A stretch of 64,000 nucleotides of DNA from an uncultured Veillonellaceae bacterium (GCA_963805085.1 CAWDTA010000002.1:480001-544000); one strand, 5' to 3'. Positions 1-64,000 are shown, numbered from the stretch's first letter. Numbers and translations are program-made. Notes: generated by a model from the letters alone, not told the origin.

Positions 1-165
1 TGAAGTAGTGTGACCTGTCGTCGTCACGGATGAATCCGACAAATTTAAAATACCGCCATTGGTGACTTTAACCCCGGACTCATCGGTATTAGAAGTAGTA
101 TATGCCTGATTCTTCACGGTTGTAGCCCCGCCACTTTGATAGTACGCCATAGATTCTGTACTCAT
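1..165 (-). CDS. N-terminus of a Thr/Ser/Gly-rich, possibly beta-helical protein (runs off the window)
   Basis: ATG at 165 with AGGAGGAG RBS; open to the window edge: MSTESMAYYQSGGATTVKNQAYTTSNTDESGVKVTNGGILNLSDSSVTTTGHTTS. Not in the ORF track. Confidence 0.6.
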   Translation of the reverse strand, partial: MSTESMAYYQSGGATTVKNQAYTTSNTDESGVKVTNGGILNLSDSSVTTTGHTTS

Positions 166-568
166 TATTCTCTCCTCCTAATTCTAATAATATTTGTCTG
201 AAAAATTCAGAAAACCAATATAACCAAGAAACTCATCTTATTTACCATGTGTTTTCTGTATATTGACTTTCACTTATATACATTTATTCAAGCTTAATTT
301 TTAAATGGGTAAAACTAAAAATCTATAGATTCATTGATAAAACAAAAATATTAGAAATAAAAATTACGCATTAGCACATATAAAATAAACGATATTTAAG
401 ACAGATAAAAGCTCTCCTTTCGGTAGCTGGTTATTATGATTTAACCTGCCTGCCATAGGGGAGCTATTAATTAGCTGCTAGTTGTGCCTTTTTCCGCGAA
501 ATATTTCCAATCGAACTTTAGAGACTCCATATTCCTTGGTTTGCTTTCCTCCTCTAATGATTCCTTTT

Positions 569-793
569 TTAATTCGCATAGATAATGTCTCTAAATTCTT
601 CAAATGGAATCTCGTCAGCTATTTCAGTGACTTGACCAACTAGCGAAAAATTATATATATTAACTGCATCTTTCCACTTGATCATCACATATTCTTTGCA
701 ATTTAAATCTATAATGAGTTTAACTGTAAAATCAGCGTTCTTTGTTTCTTCAGCAATAATTGTGTCTTTTGTTGTTCTATAGATTTTATACAT
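569..793 (-). CDS. hypothetical protein (74 aa)
   Basis: ORF with GAGGT RBS; downstream hairpin near 410-465; no recognisable motif. Confidence 0.5.
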   Translation of the reverse strand: MYKIYRTTKDTIIAEETKNADFTVKLIIDLNCKEYVMIKWKDAVNIYNFSLVGQVTEIADEIPFEEFRDIIYAN

Positions 794-1034
794 TTACAAA
801 ACCTCTATTTCCCAAAAAGACATATCTTGTCCCTTGTAAATAGAATGAACCTCTCCCTTTGGTTGTGGCGAGGAGGCTTCCTCGCCACACGCTGGTGCGA
901 TACTTTGACCACAGCTTTTTACTACTTTGTACTGATACCAATTTTATATCCCCCTTCATCATTCTGTAGGAGGTTTCTTCTATCCGCTGACACAGATAGA
1001 AAAAACCAGCATACAGTTTGTTTCAGGGGAAATT

Positions 1035-1075
1035 AAAAAAGCGCATGCGAGGTTATTCCAACCTACACATGCGCT
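1035..1075 (-). terminator. intrinsic terminator/attenuator upstream of ORF 569-793
   Basis: AGCGCATG...CATGCGCT stem followed by a U-run on the minus strand. Confidence 0.55.
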
Positions 1076-1157
1076 ATACTTCATCTTGATTGCATGCAGA
1101 CGCTAAGCCTCTGCCAAAACTCCAATCGTATTATACCGGACGAACGGACTATCTCCC

Positions 1158-1186
1158 TTGTAATCAAGGGAAAAGCACGGTATAAT
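1158..1186 (+). promoter_or_regulatory. sigma70-type promoter
   Basis: TTGTAA-17 bp-TATAAT. Confidence 0.6.
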
Positions 1187-1191
1187 AAATT

Positions 1192-1285
1192 GTCGTCGTA
1201 GACAGCTAGCTGTTACGTGTAGGTGCCAACACACCTGCTCGTGCCTGTGAGTGCTCTAACACTCTCAGGACACGGCGACTTTCTT
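1192..1285 (+). ncRNA. candidate multi-branched small RNA
   Basis: Closing stem GTCGTCGT/ACGGCGAC encloses three hairpins and ends in a U-rich tail; directly downstream of the promoter; no ORF. Confidence 0.45.
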
Positions 1286-1367
1286 AATTTCCACCTTATT
1301 CCTTAATTATAATCCATTTTTTAATGATTGCAAGTAAAAGTAAGTCGAAAATATGATTTTTTTATAT

Positions 1368-1417
1368 AGAAAAAGCGAGGTTAGCGGATTTTTACGTCCG
1401 TCGACCTCGCTTTTTCT
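1368..1417. terminator. bidirectional intrinsic terminator downstream of ABC-F
   Basis: AGAAAAAGCGAGGT...ACCTCGCTTTTTCT inverted repeat. Confidence 0.75.
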
Positions 1418-1518
1418 TTATCAACTTACCATGAATCTAGGAACACTTCAAAGCGTTTAAGAAGCTTCATGTAGATGTTATTAGGGTGTACCCCTGACTT
1501 TGTGCAAACTCCAATTGG

Positions 1519-1560
1519 CATAGGAAAGCTTGAGGATATAGCGAGTCCAGACAATTTATT
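1519..1560 (+). repeat. 42-bp exact direct repeat, copy 1
   Basis: CATAGGAAAGCTTGAGGATATAGCGAGTCCAGACAATTTATT, identical to 8225-8266. Confidence 0.9.
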
Positions 1561-1595
1561 TAATCAATAATATTTGCAAGAATAAAAATTAGAAG

Positions 1596-3515
1596 CTAGG
1601 AACCGTTTATTTTTAGCCATTCCTGATACAGTGCCCCCTTAGTATCTTCCCATTCTTTTTTTTGCAAAAGTAAAGGTTCCATCGTAAGAAAATCGCTGCC
1701 ACATAATTGCATTCGAGTTTCTAGAGCAGCAAGTGCTGATTCTAGTTCCTGAATAGCGTTTTCAATTTTTTCAATTTCTACAATAGCCTTTTTAGAAATA
1801 GTTTCTGTATGTACGGAAACAGGTAGTTTTGTAACAATTCTGGAACTTTTATGAACATCAGTTATTTTGCCTTCCGTATGCCTAGTCTGATATTCTAACT
1901 GCTCATTTCTTATTTTTTTTTGTAGGTAATAATCATAATTACCATCATATTTAGTTAATTTACCATTCTTTAATTCCCAAATTCGAGAAGCAAATTTGTT
2001 AATAAAATATCGGTCATGAGATACAAACAACACAGTGCCTTTAAAATCATCTAATGCTTTTTCTAGCCATTCTCGTGAATCGATATCCAGATGGTTGGTC
2101 GGTTCATCGAGCAATAGCAGATTAACGTTGTTTTGCATCATTAAGCAAAGCCGCAGTCTACTCTTCTCTCCTCCAGAAAGTTTACCTGTCGTCCTATATA
2201 CGCCTTCACCTTTAAAACAATATCTTGCTAGTATGTGGCGGGCATCATTTTCGCTTATATCTAACTCATAGCTTACTGTTTCCAGTACACTAAGCATGGG
2301 GTGTGAAAAAGTAACTATTTGTGGCAAATAAGCATACTTGATACTATTGCCAAGTTTAACTTCGCCAGCGTCAGGAATTATTTCGCCAGTAATTATTTTT
2401 AATAATGTAGATTTTCCAGAGCCGTTTATACCCAACAAGACAGTCCTTTCACCTCTATACAAGGTAAAGTCGAGACTGTTAAGAATATTATGATCGTCAA
2501 AGTTTTTACTTAGATTCTTGGCAACAAGAACTTCCTGCCCTGAGAAAGTATGTTCGTTAAATTTCGTTTGCATTCGTTGCTCATATTGTGGTCGCTCGAC
2601 TTTTTCCATCCGCTCAATGCGTTTTTCCATGTTTAAGGCTCTTTTGTGCAGAGACGGACTATCGCCACGTTGTGCCCACTCATGCAATTGTTTGGCTGAA
2701 TTTTGCATTCGCTTAATTTTTTTTTGTTCTTGATTAAATTCCTCTTGACGCTGTAGACATCGAGCTTTTTTTTCAGCCACAAAGTATGAATAGTTACCTT
2801 CATATAGATCGATTTTTCCGTCAGATAATTCAACAATACGAGTTACTACTTGATTAAGAAAATATCGATCATGAGATATGACAACGACAGTCCCCTTATA
2901 TTCGTGTAAGAATTTTTCCAACCATTCGATAGCAGTAACATCCAGATGATTTGTTGGTTCGTCGAGCAGGAGAATTTGCGAATTATTAATCAATAATCTG
3001 CCTAACATAACCCTTGTTTTTTCCCCACCGCTCAACATAGAAAAATTAGTCGCTAATAGTTCGGAACTGAATCCAAGACCAGTACACACCTTCTTAATGT
3101 TTTCTTCCATTTCATAGCCATGCCTAGCTTCAAAGTTTTGTTGCAGGTGCCCGTACTTTTCCAAGGTATTATCAATATCGGTGACATCAGTCATTGTTTG
3201 TTCCAATGCGATCATTTGAGCTTTAATTTCAAGTAAATCACTATAAGCTGAACAAAGGGCTTCATATGCAGTATAATCCTCAGGAAAGTCGGTGAATTGT
3301 TCCAAAACGCTCACGAGAGATCCTTTTCGAATCATTACCTCTCCGTTGTCACTTGGAATAACACCTGCCAATATATTTAATAAGGTTGTTTTCCCTGTCC
3401 CATTTTTACCTAATAAACCAATTCGTTCACCTATTTGTATTTCAAAAGTAACTCCCTTGATCAAATGGTCGGCACCATAGTATTTTTCAATGTCACGCAA
3501 AGCTATTTCAATCAT
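1596..3515 (-). CDS. ABC-F family ATPase (ribosome-associated, possibly ribosomal protection type)
   Basis: Two ABC domains (GKNGTGKT, LSGGE, LLLDEPTNHLD twice), linker and C-terminal coiled coil, no TM segments. Confidence 0.9.
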   Translation of the reverse strand: MIEIALRDIEKYYGADHLIKGVTFEIQIGERIGLLGKNGTGKTTLLNILAGVIPSDNGEVMIRKGSLVSVLEQFTDFPEDYTAYEALCSAYSDLLEIKAQMIALEQTMTDVTDIDNTLEKYGHLQQNFEARHGYEMEENIKKVCTGLGFSSELLATNFSMLSGGEKTRVMLGRLLINNSQILLLDEPTNHLDVTAIEWLEKFLHEYKGTVVVISHDRYFLNQVVTRIVELSDGKIDLYEGNYSYFVAEKKARCLQRQEEFNQEQKKIKRMQNSAKQLHEWAQRGDSPSLHKRALNMEKRIERMEKVERPQYEQRMQTKFNEHTFSGQEVLVAKNLSKNFDDHNILNSLDFTLYRGERTVLLGINGSGKSTLLKIITGEIIPDAGEVKLGNSIKYAYLPQIVTFSHPMLSVLETVSYELDISENDARHILARYCFKGEGVYRTTGKLSGGEKSRLRLCLMMQNNVNLLLLDEPTNHLDIDSREWLEKALDDFKGTVLFVSHDRYFINKFASRIWELKNGKLTKYDGNYDYYLQKKIRNEQLEYQTRHTEGKITDVHKSSRIVTKLPVSVHTETISKKAIVEIEKIENAIQELESALAALETRMQLCGSDFLTMEPLLLQKKEWEDTKGALYQEWLKINGS

Positions 3516-3787
3516 GAAACATACCTACATAAAGCAGCACTATTCGTTGCTTTGCATATATTTTTGCTTCCAACATGCATTCCCCCTTAATCAAGACATT
3601 GCGTTAACAAGCAAATTTTACATTACATTTAAGCTACGAATATTTTTATTTCAACTAAATTGTCCACTGCTCATCTTCCTTATTTATTCCTATTTACATT
3701 AAAATACCATAATATCCAATAAAGAACAACAGGTTTATATGAGCCATTAATCAATGAATATTTTTATAACTTTAATAAAAATATTTA

Positions 3788-3842
3788 TTGATTAAAATTG
3801 TAAATAATGGTAAATTAAATATAAACATATATGTTTATATTT
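3788..3842 (+). promoter_or_regulatory. promoter of the peptide/ThiF operon with a palindromic operator
   Basis: TTGATT-17 bp-TAAATT with TGn extension; perfect 26-bp palindrome AAATATAAACATA/TATGTTTATATTT at 3817-3842. Confidence 0.6.
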
Positions 3843-3861
3843 GTAAAAGGAGGAATAAAAG

Positions 3862-3921
3862 ATGTCTATTAAAAAAATTGCTAAAACATCTACAATTGCA
3901 TCAATTACTCATAGAAGCTAA
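3862..3921 (+). CDS. putative RiPP precursor peptide MSIKKIAKTSTIASITHRS (19 aa)
   Basis: Strong RBS AAGGAGGA, ATG...TAA, first gene before a ThiF-like enzyme; too short for the ORF track. Confidence 0.8.
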   Translation: MSIKKIAKTSTIASITHRS

Positions 3922-3982
3922 TTCCTTGGTGGAAGCATCATAGTGCTTCTATCCATTTTGTTTGTTAAATAATAACAATAAT

Positions 3983-4023
3983 TTGCAAAAAGGACTAGCA
4001 TAAAATGCTAGTCCTTTTTGCAA
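3983..4023 (+). terminator. hairpin between the precursor and ThiF genes
   Basis: Perfect 18-bp arms TTGCAAAAAGGACTAGCA / TGCTAGTCCTTTTTGCAA, 5-nt loop. Confidence 0.8.
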
Positions 4024-4043
4024 GCATATCAATATGAGGAGAG

Positions 4044-5084
4044 TTGAAAATGAGATATACCTTTTCACCATTAGCTCTTTTTTTTCAAAATGTAGAAGAT
4101 GTATTTATTATATATAACGACGAAATTTTATGTATTGAAAATTGTACTGATGATATTTTAAAGGGTATTGCATTAATTAAAAGAGGATGTACTGATACAC
4201 AACTAATACAAGAATTAGGTAAAGAAGAGACAACTAAATTAATAAATTCAATGCAAGATTTTGATTTAATAAGAATTAACTATAAAAACGAATTTTCAGA
4301 AAATATAGTAGAACGACAAATTTACTTTTTCGATACCCTATCACAAAACCCAAATGAAATACAAAAGAATCTTCAATCAAAAAGAATTTGTATTTTAGGA
4401 ATGGGTGGTGTAGGATCAATTGTATTCCAACACTTAATTGGAGCTGGTATCAAGTCGTTCATTATTATTGATAGCGATATTATTGAGGTATCTAATTTAA
4501 ATAGACAATTTATGTTTAACTCAACACAAATAAATCAATTAAAAGTTGAAGCAGCAAAAGAATATGCAAAAAACATAGATGCTAATATTGATGTTAGTGG
4601 ATATGCTAAATTTATTAATTCAATAGAAGATTTATATTTTTTAAAAGAGAATAAAATTGATTTTTTTGTTTGTGCTGCTGATTTACCGCCTGGCAAGATT
4701 CAAAATATTGTTGGCGAATTTTGCAAAGAAAATAAGATTCCATTTTCTTTTGGGTCTGTAGGAATAAACTTTGGTTCATGGGGACCATTGATTATACCAG
4801 ACAAAAGCATATGTTGCTACGATTGTTTTCGCCGCGAAGAAGAAAGGTTAATGTCAGATGTGGAAAAAAGGATATTAAAATGTGCAAATGAAGTTATAAA
4901 AGCTTCATTTGGGCCAACTAATACTGTGATTTCTGCTTTTTTAGCAAAAGATATTATTATGTTTCTATCTGGAAGTAAAGATATTCAAACAATGAATACT
5001 CGAACTTATTTAAACTTCCAAACAATGGAAACTACAAGAGTTTCAGGAAAATCATGCAAATGTAAAACTGCTATAAATTTTTAG
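4044..5084 (+). CDS. ThiF/MccB-like (E1-family) adenylyltransferase
   Basis: ERQ motif, GMGGVG, DSDIIEVSNLNRQ, CYDC plus C-terminal Cys; N-terminal extension that could bind peptide; start may be ATG 4050. Confidence 0.9.
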   Translation: MKMRYTFSPLALFFQNVEDVFIIYNDEILCIENCTDDILKGIALIKRGCTDTQLIQELGKEETTKLINSMQDFDLIRINYKNEFSENIVERQIYFFDTLSQNPNEIQKNLQSKRICILGMGGVGSIVFQHLIGAGIKSFIIIDSDIIEVSNLNRQFMFNSTQINQLKVEAAKEYAKNIDANIDVSGYAKFINSIEDLYFLKENKIDFFVCAADLPPGKIQNIVGEFCKENKIPFSFGSVGINFGSWGPLIIPDKSICCYDCFRREEERLMSDVEKRILKCANEVIKASFGPTNTVISAFLAKDIIMFLSGSKDIQTMNTRTYLNFQTMETTRVSGKSCKCKTAINF

Positions 5085-5087
5085 ATA

Positions 5088-6350
5088 ATGGAGAATCAAG
5101 TGAATAAAATGTTGGATTATTATAATAATTTAATTAGTATTAACAAAGATATAGTAAAATTAAATATATCTTCTTTTTTTTACAGTTTGTTTTTTGATAG
5201 GGCAATTTGGACATTATTTTTATTAGAAAAGGGATTAGATGGGTTACAGGTAGGTCTTGCAGAATCTTTGTTACACATATCAATTGTTTTATTCGAAGTA
5301 CCTACAGGGATCATAGCCGACATTTATGGGAGAAAAATAAGTTTAATTATTTCGAGGATAATTTCTATTATTTATGCTGTAGGATTAATGTCTGTGAATA
5401 ATATTTGGAGTATCTATTTTATATTTATTCTATTTGGATTAGGATCAACATTTTCCTCAGGGTCGGATACTGCGCTTCTATATGATTCTATAAAAGGTAA
5501 TAAAAAAGAAAAAGATAAACAATTCACAAAAATTAACGGTTACTATGGTGCATTTATTACAGCAGGTTTGACCTTAGGCATGTTTTGTGGCGGATTTTTA
5601 CAGTCTGTATCATGGAATACGGTATATCTTTATATAGCAGTAGTTCAAGTAATATCAATTATACCATTAATAAATATGACAGATAACTCTGGGCTAGTTA
5701 AGGCAAAACAGGGAAAAAACCAGGATTTTTCTTTCCTCGTTTGCTTAAAAAATTTAGTTATCAGTAATCTAATTGTTTTTAAAAATCGTTTATTTTTTAC
5801 TTTAGTAATAGGGATAGTTATTTTTACCGCGACAATTAATACACTTTATCTATTTATTCCAATCTGGTTTAAGGAGCAGGGATTTGATGAAATAATCATA
5901 TCTCAAATATTTACACTAGATTCTATTATTGGAATTATAGCTTATTCTTGTGCATATAAACTAGAAAAAAAAGTAAACATCTACACTTTATTGATAATAT
6001 TACCATTAATATCATTGATTGCTTTATTATTACTACCAATCACCAATAGTCTATCGCCTATATTATTCATCATTATTAACAATCTTGCAATTTTATTTTA
6101 TCCCTTATCCAGTGCCTTAATTAATAAATTAATAAAATCAGAAGAAAGAGCAACAATATTATCTTCAGTGAGTTTCTTAAGTTCAATAATTATAGCAATT
6201 CAGTTTCCTACCATTGGGTTTTTAACAAAATATATAGATACGGGATTTGTTTTATCAGGTCTTTCGATCTTTTGTTTATGTTCAATTATTTTACTTTGGC
6301 AAACCAATAGGAAGGGGATATTAAATTACAATGAAAAACGATATTCCTAA
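5088..6350 (+). CDS. MFS transporter (probable exporter)
   Basis: About 12 hydrophobic segments; EVPTGIIADIYGRK (motif A). Confidence 0.9.
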   Translation: MENQVNKMLDYYNNLISINKDIVKLNISSFFYSLFFDRAIWTLFLLEKGLDGLQVGLAESLLHISIVLFEVPTGIIADIYGRKISLIISRIISIIYAVGLMSVNNIWSIYFIFILFGLGSTFSSGSDTALLYDSIKGNKKEKDKQFTKINGYYGAFITAGLTLGMFCGGFLQSVSWNTVYLYIAVVQVISIIPLINMTDNSGLVKAKQGKNQDFSFLVCLKNLVISNLIVFKNRLFFTLVIGIVIFTATINTLYLFIPIWFKEQGFDEIIISQIFTLDSIIGIIAYSCAYKLEKKVNIYTLLIILPLISLIALLLLPITNSLSPILFIIINNLAILFYPLSSALINKLIKSEERATILSSVSFLSSIIIAIQFPTIGFLTKYIDTGFVLSGLSIFCLCSIILLWQTNRKGILNYNEKRYS

Positions 6351-7827
6351 TGATAATATTTTGGTGTTTAGCGTTGATACTGATTTTTTAACACTAGATC
6401 CTGCACTTGTCGATGATTATATCGGTTTAATTGTCTGTCAATCTTTATTCGAACCGTTGCTTATATTAGATCATAAAACTGGAGAAATCATTCCAGGTGC
6501 AGCAAAACATTATAAAATTTTGGATAATGAAAAAACATATATATTCTATTTAGACGAAAACAATAAATGGTCAAATGGCGAAACTGTAACAGCATTTGAT
6601 TTTGAATTTGCATTTAAAAGAATTATAGCTGCTAAAGAAAATTCTGGCGTCAGTTCATTAATTTTAGACATACTAAATTCTAATCAAATTATTAATAATA
6701 AAGTAAACGTAAATGAACTAGGAGTAAAAGCAATTGATGAATATATATTTGAAATAAAACTAAAAAGACCAGTTTCTCATTTTTGTGAATTACTTACTAA
6801 TCCTAATTTTGCGCCTGTTCCGCACAATGTTATCCGTATGCATGGCGATGCATGGATGCAACCGCAAAACTTTGTTTCAAATGGTCCGTTTATTCTAAAA
6901 GAATTAAAACGTAATAAATATATATTTGTTGAAAAAAATCCATATTATTTTAACAGTAACAATAAACAAATTCAAGGAATTAGGTTTTTAATTAATAACG
7001 ATTTCAATAAACAAATTAAATCTTATGAAGAAAATAATATTCACGTAACTTGCAATACGTTATTTCCGTATAATTTAATTGAGAATTATAAAAACTGTTT
7101 AGATTTTAATATAGAACCGTTTCTTTTATTATCATATATTAATATAAACTTTGCTAAAGGAGATTTCATAAATAAAAAAGTAAGACAGATGTTATATTAT
7201 GCAATCGATAAAGAATATATTGCTGATAAGTTATCGAATGGAATAAATTCAAATTATGATTTTGTTCCGTTAGGAATTAAAAATTATAAGCCAATTAATC
7301 CAATTTCTTATAATCCAGAAAAAGCAAGAAAAATATTATCCGAGTTCCCGAACATAAAGCGTACATATGAATTAATTTATGCAGATTTCTATCCTAATAA
7401 GGAAATCCTATCATACGTATCAAAATTCTGGGAAGAAGTATTAAATATTAAAGTAAATCTTCTCCCTGTATCATTTGACTGTCTTATAGATAAATTGTGT
7501 AATAATAATTTTGATTTATGTCTTTCATTAATAGCAGCAAGATATAATGAGCCATCAGCATATTTAGAAGATTTCGCCAAACCTAGTTTACTAATGAATA
7601 AGTATGACGAATATAATAAATTATTAGTAAAAGCAGTTGAGACACATAATGCAACTATAAAAAAAGATATCTACAAAGATATTAATAATATTCTTATTGA
7701 TATCTTACCTATATTTCCCTTGTTTTCTTTCAATAGTATATATTTGAAAAAACCCTATATAAAAAATTTTAAAATATTTCCTTGCGGTCATTTTTCATTT
7801 AGAGATTTAGATATAGAAAAAATTTAG
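6331..7827 (+). CDS. OppA-like peptide-binding protein (SBP family 5) with no signal peptide
   Basis: TLDPA, KWSNGETVTAFDF, SNGPF motifs; no hydrophobic leader or lipobox; no permease genes nearby. Confidence 0.85.
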   Translation: MKNDIPNDNILVFSVDTDFLTLDPALVDDYIGLIVCQSLFEPLLILDHKTGEIIPGAAKHYKILDNEKTYIFYLDENNKWSNGETVTAFDFEFAFKRIIAAKENSGVSSLILDILNSNQIINNKVNVNELGVKAIDEYIFEIKLKRPVSHFCELLTNPNFAPVPHNVIRMHGDAWMQPQNFVSNGPFILKELKRNKYIFVEKNPYYFNSNNKQIQGIRFLINNDFNKQIKSYEENNIHVTCNTLFPYNLIENYKNCLDFNIEPFLLLSYININFAKGDFINKKVRQMLYYAIDKEYIADKLSNGINSNYDFVPLGIKNYKPINPISYNPEKARKILSEFPNIKRTYELIYADFYPNKEILSYVSKFWEEVLNIKVNLLPVSFDCLIDKLCNNNFDLCLSLIAARYNEPSAYLEDFAKPSLLMNKYDEYNKLLVKAVETHNATIKKDIYKDINNILIDILPIFPLFSFNSIYLKKPYIKNFKIFPCGHFSFRDLDIEKI

Positions 7828-7969
7828 CAACCGATATTAGCAGGTAAAAACATCTGCTGAATTTCATGACAAAAAAATGGTAACAGCCTACATGCACTCA
7901 CATCAGTTCCAATTCCGCCTCCTATCATCACCACAAGTATTCTGTAATTGCGTGATACGAAGACACATA

Positions 7970-8833
7970 TCAATCCTCCAATATGCGATAAATCGCCTTT
8001 GCTACACCATGTTCTGCATTACTTGCAGTTATATATTTTGCCACTTTTTTAATTTCCGGTATTGCATTTCCCATAGCAAATGAATTTGGAAACTCTACAA
8101 ACATTGAATAATCATTGGAACTATCACCTAAAACAGCGACTTCTTCTTTTCTTATCCCTATTTTTTCTGCAACTTTAGCTAATATGCGTCCTTTGGTGGC
8201 ATTAACATCATTCACTTCAATATTCATAGGAAAGCTTGAGGATATAGCGAGTCCAGACAATTTATTCAGCGCTTGCTTAAGCACATTGATCTCATCAATT
8301 GACCCTGCAAAAGAAACAAATTTACCTATATTTATATCACTTTTCAAGAACTCCTGCAAATTTGTTATGTATTTCATCTTAGCAAAATGAGGATGCGTTA
8401 TCGCATGTTGATAAATTTCATCTGAATCTATAAGCGCGGGATAAAAAGCTTTTACTCTTTCTATCATTCCTTTTAAGGTTTTTTCCTTTGTATTCGTTGT
8501 ATAATATCCATCATCGGTATATATTTCAGCAGCTGCATCATAATTTGCCATTATATTTAAAATTTGAACTGCTATACTTTTATCAATATAGATCCCTGCA
8601 ACGATCTCACCGGCAATATCCCTATATTCTCCGCCATTTAAGACAACGCATTCACATGTTAAGCCACACTCATCTAAGAATGGTTTAACATCTTCATATG
8701 CTCTGCCGGTTGCAATCGCAAAGACAATACCTTTTTCTTGTGCCATTTTTATAGCTGCTATATTTTCCTTTGATATTTTTCGATTCGTTCCTATTAAAGT
8801 TCCATCCATATCAGATGCAATCAATTTTATCAT
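7970..8833 (-). CDS. Cof-type HAD-IIB phosphatase
   Basis: DMDGTL, ATGR, GDSSND, AMGNA motifs; start likely ATG 8833. Confidence 0.92.
   Translation of the reverse strand: MIKLIASDMDGTLIGTNRKISKENIAAIKMAQEKGIVFAIATGRAYEDVKPFLDECGLTCECVVLNGGEYRDIAGEIVAGIYIDKSIAVQILNIMANYDAAAEIYTDDGYYTTNTKEKTLKGMIERVKAFYPALIDSDEIYQHAITHPHFAKMKYITNLQEFLKSDINIGKFVSFAGSIDEINVLKQALNKLSGLAISSSFPMNIEVNDVNATKGRILAKVAEKIGIRKEEVAVLGDSSNDYSMFVEFPNSFAMGNAIPEIKKVAKYITASNAEHGVAKAIYRILED
8225..8266 (+). repeat. 42-bp exact direct repeat, copy 2 (inside the Cof gene)
   Basis: Identical to 1519-1560. Confidence 0.9.
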
Positions 8834-9015
8834 TTTAAAACTCCTCGTACACTTTCTTAAATTAATTACTTTTAACAATATACCTAATTATAAGTTTACC
8901 TATATTTTATTTACTACATATTTTTATAATGTAAAAGCTTAAATAACTGATTTATCACTTATATGAGCAATAAAAATCTGGTGTAACCCTTTATCGAGGC
9001 AGCACCAGATTTTTA

Positions 9016-9648
9016 TTATTCGCTTACTTTGGCTTGTTCCAATTCAGCAACATACGCTGTCATTACAGAATCTATTTTATCCAAAACAAAACTACGTGTG
9101 AAAATATCAATCTTAAAATTTTCATCTTCATCATCATTGCGAGATATCTTAAAGATAAGCGGCACGCTCGTACCTTCATAGGTTACATTAGCTTGACAAT
9201 TTTTATCAATGTCTTTTTCTGCCTTGCGAGCAGCATGAATAACACGTTCTTGCTCTATTGGATCAAGGTCCTTATCAAAAATCCCATTTAAACGTTCAAT
9301 AAACCCATTGATTTCAAGAATTGAGTCAAGCACAATTGTTGCTTGCTCGACCTCATACATTTTTTCGGGATAATACTCCTCAATAAAAGCACGCATATCA
9401 GGATTATCTTCATAATCTTCAAGCTCGTCTTTTTTTCCCAATAACGTTTTTCCCCAGCTAATGATTTGTAAGATCGGCAAGCAAATAAACATCAAAAAAA
9501 AGGCTATTTTAAGCATATTATCGTTCACCGGCATTTGCGAGTTCAAATAGCGTTCTAATACTGCCATATCTTTTCTATCTTTATAATATAGACCACCTGC
9601 AATGATAATATACAATGCTAGACTTAAACTAACTACCAAGCTATTCAC
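9016..9648 (-). CDS. hypothetical membrane protein
   Basis: Two N-terminal TM segments, acidic C-terminal domain; terminator hairpin near 8972-9014. Confidence 0.7.
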   Translation of the reverse strand: MNSLVVSLSLALYIIIAGGLYYKDRKDMAVLERYLNSQMPVNDNMLKIAFFLMFICLPILQIISWGKTLLGKKDELEDYEDNPDMRAFIEEYYPEKMYEVEQATIVLDSILEINGFIERLNGIFDKDLDPIEQERVIHAARKAEKDIDKNCQANVTYEGTSVPLIFKISRNDDEDENFKIDIFTRSFVLDKIDSVMTAYVAELEQAKVSE

Positions 9649-9869
9649 CCCAAACTATCGCATCGAACAAACTGTCCCTTTGATATTAATTTATATAATA
9701 AATTCTATTATAGCATATTTTTAAATCCAACTGCTTTTTGCTATAACGATTATTCAATATTATACTTCGTTTCTTTGTATACATGAAACCTACAAAATAA
9801 AACTAGGCTACGCGAGGCGATTCATCCATGCGTAGCCTAGTTTAGTTTATTTATCTTAGTAATTACTGT

Positions 9870-11438
9870 TTATTTTTCTATTTCTACACTTGCCTCAAAC
9901 ATTCTATTCCATGGAAAATCTACGTTTACTTTCGTAAAATCGAACCCTTGTAGATGGTCCTTGGCAAAGGCATTCATTTTCTCATTGGCGGATTTTACAA
10001 TTGTCGGTTTTGCTAAATCGAGCTTGCTATAGTTGCCACCTTTTAAGTGATTTAGCTCCCCAGCAAGTGTTTGACGAATATTAGCTTGATAAGCCCAGTC
10101 ATCCATAAGTCTAACACTAAGCAGGCGATTTTTATCTTCCAACTTCATCTTATCTACTAAAATGCCTTGACCAATAGCAAAACCAGCACTATTGTTCGCA
10201 GTATTCCAACCAGAATATGCCGCTAATTTATTTAATAATCCCTGTTTCTCAAGCTCTGACATCAACGCATTATCTGCTCCATTTGCAAAAGAGATATCCG
10301 CAATGGCAACAGGATAGCCACAATTTAAATACCGCTTGACTTCATTAACAAAAGCTTTGGTATTAGCATGTACTGCGGTTGTATTCGTTGGATAGTTAGC
10401 CTCAGATGTCACTCCATCCTTAGCGGTATTTACCAACAATACCAAATCAGCACGTTCCGTCGTTGGAACAGGAATTGCCCCACTAGCAAATAAATGTGAT
10501 TGAATGGACTTTCCGATTGCCTCGTCAGAATAAGTCGGCACCGTATCAGCGCCAACCCCCTCAGCGTAACGCACCGCGACAAGCGGAATATGCCAATTTA
10601 AATCATTACTTGCCCGTGTTAACAGAACCATCCCCATTTCATCAATACCAGCTAAAGCCTGGAACTTTGACACGCCCAGCTCCTCGCCTTGACTACTGAG
10701 CAAACGACTTTCTTTATGGGTCTGTGAAAACGGCGCGTTGTCATCGCGACCAAGCGCTAGATATTGAAATACATTGCTTTTTGCAAGTTCTACCAATTTT
10801 GTATTGGCTGCAAAATTTTTGCTTCGACGATCCATCCAGTCGCTAACTGCCTCTTTTGGAACACTTTTTTCTAATTTTGCAACTTGTCTCTTTTCCGCTC
10901 TTGTTAGACGATCGCTTTCTTCTTTATCTTGCAAAGAAGTTAAGGTAAAAATATCTGGTCCATATTTAGCATAATAGCTAGGTTCTTCACCGCCGTCACT
11001 GCTCCTTGGCGAACGCATAATGGAACCAAATACATAGATTTTTAAATTAGGGTTTTCTGCGTGCAGCTTTTCAAAATTATCTACACGTTTTAAAACAGCT
11101 TCACTCGTTAACGTATGTTTACGAGAAGCAACTAAACTGCCATAAAGGAGGGAATCCGACGATAAAACAACAGCATCCGTCTTCTTTGCATTGGTAAATA
11201 ACCATTGCCAAAGTTCCTCTGGTTTTCCTAAGGAGGTTCGGCTACCTAACAATTCTGTGGGTGGCACGAGTACATCATAGTCAAGTTTCTTTACCGTATC
11301 CAATGTTTGCGCAAACGAAATTGGACGGTCATCATGCGGAATAAAGATGATTTGTGGCCTAATTGCCGCGAATACTGGCACCTCAGCAAAAGCCGTATAA
11401 AAACACAAAACAAAAACCATAAGTACTTTTTTATACAA
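9870..11438 (-). CDS. DUF4127-family exported protein
   Basis: Signal peptide; PHDDRP, YGSLVASR, DEMG, AYSGWNTANN, FPWNRMFE motifs. Confidence 0.8.
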   Translation of the reverse strand: MYKKVLMVFVLCFYTAFAEVPVFAAIRPQIIFIPHDDRPISFAQTLDTVKKLDYDVLVPPTELLGSRTSLGKPEELWQWLFTNAKKTDAVVLSSDSLLYGSLVASRKHTLTSEAVLKRVDNFEKLHAENPNLKIYVFGSIMRSPRSSDGGEEPSYYAKYGPDIFTLTSLQDKEESDRLTRAEKRQVAKLEKSVPKEAVSDWMDRRSKNFAANTKLVELAKSNVFQYLALGRDDNAPFSQTHKESRLLSSQGEELGVSKFQALAGIDEMGMVLLTRASNDLNWHIPLVAVRYAEGVGADTVPTYSDEAIGKSIQSHLFASGAIPVPTTERADLVLLVNTAKDGVTSEANYPTNTTAVHANTKAFVNEVKRYLNCGYPVAIADISFANGADNALMSELEKQGLLNKLAAYSGWNTANNSAGFAIGQGILVDKMKLEDKNRLLSVRLMDDWAYQANIRQTLAGELNHLKGGNYSKLDLAKPTIVKSANEKMNAFAKDHLQGFDFTKVNVDFPWNRMFEASVEIEK

Positions 11439-11456
11439 AAGCTAACTCCTCCTTCT

Positions 11457-12134
11457 TCACTTAAGAATATTTTGCAACATATTTTTAACTGTATCAGGTA
11501 AGTTAAGAGCAGTTTTAAATTCTACATACCCATCTTTAGGCACAGCTTGTTCAATAACAACAGCATCACTCAGGGAATAACCAAATAACTCTGCCTGACC
11601 AAAACTTGACTCTTTCAATGCATCTTGAAAATCTACCGTTACAGTATTGCCAGAGATCTTCGTCTTAACCGTATCGCCAAGATTTACTTTGCCAACAAAT
11701 TTTTCCGCCATTGATAAACTTATCCGCGAAAAAATCCAGGACATGGTCCCATTGTCAGGTAAATCTTTTTCTAACACTTTAAACTTTAAAACTGAAGTAT
11801 CTTTACTATGCTCAAATTGTTCAATCCGGCATAATAATATCACCTTGCCAATTTTTTTCGTATCCGCTGTTAGCTTCATTTTACCATCACCAACAGAAGT
11901 AACTTGCAGCGACTTAATAGCTGAATTCTCATCAATTGTTTTAGCAATGGATTCATTAATGGTCTCATCTGGAACTGAAAGTTTACCTTCTTTGAGCTGC
12001 TCTAACGTTTGCGTATCCCAAGTCTGACGAACAACATTAATCACGGGTGTTAAATTGTCAATCTGCCCGCTAAGATCACTAAGATTGATATTACCAAGCA
12101 TTTCACTTGATAGATCAATTGGCATATCTATCAT
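11457..12134 (-). CDS. hypothetical protein
   Basis: 225-aa ORF with GGAGG RBS, in operon with the DUF4127 gene. Confidence 0.75.
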   Translation of the reverse strand: MIDMPIDLSSEMLGNINLSDLSGQIDNLTPVINVVRQTWDTQTLEQLKEGKLSVPDETINESIAKTIDENSAIKSLQVTSVGDGKMKLTADTKKIGKVILLCRIEQFEHSKDTSVLKFKVLEKDLPDNGTMSWIFSRISLSMAEKFVGKVNLGDTVKTKISGNTVTVDFQDALKESSFGQAELFGYSLSDAVVIEQAVPKDGYVEFKTALNLPDTVKNMLQNILK

Positions 12135-12240
12135 ATTCTATGGCCTCCCTAATTTGTCCTAACTAATATTAGCATCTGTTTGCCAATTCATTATACACCA
12201 ACCATGAGGCAATTTCTATTTCCTTATTTTACAGACAACT

Positions 12241-12942
12241 CTAAACGGATTCTTTCCGCATATCTTGCCATAAATCACGGGCCAAATTATAAATAGCTGG
12301 CTCCATTTTTGAACGTTTTTCACCAATCACTCGGCTCAGATATTGAACTGCTTTTTCCGTATTGCCCGTTCTTCTATAGAGTTCACCAATCAAATACGTA
12401 GCCGCTGTATCGGTCATACTGCCGATTGGAAAACGTTCTGTTGTCAACGCTCTATCATATCCTTCTAAAGCTCTTATTAATACCTCTTGTTCTTTTTCCT
12501 TTGCCTCAGTGCTTGCATCGCTATCTTCCTCGCCAGCTTCACGATATAACCAAGCTAATTTCAAATACAGCCCTGCCTTGCGACTCTCTGGTGATTCAAT
12601 TAAATCTGCATAATAAAGTGCTAATTTAAATGCATTAATCGCATCACCTCTTGTTCTTACTTCCTTGTATTCAATTTTCACTTTTCTATCTTTTAAAAAC
12701 TGGATGATTTTCTCTTTTTCTTTTTCTCTCAATGTATCAAAATGCTTTTCATCTGAAGCATAACCACAATGCGAACATACCCAAATATCATAGTAATATG
12801 GATTAAACTCCTTGTAATGTACACAAAAATCGCTATCCTGTTTTATTTTAATCAATCGCGACCGTGTTTTAGTCACTTGAAACTTTTCCCCACAAATGGG
12901 GCATTCTCTCTCTACCGAATATGTAAAGCCTACTGCCATCAA
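12241..12942 (-). CDS. DUF2225-family protein (Zn ribbon plus TPR-like)
   Basis: CPIC...CSHC, LKLAWLYR, YLIGELYRRTG. Confidence 0.8.
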   Translation of the reverse strand: MMAVGFTYSVERECPICGEKFQVTKTRSRLIKIKQDSDFCVHYKEFNPYYYDIWVCSHCGYASDEKHFDTLREKEKEKIIQFLKDRKVKIEYKEVRTRGDAINAFKLALYYADLIESPESRKAGLYLKLAWLYREAGEEDSDASTEAKEKEQEVLIRALEGYDRALTTERFPIGSMTDTAATYLIGELYRRTGNTEKAVQYLSRVIGEKRSKMEPAIYNLARDLWQDMRKESV

Positions 12943-13394
12943 AGTTCATCTCCCTATTATAATCAACACCCATGTTAAATCTATTTCTTATCTACCCATG
13001 AATCTCCTAGTCGTTTCTCCCCCTCTTTTTCACGCCCAGCAGCAAATCACGTTGTCAACTTCATTTCTATATGAATAAAAATAAACCTTATGAACTATTC
13101 ACACTTGGACTATTGCTCTAATGATTGGTCACTATTATATATATCGAATAAAGTGCCAATTTCATAAACACAAACTTATAGAATACTCATTTTATTTTTC
13201 ATGTAAAAATCACCTAATTTTCCATTTTATCAGTAAAGAATATAATGTTTTACAATCAGAACCCACTTTTTTTATTTTTTTCTTCCAGAAAAAATGTTAT
13301 GATAATATTATCAAACATGTTAAAAGGATTTTACTCTTTTCTCAGTTTTATTGTAATCATCCAATTTTTAGCATATGAAAAAGGAGTATTTACG

Positions 13395-14048
13395 ATGGCA
13401 AAGATACGGCGCAAAGATATCAAAGAACAGCTTTTATCTGTTTGCAAGCCGGAAAAAAATCATATTATTTTTATTCCCCATGAACCGATCTTATCTGAAA
13501 TAAAAGGCTATGATAAAACAGAACTACACAATCTCCATAAAAAAGGGCTTATGTTATTACCACGAAGTTATATTGTTGCCAACGAATCTATCCCTGTTTA
13601 CGAAGAATATGATACCGTTTTCGATCATATTGATCAAGCGGTAAACTATATTGCCGACACCTGGAAGGTCGTCCCACTAAAAACAACTACCATTCTCCCA
13701 GTACACAGCTACCAATTTATGAACTTTATCAAAAAGCAATACCGTATCAATCTAAGCATCAAAGCCGCCAAGGATCAGCTTCTCACCCTTACGCTAGATT
13801 ACGATGCTGATAGAATCCTGGCGCTAGAGAAGCAGATTTCTTACAACCAAGGCAAAGCTCAAGTCCTTATGGATTGGTTCTGTGAGTGGATGAATGCAAA
13901 ATCCTTCCCACTGATTGATTACAGTGCAGAGTTTCGTGATGTCTTATTTGAAACCTGCGTAAAAGAATTTGAAACACTATTAGAGCAAGGCCTAATTTAC
14001 AAAGACGAATACGATACCTTCCATTACCTGTGGTTGGATGATAAATAA
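13395..14048 (+). CDS. hypothetical protein
   Basis: AAGGAG RBS before ATG 13395 (shorter than the ORF-track call); convergent terminator near 14053-14096. Confidence 0.7.
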   Translation: MAKIRRKDIKEQLLSVCKPEKNHIIFIPHEPILSEIKGYDKTELHNLHKKGLMLLPRSYIVANESIPVYEEYDTVFDHIDQAVNYIADTWKVVPLKTTTILPVHSYQFMNFIKKQYRINLSIKAAKDQLLTLTLDYDADRILALEKQISYNQGKAQVLMDWFCEWMNAKSFPLIDYSAEFRDVLFETCVKEFETLLEQGLIYKDEYDTFHYLWLDDK

Positions 14049-14096
14049 TCTAAAGACACGACACGGATTCCATACGATCCGTTTGTCGTGTCTTTT

Positions 14097-14423
14097 CTAT
14101 TCTTCTTTAAATCGATCCAACATCGAAATGGTATCGACCAGATGATTATTAAAGATTTGTTTGGCCACTTCTAGCAGTTCAAGAATCATCGGATCACGTA
14201 ATGAATAGGTTACTTTATTGCCGTCTTTCGTTCCATGCACAATATTTTTATTACGTAATATTGATAGCTGTTGAGAAACTGCACTACCTTCACTACCAAC
14301 TAAAGTCTGGAGTTCATTGACATTTTTATCCCCTTGCGCCAATAGTTCCAAAATACGAATGCGGAGCGGATGTGCCAAGGCTTTAAAAAATTCCGCTTTA
14401 AACTTTTGTAATTCTAAATTCAC
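14097..14423 (-). CDS. ArsR/SmtB regulator, Rv0081-like
   Basis: KAEFFKALAHPLRIRILELL...VSQQLSILR winged HTH; GTG start at 14423 after GAGGTG. Confidence 0.88.
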   Translation of the reverse strand: MNLELQKFKAEFFKALAHPLRIRILELLAQGDKNVNELQTLVGSEGSAVSQQLSILRNKNIVHGTKDGNKVTYSLRDPMILELLEVAKQIFNNHLVDTISMLDRFKEE

Positions 14424-14424
14424 C

Positions 14425-14892
14425 TTACTCACCTCGTTTAAGAACTTCCTCATATTGATCAAGCGCAAGTAGAATTCCTTGTATCAACGCTTGTGGCCTT
14501 GGCGGACAGCCTGGTACATAAACATAGACCGGAACAAAGGGATCAATCCCACCTGCATTGGCATACGTTTCGCCAAATACACCACCGCCACAGGCGCAGG
14601 CCCCAATCGCTAGCACAATTTTCGGTTTAGGTGTTGCCTCATAGGTAATGTGAAGTGCTTTTTCCAGATTACTGGTCACCCCACCAGTCACCATCAACAT
14701 ATCTGCTTGTCGCGGTGATGGAACAAAGCTCACGCCAAAACGGCTAATATCATAGATCGGATTGGATAATGTCGACATTTCGAAATCGCAACCATTGCAA
14801 GAACCCGTATCGACATGACGAATATGAAGTGAACCGCTCAAAACTTCCTTGATCCGCTTTTTTAGATCAGTTCCTAATTCTTCTTCATTCAC
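14425..14892 (-). CDS. hyfI: group 4 hydrogenase small subunit (NuoB/HyfI-like)
   Basis: GSCNGC, SPRQAD, GACAC, PGCPPRP. Confidence 0.88.
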   Translation of the reverse strand: MNEEELGTDLKKRIKEVLSGSLHIRHVDTGSCNGCDFEMSTLSNPIYDISRFGVSFVPSPRQADMLMVTGGVTSNLEKALHITYEATPKPKIVLAIGACACGGGVFGETYANAGGIDPFVPVYVYVPGCPPRPQALIQGILLALDQYEEVLKRGE

Positions 14893-14907
14893 GCAGCTAT
14901 CTCCTCC

Positions 14908-15234
14908 TTATTTTTCCTCATCTTTATCAACAGATATAAATAAATCTTTTTTCGCATTGACAGCTTGGTAGCAATCTGTCGTTTGCGTAAACGCGTCGGT
15001 ATTACAAATTTTAACGCAGTTACCACATTGGATACAATTGCCGTAAAACAATCTTATTTTATTCACATTCATACAAAGCGCCCCAGTTGGACAAGCGGCA
15101 ATGCATTCTTCCCAATTCGTGTTTTTCTGCGCAGTTAACTCAATCTTACCTCTATATTTTTTTGGTGCTGGTTCAAACGGTTGTTTTTCTGTCACCGTAC
15201 CAACTTGCCAAATCTTTCTAAGCATGTCAAACAT
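14908..15234 (-). CDS. 4Fe-4S subunit (NuoI/HyfH-like)
   Basis: CIQCGNCVKIC intact; first cluster motif degenerate (only CIAACP). Confidence 0.8.
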   Translation of the reverse strand: MFDMLRKIWQVGTVTEKQPFEPAPKKYRGKIELTAQKNTNWEECIAACPTGALCMNVNKIRLFYGNCIQCGNCVKICNTDAFTQTTDCYQAVNAKKDLFISVDKDEEK

Positions 15235-15260
15235 GATGGATTCCTCTCTTTGTCTGCTAT

Positions 15261-16844
15261 TTAACGGTCACAGCAAGAATAACACAACTCAAAACTTTTA
15301 TTAATCAACGGGAAATCAGGAACGATGTTGCCAGGCACCGCAACTGCCACCACTGGCCAATTACTATACGCTGCGGAACGAATGCGATACCGATAGATTT
15401 TATTATCTTGGTCAACCATCAGCCAATGGCAGTTTTCCCCCCGCGCCGATTCCGTCCAGCCCAAACTTGTTTTATATGGTTGAATTTTAGGAATATCCGT
15501 AATAATATCGCCTTCGGGTAAGTCTTGAAAAATTTGCCGGATTAATAAAATAGAGTTGAACACTTCTAAAATACGCACCCTAATTCTGGCGAGTACATCC
15601 CCTTCTTCTTGAACAATCACGGTAAAATTCAATTGATCATACGCCGCATAAGGCAAATCGCGCCGACAATCGATATCACGCCCCGAGGCTCTTGCCGCCA
15701 CCCCGACTGCTTCTAACTCTGTCACTTGTTTCAAATTTAATCGTCCGGTTGTTTCCATTCGATCAACGGCAATTTCATGGTTGAGTAAAATATCCGCCAA
15801 ATCTTGAAAATCTGTATCTAACTCGTTTAAGTGATTTGTGATCCGATCAATTTCATCTTTTCTGATATCTTGTCGTATACCACCGAGCGCAATCACACCG
15901 CGTAAATAACGATGGCCTGTTAGTTCTTCATTTAAGCGCAAGAGCAATTCCCGCATTCGTGCCCCTTGGCTATTGCCTACAGCAAAGCCATAACCAGCAC
16001 AGATATTACCGACATCGCCAACATGATTATACAGGCGTTCTAGCTCCATATATAACGTTCTAATATAAGCTGCGCGCCTAGGAATCGTAACATTTGCCGC
16101 TGTTTCAACCGCCTGTGCAAAAGCTACCGCATGAGAAACATTGCATACACAGCAAATGCGTTCGATTAAAAACATCGCTTGCTCCAAGGTTTTGCCTTCG
16201 AGCTCTTTTTCAATTCCCCGATGCGTATAAAAAAGGCGAGCATCCAAATGAAGTACCGTATCGCCTACCGCCCCAAACCGAAAATGCCCAGGTTCAATAA
16301 TTCCTGCATGAATCGGCCCTACCGGTATCTCTGTCACATCTGCACCAGTATACTCGACAAAGTGAAGAGCTTCGTTTTCACAATGTAGCATACCAGTCTC
16401 TATATAATCCTTACGTAGCGGATACACAGCTTCCATTTGGTCTCCATGAAAAATCAAAGGAATCCGATTGGGATGTCCAATTGCTCTAAGCCCAAGTAAG
16501 TCATTGACTTCCCTTTCATACCAATTGAAGGCTGGCATATGCGCAGCAAGCGATGGAAAGGTAGGATCATTTTCTTCTACAAATATTTTAATCGTGATAA
16601 AATGCCGAATTTCATCGAAAACAAATACATAATAAAGTGCAAACATAGTATTGATTTGCCGCTCATCATTGCCTACCATCGTAAACAACCTTGCCCCTTG
16701 CTCCTGATACAGATACTGACAAACCTCGGGCAAATCTTTTTTATCAATATGGAGTACCGTTTCATTTGCTTGCTCTTCTGCATCTAGCAAACGAGTTCCT
16801 AACTGTTGTACTATCTTTTTGATCATCCGTCTTTTACTGTCCAA
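15261..16844 (-). CDS. group 4 hydrogenase large subunit (NuoC/D fusion, HyfG/HycE-like)
   Basis: GPIHAGIIEPGHFRF, ERICCVC and C-terminal CYSCCDR; TTG start at 16844 after GGAGGTG. Confidence 0.9.
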   Translation of the reverse strand: MDSKRRMIKKIVQQLGTRLLDAEEQANETVLHIDKKDLPEVCQYLYQEQGARLFTMVGNDERQINTMFALYYVFVFDEIRHFITIKIFVEENDPTFPSLAAHMPAFNWYEREVNDLLGLRAIGHPNRIPLIFHGDQMEAVYPLRKDYIETGMLHCENEALHFVEYTGADVTEIPVGPIHAGIIEPGHFRFGAVGDTVLHLDARLFYTHRGIEKELEGKTLEQAMFLIERICCVCNVSHAVAFAQAVETAANVTIPRRAAYIRTLYMELERLYNHVGDVGNICAGYGFAVGNSQGARMRELLLRLNEELTGHRYLRGVIALGGIRQDIRKDEIDRITNHLNELDTDFQDLADILLNHEIAVDRMETTGRLNLKQVTELEAVGVAARASGRDIDCRRDLPYAAYDQLNFTVIVQEEGDVLARIRVRILEVFNSILLIRQIFQDLPEGDIITDIPKIQPYKTSLGWTESARGENCHWLMVDQDNKIYRYRIRSAAYSNWPVVAVAVPGNIVPDFPLINKSFELCYSCCDR

Positions 16845-18318
16845 ATCCTTCACCTCCACCTTGCAATACACTGGCCGCCGTGTGAATTGCTTTCTCCAAA
16901 AACTCTGGCACATAAAGACCACATAATAGGATCAACGACAACGGAATACACATCGCAACACGCATCCACCAATCCGTTGGTTTCTTGCCAATACGAGCTG
17001 GCAGTTCACCAAAGCTCATGCGAATAACATAATAACTCATCCCAGCAAAAATCAAGACGATCAGCGCAGCAAATATGCAAGCCGCCCAGAGTTTTCCTGC
17101 ATCTGCCCCCGCTAGCATGATCGTAAATTCACTCATAAAAATACTAAACGGCGGTGCCCCGGCGACTGCAAAAGCTGCTAGCAGAAATATGATTCCGGTA
17201 AATGGCATCGCTTTTACTACCCCAGAGATGCGATCTATATATTTCGAATGGTATTTTTGCGCGATATTACCCGCCGAAAAAAATAGCAATGACTTAGTCA
17301 TCGAATGATTAAACATGTGTAAAAACGCCCCATAAAGGCCGAGTGGGCCACCGATTCCCACCGCAAGCGTAATAATCCCCATATGCTCAACGCTAGAAAA
17401 TGCCAGCATCCGTTTCAAATCATGCTGCACCATGATAAAGGGTACGGTTACACTAATCGAAAATAACCCAAATGCAATGAGGTAATCACCAGCATGCCCT
17501 TGTAATGTCACATTGGCAATTGCATAAACGCGAAAAATTCCATAAAGTGCGGTATTTAATAAAACACCCGATAAAACAGCACTCACTGGCGCAGGCGCTT
17601 GGCTATGCGCATCGGGAAGCCAAAAATGCATTGGCGCAAGCCCAGCTTTGGTACCAAACCCAATGAGAATAAAAATAAAACCAAATTCCACCCAGCGTGG
17701 ATTAAGCTTCTCTGCGACTTGAACCAACTGTGTCCATTGCAATGCCGCAGCTGGTTGTTCAGCGATGGCATTCAGTCCCGATAAGTAGAAAAAGACAATG
17801 CCGAGCAAAGCAAATGCAATCCCAACAACTCCCATGATTAAATACTTCCAAGCCGCTTCCAGTGAATGCTGCGTTCCATAAAAAGCAACCAGCATTGCCG
17901 AAACCAACGTAGTAAGCTCAATCCCAACCCATAATAAACCTAAGTTGTCTACAGCACTAACGATGAGCATTGTTAAAATAAAAAAGTGTAGAAAAAAATA
18001 ATAGCGACCAAGTTGTTTTCTTGTAATCACTTTTTCCTGTACTTCATAGCGCATATAACTAACAGAATAAATTGCCGCCGTCAAACCAACGATCGCAATG
18101 AGCATCATATTGAAAGACCCCAATGCATCAATATAAATCAAGCCATCCAAGGCATGAATGACATTCCCAGAAAATACGTGCAAGGCAATTAGCCCCGTTA
18201 GACAAAGTGTAACAAACGAACCAATTACCTGCAAAAGATCAGCAAACTTATATTTACTGCATAAGCCAGCTAACACACCTGTCAGTAATGGTGAGATTAA
18301 TAATCCTATCGCTAACAT
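16834..18318 (-). CDS. hyfF: HyfF-like antiporter-type subunit
   Basis: EAAWKY, GTKAGLAPMHFWLPDAHSQAP, AFSSVEHMG. Confidence 0.9.
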   Translation of the reverse strand: MLAIGLLISPLLTGVLAGLCSKYKFADLLQVIGSFVTLCLTGLIALHVFSGNVIHALDGLIYIDALGSFNMMLIAIVGLTAAIYSVSYMRYEVQEKVITRKQLGRYYFFLHFFILTMLIVSAVDNLGLLWVGIELTTLVSAMLVAFYGTQHSLEAAWKYLIMGVVGIAFALLGIVFFYLSGLNAIAEQPAAALQWTQLVQVAEKLNPRWVEFGFIFILIGFGTKAGLAPMHFWLPDAHSQAPAPVSAVLSGVLLNTALYGIFRVYAIANVTLQGHAGDYLIAFGLFSISVTVPFIMVQHDLKRMLAFSSVEHMGIITLAVGIGGPLGLYGAFLHMFNHSMTKSLLFFSAGNIAQKYHSKYIDRISGVVKAMPFTGIIFLLAAFAVAGAPPFSIFMSEFTIMLAGADAGKLWAACIFAALIVLIFAGMSYYVIRMSFGELPARIGKKPTDWWMRVAMCIPLSLILLCGLYVPEFLEKAIHTAASVLQGGGEGFGQ

Positions 18319-18320
18319 AC

Positions 18321-18956
18321 CTATCCCCTTAAATCTTGCATTTTTTCTGTATTTAAACTATGAAAGGCCGTATGAATTCTAAATGACAAGCTAGCAATGA
18401 TAATCACCGCTACAAATAAATCGAAGAATATTCCAAGTTCTACAGCAAGCGGCATACCATAACTAATCGCCTGAGTAAGCAAAAATAAACCATTTTCAAT
18501 CACAATCACGCCGATGCCTTGCATCAGGACTTGTTTATTATTAATAATCGTAAAAGTTCCTAAAAACACTAAAATAATTGCCGTTGATAAGTACCGCATC
18601 CCGTGTTCCGCCCCTGGTAAACTTAGATGCGACGCTACATATTGCCCTGTAACAACAAGCATTAATGCAACAAACAGTGAACCAAATTGTCCCATTGTCC
18701 GTTCTACATTCCGTTTCGCTTCTGTCTTTTTTACCGTGTAAAATAAAATATAGGGGATGATGATTGTTTTAACAACAATTGTTAAAATAGCAGCGATCAA
18801 CAAATGTACCATCCCAGTTTTGTGCCACATCAATAAAGCGATGATTGCCAGTCCCGCTGACTGCACCGCAATGATCACAACTGCATCTATTGCCTTTCTT
18901 GTTCTAAATAATAGCAATGTACTAAGCAACAATATCGCGATAACTAAACTATCCAT
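18321..18956 (-). CDS. hyfE: HyfE-like membrane subunit
   Basis: Hydrophobic; ENG and VELGIFFD motifs; operon position. Confidence 0.85.
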   Translation of the reverse strand: MDSLVIAILLLSTLLLFRTRKAIDAVVIIAVQSAGLAIIALLMWHKTGMVHLLIAAILTIVVKTIIIPYILFYTVKKTEAKRNVERTMGQFGSLFVALMLVVTGQYVASHLSLPGAEHGMRYLSTAIILVFLGTFTIINNKQVLMQGIGVIVIENGLFLLTQAISYGMPLAVELGIFFDLFVAVIIIASLSFRIHTAFHSLNTEKMQDLRG

Positions 18957-18968
18957 AACATTCTCCTT

Positions 18969-19910
18969 CTATTTAGCAATCTGCAAAACTATTGCTAACA
19001 TTGATAACGCAATCGACGAAGCCAACAGTTTTGGAATTTTAAAGATACGAATTTTTGCATACGCTGTTTCAATACAAGCCAATAGCACGCCTACGGCGAT
19101 TACTTTGACAACATAAAACGCTAGACCAACTAGCAAAGCTTCCGCTGTAAAATCCACAGCAATCCCCCAGGGAATAAATAAATTGACAAACATACTAAAT
19201 AAAATCGTTTGTTTCGCGAGAATCGCCCACTGCAAGACTCCCCAATAACGACCAGAATACTCTAGCATCATCGCTTCATGCAACATCGTAAGTTCTAAGT
19301 GGGTATCGGGATTGTCATACGGAATCCGCCCTGTCTCAGTAATGATGACAATCAAAAATGCCAGGCAAGAAAGCCAATGTCCATAGTCAAACAAATCCCA
19401 ATCTAGTTGAATCAGCGTACCAACAATCTCGCCAACATTGGTCGTTCCCACACTCAGCAAGACTGAAATCACGGATAGTAATAAAGCCGGCTCACAAATT
19501 GCTGACATAACCATTTCACGACTAGACCCCATACCGCCAAACGCACTACCTGCATCTAATGCCGTAATCGCGAGAAAAAATCTTACCACCGCAAACAAGT
19601 AGATAATAACGATGATATCACCCGTCATGCCTAGCGGTGCTTTGACAAATAGCGTTGGGATTAGTAACCCCACACAAAGCGTTACCGCGAAACAAATATA
19701 CGGTGTTGCGCGCGTTAGCCAAGAAGCATCTTTGGCGATCACCGCATCTTTTCGTAAATATTTAAAAATATCACGATATGGTTGCACAATATCCGCACCA
19801 ATACGATTTTGCAATCGCGCTTTTGTCTTTTTTATCATGCCTTGTACTAAAGGTGCTAACAACAATACGATCAAGAGTTGCACCAAACCGAAAAGCAATT
19901 GTTTTATCAT
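18969..19910 (-). CDS. hyfC: HyfC/HycD (NuoH-like) membrane subunit
   Basis: GMGSSRE, ETGRIPYDNPDTHLELTMLHEAM. Confidence 0.9.
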   Translation of the reverse strand: MIKQLLFGLVQLLIVLLLAPLVQGMIKKTKARLQNRIGADIVQPYRDIFKYLRKDAVIAKDASWLTRATPYICFAVTLCVGLLIPTLFVKAPLGMTGDIIVIIYLFAVVRFFLAITALDAGSAFGGMGSSREMVMSAICEPALLLSVISVLLSVGTTNVGEIVGTLIQLDWDLFDYGHWLSCLAFLIVIITETGRIPYDNPDTHLELTMLHEAMMLEYSGRYWGVLQWAILAKQTILFSMFVNLFIPWGIAVDFTAEALLVGLAFYVVKVIAVGVLLACIETAYAKIRIFKIPKLLASSIALSMLAIVLQIAK

Positions 19911-19917
19911 ACTACAC

Positions 19918-21945
19918 CTACCTACTCCAAAGCAGGGTTAAAATTAACGCTGCTACCATATAAGATAAATACGCTTGTAAATTACCACTTTGAATAATTT
20001 TGATGCGTTTAAATACTTGCACAATAATCCCAACCGAAGGTTTATAAACATTATCACCCACCCGAGCACTGATATCGAGCGTATGATGAATTCGTTTTGG
20101 ATAATATTCATATTCTTTTTCCACCGTTACTTTGCGTGATAACCCAAGTACTCCATGAAAAATCCGCAAAATCGGATGGGAATAAGAGGTTGCTGTATAT
20201 TCCATTTCGGGCACATGCGCTCCCCCACAAGTCCAAGTATCTTGAAGAACATAGTCACTTTTGCCATAGTTCAATCGGATACACAAAAACGCACCAATCA
20301 ATAGTAGGGCAAAAACTACCCCAATCAATCCCACTGATACGGTTTGTGAAATTTGCGGTGTAAATGGCACATAAAGCATCATATCGCCATCAATCTTCGC
20401 AGAAAAGTAACGTGACGTAACCGCATTGGTTAAAGTCACTACTCCACCTGGATACAAACCGAGCACCAAGGATAGGATCGATAGTAAGCCCATCCCCAGA
20501 CGCATGCTAAGATTTACTTCTTTTGCATTTGCTGCCACTTCAGTTCTCGGCTTTGCTAAAAAGGCGATACCGAAATGTTTTACTACCGCCACAGCGGCAA
20601 GCGCACCACTAAACCCTACAATTGCAACGACCAATGCCGCAAATAATTTCACTGCACCACCCTCACAATCAAAAATCATATGAAATAGCGATTGCAGTAA
20701 GGCCCATTCACTCATAAACCCATTGAACGGTGGTAGTGATGCCAGCGACATACCGCCCACCAAGAATGCTGCTGCCGTCCACGGCATCCGATGAATCAGC
20801 CCCCCCAATTTACTCACGTCACAAGTACCAGTTGCTTTTAATACCGCCCCAGCCCCCATGAATAGCAAACTTTTAAATACCGAGTGATTGAATACATGGT
20901 ACAACGTTGCCGTCATCGCCAATGCCCCTAACACAACTTGATCTACCGCTTGAAAATATAAACTTGCCCCAATACCGACGCAAATGATTCCCATATTTTC
21001 TACACTACTATACGCAAGAAAACGTTTCGTATCATTTTGAATCACCCCAAGCATAATTCCCACAATGGCAGAAACCGTTCCGATTGCCATAACCGTAATT
21101 CCCCACCAAGTAGGGCCAGCACCTAAGAAATCAAAACTAACGCGTAAAAATGCATACACCGCAGTCTTAATCATCGCCGAAGACATCAACGCAGTCGCAC
21201 TGGATGGTGCTACTGGATAAGCCCGTGGCAGCCATACATTGATCGGAAACAATCCCATTTTCGCCCCAAACCCGATAAAGAAAAAGAAAAAAACCGCACT
21301 CTTTACCGTCTCTGGTAAAACTGCCCCAATATTTTTATAAGCAGCAAATTCTAGACTGCCCGTGTAGACATACAAGATTAAAAATGCAAAGCTCAAAAAA
21401 ACACCGCAGACATGCGTCATAATCAAATACATATACCCACCCGAACGAACTTTTGCTTGTTCATGCTCAAACATCACCAAACAAAAGGATGACAATGCCA
21501 TAAACTCCCAAAAAATAAGGAAGGTCACCGAACTATCGACACCCACGACCCCGATGAGCGATAAAGTAAAAATATTCATCAACGCCCCGAGATATCCAGC
21601 TACCCCTTTTTCATAATACTTGGCAGCATACCCTTGGGCATAAAGCGAACAAGCAATGCTCATAACGCCAATCACCAATAAAAACAAAGCCGCTAAGGTA
21701 TCAAAATGAACTTTGAGCACTATATTGCTCATCATCCGCCAAGCAGTCGCTGCAAACTCTTCCTGAAATAACAGTAACCTACCAGCGATGATGGTAATAA
21801 GACTCCCACCCACGAAAGAACACCCATTAGCAAACGTATTGGCGAGCTTCTGCTTGCCATTCATCAAAGCAGGCAGTATCCCACCGGCAATAAAACAAAG
21901 TAAACTCACCTGAAATAAACTCAAATATAAATCCGCTGTTTCCAT
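19918..21945 (-). CDS. hyfB: HyfB/HycC antiporter-like subunit
   Basis: WEFM, GAKMGLFP-WLPRA, LAYSSVENMG, PPFNGFMSEW, WTCG. Confidence 0.9.
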   Translation of the reverse strand: METADLYLSLFQVSLLCFIAGGILPALMNGKQKLANTFANGCSFVGGSLITIIAGRLLLFQEEFAATAWRMMSNIVLKVHFDTLAALFLLVIGVMSIACSLYAQGYAAKYYEKGVAGYLGALMNIFTLSLIGVVGVDSSVTFLIFWEFMALSSFCLVMFEHEQAKVRSGGYMYLIMTHVCGVFLSFAFLILYVYTGSLEFAAYKNIGAVLPETVKSAVFFFFFIGFGAKMGLFPINVWLPRAYPVAPSSATALMSSAMIKTAVYAFLRVSFDFLGAGPTWWGITVMAIGTVSAIVGIMLGVIQNDTKRFLAYSSVENMGIICVGIGASLYFQAVDQVVLGALAMTATLYHVFNHSVFKSLLFMGAGAVLKATGTCDVSKLGGLIHRMPWTAAAFLVGGMSLASLPPFNGFMSEWALLQSLFHMIFDCEGGAVKLFAALVVAIVGFSGALAAVAVVKHFGIAFLAKPRTEVAANAKEVNLSMRLGMGLLSILSLVLGLYPGGVVTLTNAVTSRYFSAKIDGDMMLYVPFTPQISQTVSVGLIGVVFALLLIGAFLCIRLNYGKSDYVLQDTWTCGGAHVPEMEYTATSYSHPILRIFHGVLGLSRKVTVEKEYEYYPKRIHHTLDISARVGDNVYKPSVGIIVQVFKRIKIIQSGNLQAYLSYMVAALILTLLWSR

Positions 21946-22210
21946 TCCAACCTCCGAACATAACTATTGTTGAATATCTGATTATTTAAATATACTAAAA
22001 TAGATAAAAATACACAAAGAGTATTCTTATGCTCATTCTCTTAAAAAAGCAGATAAAACCTATCTAAGTTCTCCTTATTGCAAAATCAACCTACATATCT
22101 CTTTATTTCTCGTGTTTTCGACATAATTTGATTTTACAATGATTTTCTTGACCAAATAATATGAAAAGCGAGCATTGCAAACTCAAATTTACACCCCACT
22201 AAACTACACC

Positions 22211-22389
22211 GCAGATAATTTGCATAAGAAAATCTTCCAACCAAGGCAATACAGACCAATCTTACTATATAGCTTTGAAGGCTTTCTGTCTGACCGCAGG
22301 GAGTTTAGCCTTCATTGCGATATTCGAATCAGTACGCACTAGCGATTGGTCTTTTGCCGACTTGTCGATTTTCGTTGCAACTGATCTGC
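22211..22389. repeat. long imperfect hairpin (REP/MITE-like)
   Basis: Nested pairs GCAGAT/ATCTGC, AGACCAATC/GATTGGTCT and TGAAGGCT/AGCCTTCA around the apical CTGTCTGACCGCAGGGAGTTT. Confidence 0.6.
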
Positions 22390-22437
22390 CTCATACGCAT
22401 AAAAAAATGAGCATCGCAAACTTTAATTTGCAATGCT

Positions 22438-22674
22438 CAGACTGTAGACAAAATAAAAATATTTATGTCAGTGAACAGGCAATATCGAATCCCGTTTCAC
22501 TTATAAACTAGTACGAAGATAGGTTGCCGGTTGGCAAGAAGTGCTCAGATGCGAGGCACAGCGAGAGGGTGTGAAGGAGTCGTACTTCCGTACGTCGACG
22601 AACAGCATCTTGCTGTAACGATGCAGATGAGTGCTTATCGCCAACCCGCGGCCTAACTGTCCATAGTTTGTCTA
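22438..22674. mobile_element. MITE-like structured repeat, copy 1
   Basis: Starts CAGACTGTAGACAAA, ends TTTGTCTA; contains a long hairpin; homologous to 39482-39760. Confidence 0.75.
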
Positions 22675-23691
22675 TATGCTACAAACCCCTACACTCTCAC
22701 GCTCGACTAACGAATTCTCTAGCATAACTCTTTTACTTGTTTGATTATCCGAATCTATTTTTTCTAATAGCAACTGCGCTGCTTGACTGCCTAATAAAAA
22801 CATATTTTGCTCTACTGTTGTCAACTTTGGTTCAATAAATCGACTGAGCGCTATATTGTCATACCCAACAATCGACAATTCTTCAGGTATAGCAATATTT
22901 AGCTTCTTACAGGCGTTTACTACGCCGGCTGCCATTAAATCATTACAAGCAAATACAGCAGTAGCCTCACTGGACGGCAAAATTTCTAATACTTTTTGCA
23001 TCGTATTGTCGACTGTCTCATTACTATTACCATCACCGATATTGATCATATACTTTTCATGGAAATAGTGCCTGCGTTTCATGATATCAACATAAACTTG
23101 TTCTTTGATGTCATAAGAATCACTATGCTCCCCGCGAATAAACAAAATATCTCTATGCTTATGTTCCAATAAATAGTTGATTGCCAATCTCGCTCCAGCA
23201 TCTTGATCATTTGAAACATACGATATGTTCGGATGTTTTTCATAACTATTAATAAACACTAAAGGGATTTGTCTAGCAATTCGCTCATAAAATGTATTTT
23301 GCAGATTTTCTGTATGGGGACTGACGACAATAATTCCCGATACATTTCTGGCCATAAAGTCATTGATGCATCGCATTTCTAATTTTGAATCATTTTTAGA
23401 ACAGCAAAGCATCAACGAATAGGACTCATTGGTAAAATGCTCCTCTACTCCATTCATCACTTCTGCAAAAAACATATTGTAGATACTCGGTACTACGACC
23501 CCGACAATGGTTGATTTTTGCCGATTAAATTCGCGCGCCTGCATATTGGGAACGTATTTTAAGGACCGAATCACCGCTAAAACTTTTTCCCTCGTTGCTT
23601 CTTTTACAGGATAATTGCCATTGATCACCCTAGAAACTGTAGCAATTGATACCTTTGCTTTCTTAGCAACATCTACAATTGTTGTTTTCAT
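22672..23691 (-). CDS. LacI-family regulator of the gal operon
   Basis: TIVDVAKKAKVSIATVSRVIN HTH, YVPN, GYDN. Confidence 0.93.
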   Translation of the reverse strand: MKTTIVDVAKKAKVSIATVSRVINGNYPVKEATREKVLAVIRSLKYVPNMQAREFNRQKSTIVGVVVPSIYNMFFAEVMNGVEEHFTNESYSLMLCCSKNDSKLEMRCINDFMARNVSGIIVVSPHTENLQNTFYERIARQIPLVFINSYEKHPNISYVSNDQDAGARLAINYLLEHKHRDILFIRGEHSDSYDIKEQVYVDIMKRRHYFHEKYMINIGDGNSNETVDNTMQKVLEILPSSEATAVFACNDLMAAGVVNACKKLNIAIPEELSIVGYDNIALSRFIEPKLTTVEQNMFLLGSQAAQLLLEKIDSDNQTSKRVMLENSLVERESVGVCSI

Positions 23692-23700
23692 AGCCGCCTC

Positions 23701-25194
23701 CTACAATGAACCAACAAAATTATTGAAAGCTTGCATTCCTATTCCATCTCTTTTAAATACACCCGCATGAGACAGCACCGTTAAGAATTTTAACCCAACT
23801 TCTTTTTGTACTATTTCATCAACATTTTGCGCAGTAATTTTTTTATGTTTGCTTCGTATTTCCTGATACCAAGTTGCATGTTTTGCAATGCTTTCCTCTT
23901 CTGAAATATCTTGAATCGCTTCGATCAGCGCTTTACGGATAAGTTTTAGTTCCTGCTCTAGTCTTGCCGGCAAAATTGCCAATCCCAACACTTCGATCAG
24001 ACCGATATTTTCCTTTTTGATATGATGCACTTCACTATGCGGATGAAAGATTCCGAGTGGATGCTGTTCACTACTACGATTATTTCGCAGTACCAAGTCA
24101 AGCTCATAGGCACCGCCCCGCATTCTGGCAATTGGTGTAATCGTATTATGTGGTTCACCCTTGCTATTTGCTAAAATTTCAACAGTTTCATCAGAATAAT
24201 TGCGCCATGCGGTTAACATATGATCAGCCAATACAATGAGTTTTTCTTTGTTCGTGCTACGTAACCGCAGTACGGAAAGTGGCCATTTTACCCTGCCTAC
24301 ACTGATATCTTCATAGCCTTTGATGCAGTAGGTTTCTTCCACTGCTGCTGCTTCCATTGCAAATGTATATCGACCACCTTGGTAATGGTCATGCGATAGA
24401 ATCGAACCGCCAACAATCGGTAAATCTGCGTTAGAACCGATAATATAATGTGGCAAAACATCCAAAAAAGCCAGTAAATTTTCAAAAGTTTCTTTGGATA
24501 TTTTCATGGGACTGTGTTCACTACTCAGCACGATACAATGCTCATTGTAATAAACATACGGAGAGTACTGCAAAAACCAAGCTTTATTATTAAAATCTAA
24601 CGGAATGATACGATGTGTCTGACGCGCTGGATGATTCAGATGACCAAAGAAACCTTCATTTTCCTTGCAGAGCAAACATTTCGGATACGCTGTCGACTTG
24701 ATAAGTTTTGCTTTCGCAATATCTCTAGGATCTTTTTCTGGTTTCGATAAATTAATCGTAATATCCAAATCACCGTATTCAGTCGCTGTTTTCCAAGCGA
24801 TATTCTTATCAGTCCGAGCTTTTCGCACATAATTAGAAGCAATACTTAAACCATAATAAAAATCAGTAGCTGCTTGCGGGGAACTCGCATACAGCGCATT
24901 AAATTTGCCAATGACTTCAGACGGGCGTGGCATGATACAATTCATAATTTTCGTATCAAATAAATCACGCTCCAAAATTGTGTCTTCGATCATATTTTTT
25001 TCTACAGCATACGCTAGCATCTCTTCTAAAATTGGCGTTGCTGTTTCTAAGGTTTCTTCAATTAGAATTGGTAGAAACTCTGGTACATCTAACGTGCCAA
25101 GTAATAGGTTTGTAGCGTAAACCTGATCTAGTTCAGTGATTAATCCTTTTTGTAAGCCAAAATGAATCAAACGGTTAATTTGCTTCACAATCAT
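23701..25194 (-). CDS. galT: galactose-1-phosphate uridylyltransferase (Firmicutes type)
   Basis: ITINLSKPEKDP, NADLPIVGGSILSHDHYQGG, HHIKKENIGLIEV. Confidence 0.95.
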   Translation of the reverse strand: MIVKQINRLIHFGLQKGLITELDQVYATNLLLGTLDVPEFLPILIEETLETATPILEEMLAYAVEKNMIEDTILERDLFDTKIMNCIMPRPSEVIGKFNALYASSPQAATDFYYGLSIASNYVRKARTDKNIAWKTATEYGDLDITINLSKPEKDPRDIAKAKLIKSTAYPKCLLCKENEGFFGHLNHPARQTHRIIPLDFNNKAWFLQYSPYVYYNEHCIVLSSEHSPMKISKETFENLLAFLDVLPHYIIGSNADLPIVGGSILSHDHYQGGRYTFAMEAAAVEETYCIKGYEDISVGRVKWPLSVLRLRSTNKEKLIVLADHMLTAWRNYSDETVEILANSKGEPHNTITPIARMRGGAYELDLVLRNNRSSEQHPLGIFHPHSEVHHIKKENIGLIEVLGLAILPARLEQELKLIRKALIEAIQDISEEESIAKHATWYQEIRSKHKKITAQNVDEIVQKEVGLKFLTVLSHAGVFKRDGIGMQAFNNFVGSL

Positions 25195-25205
25195 TGTTCT
25201 TCCCT

Positions 25206-26195
25206 CTATTCAGCAAAACCATTTGGATGACGTTTATGCCAAACCCAAGCAGTTTTTATGATTTCTTCCACACTAACATAGTTTGGTTTCCATCCAAGTA
25301 AATGTTGGGCTTTTTCGCTAGAAGCAATCAATTGTGCCGGATCGCCAGCGCGTCTTTCGCCCAATACCACTTTGATTCCTTCCCCTGTTGCCGCTTTTGC
25401 CGCAGTAATCATTTCCTTTATTGAAAAACCTGTTCCACTCCCAAGATTAAAAATATTGCTTGCGTTGCCAGCGCGCAAATAGTTTAGCGCCTTAATATGT
25501 GCATCTGCCAAATCAATTACATGAATATAATCACGGATACAGGTACCGTCAGGCGTTGCATAATCTTCACCAAATACAGTGATAAATTCACGTTTCTTTA
25601 GCGGCACTTGCAAAATTAACGGAATCAAATGGGTTTCTGGTGCATGATCTTCGCCGATACTACCGTCTTCTAATGCACCAGCAACGTTAAAATAACGCAA
25701 GGATACATAGTTGATGCCATTTGCGGCACTGACCCATTTCATCATTTTTTCCATCGCCAATTTTGTTTCTCCATATGGATTGGTCGGGTTGGTTTCATCA
25801 TCTTCTACGATTGGTACATGTTTTGGCTCGCCATAGACAGCCGCAGTAGAAGAGAACACGATCTTTTTAACATCATGTTTTACCATACTTTCTAGTAACA
25901 CCTGCATGCCATAAACATTATTGTTAAAATACTTCAAGGGATTGGTCATGCTTTCGCCAACCAAAGAGTTGGCAGCAAAATGCATCACCGCTTCAATTTT
26001 GTTTTCCGTAAAGATCTGATCTAAAACCACGTTATCGCGAATATCACCTAAATAAAACTTTGCCGCTGGATTGATTGCCGCTTTATGTCCTGTTTGTAAA
26101 TTATCGACAATGACTACATTTTCATTTTTCTCTACCAATTGATATACTGCATGGGAACCGATATAACCGGCACCACCACAAACTAAAATTGCCAT
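25206..26195 (-). CDS. galE: UDP-glucose 4-epimerase
   Basis: GGAGYIGSH, YGETK, LRYFN, DGTCIRDYIHV. Confidence 0.96.
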   Translation of the reverse strand: MAILVCGGAGYIGSHAVYQLVEKNENVVIVDNLQTGHKAAINPAAKFYLGDIRDNVVLDQIFTENKIEAVMHFAANSLVGESMTNPLKYFNNNVYGMQVLLESMVKHDVKKIVFSSTAAVYGEPKHVPIVEDDETNPTNPYGETKLAMEKMMKWVSAANGINYVSLRYFNVAGALEDGSIGEDHAPETHLIPLILQVPLKKREFITVFGEDYATPDGTCIRDYIHVIDLADAHIKALNYLRAGNASNIFNLGSGTGFSIKEMITAAKAATGEGIKVVLGERRAGDPAQLIASSEKAQHLLGWKPNYVSVEEIIKTAWVWHKRHPNGFAE

Positions 26196-26207
26196 ATCAA
26201 CTACTCC

Positions 26208-27377
26208 TCACTCTAATTTTCCTGCACCATTTACGATACTTGCCACGTAAAAGCTTGGCGCATAACCAATTTTCTTTGTATATACCGGGGTAATATTTTC
26301 AATAAATGCAGTTACATCAGCCTCTGCTACAATGCTAACCGTACAGCCACCAAAGCCCGCTCCCGTCATTCTAGAACCAATCACACCTTTTTGCTCCCAC
26401 GCCAATTCTGCCAAAGTATCCAGTTCAACACCTGTTACTTCATATAAATCTCTTAACGACACATGGGAATCATTCATCAGTTTACCAAACTGTTTTAAAT
26501 CATTCTCTTCTAACGCCTTAACTGCATTTAAGGTTCTCTGATTTTCATAAACAGCATGACGGGCACGTTTTACATCTACCTCATGTTCAATAACATCTTT
26601 GCTTGCTTCAAATTCAACTTCCGTCAATTCTCCCAAGGAATCAATTGCTCGTTTCGTCTGTAAATCTTTCAAGGCACGTTCGCATTCAAAGCGTCGTTCA
26701 TTATATTTCGAATCACCTAAGCCACGTCTTTTATTAGTATTGCCAATGACAATTTTATAGCCATCCATTGCAATTTTGCTATAACGAAACTTTAAGGTAT
26801 TACAATCTAACATGATAGCACAATTTTCCTTGCCCATCCCAACAGCGAATTGATCCATAATCCCACAATTCACACCAATAAATTGATTCTCGGTTTGCTG
26901 ACACATTTTCACCATTTCGACCATATCAATTTTAAACTGAAAAAGTTCATTTAGGATAACTGCCATCAAGACCTCTAGCGAAGCTGAAGAAGACAAACCA
27001 GCACCGTTTGGTAATGTTCCATAAACGAGCAAATCAAATCCGCTTGTGATAGTAAAGCCATGTTTGCTAAAGGTATCAATAACGCCTTTCGGGTAATTTA
27101 CCCAATTATGTTTTTCCTCATAACGAAGTCCCGCTAAATCAAACTCTATTATACCGATTTCTTTGAAATTTGTTGAATACATCCGTATTTTTTGATCCGT
27201 ACGCTTTGAAACCAAGCCATAGGTTCCCAAGGATATCGCACAAGGAAAAACATGTCCACCATTATAATCGGTATGTTCACCAATCAAATTTACCCGACCT
27301 GGTGAAAAAAAAGTATTCTCGGGTTTTTCACCAAATAAACTTTCAAACTCTTTTGCTAACGCAGCAATACTATCCAT
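26208..27377 (-). CDS. galK: galactokinase
   Basis: PGRVNLIGEHTDYNGG, PNGAGLSSSAS, GSRMTGAGFGGC. Confidence 0.96.
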   Translation of the reverse strand: MDSIAALAKEFESLFGEKPENTFFSPGRVNLIGEHTDYNGGHVFPCAISLGTYGLVSKRTDQKIRMYSTNFKEIGIIEFDLAGLRYEEKHNWVNYPKGVIDTFSKHGFTITSGFDLLVYGTLPNGAGLSSSASLEVLMAVILNELFQFKIDMVEMVKMCQQTENQFIGVNCGIMDQFAVGMGKENCAIMLDCNTLKFRYSKIAMDGYKIVIGNTNKRRGLGDSKYNERRFECERALKDLQTKRAIDSLGELTEVEFEASKDVIEHEVDVKRARHAVYENQRTLNAVKALEENDLKQFGKLMNDSHVSLRDLYEVTGVELDTLAELAWEQKGVIGSRMTGAGFGGCTVSIVAEADVTAFIENITPVYTKKIGYAPSFYVASIVNGAGKLE

Positions 27378-27465
27378 CTACTACACTTCCTTTATATATT
27401 TTTACAAATAAAACAAGGTTTTATTTGCACCTACATAGGATAACCTTCTATGATTACTTCGAAAC

Positions 27466-27479
27466 AGTAAACGTTTACT
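27466..27479. promoter_or_regulatory. LacI-family operator upstream of galK
   Basis: Perfect palindrome AGTAAACGTTTACT; a related ATAAAACGTTTTTAT lies at about 27632-27646. Confidence 0.7.
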
Positions 27480-27712
27480 ATTTTTATATAAAAAAAAGAG
27501 CACTTCGCAGAACTGATCACTTTGTAGTTATAAATTAACTCCATTTTAGTCCTTAAAAGCAAAACTTTCAATATCTTTAAATAAATTTCTCTAAAAATAT
27601 CGTAATAATTTTTTCTAAATTCATTTCAGTTATAAAACGTTTTTATCGAACGATGCCCCTAAAAAGAAAACAAAGCTATTGCATGTCCCATTGCAACAGC
27701 TTTGTTTTCTTT

Positions 27713-28474
27713 TTAGGCTCTCGAAATCACACTTTGGCTAAAGCCACTGACTCTTGATAGTTGACAAGTAGAAATACTATCGATGTTTTTCAATTCGTGC
27801 AGCATTTCGTTCCGCTTAACTTTCGCAATACCAGTCAACTCTTCTAGCGTTTTTACTCCAGCCATGCGCAAAATCAATAGTTTCAACTCAGCGTCGATCA
27901 TCTTTTCACGCGTCGACTCTAAACATTTTTCTTCCGTTGGCTCGTTCATATATTTTTTAAAAGCAATATTCGCTTTTGCTGTCGTATTACCCATTAAGTT
28001 TAAGCAATAGTTACTATCCACCAATACTGATTTTGCTACATATTCGCCATAACTACTATAGGTATACTTACTAACTTCTGTAGCAATCCCCAGCCTAACT
28101 GGCTCTTGATGGATATACCTTAGTACGGTGAATAGATAGTCATCATCCTCGACAACTTCACTCTTAAATCGGTCATGGAAAAGCTGCCCGGTGCGGCTGT
28201 ATTTGCCGTTATACCAAGCTACATATTTCACGCCGATCCGCTTCATCATATTACCGATTTTCGTCGTACCTTCTTTTATTAATAAGTGCAAATGATCATC
28301 CAATAAACAATACCCATAAACTTGATATTGACAGACATCAACATACTCTGACAACAGTTCCAAAAATTTATCCTTATCACTATGATCGGCAAAAATTGAT
28401 TGATGATCAATTCCCCGTATAATAATATGATAAATACCTGTTGCGCTATAGACTCTAGCTTTTCTTGCCACCAA
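27713..28474 (-). mobile_element. REP-associated tyrosine (HUH, Y1) transposase, RAYT-like, with C-terminal HTH
   Basis: YHIIIRG, HLHLL (HUH), GQLFHDRFKSE, RYIHQEP; downstream hairpin near 27661-27714. Confidence 0.88.
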
Positions 28475-28748
28475 AATTCACCTCGTCAAATATTTTAAAC
28501 TAACCAAGCCACCGCTGGCTATAAACCATCATTATTTTGCAATTTTGATACGCTGATAGAGTGTGTTTCAAAAAACACACAACCTTAAAATTCAAATTTT
28601 AATATTCCTATAGTACCACATTTAAACACGACAGACTAGAAAAGTCTGAAATATCCGCTAAATTACACAGATAACTTACGTAAAAAGTAAAAGGCACTTT
28701 ACCCGATCCAATGCGATTTGGTAAAATGCCTCCTATGGTACATTGAAA

Positions 28749-29246
28749 TTATAAATTTTTGGCTGGAATAGGTCCACGCGAAAGTGCAATTGCACCAGTA
28801 CGGGCAATTTCGATAATTTCATAATCAGCTAAAACTTCACAAAGTGCATCAATTTTACTTAGTTCACCAGTCAGTTCAATCACCATCGTTTCACGATTGA
28901 CATCAACGATTTTTGCCCTGAAGATTTCCACTACATTGATAATATCTGAACGCGTCGCGGGATTGGCTTTCACTTTGATCATCACCAATTCACGTTGAAT
29001 AGAATCAATTCTCGTTAAGTTAACGATCTTGATCACATCAATCAGTTTATTTAACTGATTCACAACTTGTTCTAACTCGATTTCATCATCAACAGATACC
29101 ACGATGTTAATTCGCGTAACATCAGGTTCTTCTGTATAGCCAGCCGCGATACTTTCAATATTAAAAGCACGTCGACTAATAAGCCCTGCTACATGCGTCA
29201 ATACGCCTGGTCTATTGTCTACTAAAACCGCTAAAATATATTTCAT
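28749..29246 (-). CDS. ilvH: acetolactate synthase small (regulatory) subunit
   Basis: ACT domain VDNRPGVL...RRAFNIESI, EIARTG. Confidence 0.95.
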   Translation of the reverse strand: MKYILAVLVDNRPGVLTHVAGLISRRAFNIESIAAGYTEEPDVTRINIVVSVDDEIELEQVVNQLNKLIDVIKIVNLTRIDSIQRELVMIKVKANPATRSDIINVVEIFRAKIVDVNRETMVIELTGELSKIDALCEVLADYEIIEIARTGAIALSRGPIPAKNL

Positions 29247-30940
29247 TCTTTGCTAGCCCCCAATACCATTTGATCTAATCTACCACCAGCCGGTACCATC
29301 GGTAGTACATCCTCCACTTCTGGTAATAAAACATCAACTAACACTGGACCATCAATCGCAAGTGCTTGCTTTAACACTTCTTCCAATTTTTCAGGTTCTG
29401 TAACGCGAAGTCCATGTACCCCCATAGCCTCAGCCAATTTCACATAATCAGTTTTGCCATTTAACTTGGACTGAGAATACCGTTCTCCATAGAACATTCT
29501 TTGCCATTGCGATACCATCCCAAGTACATGGTTATTCATCACAATGACTTTTACATTGATTCCATAATCAGCTGCTGTCGCAAGCTCTTGGCAATTCATC
29601 ATAATACTACCATCACCGCTAAATAATACAACTGTTCTTTCTGGTTTTGCAAGTTTCGCCCCAATGGCTGCTGGCAGACCATAGCCCATCGTACCTAAGC
29701 CACCAGACGTTAAAAACGACCGTGATTTTAAGAATTGGTAAAACTGCGCCGTCCACATCTGATGTTGCCCCACATCAGTTACGACAATGGTGTCATCATC
29801 CGTCAATTTACTAACTACCTCAATAACCTGCTGTGGCATAATACAGGCTGCTTCCTTATTATAAGAAAGTGGCGTTTTTTTGTTCATTGCAATCACATAA
29901 TCGTGCCACTGCCCATATTGTTCTTTTAAATCCGTTTTTATTTCTGCCAATTTTTCTGCCAATTCTGGCATTGACCAACGTAAATCGCCGATAACTTTAT
30001 AGTCAACGCGAATATTTTTATTAATTTCTGCTGCATCAATATCAAACTGAACAATTTTTGCCAGTGGAGCAAATTGTTCAACAATTCCAGTCACCCGATC
30101 ATCAAAACGCACACCAATCCCAATCAAAGCATCACATTCCATCGTTGCTATATTTGCTGCATACGTCCCGTGCATCCCCAACATGCCTAAATTGGCAGCA
30201 TACGTTGCTGGGATACAACCGAGTCCCATCAAGCTCGAAACTACGGGAATCCCGGTTTGCATAGCGATCTTTTGCAAGTACTCCGCTGTATCGGATAAGG
30301 TCACTCCGCCACCGACAAAGATTACTGGTTTTTTCGCATTTTTAAGCACTTCTAGCACCGCATCAATTTCACAGCTTTCACCTGTAAATTTACCAGTGTA
30401 CCCTTTTAAGTTCACAGTGTCTGGATATACATACGCAAGCTCTGCCGCAAAGACATCTTTTGCGATATCAATCACCACCGGACCTGGTCTGCCCGTGCGC
30501 GCGATATAGAACGCTTCTTTTAAGACCCGTGGCAGGTCCGCTACTTTTTTAACTAAATAATTATGTTTCGTAATCGGTGTCGTAATTCCGCACATATCTG
30601 CTTCCTGAAAAGAGTCCTTCCCAATCAATGGTGTACCCACTTGACCCGTAATGCAAACGAGTGGAATCGAATCCATATTAGCCGTCGCAATACCGGTAAT
30701 CAGGTTTGTCGCCCCAGGGCCGGAAGTTGCAAAGCATACGCCAACCTTCCCCGTCGCCCGCGCATAGCCATCCGCTGCATGCACTGCACCTTGCTCATGT
30801 TTCGTTAAAATATGTGGAAATTCCGATTTATATAATGCATCATATAATGTAAGCACAGCCCCACCAGGATAACCAAACACTACATCCACATCTTCATTTT
30901 TTAAACTTTCTATTACTGCCTGAGCACCATTTATTTTCAA
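29243..30940 (-). CDS. ilvB: acetolactate synthase large subunit
   Basis: FGYPGGA, HEQGA, TSGPGATN, GDGS ThDP motif. Confidence 0.96.
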   Translation of the reverse strand: MKINGAQAVIESLKNEDVDVVFGYPGGAVLTLYDALYKSEFPHILTKHEQGAVHAADGYARATGKVGVCFATSGPGATNLITGIATANMDSIPLVCITGQVGTPLIGKDSFQEADMCGITTPITKHNYLVKKVADLPRVLKEAFYIARTGRPGPVVIDIAKDVFAAELAYVYPDTVNLKGYTGKFTGESCEIDAVLEVLKNAKKPVIFVGGGVTLSDTAEYLQKIAMQTGIPVVSSLMGLGCIPATYAANLGMLGMHGTYAANIATMECDALIGIGVRFDDRVTGIVEQFAPLAKIVQFDIDAAEINKNIRVDYKVIGDLRWSMPELAEKLAEIKTDLKEQYGQWHDYVIAMNKKTPLSYNKEAACIMPQQVIEVVSKLTDDDTIVVTDVGQHQMWTAQFYQFLKSRSFLTSGGLGTMGYGLPAAIGAKLAKPERTVVLFSGDGSIMMNCQELATAADYGINVKVIVMNNHVLGMVSQWQRMFYGERYSQSKLNGKTDYVKLAEAMGVHGLRVTEPEKLEEVLKQALAIDGPVLVDVLLPEVEDVLPMVPAGGRLDQMVLGASKE

Positions 30941-31088
30941 AAGAATCTCTCCCCTTTACCACACGTTACAATGTTTTCATAATATTATATAACAAAGTGT
31001 ACACTTCTGTCATTAACTGTTTTTTCTGAAAACAACATTGTGTACATAAAACACATGTATTTTTGCAGAAGATTTTTTTAATTTTATA

Positions 31089-31179
31089 TTGTAAACTTTA
31101 CAACGTTATGGTATTATGGCAATAATTACTTTAGTAATGAAGCTTATAAGGCTACCAAGCCTCTAAGCTTCATTTTTTT
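31089..31179 (+). ncRNA. candidate ~55-nt sRNA (promoter plus terminator, no ORF)
   Basis: TTGTAA-17-TATTAT with TGn (31089-31117); terminator AATGAAGCTTA...TAAGCTTCATT plus T-run (31136-31179). Confidence 0.35.
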
Positions 31180-31211
31180 ATTTTATTGCACTAAATCTTC
31201 TACATAGCAAG

Positions 31212-31478
31212 GGGACAGGTCCCATGTCCCACTACAATCTATCAATCACACTCTTAGAAATTCCTGTCATCTTTGCTAATTGCCATATCTTAATGCATCC
31301 TTTTCTTTTATCTTCCTAATTACGTCATCTCGTTGCTCTTTGTTTCATCGCTGCAATTGACTAATTATTGTTATTGTTATTCCTATTTCACTTTTTGCCC
31401 TAGCTTGTCTTGACATTGTATCACCATTAGTATATCGTCTTTTTATCAAAGGGACAACGAACCTGTCCCCTTGTCCCT
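31212..31478 (-). pseudogene. internally deleted RAYT with REP-like hairpins at both ends
   Basis: ATG 31416 gives MSRQARAKSEIG; 3' end reads QLAKMTGISKSVIDRL* (stop 31232); flanked by GGGACA...TGTCCC hairpins at 31212-31230 and 31450-31478. Confidence 0.75.
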
Positions 31479-31577
31479 ATTATATTTATATATTGTAATC
31501 ATTTTTTAACCAATGGTATAATCTATACGTGTGAGAATCTAAGGTTACTCAAAACGTAAAGGCGGGAATAAATTATA

Positions 31578-32255
31578 ATGAATGTTAAATTTTCTCCTTC
31601 GCTGATGTGTATGGACTTGATGAATATTGAAAGTGAGATCAAAAAGTTAGATACAAAAGCGGATTATTATCATGTGGATATTATCGATTGGCATTATTGC
31701 AAGAATATGTCGCTGGCACCTTGTTTCATAGAAGCCATTCACCGGATAACGAATGTACCACAGGAGGCGCATTTGTACGTAGATAACATTGATACTGATC
31801 TAATCGATTTATGCATTGAAAGCGGTGCTGAAATCATTACTATGCCACCAGAAGTTATTGAAAGGAACGCTTTTCGCCTAATACGTCAGATTAAAAAAGC
31901 AGGAAAGAAAGTGGGGATTTTTATCAATCCGGCTGTGAACCTGCAGGTTATAGAACCGTATATAGATTTAATAGATAGGCTTTTAATTATGACGGTAGAT
32001 CCTGGATTTGCCGGCCAAAAATTCGTTTTGCAGACGTTAGATAAAATAAAACTGGCGAGCAAATGGAAAAAGCAATTTGGTTATCAGTATGAAATAGCTG
32101 TAGACGGCTGTTGCAACGAAAATTATTACAAAAAACTTTATGACGCTGGAACAGAGGTTTTTATCGTCGGAAGTAGCGGATTATTCGGCAAGGATCAGGA
32201 TACATTGAAAGCATTGGAAATTGCAGAACATTTTATCAATGAAGCAACTGTATAA
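31578..32255 (+). CDS. alsE: D-allulose-6-phosphate 3-epimerase-like (RPE family)
   Basis: FSPSLMCMDL, HVDIID, MTVDPGFAGQKF, VDG, VGSSGLF. Confidence 0.8.
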   Translation: MNVKFSPSLMCMDLMNIESEIKKLDTKADYYHVDIIDWHYCKNMSLAPCFIEAIHRITNVPQEAHLYVDNIDTDLIDLCIESGAEIITMPPEVIERNAFRLIRQIKKAGKKVGIFINPAVNLQVIEPYIDLIDRLLIMTVDPGFAGQKFVLQTLDKIKLASKWKKQFGYQYEIAVDGCCNENYYKKLYDAGTEVFIVGSSGLFGKDQDTLKALEIAEHFINEATV

Positions 32256-32332
32256 GAAAAGTTTGTGTTTCCTGTCCACTTATTGAAAAGGAAACGTATT
32301 TAAAATATACAATAAAAACGAGCCAAGATACA

Positions 32333-32384
32333 TGAGGTGACCCCCATAAGTTAGATTTAGGTCTAACTTATGGGGGTCACCTCA
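32333..32384. mobile_element. 52-bp IS3-family-like MITE
   Basis: 23-bp perfect inverted arms TGAGGTGACCCCCATAAGTTAGA, TG...CA ends, ACA duplicated on both flanks; sits in the loop of a terminator stem. Confidence 0.8.
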
Positions 32385-32529
32385 ACATTCTTGGCTCGTT
32401 TTTTATATCTCGAAAAGAGACGTTTTAGCTTACTGATCAATTTTTGATTTTGAAAAATTTTTGGAATCATAGTACAGCCTTACATAGAAACGAGCATTAC
32501 AATTCGTTAATTGCGCATATTCAGTATTT

Positions 32530-34050
32530 TCATTTATTGTTATTCCAATAAACTTCCATGGCTTCATTTAACCGCCACCATTCTTCATAACGCTTATTAT
32601 AAATTTCAGCTAAATCTAGATTCGGCTGAATAGGCGTTTTAATTTTTACCGCCATATCAAAAGCTTCGTTATAATCTTTATATACGCCTGCACCTATTCC
32701 TGCTGCAATAGCTACCCCCAAAGCTCCAGTTTCATCGCAATCAACAATTTCAACAGGAATTTGCACAACATCGGCAAAAATTTGTGTCCACACTTTACTT
32801 TTTGACATACCACCAGTCAACCGAATAATCTTTCCCGGCAATCCAGATTTTTTCAAAAAATCAATATGGTATTTATGAATAAATGCTATTCCTTCTACTA
32901 CCGCATAACACATATCAGCAAAAGATGTATGTGCATCTATATTGAAAAAAGCTGCTTTAGCATTTACATTAAGACTTGGCGAAGCAACATATGGTAAAAA
33001 AAACACTTTAGCCTGCTTTGGTGAAATACTTTGAATCTCCTCATTTAATACATCGAACATCGAAATACCTTTTTCTTTAGCCATTACTTTAGCTCTATCA
33101 CACAAAGTTGTCGTAAACCATTCATAATTCGATGCAGAAGCTCCTGTATATGAACAATTCAAATATTCACCTTTCTTAATATATGGCATATTAGATGAAG
33201 CACTCGGTATGATTTTCGACGAATGTGTTTCGTTGATACACCACGACCCAGCGATTGACGTAACAACACCATCATTGACAGCACCAGCCCCTACTAAACA
33301 TGCTAAAATATCCATCATACCAGCCACTACTGGTGTTCCTTCATATAATCCTGTTTCCACAGCTGCCTTCGCACTGACCTTACCTACAACTTCGTCTGGG
33401 CTTGAAGCCATTTTAGGCAGCTTATCAAACATTTCTGGAATACCATATAACTCCATCAATTGTTTAGAATATTCCATCGTATCCAAATCTACCATAAATG
33501 ATCCGCCAAATACATTAAGATCCGTTGCAAATACATTCGTTAACCGATACATGATATAATCTTTAAACATCAAAATACCACCGATATCATTGTAAACTTT
33601 TGGTTCATGTTCTTTATACCAACGTAGAATCGGTCCTGGTTCTCCTGCAAATAAAGTACCTTTTACAATTTTATTAATTTTTTCATAATTTCCATTTTTC
33701 TTATACAAATCCAGAATTTCATTTGCACGATAATCTTGTGAAAAACATCCCGGAGCAATTGCTAAACCACTTTTATCTAGAAAAGTTACACCATTACCAA
33801 AAGAAGTAACCCCAATACCAGCAATATCAACTGCATTTATATTCGCTTTTTCAATTGCTTCTTGAATACATTTTGAAATAAGCAGCCATAGTTCATCTAC
33901 ATCAAATTCTTCAAAGCCACTGCCTCGATCAACCCGCATACTTCTCATGCTTGGTGTAGATGTAACTGATACAACTTGTCCTTTTTTAGAAAAAATAACA
34001 ACTTTGCTCGAAGTACATCCAGCATCTATACCAATCAAATATTTACCCAT
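32530..34050 (-). CDS. FGGY-family carbohydrate kinase
   Basis: IGIDAGCTSSK, LTGG, ETGALGVAI. Confidence 0.9.
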   Translation of the reverse strand: MGKYLIGIDAGCTSSKVVIFSKKGQVVSVTSTPSMRSMRVDRGSGFEEFDVDELWLLISKCIQEAIEKANINAVDIAGIGVTSFGNGVTFLDKSGLAIAPGCFSQDYRANEILDLYKKNGNYEKINKIVKGTLFAGEPGPILRWYKEHEPKVYNDIGGILMFKDYIMYRLTNVFATDLNVFGGSFMVDLDTMEYSKQLMELYGIPEMFDKLPKMASSPDEVVGKVSAKAAVETGLYEGTPVVAGMMDILACLVGAGAVNDGVVTSIAGSWCINETHSSKIIPSASSNMPYIKKGEYLNCSYTGASASNYEWFTTTLCDRAKVMAKEKGISMFDVLNEEIQSISPKQAKVFFLPYVASPSLNVNAKAAFFNIDAHTSFADMCYAVVEGIAFIHKYHIDFLKKSGLPGKIIRLTGGMSKSKVWTQIFADVVQIPVEIVDCDETGALGVAIAAGIGAGVYKDYNEAFDMAVKIKTPIQPNLDLAEIYNKRYEEWWRLNEAMEVYWNNNK

Positions 34051-34127
34051 TTTTCACACTTCCTTCTCTTTAACTTACATATTTATCTATTCTCATAATT
34101 TAATACGGGCACTATATTAGATTTTGC

Positions 34128-34886
34128 TTAACGCATCAACATACCGCCAGTTGCATCCAATGTAATTCCCGTAAGATAGTCTGCTTTATTTGAAGCCAGA
34201 AAAGCAACGCCATAGGCAACTTCTTCTGGCCTTGCTACTCGACCTAGCGGTATTCGGTCTTCATAGTAGTTGCTTTTTTCTTTTATGGCCTCTCTTATCA
34301 GTGGAGTATCCATGATTCCTGGAGCCACCGCATTCACCTGAATCCCATAACCAGCCATTTCACGTGCCAAAGAAATCGTAAAAGAGACCAAACCACCCTT
34401 TGATGCTGCATAATGTGCATGGCCTGTGGTCGATCCATGAAAGGCTGCCTGAGATACAATATTTACGATTTTCCCCTTCTTACTATTCGCTAATAAATGT
34501 TTCACAAATAATTTACACATAATAAACGGCGCAACTAAATTCATATCTAATGTATGCCTAAAATCAGCTTCATCCATATCTACTACATAGGCCTGCGGCC
34601 AAACTGCAGCATTATTGATAAGCACATCTAATGTCTGATAGTGTTCAAGAGATAGAGCAAATATCTTATCAATATCCCTTCGTTGCAAAAGATCTGCCCC
34701 AACACCAATTGTATCTATAGCATACTTTGCACGCAGTTCATCAGCATATTCCATTGCATCCTGCTCGTTTCGACTTACAACAATTAAATTTGTTCCTTCG
34801 CCTGCCATAACCTCACAGATGGCCCGCCCCAACCCTTTTGTTCCACCACTCACCAGAACATTTTTGCCTTTTAAACCAAAATCCAT
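34128..34886 (-). CDS. short-chain dehydrogenase/reductase
   Basis: SGGTKGLG, INNAA, YAASK, VNAVAPG. Confidence 0.93.
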   Translation of the reverse strand: MDFGLKGKNVLVSGGTKGLGRAICEVMAGEGTNLIVVSRNEQDAMEYADELRAKYAIDTIGVGADLLQRRDIDKIFALSLEHYQTLDVLINNAAVWPQAYVVDMDEADFRHTLDMNLVAPFIMCKLFVKHLLANSKKGKIVNIVSQAAFHGSTTGHAHYAASKGGLVSFTISLAREMAGYGIQVNAVAPGIMDTPLIREAIKEKSNYYEDRIPLGRVARPEEVAYGVAFLASNKADYLTGITLDATGGMLMR

Positions 34887-34901
34887 ATTTCTCTCCCCAC
34901 T

Positions 34902-35930
34902 TTAGTGCTTATTCACAATAAATCTCGACATTTCTCCATCTAAATATTTAATCATTTCCTTTGATAAAAGCTTTGGTGAATTTAAAAACGCATCTACTGT
35001 ACCTCCCGCTAAATGTGGAGTCACCGTAACATTAGGCAATGTCAATAGCGGATAATCCTTAGGCGGCGGTTCAACATCAAATACATCAAGAGCCGCACCA
35101 ATCATATGCCTAGATAATAAAGCTTCATATAAAGCTTTTTCATCAACAAGTCCTGACCGTGCTGTGTTAATAAAATATGCACCAGGTTTTATCATCCGAA
35201 TAAAATCAGCATTAATCATTCGTTCTGTTTCTTTATTAAGCCGTGTATGAATTGTTAAAAAATCCGCATTTTGCGCAACTTCCTCTAATGAAGCCAATTT
35301 TATATAATCGGGTACTTCTTTAATATAAGGATCATAGCCTACAATCTTCATTTCAAAACCATGCAACCGTTGTGCAACTTTTTGACCAACTTGACCTAGT
35401 CCAATAATCCCCACTGTTTTCTCACTGAGATCTGGTACAACCGCTACATTTGTATAATCCCTTACCCAATGACCACTCTTCATATTCATGTGGCTTTTCG
35501 CAATGTTGCGACACTCACAGATAAGCAGCCCAACCGTGAAATCTGCTACAGCAGTTGCATTTCTGCCCGGCGTATTATAGACTAAGATTCCTTTCTCTGT
35601 TGCGTAATCCACATTAATATTTTCATACCCGCTTCTCAACACACCAATAATCTTTAAATTTTTACAAGCGTCTATAACCTTGCGCGAAATCGGGCAAAAC
35701 TGCGTAATGATAATATCTGCATCCTTAACCGCTGCTATTATTTCATCTGGCACATCATAAACTTCACTGCCATTTGTTTCTACTTGTAAATTAATATGCT
35801 GCAATTCTTCATAAGAACTCTGCTGCCACTTCACTGTTTTTACCGTAATTCCTTTTGCCTCAAAATTTTCAAATCCTTTTTCTATCATATTTGCTGGAAT
35901 CAGCAAATCCCCTATACCTACAATTTTCAT
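34902..35930 (-). CDS. D-isomer-specific 2-hydroxyacid dehydrogenase
   Basis: GLGQVG, INTARSG, LDVFDVEP, TPHLAG. Confidence 0.92.
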   Translation of the reverse strand: MKIVGIGDLLIPANMIEKGFENFEAKGITVKTVKWQQSSYEELQHINLQVETNGSEVYDVPDEIIAAVKDADIIITQFCPISRKVIDACKNLKIIGVLRSGYENINVDYATEKGILVYNTPGRNATAVADFTVGLLICECRNIAKSHMNMKSGHWVRDYTNVAVVPDLSEKTVGIIGLGQVGQKVAQRLHGFEMKIVGYDPYIKEVPDYIKLASLEEVAQNADFLTIHTRLNKETERMINADFIRMIKPGAYFINTARSGLVDEKALYEALLSRHMIGAALDVFDVEPPPKDYPLLTLPNVTVTPHLAGGTVDAFLNSPKLLSKEMIKYLDGEMSRFIVNKH

Positions 35931-36003
35931 GTATATCGTCTCCTCTCGTTTATAGGACTTTAACTACCAATTCACCTTGCCAATTAAATATTTGGGTGTA
36001 TAC

Positions 36004-36068
36004 AAAAAAACGGTAATAAGTCGTAGGTTAACGCCTATGACTTATTACCGAATTCTAATCACATTCCG
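36004..36068 (-). terminator. leader terminator with putative GlpP antitermination element
   Basis: GGAATGTGATTAGAATTCG runs into the stem CGGTAATAAGTC/GACTTATTACCG plus a U-run. Confidence 0.65.
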
Positions 36069-36161
36069 ATATCTAATATTTTGTTGTAATTTTTTTACTT
36101 TTTTGAAAACATTTTATCTATCCTTTTAGTTATAGCTGAACCAAACTTGACATTCCCCCAT

Positions 36162-39080
36162 TTATCCCAAACTTTCATTTTGATCAAAGACATTTATAAA
36201 TTCCATAGGCGTTTTTGCTCCTATTAACTCAGCTACTTTTTTCTCTTGTTTCAATATTCTAAATAATTCTGTCACTATATTAACGTCATGCTCTCCAATC
36301 GCCAACATACATATCAATTTAACTTTTCTTCCTTCACTATCCCATTCGACCGCATTTTTAAGTCGTAAAAATATGATGCAAGAATTGTTTACATAAGCAG
36401 ACATTCCATGAGGGATTGCTATTTCACCTTTAAAATAGGTAGTATTCATTTTTTCCCGCTCTACCACAGATTCAAGATATTCTTTTTTAATATATCCATT
36501 ATTAAATGCCAGCGCACACATACGCTCTAAGATTTGCTGCTTTGTCGTCAAGTCAAAATCCAATAAAATGGAATCTTCCCTTACTATGCTTCTTATTTTC
36601 ATCAAAGAATTGGGTTTTAAAATATAATCCAGAAAAATTTTATTACTATTTATAAAATCCTTTTCAAAAGAAATAAATTTTATCCCCTCGATTCCAGGAT
36701 TTATAGTTCCAACGATAGCCACAATATTATATTTCAATTTCAAACAATCAATTTTTTTCTTTAAATCCTCCTCAACCAGCCCTAATGTAAATATTTTCAA
36801 ATAACTATACCTATCTGATAGAACCGCTTTTATATTTTCTGCCATTCCTTGCCCAGTAAGACACATAGCAACTACTGCCGGAGGTTTTTGGGACTTATTA
36901 TCTGGCACCATTTGAAATTTATACTTTAGATTAACCAATTCATAATATATATCATCTAAATCTTTCTCTTCTATATAGACTTTTCTTACAGCTTCCAATA
37001 CAGTAAGGATATCGATTCTGTCAATCGTACGTGTCTTTATCCCCGTTCTTTTATTTATAACATCGCCGACATTGACCAAAGACCCCATGTCTACCAAAAA
37101 CAAGATTCCCTTTCCTGTATTTAGTATTTTTGCTATTTCTATAGTTTTTTCAAATATCTTAGAAGGATTCACAGCCAACGGCATATCAATAGCAATCGGG
37201 AAATGTATATTCATAAGCTCATTAACTACCTTTAACATTTCTGTCGCTATTTTGCCGTGACACATGATGATAATTCCTATTTTATTTTTTTTCTGCTTAA
37301 CTTCAAGCAATTTTTTTATATACATTGCGATAAAGCTTATTTCATCTTCCGGTATTTGAATTCTTTCTCTATTTTCAATTTTTAAAGCCAATTGACATGC
37401 CAGTTCATATTCTTCTTTCATATTTTTTCTTATATATAGAGAATTAGGATTTATTATTTCTACCTTAAAACGTATCCGCTTTATCGCCTCATTTATATGA
37501 ATAGCCAAATATAAAATAATATTCCCATTTATTGCACACTGCGGATATTTTACCTTTAACTCTATAACAAATTCTTTGAGAATATCAATAATAGAATCTT
37601 TTACGACATATTTCAGATTATCCAGACAAGCAATTTCATTTTTTATATTTGCATCAAAATCCATCATATTAAAATTTTTCATAATAAATGTCCACATAAT
37701 TTTTTCGATTTCGTCTGGGGATAAATCTAAATTTTTAAGTTTCTGATATTTTTTTTCTATTTTTTGATAGATATCCTCCGGTAGTGAATATTTCGTTTCC
37801 TTCATTACATTGTGATCCACAACCATAGCATCTGTATTATTTTGAGGAATCAAAAGTTTATCTTTTATAATCCTATTTAATTCAGACATATCATACGTAT
37901 CCACACTGGCATCTTCACTAAAAAAATTATTGTACAATATCTCATTTAACCCTATATCGATTTCATTTTTTCCTGAATTTATTTTATCTATATAAGCATT
38001 GGCACAAGTAACCTGTATTTCACTCTTAATTTGCCCTATATTCCCCTGATAGTCTTTTAAAATAAACGATTTAATTATTTTTTTATTTAAAAAAATTTTA
38101 GAATTAATTCGATTTGCTTCCACCTGAAAAAATTCATAAATCAACTGAACTTTCTCACTGGCAGAACGATTTTTCAGCGACGGCATCGAAATAATCATAG
38201 GAATTCTTCGCCGGAAACTTGTGAGCAAAGTTGATTCTATATTTTCCGTAGTAGCCCCAATAAAAAAAATGCGGGCCTTTCTTTCACCTGATGTTTCTCC
38301 CAACCTTCTGAAAGTGCCTTTATCCAATAACGAAAAAAGAATTTCCTGCCCTTTGGGTGGCAGCCTGTGTATTTCATCTAAAAAAAGTATATTATTATCG
38401 GCTTTTTCCACAAGACCTTCTGTATCTGTATCCGCCCCAGTAAAAGCCCCTTTTTTATAACCATATAGGATAGACAGTAATAATTGTGGATTATCTGCAT
38501 AATCCGCACAGTTTAACGACATAAACGCAGCATCTTCAGCGATAATATTCTCTTGAATAGCATACTTATGCATATATTCCACAAAAAGCGTTTTCCCTGT
38601 ACCACTTTCGCCTATGATGAGCGTTGCCAACCCAAAAGGTGGATATCGTACAGAGGCTTTCGCTTGTTTTATACAATTTTTAAGACTTCTATCATACCCC
38701 ACCAAGTTGCTAAAAATATCGGCCTTCTTATCTTGTGGTAGCTGCACCGGCTGCTGCCTCTGTAATTTCAAATCAACTTCATAGTTGTCAAGTGCTTTAT
38801 TTATATAAGGTACAGACACTTCAAAGCCCAGCTTCGCAAATTCCATACTGATCTGTTTTGAATTCATATCATTATTTTTCTTTTTTAAAGAATGTATAAT
38901 CTCCAAGATTGAATTTTTTTTTCGTTCTCTTGAATTTGGTATATTTAATTCGTTTCTAACATTGGTCACCGTTTCTCTCAATACAGAAATTTTCTGTGAT
39001 ATTTCTTCATCACTCAATGGCTGTGTAATATCTTCGCGTTCAATAATTTCTTTGATTTTTTTTAAGGTATTTTCGTTCAT
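36162..39080 (-). CDS. sigma54-dependent PRD-domain activator (LevR/DgaR-like) with EIIA/EIIB domains
   Basis: GESGTGKT, GAFTGA, LDEIHRL, PRD motif (LAIHI), CHG and VDMGSL, CLTGQG, C-terminal AIPHG; start likely ATG 39080. Confidence 0.9.
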   Translation of the reverse strand: MNENTLKKIKEIIEREDITQPLSDEEISQKISVLRETVTNVRNELNIPNSRERKKNSILEIIHSLKKKNNDMNSKQISMEFAKLGFEVSVPYINKALDNYEVDLKLQRQQPVQLPQDKKADIFSNLVGYDRSLKNCIKQAKASVRYPPFGLATLIIGESGTGKTLFVEYMHKYAIQENIIAEDAAFMSLNCADYADNPQLLLSILYGYKKGAFTGADTDTEGLVEKADNNILFLDEIHRLPPKGQEILFSLLDKGTFRRLGETSGERKARIFFIGATTENIESTLLTSFRRRIPMIISMPSLKNRSASEKVQLIYEFFQVEANRINSKIFLNKKIIKSFILKDYQGNIGQIKSEIQVTCANAYIDKINSGKNEIDIGLNEILYNNFFSEDASVDTYDMSELNRIIKDKLLIPQNNTDAMVVDHNVMKETKYSLPEDIYQKIEKKYQKLKNLDLSPDEIEKIMWTFIMKNFNMMDFDANIKNEIACLDNLKYVVKDSIIDILKEFVIELKVKYPQCAINGNIILYLAIHINEAIKRIRFKVEIINPNSLYIRKNMKEEYELACQLALKIENRERIQIPEDEISFIAMYIKKLLEVKQKKNKIGIIIMCHGKIATEMLKVVNELMNIHFPIAIDMPLAVNPSKIFEKTIEIAKILNTGKGILFLVDMGSLVNVGDVINKRTGIKTRTIDRIDILTVLEAVRKVYIEEKDLDDIYYELVNLKYKFQMVPDNKSQKPPAVVAMCLTGQGMAENIKAVLSDRYSYLKIFTLGLVEEDLKKKIDCLKLKYNIVAIVGTINPGIEGIKFISFEKDFINSNKIFLDYILKPNSLMKIRSIVREDSILLDFDLTTKQQILERMCALAFNNGYIKKEYLESVVEREKMNTTYFKGEIAIPHGMSAYVNNSCIIFLRLKNAVEWDSEGRKVKLICMLAIGEHDVNIVTELFRILKQEKKVAELIGAKTPMEFINVFDQNESLG

Positions 39081-39457
39081 GGTATTTCCACCACCCCTAA
39101 TATATATTGAATCCGCTGACATAGAGGTTTCTGTTCCGTAATTCAGCCGGCATTAACTACTATTGTAATCATAATAATACTACACTTCATTGTACTCTAG
39201 CTATTGGTATTTACTGTCCACCTCAAAGATTGGGACATATCACAAAAATATAACATCGCAATTCTTATATAACCGCACCTTCATTACAAAAGGTGGTATG
39301 TTTGCTTAACTGCCTTCTTATGAAATTCAGCCATGCCATATCTGTCAAATTGCCATGTAAATAAAGACTTGCATAAAAATCAATGAATTTTATTACTGTT
39401 TTAATATTTATAATTGCCATCAAGTAGAATCTTATTATTTTTCTAGATTTTAAAACA

Positions 39458-39760
39458 AGCCCCTAATCCAATTAGGGGCTACAGACTGTCGACAAAATAA
39501 AAATATTTACATTGATAAATAGAAACAATCTAAATTCGTACCACTTATAAACTAGCACGAAGATAGGCTGCCGGTTGGAGAGAAGTGCTCAGATGCTAGG
39601 CGCAGCAAGGCGTTGCGAAGGAGTCGTACTCTTGTACGTCGACGAGCAGCACCTTGCTGCAACGACGCAAATGGGTGCTTATCGCCTGCCTGCGGCCTAT
39701 CTGTCCATAGTACCCCTAAAATCTGCAGCCCCTAATCCAATTAGGGGCTGCATAGTTTGT
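39458..39760. mobile_element. MITE-like structured repeat, copy 2, with two 23-bp hairpin repeats
   Basis: Homologous to 22438-22674 from position 39482; AGCCCCTAATCCAATTAGGGGCT at 39458-39480 and 39727-39749. Confidence 0.75.
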
Positions 39761-39866
39761 ACTAAAAAAGGATAAGTACCTCTGGACTTTTTGTATTTTC
39801 TAAACTCTATCAGAATGTAAAACTTCCGATGTACTTACCAGTCTCTTATATCATCAATCTTTTCGC

Positions 39867-40340
39867 CTAAGAGAGTTTTAATATCTGTGACATGAAAATC
39901 TGATATGCTTCTGCTTTAGATTCTATATGATACAACTTTTCTAAATTTTCCTCGTACTTACAATAATTTACTATATTTTTCAAGTAATTCAAATGTTTGT
40001 TTTCGCCTTTCAGCGCCAATAAAAACATTATCCCCGCTTCTATTTTTGTTCCATTATTTTCCATGGTGTAAAATTCGACAGGCTTTTTAGAAATACACAT
40101 GACGACCGCTGGTCGTATTACATTTTCATGCTCTGAATGAGGCACTGCAATTCCTATAGGGCTTGTACTTAATCCGGTAGGAAATACACGCTCTCTTTCA
40201 ATCGTAGCATCAGCATATTTATCATTCACAAATCCTTTTTCCTGTAAATATCCTGCTATATGTTTAATAGCTGTCTCTTGTGTCTTTATGTCATCTACAA
40301 TTAATACATCATAATATATTCCATCAATTATACTATTCAT
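39867..40340 (-). CDS. PTS galactitol-family EIIA
   Basis: RERVFPTGL, IAVPH; start likely 40340. Confidence 0.9.
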   Translation of the reverse strand: MNSIIDGIYYDVLIVDDIKTQETAIKHIAGYLQEKGFVNDKYADATIERERVFPTGLSTSPIGIAVPHSEHENVIRPAVVMCISKKPVEFYTMENNGTKIEAGIMFLLALKGENKHLNYLKNIVNYCKYEENLEKLYHIESKAEAYQIFMSQILKLS

Positions 40341-40439
40341 ACTACGGCCTCCCCCCTTTTCTATGATTAAGACAGTAGACACTTTTCTCTTAATAAAATG
40401 AAATCTCTCTATATTCTAGATGATTAAGAAGAAAACTCT

Positions 40440-41714
40440 CTAAAATCCAAATACAAAGCCAAATGCTTTATAAACCAACACAACTAAAGGTGTCCCTGTC
40501 GCATCCCAAGCTGATATTGCTCCTTGTGCAACATCATATTTCATCGTCCCAGCCAAAGCCGTCATCGGGGTTGCCATTAAAGTTGCCCCCCAGCAAAATA
40601 GAGCTACTATAAAAGATTCAATAATTATATTGTGAAATATATTTCCTTCCGTTATAGCATTTACTGCGGCACTTTCCCAAAGAACTATGATTAAACTTAT
40701 CGTAGCTATCATTTGATTTCCTGGAAGTACAAGGGAGATCAATAATGCGATCGGATACATAATTAATGTGGTAGGCGTAACTGCTGCATGACCAATTACC
40801 GTTGAACAATCAAGCGCTATGCGAACATCATCCCGCTTCAATTTACTTGTAAGCGATTTTTTTGCATTTCTAATAACCGGGAACCATCCTTCTACTAGGA
40901 TAGAAGCCATTTTCGGCAAAAGCAAAAATGCTGCTGCCATTTTAACTCCTAATAAAAGAGCTCCCATAACCCCTATTTGACTTAAAGCCCCAATAAATAT
41001 ACCTACTACAGCCCCCATGACCGTACTTTCACCAAATATTCCGACTTTTTCTTCTATTGTTTCTGCCTTTAAATTAATATCTTTTATAATTGGAGTTCTC
41101 TTTAACACCCACTCCAAAGGAATTGCGATACATGCTTGAAAAGAAAAATGACTGCCATGTGGCCAAGAACCACCGGGAGGAAAACCATTGATTTTTTCGA
41201 TATACGGCGCAGCAATATCAGCTGCTTTTAGATCAATTACCAAAAATACAATAACCGCTACCGTTGCTATCCAGAAATTATTTGATGCAACTCCCACAAG
41301 ACCAGCTAAAAGCATAGCTCTCCAGGTGTTAAATACATCCACATATAATGTATCTGTAAACCTTATATAAACTAAAAAAACATTTAATATTAAAAATAGC
41401 AATACGCCAAAATATCCATATGGGTTACCGAATGCATAGCTCAAGCACCCCCAGCCGATATCTATGACACTTTTACTGAATCCATATACTTGGATTATGT
41501 TGTTTACAGGACCTAACATTGCCTGCTGGATAAGTCCAACGATTAGCATTATCCCTTGAAGCCCTATGGATACTTTGATCGCCCCAAGTATAGCTTTTTT
41601 GATTGGCACTTGTACAATTAAAGCAATGAATAGGAACAATCCTATGATTGTTACTGCAGAATCAAAACCAAAAAAAGCAGATAGAATATCGGTTACTTCA
41701 CTTACTATATTCAT
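40440..41714 (-). CDS. PTS galactitol-family EIIC
   Basis: IDIGW, VDVFNTW, GIFGE, IALD; multi-TM; start likely 41714. Confidence 0.88.
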   Translation of the reverse strand: MNIVSEVTDILSAFFGFDSAVTIIGLFLFIALIVQVPIKKAILGAIKVSIGLQGIMLIVGLIQQAMLGPVNNIIQVYGFSKSVIDIGWGCLSYAFGNPYGYFGVLLFLILNVFLVYIRFTDTLYVDVFNTWRAMLLAGLVGVASNNFWIATVAVIVFLVIDLKAADIAAPYIEKINGFPPGGSWPHGSHFSFQACIAIPLEWVLKRTPIIKDINLKAETIEEKVGIFGESTVMGAVVGIFIGALSQIGVMGALLLGVKMAAAFLLLPKMASILVEGWFPVIRNAKKSLTSKLKRDDVRIALDCSTVIGHAAVTPTTLIMYPIALLISLVLPGNQMIATISLIIVLWESAAVNAITEGNIFHNIIIESFIVALFCWGATLMATPMTALAGTMKYDVAQGAISAWDATGTPLVVLVYKAFGFVFGF

Positions 41715-41812
41715 TTCTTGACTCCCTCCCCAATAATATTTTTTAACCTGACATTGAAAATCAATCGACTCATTTGATTCAATTAATAGCGCTATTAATT
41801 TCAATCTTTAAA

Positions 41813-42109
41813 TTATAAACTTTTTACAATTGACACAATTTCTTTTAGTGCTTTTTCAGCAGCGACATCATCCAGCATGATTCCTAATGCTCTTACCATA
41901 GGTGTCCCTTCTATCGCGTGAATTTCAACAGTTGTAACTACTAGATCTGCATTACCGATCTGTTCTTCAAGATCGGTAACTCTACATATAATAACCTTTA
42001 CATTTTTTATTTTCTCTGCTTTCATTCTGTCTTCTATTTCTTCTTTTAAATAGTTCGAAGTACAAATTCCTGCGCCGCAGCAACATAATATTGTAGTATT
42101 CTCTTTCAC
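41813..42109 (-). CDS. PTS galactitol-family EIIB
   Basis: CGAGICTS P-loop. Confidence 0.9.
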   Translation of the reverse strand: MKENTTILCCCGAGICTSNYLKEEIEDRMKAEKIKNVKVIICRVTDLEEQIGNADLVVTTVEIHAIEGTPMVRALGIMLDDVAAEKALKEIVSIVKSL

Positions 42110-42143
42110 AATTTCACCCCCTCTACGCTTTACACTTTATATA

Positions 42144-42159
42144 TGCAAAATTCGTGCCA
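42144..42159 (-). promoter_or_regulatory. sigma54 (-24/-12) promoter of the PTS operon
   Basis: TGGCACGAATTTTGCA matches consensus; upstream inverted repeats (42205-42239, about 42250-42280) are candidate activator sites. Confidence 0.85.
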
Positions 42160-42302
42160 ATTACAATCAAAAGGATTTACCCCGCCTAAAATGCCGGTTC
42201 TGAGATAGTTCATTTTGTTAGAATTACAAAATGAACTATTATCTCATCTAAAATTACAATAAAATTATTTTTTGTAATTTTAATACCCACTAGTAATAAC
42301 TG

Positions 42303-43199
42303 CTATTTCGCTTTACCATCCGAGTTCAGCAATATCATCTTATCCTTAACAACCTTTTTCATTGCTTTCAATGGCTCAGCATACGCTGTACAAGGCCAAA
42401 TTGCCATATGCTCCTTATGATTCAGCTCTTTTTTTAATGTCGTAAAAAACGCCGTTAGCATTTCTGAGAATATATTAAGTTTGCAGATTCCCAATTCAAC
42501 TGATTTTTTAATTGCCTCATCCGGCGTTCCTGATCCCCCATGCATTACCATTGGTACACTTGAATTTTTATTTAAAACATCAAGTCTGTCAAAATGTAGC
42601 TTTGGCTCCTTCACATAAATACCATGTGCCGTGCCCACAGCAACAGCCAACGCATCCACTCCTGTATTCTTTATAAAATACTCCATTTCGCTCGGATCGG
42701 TTAAGAAATCATCTGGATTATCATATCCATCTGTATTTTCTTTTTTAACCCCAGTTTCAGAATTACCTACAATTCCATCCCCAACATGTCCAAGTTCCGC
42801 CTCTACCGATACATTGAATTTGTGAGCATATTCTACAACTTCTTTGGTTATTCTTATATTATCCTCTATTGGTAAAATAGACCCATCAAACATAACAGAA
42901 GTAAACCCATTATCGATGCATTTTTTTATAAAACCAACATCGGTTGCATGATCCAAATGTAAACACACCGGAACACGGACCTTTTTCGCCATAGCTTGCA
43001 AGGACTTCGTCCAATATTCTAACTTGTCCCCTTCCAAATCAACTTTTAATCCCATCAAAATGACCGGTGCTTTTAATTCTTCTGCTACCTCTAAAACTGC
43101 CATAGCCATATCATTATTACTTACATCAAAGGCACCTACTGCATATTTATTTCTTTTTGCATCGTCTAATATTGTTTTTAAATTTACTAATGCCATCAC
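42303..43199 (-). CDS. class II fructose/tagatose-bisphosphate aldolase
   Basis: LHLDH, SVMFDGS, VEAELG, GTAHG, MHGGSG. Confidence 0.93.
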   Translation of the reverse strand: MMALVNLKTILDDAKRNKYAVGAFDVSNNDMAMAVLEVAEELKAPVILMGLKVDLEGDKLEYWTKSLQAMAKKVRVPVCLHLDHATDVGFIKKCIDNGFTSVMFDGSILPIEDNIRITKEVVEYAHKFNVSVEAELGHVGDGIVGNSETGVKKENTDGYDNPDDFLTDPSEMEYFIKNTGVDALAVAVGTAHGIYVKEPKLHFDRLDVLNKNSSVPMVMHGGSGTPDEAIKKSVELGICKLNIFSEMLTAFFTTLKKELNHKEHMAIWPCTAYAEPLKAMKKVVKDKMILLNSDGKAK

Positions 43200-43308
43200 A
43201 AATTCCTCCTAATATATTATATATATTTGTCTCTCTTGTTATCGCAGAAACTTTCTTTCTCTAAATACAATCCTCTTTTATAACGACAACTATATAGCAA
43301 TTCCTCCT

Positions 43309-43377
43309 AAAAAAAAATCGACTAAAGACTATTATGTCGCATAATAATCTTTAGTCGAATTCATATCCCTATTCAAC
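43309..43377 (-). terminator. leader terminator with putative GlpP antitermination element
   Basis: GTTGAATAGGGATATGAATTCG runs into TCGACTAAAG/CTTTAGTCGA stem plus a U-run. Confidence 0.7.
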
Positions 43378-43381
43378 TGAT

Positions 43382-43948
43382 TTATTTTGTTTTACTACCC
43401 CATAAATCTTTACAGCTTGTGGTAACACCGACAATTCCAACTTTTTTTGCAGCATCAATCATTTCTACCTTTTCCACAAAACCGCCCAAAAATATAGGAA
43501 CATCTTTTATTTGCCTGATCTTATCAACAAACTTCAGTCCATATGTTGCTGGGCGCACCTCTATTAAATCACACTTAGAATCTGCCAGCGTCTTTAATGA
43601 ATCATCCAGAGATTTAGAATCCATTAAAGTAATTCTCTGCATCGTTTCTAAACCAACATTTTTTATCATATTTAATTTAATCGTACTAGAACAAATCACC
43701 ATATCTACACAATATAATTTCTTCAACATATTGATTCCAATTTTGTCCAGGTTAAGACCACCGATAAGCTCCGCATTAACTACTACTTTTTTATTAACTT
43801 TATGACACATATCCACAAATGATTTTAAATTACCAATATGTATTTCACTTAATAATACATATTCATTATCAAGGGTTAATGCATATGATAAATCTTTAAT
43901 CATTCTAATTGAAGGAATTATTAGAAATTTATTGTTCTTAATGTTCAT
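43382..43948 (-). CDS. GlpP-family antiterminator
   Basis: ELIGGL, QRITLMDSKSL, IEVRPA, GGFVE, VTTS-KDLW. Confidence 0.85.
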   Translation of the reverse strand: MNIKNNKFLIIPSIRMIKDLSYALTLDNEYVLLSEIHIGNLKSFVDMCHKVNKKVVVNAELIGGLNLDKIGINMLKKLYCVDMVICSSTIKLNMIKNVGLETMQRITLMDSKSLDDSLKTLADSKCDLIEVRPATYGLKFVDKIRQIKDVPIFLGGFVEKVEMIDAAKKVGIVGVTTSCKDLWGSKTK

Positions 43949-44130
43949 AAGGTTTCTCCACCATTATTTTTTAATAAAAATCTTTCATTTTCAGCAGTTC
44001 GCCGTGATAAGTTTCCATATCATCCATTTTCAACTGTAATCAATTTTATTTATCAATCTATTATTTGTGTAAATTATAGCATGCGTGATACTGCATAGCA
44101 ACATTACCTATTTATCGTAAGGATATTATT

Positions 44131-45171
44131 TTAATTTCGTACATTCTGCATTGGCAGCCCCTGTAAATAATTCTTAAGATCATCATAACCTATTTCGACT
44201 GAATTGCGCATCGTATCACAAGAAGTACCCGCCAAATGCGAAGTAAGTGTGACATTGTTTAATTTAAAGAAAGGACTATCTTGCGGTAATGGCTCTTCAT
44301 CGAATACATCAATCGCTGCCCCACCAATTGATTTTGCTTCCAACGCCTGTATTAAAGCTTCTGTATCTACTAGGCCAGCACGTGCCGTATTGATAAGATA
44401 TGCCGTAGGTTTCATTTGGGCAAGTTCCTTTTGCCCAATAAATTTAGTTGTTTTTTCTGAAAGCCGAATGTGTATAGATACGAAATCTGATTGAGCCAAT
44501 AATTCTTCAAAAGTTACGGCCTTACAACCGGCATCTTCAATAATTTTTTTATCCATAAAAGGATCATATACAACAATAGTAGAACCAAACCCCTTTAATC
44601 GATCAATAACACGCCGACCAATATAACCAAATCCAATAATCCCTACTGTACAAGCTCTCATATCATGAATATATTCCTGATTCGTAAATTTTTTGCACCA
44701 TTTTCCTTCAGATATTAATTTGTGAGCTCGGGCAATATTTTTATTTTCAGCAATCATCATCCCAACAGTAAAATCAGCTACCGCGTGAGCACTGCGCCAA
44801 GGTGCGTTTATCAGCTTAATCCCGCGTTTCGTTAATTCTTCTACATCTGCATTTTCATATCCACCGCGTAATACCGCAGCAACTTTTAAATTTTTACAGG
44901 CAGCAATCACTTCTTTGTTGATAGAGGCAACATGCACTACGATAATATCTTTATCTTCACAGGCATCCAATAAAGGTTTATAGGTAGGTGCTGCATCGAC
45001 ACCACCCAATTCAATCTGAAGCATACGGTCCGTAATTGGCCCCATCTCATACATATCTTTGTCCTCTATCATAGTAATTTCAGCACCATATTCTTTAAGT
45101 TCATACATTTTTTGCATTAATTCTGATGTAACACCGCCATCAGATACAAGTAAAATTTTTGTTTTTTTCAT
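44131..45171 (-). CDS. D-isomer-specific 2-hydroxyacid dehydrogenase (paralogue of 34902-35930)
   Basis: GFGYIG, INTARAG, IDVFDEEP, TSHLAG. Confidence 0.92.
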   Translation of the reverse strand: MKKTKILLVSDGGVTSELMQKMYELKEYGAEITMIEDKDMYEMGPITDRMLQIELGGVDAAPTYKPLLDACEDKDIIVVHVASINKEVIAACKNLKVAAVLRGGYENADVEELTKRGIKLINAPWRSAHAVADFTVGMMIAENKNIARAHKLISEGKWCKKFTNQEYIHDMRACTVGIIGFGYIGRRVIDRLKGFGSTIVVYDPFMDKKIIEDAGCKAVTFEELLAQSDFVSIHIRLSEKTTKFIGQKELAQMKPTAYLINTARAGLVDTEALIQALEAKSIGGAAIDVFDEEPLPQDSPFFKLNNVTLTSHLAGTSCDTMRNSVEIGYDDLKNYLQGLPMQNVRN

Positions 45172-45278
45172 CGTTGTCCCTCTCCTTTTTATTTATAATT
45201 TAATTTGCCGCCTTAATTTATAGACTGCAAATTTACTACCAAAAGTTCCTTAACAACAAATATTTATACATTTTTAAT

Positions 45279-45348
45279 AAAAAAAAATTCGACTAAAAGC
45301 TATTATAAATATTAATAGCTTCTAGTCGAATACATATCCCTATTCAAC
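45279..45348 (-). terminator. leader terminator with putative GlpP antitermination element
   Basis: GTTGAATAGGGATATGTATTCG plus hairpin and U-run; near copy of 43309-43377. Confidence 0.7.
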
Positions 45349-45403
45349 TTATTATTTTGTTTTATTTTGTAACCCACAAATCTTTTGACTTGATTACGAG
45401 TTC

Positions 45404-45432
45404 ATTATATAAGTTTCCATTATGCTTGTCAA
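45404..45432 (-). promoter_or_regulatory. consensus sigma70 promoter of the dehydrogenase-glpP-aldolase unit
   Basis: TTGACA-17 bp-TATAAT on the minus strand. Confidence 0.8.
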
Positions 45433-45583
45433 TATAAAACCTGAAAATTCGAAATTTTATATTTAATTTTACATTACATGTGAATTGGCGGGAGTGTCTT
45501 ATGGTGACATAGTCCATTCTTATAAATGATTACAGTTAAAGCATTGTACTCCAAACGATATGAAGGATTAAAGGATTTTACAT

Positions 45584-45886
45584 CTATCTTCGCACCGGTT
45601 CCCATGATAACGACTGTATAATCATTTTTATGCCATCAGAGAAACCTTGATTGTAGAATACTTCTTCTGTTATGGCTTTTTGATTCGCAAAGTATTCATG
45701 TAACTGGGTCAGTTTCCCCATAGTATCTTCTGATACGATTGATGATAACTCTTTTTCCAATTTTTCAAATTCTTGCTCCGCCCAATAGTAATCCGCCGAT
45801 ACTCTTTCCAAATTCATCAGGTCGCTTCCATCATGCATAAACCGCAATTCCTTCGTGGCTGTTTCAAAAACTTGCATTCTCTCCAC
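45584..45886 (-). CDS. hypothetical protein
   Basis: 100-aa helical ORF with a C-terminal FYNQGFSDG motif. Confidence 0.6.
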   Translation of the reverse strand: MERMQVFETATKELRFMHDGSDLMNLERVSADYYWAEQEFEKLEKELSSIVSEDTMGKLTQLHEYFANQKAITEEVFYNQGFSDGIKMIIQSLSWEPVRR

Positions 45887-46062
45887 TCCTTATTTTTCAA
45901 AGAGTCTTTTTGGCTCTCTTATTCATATCATGAGTAAGTTGTTCGTACAATCATCATTTCCATATTTATTATACGCTCAAGAAAAACGTTTCCTTTCTTA
46001 CATCTAAACAAATCAAATTCATCTCCATTCAAGTGAATTCGTTTAAACTCACTTTTACATTT

Positions 46063-46091
46063 AGTTTATAGTGAATTCACTTAATTGTCAA
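46063..46091 (-). promoter_or_regulatory. promoter with a palindromic operator in the spacer
   Basis: TTGACA-17-TAAACT; AGTGAATTCACT at 46070-46081. Confidence 0.6.
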
Positions 46092-46174
46092 TACGACTCT
46101 TTATGATTCTAGCTAAATAATTCAATTTTACTTATAATGAATTCATATAGAATCTATTAGCAGGAGGAAATACA

Positions 46175-46348
46175 GTGACAACTGAAAAAAGACAATTCAC
46201 ATTACGGCTACAGGAAGAAAACTTTTTGAAAATCAAAGAACTAGCTGAAAAAGATCGACGTTCAATTGCTATGGAAATAGAATACATTCTTGAACAATAC
46301 ATATCAGAACACGAAAAAAAGTACGGTATGATAAATATCAAAGAATAA
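46175..46348 (+). CDS. Arc/ribbon-helix-helix DNA-binding protein (57 aa)
   Basis: AGGAGG RBS, GTG start; MTTEKRQFTLRLQEENFLKIKELAEKDRRSIAMEIEYILEQYI... has the RHH pattern; terminator near 46358-46420; not in the ORF track. Confidence 0.85.
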   Translation: MTTEKRQFTLRLQEENFLKIKELAEKDRRSIAMEIEYILEQYISEHEKKYGMINIKE

Positions 46349-46831
46349 GCATAAATAAAAAACTATACCCTATTGAGAGCTCGCTTAAAAAACGTGTCTC
46401 CCTCTAGGGTATAGTTTTTTTATTAACAGACAGTGATTTTACAATATACAGCCTGTAGAAAAAGATATAAAAAGCTCTTTCTGTTACTTTTAAATGATAA
46501 TTGAATAAAAAATATAAAGCAGATAGTAAGATATATTCGGTTTTAAATAATAAGAATCAATATAGATCGTTTAAAACAGCTTGTGATAAGATTAGTAATA
46601 AGAAATCATATTTTACTAATTCTATCGCATCTAAAAAAGCAAATGGAGATATCATCATTCATGTAAGTTCATTGAAGCAAAACGAAGAGGTTAGAAACTG
46701 TAAAAATTCAAATGTACATGAATTATTTAAGCTTATAGAACAAATATGATCTTTAAACGCCGAAGAAATACCTCGTAACGATTGGCTATGCTGACATAGG
46801 CAAAAAGTTACGAGGTATTTCATTTAAGAGA

Positions 46832-47842
46832 TCAACAAATCCGAGGAATCTGCCCACCGATTGGCATATCGACGATACGGATGCCACCGATGCTTGTACG
46901 CATGCCGACTTGCCCCGGTGCATCGACAGTTACTTTGCCGATTACACGGGCATCTTGTCCATACGGATGTTTATGCATGATGTCTAATAGTTCTTTAGTA
47001 TACTGCTGATCCACAAACACCAACATTTTTCCTTCGTTAGCCAAATAGAGCGGATCAAAGCCTAAGATTTCACAAACCGCTTCAACTTCAGGTCGAACTG
47101 GAATTGTGCCTTCTTCTAGCAAGATACCGGTGCCAGATTGCGCCGCGATTTCATTGAGTGTTGCGGCTACGCCGCCGCGCGTTGGATCGCGCAAAACTGC
47201 GATTTGTGGTACGGCTGTCAACATTTCTTTGACCAAACCGTTCAGCGGTGCACAGTCACTTTGAATCGAGGTTGGCAGCACTAGCTCATGGCGTCCGGCC
47301 ATGATGGCTGTCGCATGATCACCGATGTAGCCACTGAGGATGACATCCTGCCCAGGTTGCACCCTTCTTGGTGAGATGTGTGTGCCTTCTATGATATCGC
47401 CAATGCCTGACGTATTGATATAAATTCCATCGCCAGCACCTTTGTTTACTACCTTCGTATCACCAGTCACAATCATGACGCCCGCTTCTTTAGCTGTTTT
47501 GCACATGGTTTCGACGATAAGGCGTAAATCAGCAATTGGAAAGCCTTCTTCGAGAATCATCCCAACGGACAGATACCGTGGTACTGAACCCGTCATCGCT
47601 AAATCATTAACCGTACCGCACACTGCTAGCTTGCCGATATTGCCGCCAGCAAAAAACAGCGGCTTTACGACATAAGAATCCGTCGTAAAGGCCACTCTGT
47701 TGCCAGCCGTCGTAACGGAAGCACCATCGTGCATTTCATTCAGCACAGGATTGCCATATGCCGGTAAAATGACCTGCTCCATAAGCTCCTGGCTCAATTT
47801 CCCCCCACTACCATGATCCATTTTAATTGTTCCCTGTTCCAT
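46832..47842 (-). CDS. hypE: hydrogenase maturation protein HypE
   Basis: HGSGG, FTTDSYVV, RDPTRGG, C-terminal PRIC; start likely 47842. Confidence 0.95.
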   Translation of the reverse strand: MEQGTIKMDHGSGGKLSQELMEQVILPAYGNPVLNEMHDGASVTTAGNRVAFTTDSYVVKPLFFAGGNIGKLAVCGTVNDLAMTGSVPRYLSVGMILEEGFPIADLRLIVETMCKTAKEAGVMIVTGDTKVVNKGAGDGIYINTSGIGDIIEGTHISPRRVQPGQDVILSGYIGDHATAIMAGRHELVLPTSIQSDCAPLNGLVKEMLTAVPQIAVLRDPTRGGVAATLNEIAAQSGTGILLEEGTIPVRPEVEAVCEILGFDPLYLANEGKMLVFVDQQYTKELLDIMHKHPYGQDARVIGKVTVDAPGQVGMRTSIGGIRIVDMPIGGQIPRIC

Positions 47843-48932
47843 ACTGATACCTCCCGCTTCCATATTTATACCAAGCGGCACAAGAACCTTCTACCGAAAC
47901 CATACAAGCTCCTACCGGATGCTGTGGCAAGCAAACCTTGCCAAACAAGCGGCATTCCGTTGGTTTTATGAGTCCACGAAGCACTTCACCGCAACGGCAA
48001 GCCGTCTGTTTTACTGTCGTCTCTACCTTGATCGGCAAAGCAACTTGAGCATCAAAGCCTCTATAGCGTTCATTCACCCGCAGTCCTGAATTGGGTATCA
48101 GGCCAATGCCTCGCCATACGGCATCTGCTGGTTCGTAGACTTCCGTGAGCATCTGCCTAGCTACCGGATTTCCATTCTGTTTGACAACGCGACCGTATTC
48201 ATTTTCCACGGCTGGTTTGCCATCATGGATTTGCTTTGCTAACATGTAGACAGTCTGCAAAATATCGAGCGGTTCAAATCCACCAACAACCGCTGGCATA
48301 CGATATTCCTCCGGCAAAAACTGAAACGGCTCTTCCCCTGTAATTGCACAGACATGTCCTGGCAAGATGAAGCCATCTACTTTAACTTTTGGATCGACGA
48401 GTAATGTTTTGAGTGCCGGCGGTACCAATTTATGCGCCGATAGCACAAAGAAATTTTTCAAATTTTGCTTAGCTGCCGAGAGTACCGTAGCTGCTGCAGT
48501 TGGCGCAGTCGTTTCAAAACCAACCGCTAAAAAAATAACTTTTTTCTGGGGATTATCGACTGCTACCGCCAAACTTTCCAGCGGTGAGTAAACAATGCGA
48601 ATATCTGCACCGCCAGCTTTGGCTTCGCCTAAGCTCGACACCGACCCAGGCACTTTGAGCATATCGCCAAAGGTCGTGATGATTACATCTGGTTGTTTGG
48701 CATAAGCAATCGCCATATCCATATACTCATCTGCTGTTACACATACCGGACAACCAGGTCCGCTCACCAATTCTACTTGTGACGGTAATACTTGGCGAAT
48801 CCCCGCCCGAAAAATTGCCACTGTATGCGTACCACAAACTTCCATCAAACGTACAGGCTTTGTAATCAGCCGGTCAATTTCTTGCAGCAAAAAACTAGCA
48901 ATTTTTTTTGTGTCTTGTTTCGCTTCAGGCAA
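47823..48932 (-). CDS. hypD: hydrogenase maturation protein HypD
   Basis: MEVCGTHT, GPGCPVC, GFETT, PGHV, GACMVSVEGSC. Confidence 0.96.
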   Translation of the reverse strand: MPEAKQDTKKIASFLLQEIDRLITKPVRLMEVCGTHTVAIFRAGIRQVLPSQVELVSGPGCPVCVTADEYMDMAIAYAKQPDVIITTFGDMLKVPGSVSSLGEAKAGGADIRIVYSPLESLAVAVDNPQKKVIFLAVGFETTAPTAAATVLSAAKQNLKNFFVLSAHKLVPPALKTLLVDPKVKVDGFILPGHVCAITGEEPFQFLPEEYRMPAVVGGFEPLDILQTVYMLAKQIHDGKPAVENEYGRVVKQNGNPVARQMLTEVYEPADAVWRGIGLIPNSGLRVNERYRGFDAQVALPIKVETTVKQTACRCGEVLRGLIKPTECRLFGKVCLPQHPVGACMVSVEGSCAAWYKYGSGRYQYGTGNN

Positions 48933-49143
48933 GACTATTCATCTCCTTCAGCAGCTCATTCGTCTTCTCCGCTTCTTCTTGGTCAATTATTTGCATTGCA
49001 AACCCCGCATGAATGAGGACAAAATCACCAACTGCCGCCTCTGGCAGAAGCATTAGGCTTACCTCCCGTTGCACACCACTGAGTTCCACTATAGCCAACT
49101 GATCTTTTTTATCAATAATTTTTGCTGGTACTGCCAAGCACAT
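48925..49143 (-). CDS. hypC: hydrogenase chaperone HypC
   Basis: MCLAVP, VLIHAGFA. Confidence 0.96.
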   Translation of the reverse strand: MCLAVPAKIIDKKDQLAIVELSGVQREVSLMLLPEAAVGDFVLIHAGFAMQIIDQEEAEKTNELLKEMNSLA

Positions 49144-51389
49144 TAAAAGCGTCCCCTCTCTCTTGCAACCGCTGCTTGCCCAAGCGCTAGTCCACCATCA
49201 TTGGGCGGTACCTTCCGATTAAGCAACACAGTAAACTCTTTTTCTAATACTCCGTAAACCTGACGTAAAAGCGTCATATTCTGAAAAACGCCACCGCTTA
49301 AAGCTACTTTGTGAACACCAGTTAAACGACATAACCGTCGAACCATCTCATGAATGGCCGCGGCCATGGTCGTATGAAAATCTGCTGCCAGCTCTGCGCG
49401 TGGCACCTTATTTATATTCTCAATCATTTTGGCAAACGTTGGCCTAAAATCGAGTTCATTGCCAGCCGTAATCTCATATGGCAAAACTCTGCCAACGGCA
49501 CCGCCTGCTGCCAGTTCTAGTTCGATGGCGGCTTGTCCTTCATAATGATTATAAAGACGGATGCCAAGGAGTGCTGCCGCCGTATCAAAGAGCCGCCCAG
49601 CACTGGAGGTCAGCGGCGCATTCAGCCCATTAGCCGTTGCTTGTAATAGCAACTCCCAACCATTAGGTAGCAACTCTGTCAACGCCGTCTGTTTCTCTCG
49701 AAAATTCTTTCCGTATAGTTCCTGCATAACCCACGTCGCCTGTCGCCATGGCTGACGAACCGCTTTTTCCCCGCCCGGCAGCGGCAGATAAAGGCAATGT
49801 GCGAGTCGCTTATATTCTAGGCAATCTGCCAGCAGAAATTCACCGCCCCAAAGCTGACCATCAGCACCATAACCCGTACCATCAAAAGCCACGCCAATGA
49901 CCTGCTCCGTCTCGTGATGCTCAGCCAAAACCGAAGCAATGTGGGCGTGATGGTGCTGAACGCCAATTTTAGGCAGTTTCAATCCGTCAGCATACTTGGT
50001 CGATAAATACTCGGGATGCAGATCGAATGCTACCAATTCCGGCTTAATGTCAAATAATCTACCGTAATGTTCAATGGCCTCCGCATAGGAATCCATTGTT
50101 TCTCGATTGCCTAAGTCACCGATATGCGCGCTAACAAATGCCGCATCACCTTTAGTCAAACAAAAGGTATTCTTAGCCTCACCGCCACAGGCCAAAACCA
50201 TCGGCCCTGTTCCTGCCAAATGAATTGGCGCTGGTGCCAGCCCGCGACTACGCCTAAACAGATACGGCTCTTCCTTGAATAAACGGACAACTGAATCATC
50301 AACTCGGCAATAGATCTCCCGATTATGGATTAAAAAATAATCGGCGATTCCCGCCAATCTATGCAGAGCATCTTCATCCTTATAGGCAATCGGTTCCTCA
50401 CTGGTATTGCCACTCGTCATCACCCAGACATCATCTTTTTTAAGTAACAGATAATGCACTGGTGCGTAAGGTAACATCACTCCCAAATATAGATTGCCTG
50501 GGGCTACAGCCTGCGCTAAATCAGCAGCATTTTTTTTCTTCAATAGAACAATTGGTGCAACCGCTCCCATTAACAGCTCTCTTTCCTTCGTTGAAACAAA
50601 GCAAAATTGCTCTACTTTTGCCAAACTACCACACATCAAGGCAAACGGTTTATCCTCGCGAACTTTCCGCGAACGCAATGTAGCCACAGCAGTTTCATTT
50701 TTAGCATCGCAAACTAAATGATACCCACCAATGCCTTTTATGGCAAAAACGGCACCATTTTCTATCAGCTCATGCGCTGTCTTTAGCGGCTCAGAACTGA
50801 GTAGTTCCTGTCCCTTGCTGTCGAGCAGACGATACGATGGACCACAAATTGCACAGGCATTCGGCTGCGCATGAAAGCGACGATCAATCGGAACGTCGTA
50901 TTCCGCTTGACAATCTGGGCACATAGCAAAAGGCTGCATCGTCGTCTGCGGACGATCATAAGGCACATCTTTGATAATCGAATAGCGCGGTCCGCAATTT
51001 GTACAATTTGTAAACGCGTAGCCAAAGCGTCGATCAACGGGATTTTGCAGCTCCCTCTGGCAATCTGGACAAGTCGCAATATCCGGTGATATAAACGCGA
51101 ATCTTTGCGTAGCCGTCTGACTTGGCTTGATGACAAAAGCATCGTCCCCTTGCACTGGCAACGAAACCACCTGTAAATCAGCAATCATCGCCATCGCCGG
51201 CGCCTCTGCTTCTAGCGCTGTAATAAATTCTGTAAGCTGCTCAGCTAGGCCTTCAACCTCGATCCAAACACCTTTTTCATCATTGAGCACCCAGCCACTT
51301 AACTGATATTCGTGCGCCAACCGGTAAACAAAAGGGCGGAACCCGACGCCCTGTACAATACCGGCGACGCGGATGCCCGCCCTCTTCAT
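49143..51389 (-). CDS. hypF: carbamoyltransferase HypF
   Basis: GIVQGVGFRPF, Zn fingers, QHHHAH, PPNDGG. Confidence 0.96.
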   Translation of the reverse strand: MKRAGIRVAGIVQGVGFRPFVYRLAHEYQLSGWVLNDEKGVWIEVEGLAEQLTEFITALEAEAPAMAMIADLQVVSLPVQGDDAFVIKPSQTATQRFAFISPDIATCPDCQRELQNPVDRRFGYAFTNCTNCGPRYSIIKDVPYDRPQTTMQPFAMCPDCQAEYDVPIDRRFHAQPNACAICGPSYRLLDSKGQELLSSEPLKTAHELIENGAVFAIKGIGGYHLVCDAKNETAVATLRSRKVREDKPFALMCGSLAKVEQFCFVSTKERELLMGAVAPIVLLKKKNAADLAQAVAPGNLYLGVMLPYAPVHYLLLKKDDVWVMTSGNTSEEPIAYKDEDALHRLAGIADYFLIHNREIYCRVDDSVVRLFKEEPYLFRRSRGLAPAPIHLAGTGPMVLACGGEAKNTFCLTKGDAAFVSAHIGDLGNRETMDSYAEAIEHYGRLFDIKPELVAFDLHPEYLSTKYADGLKLPKIGVQHHHAHIASVLAEHHETEQVIGVAFDGTGYGADGQLWGGEFLLADCLEYKRLAHCLYLPLPGGEKAVRQPWRQATWVMQELYGKNFREKQTALTELLPNGWELLLQATANGLNAPLTSSAGRLFDTAAALLGIRLYNHYEGQAAIELELAAGGAVGRVLPYEITAGNELDFRPTFAKMIENINKVPRAELAADFHTTMAAAIHEMVRRLCRLTGVHKVALSGGVFQNMTLLRQVYGVLEKEFTVLLNRKVPPNDGGLALGQAAVARERGRF

Positions 51390-51895
51390 AACGTATTTAC
51401 GATTAACTCAGTTTTTAATTTTGGTTCAACCTGCCAAACTTTTAACTGTTCTAAAACAAGATTTTTCGTTTTCTCCACCAAATTTTCCATGTCTTTCGTA
51501 AGACCTACCCCAGCATCCACGATAAAGGGTTGCGCACCCATCACGATAACGTCCTTCACAGGCCGATCTATTACTTCAAGCGCTGCTAATACATCTTGAA
51601 TTCCAAGCTCATGCATAGAAACTTTTTCCTGAAAATAAGCTTTCACTTCCGCGTTGACAAAGCGAAAGAAAGTCCCAGGTGCCGAAGCCCCATTGATTGC
51701 ATCCACCACGATTAATTTGTCTGTTCCAATAATATAATTCATCAATTCCATACCAAGTGTCCCGCCATCAAGTACCGCAACATGCTCAGGGAAGTTATAT
51801 TCTTGCTGTAACTTTTCAACGATATGTACACCAAAGCCTTCGTCTTTAAGTATAATATTGCCGATTCCTAGCACTGTAATCTTATCCACGTGCAT
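51386..51895 (-). CDS. hydrogenase maturation protease (HyaD/HybD family)
   Basis: LGIGNIILKDEGFG, DGGT, VDA, SMHE. Confidence 0.93.
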   Translation of the reverse strand: MHVDKITVLGIGNIILKDEGFGVHIVEKLQQEYNFPEHVAVLDGGTLGMELMNYIIGTDKLIVVDAINGASAPGTFFRFVNAEVKAYFQEKVSMHELGIQDVLAALEVIDRPVKDVIVMGAQPFIVDAGVGLTKDMENLVEKTKNLVLEQLKVWQVEPKLKTELIVNTL

Positions 51896-52556
51896 TCACC
51901 ACCATCTTTTTTGCTACGACTTTTCCCTTGAGCCAATCATACCAAGCTTCAAGACCAGCATTACTGGTACAAGACACATCTAGTACAGAGATACTAGGAT
52001 GAATACTCGTAATATCTTTTTTTGCCGCAGCCATATCAAAATTTGTATATGGCAGTAAATCTACTTTATTCAAAACAGCAATTGCTGATTCCTTAAAAAT
52101 TAACGGATATTTTAAAGGTTTATCATCGCCTTCTGTAATGCTCAGCACAACTGCTTTCGCATCCTCGCCAACATTAAATTCCGCCGGACAAACAAGGTTG
52201 CCGACATTTTCAACGACTAATAAATCCAAATTTTCTAAATCTAATTCTTTCAATACTTTTTGAACCATCGCTGCATCTAAATGACAACCACCGCTCGTAT
52301 TGATCTGAATCACAGGTACATCATATTTAGCAATACGATCAGCATCCTTCGAAGTAAACAAATCTCCTTCGATAACTGCCATACGCAAATGGTCTCTTAA
52401 AGCTGCCATTGTCTTCTCAAGTAAAGATGTCTTACCTGATCCTGGCGATCCCATCAGATTGAGAACAAAAACTCCCTGCTTCGCAAAAAGCACCTGATTC
52501 TCTGCCGCGAGTCGATCGTTCTTGCCTAAAATATCTTCCATCACCTGAATTTCCAT
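51882..52556 (-). CDS. hypB: nickel insertion GTPase HypB
   Basis: SPGSGKT, GCHLDA, ENVGNLVCPA, KPLKYP; ATG 52556 overlaps the hypA stop. Confidence 0.95.
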   Translation of the reverse strand: MEIQVMEDILGKNDRLAAENQVLFAKQGVFVLNLMGSPGSGKTSLLEKTMAALRDHLRMAVIEGDLFTSKDADRIAKYDVPVIQINTSGGCHLDAAMVQKVLKELDLENLDLLVVENVGNLVCPAEFNVGEDAKAVVLSITEGDDKPLKYPLIFKESAIAVLNKVDLLPYTNFDMAAAKKDITSIHPSISVLDVSCTSNAGLEAWYDWLKGKVVAKKMVVNARG

Positions 52557-52897
52557 TAGTCTACCTCCAAATACTCTACCTGCATCTCTCTGCCAGACAA
52601 AATTTCTAGCTGTCCCGAACCACAATTAGGACATAAAAAATTATAATGTTCAATATGCGTATCCTTGCCACATTCCCTGCAATGACCCACTAACGGTATC
52701 TTATGTAGTTTTAATTCAGCTGTTTCTGCTATTGTCCCCCTAGTCAGTGCTGCAAAACAAAATTGCAGAGCATCCGTCTCCACTCCAGACATCTCGCCTA
52801 AGCGGAGGCTGATGCACTGGATTTTTTGCGCTTGATTGCGCGCTGCATAATCCAGTGCAATATCCAATATGCCTTCTGCGATCGCCATCTCATGCAT
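52556..52897 (-). CDS. hypA: nickel chaperone HypA
   Basis: MHE, CREC, CPNC, GRE. Confidence 0.95.
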   Translation of the reverse strand: MHEMAIAEGILDIALDYAARNQAQKIQCISLRLGEMSGVETDALQFCFAALTRGTIAETAELKLHKIPLVGHCRECGKDTHIEHYNFLCPNCGSGQLEILSGREMQVEYLEVD

Positions 52898-52940
52898 ATA
52901 AAAACCTCCACAGCCGGGCCTGAAAGCCCGGCTGTTTGTT

Positions 52941-53186
52941 TTAAATAACGGCTTCTAAACCGTGTTTTGTAAATACGTCTGTAATTTCCGACAATCTTGT
53001 TTTTGCCGGACTATAATCAATTGTTGTTTCGCCATCATGCGCATGAATATGAACATGATATACTCCTGGTAGTCCTAGCAAAATCCGTTCGACTACATCT
53101 ACATTGTCCTTTTGATAGCCTTTTACAAAAAATTTAAGCTGTGTATTCTTGCCTTGTGCTGAACAGCCGCAATCTGTGCACATCAT
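52941..53186 (-). CDS. small HMA-like Cys/His metal-binding protein
   Basis: CTDCGC N-terminus; LLGLPGVYHVHIHAHDG; HMA-like spacing. Confidence 0.7.
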   Translation of the reverse strand: MMCTDCGCSAQGKNTQLKFFVKGYQKDNVDVVERILLGLPGVYHVHIHAHDGETTIDYSPAKTRLSEITDVFTKHGLEAVI

Positions 53187-53207
53187 AGTTCCCCCAATTT
53201 CCTTTTA

Positions 53208-53978
53208 CTATTTCATTTTTCTTTCTTGCTCGCCAGCAGGCACTGGTTTATGATCCGAAAATGTGTTGGAGCTTTCTTTATCCATGATTTCTCCCACATC
53301 TACTGGTTCATGTTCGAGGATCTTCACGCCGGAAAACATGCTGGAAATCTCGCCTTCGCCTTCCATAAAGTCTGCTCTAATTGCCATATAAACATGACCA
53401 ATCACAAATAACATAATCGCCCAAGCTATATAATGATGAATTAAATGGATCATAAATTCGCTGCCAAAGATACCGATTGTCCAACCAAAAAGCTTTGCTC
53501 CGAAACCATTCGGATTCACCATAAAATACATGGCAAATCCCGTAATGATTTCAATGAGCACCATACTATAAAGCCCTACATAGGACATACGAGCCAATGG
53601 ATTGCGTAAATATGGTTTATGCGACGGTTTAATCAGCATATAGTGCATTGATACATCGATCATTGCCTGCCAAAAAGCAGGTTCCCAAACCCGAGGGAAT
53701 AAACGATCCCCCTTATTAATCACAAAACCATATATTCTCAATATAAATGCCGCAACAAAAATGAATGCCGCTATAAAGTGTATATTGCGAATGAGGTCAA
53801 GCGATATGATCATGCTGCCAAATGTTGGCTCCATGCCAACACCGCCGGACACAGGCTTTGTAACAAATAAGCCCGTCACGAACAAGAGGATGATACAAAT
53901 CACCATAATCCAGTGAAAAATTCGCAAAAACGGACTGAATAGATAATATACCTTCCGAGGTTCTTCACTCATTATCAT
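53208..53978 (-). CDS. [NiFe]-hydrogenase cytochrome b subunit
   Basis: RIFHW, RNIHF, NPLAR, HLIHH, HVY. Confidence 0.92.
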   Translation of the reverse strand: MIMSEEPRKVYYLFSPFLRIFHWIMVICIILLFVTGLFVTKPVSGGVGMEPTFGSMIISLDLIRNIHFIAAFIFVAAFILRIYGFVINKGDRLFPRVWEPAFWQAMIDVSMHYMLIKPSHKPYLRNPLARMSYVGLYSMVLIEIITGFAMYFMVNPNGFGAKLFGWTIGIFGSEFMIHLIHHYIAWAIMLFVIGHVYMAIRADFMEGEGEISSMFSGVKILEHEPVDVGEIMDKESSNTFSDHKPVPAGEQERKMK

Positions 53979-54046
53979 CGATCCCTGCTACTCGTCCTTC
54001 TCGTAGCTTTTCCTTTCATTATATTCCATATATATTTGTATTGATG

Positions 54047-55957
54047 TCACTCTTGGTTCGTTCTTAAATAAGGGTCTGTTGTCACAACCTTTATCTTCTT
54101 GCCATCGGCATTATATAAATGCGTTGCACAAGCCATACAAGGGTCAAACGAACGAATCACTTTCAAAATTTCCAATGGTTTGTCTGGAATCTTAACCTTC
54201 GTATCCATCATCGCTTTTTCATAAGCACCATGCTCACTCTTATTATCACGTGGGCAAGCATTCCAAGTCGTTGGAACAATGGCCTGATAATTTGCGATTT
54301 TCCCATCCTTAATGACAACCCAATGACTTAAAGCGCCACGTGGTGCTTCATATAGACCAACGCCTTTACATTCTTTTGGCCAAGTCTTCGGATCCCATTT
54401 CGTAGTGTCGGCAACTTTGGTATCGCCAGCTTTAATATTCTTAATCAACTTATTGAAGTAATATTTAGCAATATGTGCATGCACTTGTGCTTCTAACGCC
54501 CGAGTAGCTGTACGACCAACCATTGTCGTCATCCATACCTCTGGTGCCAAATTCAAAACTTTAGACACAGCTTCGATTTGATCCATGATCATTTTTTCTA
54601 CCCAAGTTGGTTCTGTAATCAAACCTTTCTTTATCTTGGTATAAATAATGATATAACGAGATAAAGGTCCAACTTCCGCCATCTTACCGCGCCATTTTGG
54701 TGTCTTAAGCCAAGAATATTTTCCATCTTCATCAAGCGTTTTCCAATCTGTCTTCGTGCCTTCTTTAGGTCCGGTATATTTTGCTTTCGTTACACCTTCC
54801 CAAGGATGAAGATCTTTACCTTCAGCATTTGGATACTCATACCAAGAATGTTCTACGCCTTCATTTAACACCTCTGAATCTGATAAATCTTCGGCTTTAA
54901 AATCATAGAACTTCGCAGCATCCAAGCCTTTACCAAAATCCTCTACTACACCATTACAGCGTAATAATAAATTCTTGTGGAAATCCCCATTGGTCGTTCC
55001 CGTATAAGGTTCATCTGGATAATCTCCAAAGCCTAATACTCTTTCTTTCGCCATTCCGCCGCCATCGACATAGCCCTTTTCTACATACATCTTACCAATC
55101 GCTAAAACATCTGGCAAATAAAAATCATTGACTAAATTAATCGTCGTATTAAGAGAACGATCTACGACTGCTAGACGTTCGGTATTTACCGGCGCATTCA
55201 TATCATCCATAGAAATTGAGCAAGGCATTCCGCCAACAACATAGTGTGGATGCGGATTTTTACCGCCAAAAATAACATGTGAAATAACAATTTCCCGCTG
55301 TTTATCAAGCATTTCCAAATAATGCGCTATGCCTAAAAGATGCACTTCTGGTGGCAATATTTGAAAATCAGGATGATCCCACCATTGCGCAGCAAAAATA
55401 CCAAGTTGTCCGCTTTCGACAATGTCTTTTACCTTTTTTTGAATTTTTTGATAATAAGCCGGCGTTGCTTTTGGAAATTCTTTTGGATAGGCTTCTGTAT
55501 CAAGAACTTCTGGTTCGGTAACTTTCACTTGATACGTTGAAAGTATTGTATTTTGCAATGCTGCCGTTGCTGCAGGATCCGCCTTTAGAGCTTCTACTGG
55601 ACTCACCCAGTCTAAAGCATGCAAATGATAAAAATGAATTACGTGATCCTGTACTGATTGTACTGCCGCCATGATATTTCTTATGTAATTTGCATTTTTA
55701 GGAATTGTAATTCCTAAAGCATCCTCTACTGCACGTAAAGAACCAAGTGCATGTGCTGTCGTACAGACACCACAAATTCTCTGAATAAATGCCCAACCAT
55801 CTCGTGGATCTCTATCGTTCATAATAAGTTCTAAACCACGCCAAGCAGTACCACTCGATAAAGCGTCTTCTACTTTGCCCGTTGCTTCATCTACTTTAAC
55901 TTCTACCCTTAAATGACCTTCAATACGCGTAATCGGATCAACTACAACTCGCTTCAT
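54047..55957 (-). CDS. group 1 uptake [NiFe]-hydrogenase large subunit
   Basis: DPITRIEGH, RICGVC, DPCMACATH plus a cleavable C-terminal tail. Confidence 0.96.
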   Translation of the reverse strand: MKRVVVDPITRIEGHLRVEVKVDEATGKVEDALSSGTAWRGLELIMNDRDPRDGWAFIQRICGVCTTAHALGSLRAVEDALGITIPKNANYIRNIMAAVQSVQDHVIHFYHLHALDWVSPVEALKADPAATAALQNTILSTYQVKVTEPEVLDTEAYPKEFPKATPAYYQKIQKKVKDIVESGQLGIFAAQWWDHPDFQILPPEVHLLGIAHYLEMLDKQREIVISHVIFGGKNPHPHYVVGGMPCSISMDDMNAPVNTERLAVVDRSLNTTINLVNDFYLPDVLAIGKMYVEKGYVDGGGMAKERVLGFGDYPDEPYTGTTNGDFHKNLLLRCNGVVEDFGKGLDAAKFYDFKAEDLSDSEVLNEGVEHSWYEYPNAEGKDLHPWEGVTKAKYTGPKEGTKTDWKTLDEDGKYSWLKTPKWRGKMAEVGPLSRYIIIYTKIKKGLITEPTWVEKMIMDQIEAVSKVLNLAPEVWMTTMVGRTATRALEAQVHAHIAKYYFNKLIKNIKAGDTKVADTTKWDPKTWPKECKGVGLYEAPRGALSHWVVIKDGKIANYQAIVPTTWNACPRDNKSEHGAYEKAMMDTKVKIPDKPLEILKVIRSFDPCMACATHLYNADGKKIKVVTTDPYLRTNQE

Positions 55958-57054
55958 TATTCCACCTTCTTCCCGTCAGACTTTTCCTCAGCTGCCTGGC
56001 GTTTTTTCTTCTGTACTACAGACATTGCGCCATGAAGAGCAACACCAGCAGCGGTTAATCCAACAGCCGCCGCACCTATTTTGTCGATATCACCAAGTAT
56101 TGGTCCATACTCTGGCAGACGTTTATAAAATGGCGCTTCATCCCAGAAATGATCATTACTGCAACCAATGCAACCATGTCCAGATTGTATTGGATACGAA
56201 AGGCCATTCCACCATCTTAAGTTTCCGCAAGAATTATAAGTTACCGGACCGCGGCAACCTAGTTTATAGAGACACCAGCCAGCTTTTGAACCAGCATCAT
56301 CAAAATTTTCTGCAAACATTCCCGTATCAAAAAACGGACGACGATAGCAGGTATCATGAATACGGTTACCATAAAATTGTTTTGGACGACCTTCGCTATC
56401 AAGCGGTGGCAATTTTCCAAACAAGGCGTAATGCATAACAACGCCTGTCATCACTTCTGGAATCGGTGGGCAACCTGGAACCTTAACGATCGGTTTACTA
56501 TTACCGACAATCTCTCTTATACTAACCGATCCCGTAGGATTTGGTTTAGCAGCTTGAATGCCGCCACTGGTTGCACATGATCCATACTCAATAATTGCTG
56601 CAGCGTTCTTAGCTACTTCTTTCAATACCGTTACAAATGGTTTTCCACCAGTCATACAATAAATGCCGTTTTCAGCTGTCGCGGCTGCACCTTCTACTGC
56701 CAAGATATACTTGCCAGAATATTGCTGCATGATATCATGCAAATGCGCTTCAAATGGTTCACCAGCCCCTGCACTTAGTGCATGGCTATATTCCAATGCA
56801 ATCGAATTCAACACTACATCGGAAGTAAGTGGTGTTCCCGACCGAAGAAATGATTCATCACAACCGGTACATTCATGCCCATGAAGCCAGATGACAACCG
56901 GCAAAGGATTTTTTTCTGCGGCTGCAACGACCTTCGATACCATATCAGTATTAAGCCCCATGATACTGGTCAATGCCACACACGACTTAAGAAAGCTACG
57001 ACGGTTGATGTTTTTTCGGAGACAGACGTCCCACATAGTTTCTGATTTATCCAC
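55957..57054 (-). CDS. group 1 [NiFe]-hydrogenase small subunit (Tat-exported)
   Basis: RRSFLK, ECTGC, PGCPP, IHDTCYRR, CIGC, C-terminal TM anchor; start likely GTG 57054. Confidence 0.95.
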   Translation of the reverse strand: MDKSETMWDVCLRKNINRRSFLKSCVALTSIMGLNTDMVSKVVAAAEKNPLPVVIWLHGHECTGCDESFLRSGTPLTSDVVLNSIALEYSHALSAGAGEPFEAHLHDIMQQYSGKYILAVEGAAATAENGIYCMTGGKPFVTVLKEVAKNAAAIIEYGSCATSGGIQAAKPNPTGSVSIREIVGNSKPIVKVPGCPPIPEVMTGVVMHYALFGKLPPLDSEGRPKQFYGNRIHDTCYRRPFFDTGMFAENFDDAGSKAGWCLYKLGCRGPVTYNSCGNLRWWNGLSYPIQSGHGCIGCSNDHFWDEAPFYKRLPEYGPILGDIDKIGAAAVGLTAAGVALHGAMSVVQKKKRQAAEEKSDGKKVE

Positions 57055-57491
57055 TATACCCCTCCTCATTTCATTGGATGATGCAATACTTACAGGAAAC
57101 CGCATTTATTTTTTACATCACCTGCCTTTCAGCTGCCATTGATGAAAAAATTTTTATACAACAAATAGCCTCTTTATATTCTAAAGAAGCTACTTGCTTT
57201 TTGTTTCAATGGATATGCACATCCTATTGCCTTTGATCAGTCTGAAATCTTTTGATGCTTCTCCATTGAAATATACAAAAAACATAGCCAAACATAAGAA
57301 TAAAACAATTTAAATATTACCTTTTTTCTACATTATATTCCCAACATAAAGAAAAGTCTATATTTATCAACCCTTATTTTATCATAAATTTTTTTAATGA
57401 TTCATTTGTGAAATAAAAACTCCTTATACACTAGTTATTTTTTTAACCACTCCTTCAACTTTAAGCTCTAATACATAGTTAAACATATAAA

Positions 57492-57545
57492 AACTACACC
57501 TCTAAATATTAGATTTATTTAGCTACTATTTAGAGGTGTAGTTCA
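57492..57545. repeat. degenerate IS3-end-like palindrome
   Basis: 17-bp arms AACTACACCTCTAAATA/TATTTAGAGGTGTAGTT, right end finishing in CA. Confidence 0.5.
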
Positions 57546-57584
57546 AGACTAGGGGTAACCGTTTAAATAATGGACTATAACCTC

Positions 57585-57704
57585 CTAATACTGGCAATAT
57601 TCATCAATCAAATTGATATCTAAGAGCAGCCGGCGATGAGATCCATCGGCGATAATTTGGTGATTTCCTCCCAACACAATAACGCGATTAGCACTCTCCG
57701 GTAT
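57585..57704 (-). pseudogene. 3' remnant of an ECF (CbiO/NikO-like) ATPase
   Basis: IPESANRVIVLGGNHQIIADG...LLLDINLIDEY resembles ECF ATPase C-termini; truncated at the RAYT element end. Confidence 0.45.
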
Positions 57705-57707
57705 ACA

Positions 57708-58560
57708 AGTAGACGACTATTTTTGTCTTATTTTGTTATTTTATTTACCCTGTCCTTATTAATTCCTGTGATCTCTGCTATTTTTCTTAATGGTAAATTT
57801 GTTTTCTCTTTAAATTTTTTCAGTTTCTCTTCTAAGTTCTCTTCACTTTTTGCAAGCTCATTCCATAACTTTATTGCTTGGCTTTCTTCCATTCGATTTG
57901 CTTTTTCATCTATTTCAATAAATTTATCTTCTTCTTTCATATTTGTGAATTTGATAAACTCTTCTTTTGCTTCATTTTTATCTTCTGAAAATATTCCTAG
58001 AACTAATTCTTTATCTATTGCCTTTGCTAAAGCAGTATCTTCTTCTATATAGCCTTTATAACTACTCCATTTATATTTTTCTGCTTTTTTCACGATGCCA
58101 GCTTTGACTGGATTTTTATGAATATACCTTGTTGCCATTAATAGATAGCTATCATCTTCTATTTTTTCGCTTCTATATCTATCTTGAAATAGGTGGCCTG
58201 TCTTTTTATATTTTTTATTAAAGTAAAAGACATAGCTAATATTGATTCGTTTCATTATATTAGCTATGTCTTCTTCTCTTTCTTGCAATAGCAAATGGGC
58301 ATGATTATCCATTATGCAAAATGCAATAAGACCATATCTGTTATTTTCTTTTTTCGTTTTTAGTATTTCTATAAAGTGCATTTTATCTTGGTCATCTATG
58401 AAGATATCTTTTCGATCGTTACCTTTTATCACTATATGGTAATACCCTGTATTACTTTTATCTCTTTGCTGTCTTGGCATGATAATCCACTCCTTTTTTC
58501 CCCAGATTATCATACCAGATTAGTTTAGTCAAGACAAAAAGAACCGTCACCTCGTCTACT
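57708..58560 (-). mobile_element. RAYT-type HUH transposase element (CDS 57728-58480) with related inverted ends
   Basis: YHIVIKG, HAHLL, GHLFQDRYRSE, RYIHKNP; the left end AGTAGACGA..TTTTGTCT mirrors AGACAAAA..TCGTCTACT (58532-58560). Confidence 0.85.
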
Positions 58561-58684
58561 CGGATTGAAAAGATTATCGGACGCAACTTGTGTATATCTC
58601 CAAAAAAAATCATAATGTGTTGTGTATTGCACCATTTTGTAAAATATAGTCGTATTTTAATGTAAATTACAAATAATGAAATTA

Positions 58685-58714
58685 TTGACATATAGGGGCT
58701 TGTTATGTTAATAT
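58685..58714 (+). promoter_or_regulatory. sigma70 promoter of the tRNA-like/rSAM unit
   Basis: TTGACA-18 bp-TAATAT with TGn extension. Confidence 0.65.
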
Positions 58715-58727
58715 TTGTATATGACAC

Positions 58728-58815
58728 GGAGAGGTGGTCGAGTTGGCTTAAGACAATTGATTAATTTCAGTGTACGTTTTACGTACCGTAGGTTCAAATC
58801 CTACTCTCTCCGCCA
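58728..58815 (+). tRNA. tRNA-Ser-like RNA with a non-canonical 6-nt anticodon loop (no assignable anticodon)
   Basis: Acceptor GGAGAGG/TCTCTCC, G73, encoded CCA; D arm GTC/GAC with GG; anticodon stem ATTGA/TCAGT, loop TTAATT; long variable arm GTACGT/ACGTAC; T arm GTAGG-TTCAAAT-CCTAC. Confidence 0.85.
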
Positions 58816-58826
58816 ATAAAAAATGT

Positions 58827-58859
58827 AAAACTATTATGTGTGAGCATAGTAGTTTTTTT
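58827..58859 (+). terminator. terminator-like hairpin after the tRNA-like gene
   Basis: AAAACTATTATG/CATAGTAGTTTT plus T-run. Confidence 0.6.
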
Positions 58860-58890
58860 ACAAATATCAAAAAGTTAGGAGAATTTTATT

Positions 58891-59022
58891 ATGTCATTAT
58901 CACAATTAGCAATAATTGAAGATTATCATTCTTTGGAAGTATCTAGAACAACTTATCCTAACTACAAATACTATTGCGTTAAATACAATTTAAGCACTAA
59001 GGATAATATTACATTAATTTAA
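58891..59022 (+). CDS. putative rSAM RiPP precursor (43 aa, Tyr-rich)
   Basis: AGGAGA RBS; MSLSQLAIIEDYHSLEVSRTTYPNYKYYCVKYNLSTKDNITLI; directly upstream of the rSAM gene; not in the ORF track. Confidence 0.6.
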   Translation: MSLSQLAIIEDYHSLEVSRTTYPNYKYYCVKYNLSTKDNITLI

Positions 59023-59085
59023 AACTATGAATGATTATAGTAATATGCATGGCTATTAATAAAAAATAGAAGGGGATATGCTAAC

Positions 59086-60105
59086 ATGAAAAAAAACAAA
59101 TGTAGTAATCTTGAAAAAATTGAATTTCAGCTTACAACTTCGTGCAACATGAAGTGCAAATTTTGTTTTCATGGTGATGAAGTATCTTACCAAAGATTAG
59201 ATACTGATGTAGTATGCAAGTCTATCAAAGAACTCACATTTCAAACAAAATCAGGTTATCCTTATGCAAATCTAAAGTCTGTATGGCTGACTGGTGGAGA
59301 GCCTCTGTTAGAAATGGAGGCCGTTTCAGAAATCATTAAAATAAGCAAATCTATGAATTTAATAACTGTCATAAGCACAAATGGACTCCTTCTTGAAAAA
59401 AATCTTGATCAATTACTGAAATCTGGTTTGGATGAAGTTAAAATTTCATTAGATTCGCTAGATACTAATTTATTTCAAAACCTTAGAGGTGGATCGCTGT
59501 CAACCGTTCTAAATAATATTAAATTAGTAGCAAAGACTCCTATAAAAACACATATTAGAATAACAGTGAACAATGACAATGTTAATAGTATTGGTAACAT
59601 TGTTGAAGAAATGGCAGATGTTGGCCTTGCTACTATTGAACTTAAAGCGGTTCTTCCAATAGGTCGTTCTGATTTTAGATTCATGCCTAATCACAATATA
59701 CTAGAAAAGGCAATAAACGATGCAATAAAAAAAATACCACCAAATAAGGCAACTCCATATGTAACAACGATATGTAATTATCTTGCTCCATGTAAAGGAT
59801 TTTCTGTTAGTCCAAATATCCCTTGCACTTGTAGTCACTCATCACTTTATATAGCTGCTACTGGAGATATCCTTCCCTGTGGGTATTTTCCAAAAGAAAG
59901 TCAATATAATATTTATCGCGATTCTCTTTTAGATGGATGGACAGGTTCCTTTTTTAATACTATAAGAAACAGTGCTCCTGAGAAGTGTACAACATGTAAA
60001 GACTGGGATTTATGTAAGAATGGATGCCCAGCAGTGCTTTATAACCATGGTGACCTTAATAACTCTTGTTTTGAGCTCATTACTGAAAAAATAGCAAAAA
60101 ATTAA
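59086..60105 (+). CDS. radical SAM enzyme with SPASM domain
   Basis: CNMKCKFC, TGGEP, TNG, ISLD; SPASM C...GDILPC...CTTC...CKNGC...C. Confidence 0.92.
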   Translation: MKKNKCSNLEKIEFQLTTSCNMKCKFCFHGDEVSYQRLDTDVVCKSIKELTFQTKSGYPYANLKSVWLTGGEPLLEMEAVSEIIKISKSMNLITVISTNGLLLEKNLDQLLKSGLDEVKISLDSLDTNLFQNLRGGSLSTVLNNIKLVAKTPIKTHIRITVNNDNVNSIGNIVEEMADVGLATIELKAVLPIGRSDFRFMPNHNILEKAINDAIKKIPPNKATPYVTTICNYLAPCKGFSVSPNIPCTCSHSSLYIAATGDILPCGYFPKESQYNIYRDSLLDGWTGSFFNTIRNSAPEKCTTCKDWDLCKNGCPAVLYNHGDLNNSCFELITEKIAKN

Positions 60106-60171
60106 TTATTATTGGTCATTGTCAATAATAATTAATGATAATCTATTTTACATTTTTAGGAGAGTATTTTC

Positions 60172-61344
60172 ATGTTATTGTCCAATAAAAAAAAGATAGT
60201 AATACTTTCAGTCGCACATTTGATTAATGACTGGTATATGAATTTCATTCAGGTTTTAATGCCATTTTTCGTAATGTATGGAATAGGATTAAGTAAGGGC
60301 GCTTTCCTGATAGCTGCATTCACAATTACTTCATCCTTAATGCAGCCGTTGTTTGGTTATTTAGTCGATCATAAAAATCAGCAATGGATGATCTATTTTG
60401 GCACTGCTTGGATGGCGATATTTGTAAGCCTGCTTGGAAGGTTTAATAATTATCCATTATTAGTTATTGTTGCGACTTTATCTGGTGTAGGGACAGCTGC
60501 ATTTCATCCTCAGGCTTCTGCTATAGTTAGCGCATTAAGTAATAATAGAAAGAACTTTTTTCAAGCTTGCTTTATTGCTGCAGGAAATCTTGGTGGAGCA
60601 CTTACTCCAGTAATTGTTATTCCTTTTGTTGAAGTTTATGGTCTAGAGCTGATGCCTGTATTTATATTGCCAGGAGTAGGGATTGCTATTTTACTTTGGT
60701 TATTTTCTGCACCTAAAAAACCAGTGAAAGAGCAGCTTGTTCTTTCATCATTACCGCCAATTCCTCGTAGTTCTTTGGTAGAGCTTAGTAAGTTAGTAAT
60801 AGTTGTATCAATTCGTTCACTGGTTAATTATGGGTTAATTGCTTTTTTGCCATTATATCTTCAATCGATGAATGTTTCTCTTCAAGCCAGTAGCCATCTG
60901 CTTTTTATAATGTTATTTTTCGGGGCTATTGGTGGGATTTTAGGCGGATATTTAGCAGATATCTTTGGAAGAAAATTAATACTTGTAGGTTCATTATTTA
61001 TTTCCAGTCCTCTATTTTACTTTTTCCTTAATAGTGATGGCTTTACAAGTAAAGTATTTTTAGCCTTCGCTGGAACGGCACTTTTAGCATCATATTCTAT
61101 TACGGTAGTGATTGCGCAAGAAATTATTAATACTAGAACATCTCTTGCATCTGGGATAATAGTTGGATTTAGCAATGGAGCCGGTGGACTTGGTGTGGGG
61201 ATTTTAGGACTAATCGCCGAACATATGGGCATTGCATATATTATCAATTTATTAATTTGGATACCTTTAATTATTAGCTTATTTAGTTTGATTATTAATG
61301 ATAAGCAGGATTCTACTCTACGTTTTTCAAATAGTGAGATATAA
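60172..61344 (+). CDS. MFS transporter, Fsr-like
   Basis: AHLINDW, QPLFGYLVD, AAFHPQA, GYLADIFGRK. Confidence 0.88.
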   Translation: MLLSNKKKIVILSVAHLINDWYMNFIQVLMPFFVMYGIGLSKGAFLIAAFTITSSLMQPLFGYLVDHKNQQWMIYFGTAWMAIFVSLLGRFNNYPLLVIVATLSGVGTAAFHPQASAIVSALSNNRKNFFQACFIAAGNLGGALTPVIVIPFVEVYGLELMPVFILPGVGIAILLWLFSAPKKPVKEQLVLSSLPPIPRSSLVELSKLVIVVSIRSLVNYGLIAFLPLYLQSMNVSLQASSHLLFIMLFFGAIGGILGGYLADIFGRKLILVGSLFISSPLFYFFLNSDGFTSKVFLAFAGTALLASYSITVVIAQEIINTRTSLASGIIVGFSNGAGGLGVGILGLIAEHMGIAYIINLLIWIPLIISLFSLIINDKQDSTLRFSNSEI

Positions 61345-61383
61345 TCAGGTAATAAAGAAGTCTGTCGGAGCAGGTGAGATAGA

Positions 61384-62448
<1,065 letters not shown>

Positions 62449-62584
62449 ACTAATTTAATAAGATAACTATTTAATATCTACCTATATTTTCACTCCCATC
62501 GGTCTAAATTTTGTCCAGGGATAAGCTCGTTCTACTGTCATTACATGGTGTCTGAATGTCTCCCCGGTTTCACTGTCCTGATAA

Positions 62585-62620
62585 AATGAATAAACCCCCA
62601 TAATCGGGGGTTTATTCATT
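62585..62620. terminator. bidirectional terminator
   Basis: AATGAATAAACCCCC/GGGGGTTTATTCATT. Confidence 0.75.
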
Positions 62621-63463
62621 TTAAACGTGAATTTTATTTCCTGTAGATAAATATTCTATTTTATCACCTAAAATATTTTTTAATTTTTGATAAGCTATTT
62701 TTCCAGTACAATGTCCTGTATATATTTTTTCTATATTTTCCTCATTAATTATTTTTGTAAGAATATCAATTTCATCTTTTGAGGCACTCAAAAATTTTAT
62801 TAGTGGAATTCTAATCAAATGAAAACCACCTATAAGAGCTTTTATATGTATATCTAAAAATATATTTCTAACAGTTTCTATGATATTAGCAGTACCATTA
62901 TGAGAACAGCCTGTAAATATGCTTATGCCATTAATATCCTTTACAACCATAATTAGCTCATGTTTAAAAGTATCTCTAACTAATTTTTGATTTTCAACAG
63001 TGTATAAGTATTTATTTCCCTTAGGAATGGGATATTTTTTTTCAATATCTGTAAAAATATAAACATCTTTCAATATTTCTGTGAAATTATCAATATAATT
63101 AATTCTATTAGAATAATCATTAAATACTCTATTATTAATTCCAACATTATGATTAAAACACATACATCGAAAATAATACCCTTCCATATTAAATCTTTTC
63201 ATATATACTTTTGCTTTAGTATTTTCTTTTAAAAATGATTCAAGACCACCACCATGATCATTATGTCCATGAGAAAGTACGACTATATCAATATTTTTTA
63301 TATCAATTTTAAGCTTTTCAGCGTTATCAATAAAATTATCACTTTTCCCTGTATCAAATAGTATAAATTTATTGTCCTTTTCTATATAAAGTGATAAACC
63401 TGGTTCAGTAATCAAATTTGTTGATTTATTAACTGTATTTTCTATAAGTACTGTTATATCCAT
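62621..63463 (-). CDS. MBL-fold metallo-hydrolase
   Basis: LFDTG, SHGHNDHGGG, TGCSH, GGFHL, GHCTG. Confidence 0.9.
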   Translation of the reverse strand: MDITVLIENTVNKSTNLITEPGLSLYIEKDNKFILFDTGKSDNFIDNAEKLKIDIKNIDIVVLSHGHNDHGGGLESFLKENTKAKVYMKRFNMEGYYFRCMCFNHNVGINNRVFNDYSNRINYIDNFTEILKDVYIFTDIEKKYPIPKGNKYLYTVENQKLVRDTFKHELIMVVKDINGISIFTGCSHNGTANIIETVRNIFLDIHIKALIGGFHLIRIPLIKFLSASKDEIDILTKIINEENIEKIYTGHCTGKIAYQKLKNILGDKIEYLSTGNKIHV

Positions 63464-63536
63464 AAAATTCTCCGATCTTCATTGAACAATCGATTTTTGC
63501 ATTTGCAAAATCAATAAATTGTAATCTGTACGCCAC

Positions 63537-64000
63537 TTACAATTTATTGATTACTTTTTTGTTAATGTAAGATTTTAAAAAATTTAGTTTTGTTTCTGAA
63601 ATAAGTATTGCACTAAATATTATTACACATCCTATAATCATATTTATATTAAAAATATCACCTAAAAATAGTATAGATAAAGTTGCTCCAAATACAGATT
63701 CCAAACAGAGAAGTATTCCCACATGATTAGGATGCGTATATTTTTGAGCTATATTTTGAATAAGAAAATTTATCATTGTACAAATAAATACCAGATGTGC
63801 CATTGGAACTAATGTGGCATTTGTAATTATAGGTTGAGGTTCAAATACAATTGCACAAATAAAAGATATAATCCCAGTAAACCACATTTGTAATATTGCA
63901 AGCGTTATCGAATCTATAGATTTTGAAAAATGAGATATAGAAATAATATGAGATGCAAACATAAATGCACATAATAATGTAATCCAATCACCTAAATTAA
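63537..64000 (-). CDS. DMT/EamA-family transporter (5' part outside the window)
   Basis: QNIAQKY...LCLESVFG motif; hydrophobic. Confidence 0.8.
   Translation of the reverse strand, partial: NLGDWITLLCAFMFASHIISISHFSKSIDSITLAILQMWFTGIISFICAIVFEPQPIITNATLVPMAHLVFICTMINFLIQNIAQKYTHPNHVGILLCLESVFGATLSILFLGDIFNINMIIGCVIIFSAILISETKLNFLKSYINKKVINKL

Follow-up and report, generated by a model that had tools for sequence, protein, structure and literature searches.

Microcin C operons (MccA/MccB/MccC, with analogues in Bacillus, Yersinia, and cyanobacteria) place a short precursor gene and a hairpin ahead of an MccB-type enzyme, whose N-terminal part forms a peptide clamp, and include an MFS pump as well; the hairpin after the precursor gene leads to an excess of the peptide transcript. 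Some ThiF-like enzymes work on peptides with a last residue other than Asn: the product is a thiolactone with GrcB, an imide with EnfB, and an indolylamide with IndF (PMC12596934, PMC12250964). In the GRC type, GrcB is a ThiF-like enzyme with an RRE, and the terminal Cys of GrcA is the nucleophile of a Glu-to-Cys thiolactone; as the cluster is presented in these two sources, grc includes two radical SAM enzymes and a separate RRE, with no mention of an OppA-like gene. EnfB (enterofaecin, WWIII) and IndF (NWYFI) adenylate the terminal carboxylate of a last residue other than Asn, and the ring closure that follows releases water; their clusters are minimal, employ ABC-type transporters, and, in the case of enf, contain no protease gene. 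Lastly, the uncharacterised VEGR-type ThiF clusters (PMC11256085) encode peptides with a short, Arg-containing core; the streptococcal clusters of this type analysed here carry an ABC transporter and a regulator of the ArsR type, and no OppA-like gene was found in them.

The window, meaning the whole 64,000-nucleotide stretch analysed here (uncultured Veillonellaceae bacterium, GCA_963805085.1 CAWDTA010000002.1:480001-544000), holds an operon that shares with microcin C the short precursor, the hairpin, the clamp-bearing MccB-type enzyme, and the MFS pump (Table 1). It differs in that MccD-, MccE-, and MccF-like genes were not found in the operon, and in that it encodes an OppA-fold protein, whereas the mcc clusters, as outlined in PMC4010828 and in section 2.4 of PMC12250964, are not described with a cytoplasmic protein of this fold. 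The operon probably serves RiPP biosynthesis and represents an uncharacterised MccB/ThiF subfamily, a reading that covers the first three steps of the course proposed below, namely the excess of the peptide gene transcript, the binding of the peptide by the clamp, and its adenylation. The subfamily would be marked by a precursor end of the form hydrophobic-Val/Thr-x-Arg-Ser/Cys/Thr and by a cytoplasmic OppA-fold protein whose gene accompanies that of the enzyme, and no description of a family with these two traits was found in the literature, 2025 reviews included. The original prediction of a new ThiF-dependent RiPP type stands insofar as the locus is not microcin C and the family was not found described, but new subfamily is the better term; its novelty is tempered by the Arg-Cys-ending part of the family, which resembles the characterised streptococcal GRC group, so that a known neighbour exists.

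Layout of the locus

Table 1. Features of the operon and of the adjoining gene, in window coordinates.
Feature	Position	Strand	Remarks
Shine-Dalgarno match, eight bases	3846-3853	+	eight bases 5' of the precursor ATG; read from the sequence
Precursor peptide gene	3862-3921	+	19 codons and stop; translation
First hairpin, 11 pairs, then T-rich tail	3928-3953	+	terminator-like
Second hairpin, 19-20 pairs	3983-4023	+	directly 5' of the ThiF ribosome-binding site
MccB-type ThiF-like adenylating enzyme, 344 aa	4050-5084	+	PF00899, E 3e-40
MFS transporter, presumed exporter	5088-6350	+	PF07690, E 3e-30
OppA-fold (SBP_bac_5) protein, 498 aa	6331-7827	+	PF00496, E 6e-59
ABC-F ATPase, divergent, adjoins the operon	1596-3515	-	NCBIfam NF000355 match

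Most of the layout that had been read from the sequence beforehand is confirmed: the 19-residue precursor with its Ser end by translation, the strong ribosome-binding site by the Shine-Dalgarno match, the ThiF-like, MFS, and OppA-like genes by their domain matches, and the lack of a protease gene by inspection of ORFs and domains throughout the operon. The AT-rich character of the operon is equally clear, with a G+C content of 24-29% over 3501-8000 vs 31-44% in the flanks on both sides. The claimed promoter does not stand out, as this AT-rich stretch contains 31 promoter-like hexamer pairs, none of them outstanding, where 35.8 are expected by chance. The strong hairpin announced after the precursor gene is in fact a pair of hairpins, both of which score terminator-like, although the stability of the structure is as claimed: folding of 3919-4049 yields -50 kcal/mol, against an average of -22.7 for shuffled sequences (z = -8.3), and none of 200 shuffles is as stable. 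All 11 loci folded contain a stem-loop in the interval that separates the peptide gene from ThiF, and in 7 of them no shuffle out of 200 equals the stability of the native interval. Following the microcin C precedent, the hairpins would let the transcripts of the peptide gene exceed the downstream ones, which is the first step of the proposed course.

The divergent ABC-F gene scores 530 bits against NF000355 (ribosomal-protection-like ABC-F; cut-off 380), and its product is 38% identical to an ABC-F encoded inside the operon of a related locus, L001. Its G+C content is like that of the flanks and unlike that of the island. The ABC-F may have a tie to the operon.

The precursor end and its enzyme

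The window peptide has a net basic charge, ends in Arg-Ser, and contains no Asp or Glu. A conserved C-terminus, which the original prediction had proposed to look for upstream of ThiF homologues, does emerge from the short ORFs beside homologous ThiF genes: the motif hydrophobic-Val/Thr-x-Arg-Ser/Cys/Thr is shared by 17 locus types drawn from Bacillota, Actinomycetota, Pseudomonadota, and metagenomes. Over these types the last residue is Ser in 5, Cys in 8, and Thr in 4; Asn, Ala, and Gly do not occur there. Short ORFs with an Arg-Ser/Cys/Thr end and a preceding ribosome-binding site lie beside ThiF in 7 of the 17 genome loci examined and in 10 of the 23 loci of another set; ORFs of this kind were also found in 2/21 streptococcal ThiF loci and in 2/5 further loci, where they lie about 2.2 kb upstream of ThiF. 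The background rate is 37 in 935 comparable ORFs of the same loci, true precursors included. Since no precursor has a terminal Asn (0/17), the microcin C identity is rejected, and the succinimide route by which microcin C arrives at its N-P bond is closed. The Ser end is nevertheless no paradox, because GrcB, EnfB, and IndF already act on peptides without Asn at the end.

In L002, three tandem precursor copies differ at five sites, all synonymous and with the Arg and Ser codons among them, and the copies are maintained by purifying selection. Moreover, the Cys-ending L004 clusters with the Thr-ending L016 and L045 (SH-aLRT 100), and Ser, Cys, and Thr swap at the last position inside well-supported small clades. 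Against the subfamily reading, the Arg-Ser/Cys/Thr loci do not form one clade on a quick tree (5 label changes vs a minimum of 2), in which cyanobacterial and other ThiF genes are nested among them and the deep nodes are weak.

A Thr-, Ser-, and Ile-rich short ORF followed by terminator-like hairpins also resembles the leaders of amino-acid operons, and it is conceivable, if very improbable, that no modified peptide is made, either because the ORF is a regulatory leader with ribosome-controlled attenuation at the hairpins or because what is left of the operon is decaying. In a genome of the same genus, window 3831-5018, which comprises the peptide gene, the hairpins, and most of ThiF, is missing, and there is a second gap, read from match coordinates, at about 6738-7614 in the OppA-like gene; from these deletions, the operon is dispensable and may be decaying in this lineage, and the low G+C content suggests a foreign origin, in keeping with a remnant. 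However, all four operon genes are intact in the window and the catalytic residues are kept, while the conserved part of the short ORF is the C-terminal motif and not a run of regulatory codons, and the three L002 copies under purifying selection fit a precursor.

By sequence and by predicted fold, the closest solved relative of the ThiF enzyme is E. coli MccB, which upholds the parallel drawn earlier with the mccA-hairpin-mccB-mccC layout. A profile of 11 ThiF homologues matches MccB with an E-value of 7e-46 and PaaA with 1e-21, and the AlphaFold model (pLDDT 88) superposes on MccB with a TM of about 0.8 over 342-355 columns, that is, over the full length with the peptide clamp included. A predicted N-terminal peptide-binding domain (RRE or peptide-clamp) of four strands and three helices precedes the adenylation domain. 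The glycine-rich nucleotide-binding loop, Arg152, Lys165, Asp211, and four Cys (256, 259, 336, 338) are invariant or nearly so in the 11 homologues, and the window enzyme has the ATP, Mg, and Zn residues of an MccB-type enzyme. To judge from fold and family, the N-terminal part of the peptide would bind the N-terminal domain of the enzyme in the second step. The third would be the ATP-driven adenylation of the alpha-carboxylate of the terminal Ser, consistent with the conserved ATP, Mg, and Zn residues, and, as the window peptide has neither Asp nor Glu, the terminal carboxylate alone can be adenylated.

The nearest characterised family is the streptococcal GRC/GrcB thiolactone system, with GrcB compared by its description; the name of the group and the residue numbers in reviews suggest that its precursor probably ends in Arg-Cys, like 8 of the 17 types. 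A GrcB-type ring is the reaction of the only studied system with a Cys-ending precursor, the group named GRC, in the accounts of PMC12596934 (section 3.3), PMC12250964 (section 4), and PMC13361665, and it may hold for the 13 of 17 types in which an Asp or Glu lies four to ten positions ahead of the C-terminus. With its Ser end and its lack of acidic residues, the window peptide refutes such a ring by its composition, as it is impossible without Asp/Glu, and the same applies to the peptides of L002, L014, and L046. Moreover, radical SAM genes, a separate RRE, and an Rgg/quorum-sensing regulator are absent from window 1-14000, whereas the grc cluster has two radical SAM enzymes, a separate RRE, and quorum-sensing regulator genes and is not described with an OppA-like gene. 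As a general account of the operon, the GrcB-type ring has hardly any probability.

The OppA-fold protein

The OppA-like gene had been listed as an ordinary member of the operon, a view that does not hold. Its product has the full OppA (SBP_bac_5, cluster C) fold of OppA, MppA, and DppE, the extracellular binding proteins of ABC importers: these are the top fold matches of its model (pLDDT 84; TM about 0.8), and its alignment with mature Salmonella OppA starts at residue 15 of the latter (E 6.5e-55). Unlike them, it shows no signal peptide or lipobox on inspection of its N-terminus and alignment, and no opp-type permease or ATPase genes were found near its gene. The ORF begins at the first possible start codon, with no in-frame start further upstream, and the related OppA-like proteins inspected have similar N-termini, likewise without signal peptides. 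A profile search finds a homologue in 16 of the 17 precursor locus types (7 of these 16 outside the profile-building set) and, among the 89 ThiF loci searched, in only one other ThiF locus type; this partner was not found in the streptococcal loci of the EnfB and IndF types. The missing signal peptide and the co-occurrence in 16/17 types therefore make it a hallmark partner and not an importer, and the protein, predicted to be cytoplasmic, is the most specific marker of the family.

Only Gly185, Pro355, and Asn356 are invariant in the OppA-like family, and none of them looks catalytic, so that the role of the protein could be protection only. Asp419 of OppA anchors the amino terminus of the ligand; the residue aligned with it is Arg in the window protein and variable in the family. 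Asn356, the sole invariant polar residue, aligns with His371 of OppA. In the proposed course, the protein would hold the C-terminal end of the peptide, whether to take part in biosynthesis or to act as a shield and self-protection (step 5), and the MFS pump, whose gene is found in most related loci, would export the product (step 6).

Shielding of the producer is also the task that the protein would have if the product were a peptide-nucleotide other than microcin C, in which AMP shifts to the beta-hydroxyl or thiol via a six-membered transition state and, as a stable O- or S-linked nucleotide, becomes a Trojan-horse warhead when the target cell breaks the peptide down. Compounds of this sort usually enter cells by way of OppA-family proteins. 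The mcc layout, with MccB as the closest solved relative, speaks for a product of this kind, and residues 1-7 of the window peptide, which recur unchanged in streptococcal peptides from a different ThiF group (VEGR type), fit a peptide made of a part for uptake or recognition and an end that varies. The lack of MccD-, MccE-, and MccF-like genes argues against it, and a conserved Arg with three preceding residues would be needless for a warhead freed by total proteolysis; in addition, the one related cluster in which a methyltransferase is joined to a decarboxylase-like tail gave generic matches only, and no ThiF-family enzyme is known to make an O- or S-linked nucleotide. Such a peptide-nucleotide is accordingly an improbable product.

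Candidate chemistry and the related clusters

In the fourth step, an intramolecular group would capture the acyl-adenylate; AMP would leave, and the peptide would become 18 Da lighter overall. Because the last position alternates between Ser, Cys, and Thr among related enzymes and Ala or Gly never take their place, the residue's own beta-hydroxyl or thiol probably takes part. The leading single guess, a tentative one, is that the beta-hydroxyl of the terminal Ser attacks the activated carboxyl of the same residue, so that the peptide ends in a beta-lactone, and it follows the logic of the succinimide step of MccB and of OleC, for which section 2.1.2 of PMC8597713 describes the ATP-dependent conversion of beta-hydroxy acids to beta-lactones. 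The likeness to OleC is one of working principle: the carboxylate is adenylated and then attacked by the beta-hydroxyl, and Ser or Thr at the C-terminus counts as a beta-hydroxy acid, but OleC belongs to the unrelated ANL superfamily and its substrates are lipids, not peptides. The strain of a four-membered ring also weighs against the guess. No ThiF-family enzyme is known to make beta-lactones, and a beta-thiolactone from Cys has no known natural precedent. In a fuller and rather unlikely version, the ThiF enzyme would turn the terminal Ser, Thr, or Cys into a beta-lactone or beta-thiolactone warhead, the four conserved residues before it would be a substrate-like address to a target hydrolase, and the OppA-fold protein would guard the labile end until export. 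If true, beta-lactones would be reached by a ribosomal route for the first time, the ThiF family would gain a reaction, and a binding protein of the transporter type would have taken on a new task.

A rival is ring closure on a more distant group, and such macrocyclisation is the documented outcome for both ThiF-like enzymes that act on a non-Asn terminal carboxylate, EnfB and IndF, according to sections 3.4 and 3.5 of PMC12596934 and section 5 of PMC12250964. An internal Thr/Ser hydroxyl, a Lys amine, or a backbone nitrogen would attack the adenylate to form a lactone, lactam, or imide, and Arg-Ser would be a recognition tail. In every precursor, at least one of the last ten residues short of the terminal one is a Ser or Thr that could serve a macrolactone, and the four basic precursors keep Thr/Ser at positions 9-11; across the family, however, this position is not conserved, and a last residue limited to Ser, Cys, and Thr in 17 locus types, with interchange in close relatives, is left unexplained. 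The EnfB and IndF motifs, hydrophobic and Trp-containing, and their ABC-type transporters differ from the window. The odds are against macrocyclisation.

The beta-lactone guess must also be weighed against oxazolone chemistry, in which the carbonyl oxygen of Arg attacks the adenylate and the beta-heteroatom then either attacks what was the Arg carbonyl, to form a terminal azoline-4-carboxylate, or is eliminated, which leaves a dehydro residue and, at the close of the route, a peptide with Arg amide as its C-terminus. The residues that can form azolines or lose their beta-substituent by elimination are precisely Ser, Cys, and Thr, OxzB, a ThiF-nitroreductase fusion, makes oxazolones from N-acyl amino acids (as given in section 4.1 of PMC12596934), and the VEGR-type peptides of the sister group, as presented in PMC11256085, end in Arg itself, unlike the window peptide. 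In the L045 cluster, the OppA-like and MFS genes flank a gene of the nitroreductase family, but this is the case in only 1 of the 17 locus types, and the route is our own construction, with no enzymatic precedent on peptides, so that it is a doubtful one.

Related clusters encode further enzymes that fit a RiPP context, and the B12-radical-SAM/DUF5825 and JmjC enzymes among them are known to tailor RiPPs. L002 and L014 contain a B12-radical-SAM and DUF5825 pair, which C-methylates peptides in clavusporin biosynthesis, as reported in bioRxiv 10.1101/2024.01.23.576971. JmjC/cupin hydroxylases are found in L001, L002, L003, and L019, a radical SAM enzyme and a 2OG oxygenase in L054, and an M3 peptidase in L085.

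Operon layout and the conserved precursor terminus

The window operon comprises a short ORF coding for a peptide that ends in Arg-Ser, followed by the tightly packed or overlapping genes of a ThiF-family enzyme, an MFS transporter, and an OppA-like protein (see the table below), in a stretch with a G+C content of 24-29% over positions 3501-8000 versus 31-44% in the flanks. The Pfam matches and the base composition bear out the original prediction of ThiF-like, MFS, and OppA-like genes in an AT-rich stretch, and the eight-base Shine-Dalgarno match agrees with the strong ribosome-binding site claimed for the short ORF. The predicted promoter is instead indistinguishable from chance, as 31 promoter-like sites are observed versus 35.8 expected in this AT-rich DNA. 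Moreover, the single strong hairpin that had been described is correct for the strength of folding (-50 kcal/mol for 3919-4049 versus -22.7 for shuffles; z = -8.3; none of 200 shuffles as good) and wrong for the number, since two hairpins are present.

Coordinates of features in the window and of ABC-F genes in related ThiF loci
Feature	Position	Strand	Basis or remark
ABC-F ATPase, divergent, beside the operon	1596-3515	-	NCBIfam ribosomal-protection-like, 530 bits vs cut-off 380
Shine-Dalgarno match, eight bases	ends eight bases 5' of precursor ATG	+	read from sequence
Precursor short ORF	3862-3921	+	translation; 19 residues
Hairpin 1	3928-3953	+	terminator-like by simple scan
Hairpin 2	3983-4023	+	terminator-like by simple scan
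ThiF-family protein	4050-5084	+	PF00899, E 3e-40
MFS transporter	5088-6350	+	PF07690, E 3e-30
SBP_bac_5 (OppA-like) protein	6331-7827	+	PF00496, E 6e-59; NCBIfam OppA 3e-63, well under the model cut-off
HAD-family hydrolase adjoining the operon	7970-8878	-	85% identical second copy, same contig, G000:C2:712023-712919
IS200-like (Y1 transposase) genes, two	27713-28474 and 57728-58513	-	one on each side of the sugar and hydrogenase genes
Radical SAM gene, MFS transporter, Asp/Glu racemase-family gene in a row	59086-62097	+	
ABC-F inside the L001 operon	L001 9540-11165		NCBIfam ribosomal-protection-like model passed
ABC-F inside the L044 operon	L044 5782-7416		NCBIfam ribosomal-protection-like model passed
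ABC-F, L003 operon	L003 9450-11078		same kind by Pfam

The search for precursors covered ATG ORFs with a ribosome-binding site in front of them, lying upstream of the fetched ThiF homologues. In the genome collection (40 loci fetched), an ORF ending in Arg-Ser, Arg-Cys, or Arg-Thr is present in 7 of the 17 loci examined (Bacillus atrophaeus, Rummeliibacillus pycnus with three tandem copies, Bacillus changyiensis, Achromobacter aloeverae, Streptococcus danieliae, Thermoactinomyces mirandus, and Trinickia mobilis), and in a second set, made of 16 of the 18 fetched metagenome loci and seven genome loci, it is present in 10 of 23, one of them an Arthrobacter. Two more metagenome loci, out of five loci scanned, carry it about 2.2 kb upstream of ThiF. 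Of 22 ThiF loci detected in 151 Streptococcus genomes, 21 were examined, and two of these end in Arg-Cys. Once duplicates are collapsed, 17 locus types are left, with Ser (5), Cys (8), Thr (4), or Asn (0) as the last residue, and the last five positions read hydrophobic, Val/Thr (Ala once), variable, Arg, and Ser/Cys/Thr. The conserved terminus envisaged for short ORFs beside ThiF homologues was thus found, in the form of a shared Arg-Ser/Cys/Thr ending; as background, when both strands of these loci are considered, it is shared by 37 of 935 comparable ORFs, a figure that takes in the true ones as well as nested starts.

The three tandem copies of the Rummeliibacillus locus (L002) differ at five nucleotides, all synonymous and affecting the Arg and Ser codons among others, a pattern that attests directly to translation and purifying selection. 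In addition, a stem-loop separates the peptide gene from the ThiF gene in all 11 loci folded (z from -1.7 to -8.3), and in seven of these the native fold is reached by none of 200 shuffles. By their N-terminal parts, the peptides divide into a basic group devoid of Asp and Glu (the window, L002, and the related loci L014 and L046) and other groups that are acidic, of 15 to 50 residues. No precursor was found in the eight cyanobacterial loci or in L015, L017, L018, L020, L041/L042, and L047, and no NCBIfam model matched the longer precursors and the divergent OppA-like proteins.

Two further peptide types occur in Streptococcus. The loci L070 and L082, of the published VEGR type, carry, about 270 nt upstream of ThiF, genes for 16-residue peptides whose first seven residues are identical to those of the window peptide and which then diverge to end in Arg; the pattern resembles a shared leader joined to different cores. 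L066 and L069 represent a separate ThiF-plus-MFS type, with 19-residue peptides ending in Gly-Ser-Cys and without an OppA-like gene.

The ThiF enzyme and its OppA-like partner

Fourteen ThiF homologues were found at E 1e-5 or better in a collection of 5.8 billion sequences, ten of which, besides the window's own, at 1e-44 or better. In an alignment of 11 homologues, the glycine-rich nucleotide loop, Arg152, Lys165, Asp211, and the cysteines 256, 259, 336, and 338 are invariant or nearly so, and the spacing of Arg152/Lys165/Asp211 matches that of the EnfB residues described as indispensable for binding ATP and Mg (PMC12250964, section 5). The best solved relative of the alignment profile is E. 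coli MccB (E 7e-46), followed by eukaryotic E1 enzymes and then by PaaA (1e-21). Likewise, the AlphaFold model (pLDDT 88) superposes over its full length on MccB (TM about 0.8), with PaaA second, and the four strands and three helices of the N-terminal domain are arranged in it as in a RiPP recognition element (RRE). The conserved residues, together with the match to MccB by profile and model, indicate an MccB-type enzyme equipped for catalysis and not a docking scaffold.

The OppA-like protein of the window aligns with mature Salmonella OppA from residue 15 to 498 (E 6.5e-55), and its model (pLDDT 84) matches OppA, MppA, and DppE at TM about 0.8. Since no earlier start codon is available to its ORF, the protein lacks a signal peptide; no secretion signal is apparent in the inspected N-termini of its homologues, and no opp-type permease genes lie near the window gene. 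In nearly all related loci, the gene directly 3' of ThiF, often overlapping it, codes for a protein of 395-505 residues, and these proteins are all homologous by profile search, even those without a Pfam match. Specifically, a profile built from 11 of these proteins was run against every ORF of at least 150 residues in 89 loci. Of the 17 Arg-Ser/Cys/Thr locus types, 16 contain a homologue, seven of them absent from the profile build; the sole exception is the Trinickia locus, in which ThiF and MFS seem to be truncated as well. Among the other ThiF locus types of the 89 loci, a homologue is found in L041 only, whose contig ends short of the precursor region, 0.9 kb before the OppA-like gene, and the same search finds none in the cyanobacterial loci, the WWIII, NWYFI, and VEGR types, the Gly-Ser-Cys-ending type, and the microcin-C-like streptococcal locus. 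In a further locus type, the comparison of L049 (6185-8069) with L058 (5863-7050) shows one metagenome copy with an IS605-type transposase and a resolvase at the site that the OppA-like gene occupies in its otherwise matching counterpart.

In OppA, Asp419 contacts the amino terminus of the ligand and His371 its carboxyl end. The position aligned with Asp419 is Arg in the window protein and variable across the family, and Asn356, the sole invariant polar residue of the family, aligns with His371; the binding cleft thus appears to be retained but re-tuned, possibly for the C-terminal end of the peptide. No invariant residue suggesting catalysis was found in the OppA-like family. A complex prediction for ThiF and the OppA-like protein from alignment inputs, run without controls, scored 0.00 in both runs, a value that has no bearing on binding. 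The obligatory intracellular OppA-fold partner is unusual; no RiPP pathway using one was found described in the literature searched, and knowing its role would reveal how a protein of transport origin came to serve in the cytoplasm.

Proposed chemistry and position among ThiF-dependent systems

The alignments and structure predictions show an adenylating enzyme that is intact and has a peptide-binding domain, a conserved precursor, a conserved partner of binding fold predicted to be intracellular, and an export pump. In the proposed pathway, the N-terminal part of the peptide would dock on the RRE of the ThiF enzyme, the terminal alpha-carboxylate, the only carboxylate of the window peptide, would be adenylated, and AMP would then be displaced by an intramolecular group. 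Ser, Cys, and Thr interchange between close relatives (in a quick tree, L004, ending in Cys, groups with L016 and L045, ending in Thr, with support 100), and Ala and Gly occupy the last position in none of the 17 locus types, which suggests that the beta-heteroatom of the last residue probably takes part in the chemistry. Self-capture to a beta-lactone or thiolactone is tentatively proposed as the follow-up step. A macrocycle closed onto an internal nucleophile, by analogy with IndF and EnfB, would be a rather unlikely outcome; transfer of the nucleotide to a side chain appears improbable, and so, to the same degree, does an oxazolone route leading either to an azoline or, through elimination, to an Arg amide, the remaining weight going to something else or to nothing. 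A loss of 18 Da is predicted by self-capture as well as by the macrocycle and oxazolone routes, nucleotide transfer being the exception.

Microcin C precursors end in Asn, whereas terminal Asn occurs nowhere in the Arg-Ser/Cys/Thr family (none of 17 locus types), which rules out membership in the microcin C group. In the GrcB reaction, according to PMC12596934 (section 3.3), PMC12250964 (section 4), and PMC13361665, the terminal Cys is linked to the side chain of a Glu; such a ring is ruled out for the window peptide, which has no acidic residue, while acidic family members might use this reaction. The precursor groups of ThiF-like enzymes listed in two 2025 reviews (PMC12250964 and PMC12596934) and two genome-mining papers (PMC11256085 and PMC12150305) are microcin C, pantocin A, GRC, WWIII, NWYFI, VEGR, NICxxxK, CxxxC, and GxxQY, none of which, as described there, combines the Arg-Ser/Cys/Thr motif with an OppA-like partner. 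Full-text searching turned up no paper on the motif, on a ThiF enzyme with an OppA-like partner, or on a beta-lactone of ribosomal origin; more unnamed ThiF clusters are listed in Table S1 of PMC11256085 and in Figure S1 of PMC12150305, and this family may be among them. The family is rated as a well-delimited new subfamily of ThiF-dependent RiPPs, with a partner protein without precedent in the literature searched; the new ThiF-dependent type of the original prediction stands as regards the lack of a published match for motif and partner, at the lower rank of a subfamily.

ThiF-like enzymes have provided five peptide chemistries in a few years (phosphoramidate, indolizidinone, thiolactone, imide, and indolylamide), and a new precursor motif has each time so far brought a new reaction. 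The present family offers a sharp motif, with a beta-hydroxy or beta-thiol terminus after an invariant Arg, in three phyla, and a four-gene minimal version that is testable with a synthetic 19-mer and two proteins.

Related clusters, distribution, and genomic surroundings

The window cluster is the minimal form among related clusters, whose additional genes are of kinds typical for the tailoring of RiPPs. Most of these clusters have an MFS pump; JmjC/cupin hydroxylases occur in L001, L002, L003, and L019, a radical SAM protein with a 2OG oxygenase in L054, a nitroreductase-family protein in L045, and an M3 oligoendopeptidase in L085. L002 and L014 also contain a B12-radical-SAM/DUF5825 pair, which C-methylates peptides in clavusporin biosynthesis, according to bioRxiv 10.1101/2024.01.23.576971 and PMC12257519. 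The elaborated cluster of L048 (847-9584; also in L051 and L053) encodes an acyl-CoA-ligase-like protein, a 30-residue precursor ending in Arg-Ser, a PEP-utilising kinase-like protein, ThiF, a methyltransferase with a weak PLP-decarboxylase-like tail, a 366-aa protein without assignment, and an OppA-like protein. Reading the methyltransferase and its tail as an MccD/MccE-type pair is unsupported, the methyltransferase matches being generic only.

The divergent ABC-F ATPase beside the window operon, 38% identical to that of L001, has the G+C content of the flanks and not of the island, and partial or degenerate ABC-type ATPases lie at the equivalent position in L041 and L085. The recurrent ABC-F genes are a lead, and nothing more, towards a possible ribosomal target.

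Against the reading proposed above, the enzymes of the Arg-Ser/Cys/Thr family do not form one clade in the quick tree (5 label changes versus a least possible 2, with weak deep nodes). The motif may have been gained or lost repeatedly, or else the tree lacks resolution. The tree omits short sequences (L021-L023, L033), one with a stop in the ORF (L046), long ones (L030, L034), and weak or duplicate ones (L024-L029, L031, L032, L035-L040, L042, L050-L052, L055-L058). Also against this reading, the one same-genus genome compared (L060, G001:C150) has a clean deletion of window positions 3831-5018, which removes the peptide gene together with both hairpins and most of ThiF, with the promoter region fused to the last ~22 codons of ThiF at this first junction; judging from match coordinates, it also lacks about 6738-7614, the middle of the OppA-like gene, whereas ABC-F and MFS are retained and are 98-99% identical (MFS 99%). 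The operon is dispensable in this genome. Among public sequencing runs, seven DNA runs from groundwater, soil, and aquatic metagenomes are listed, and part of the stretch is present in six of them; no RNA run is listed.

Lastly, the remainder of the window is ordinary chromosome, with hydrogenases and their maturation genes, and galactose and PTS genes. The row of radical SAM, MFS transporter, and racemase-family genes towards its end may be another small metabolite cluster.
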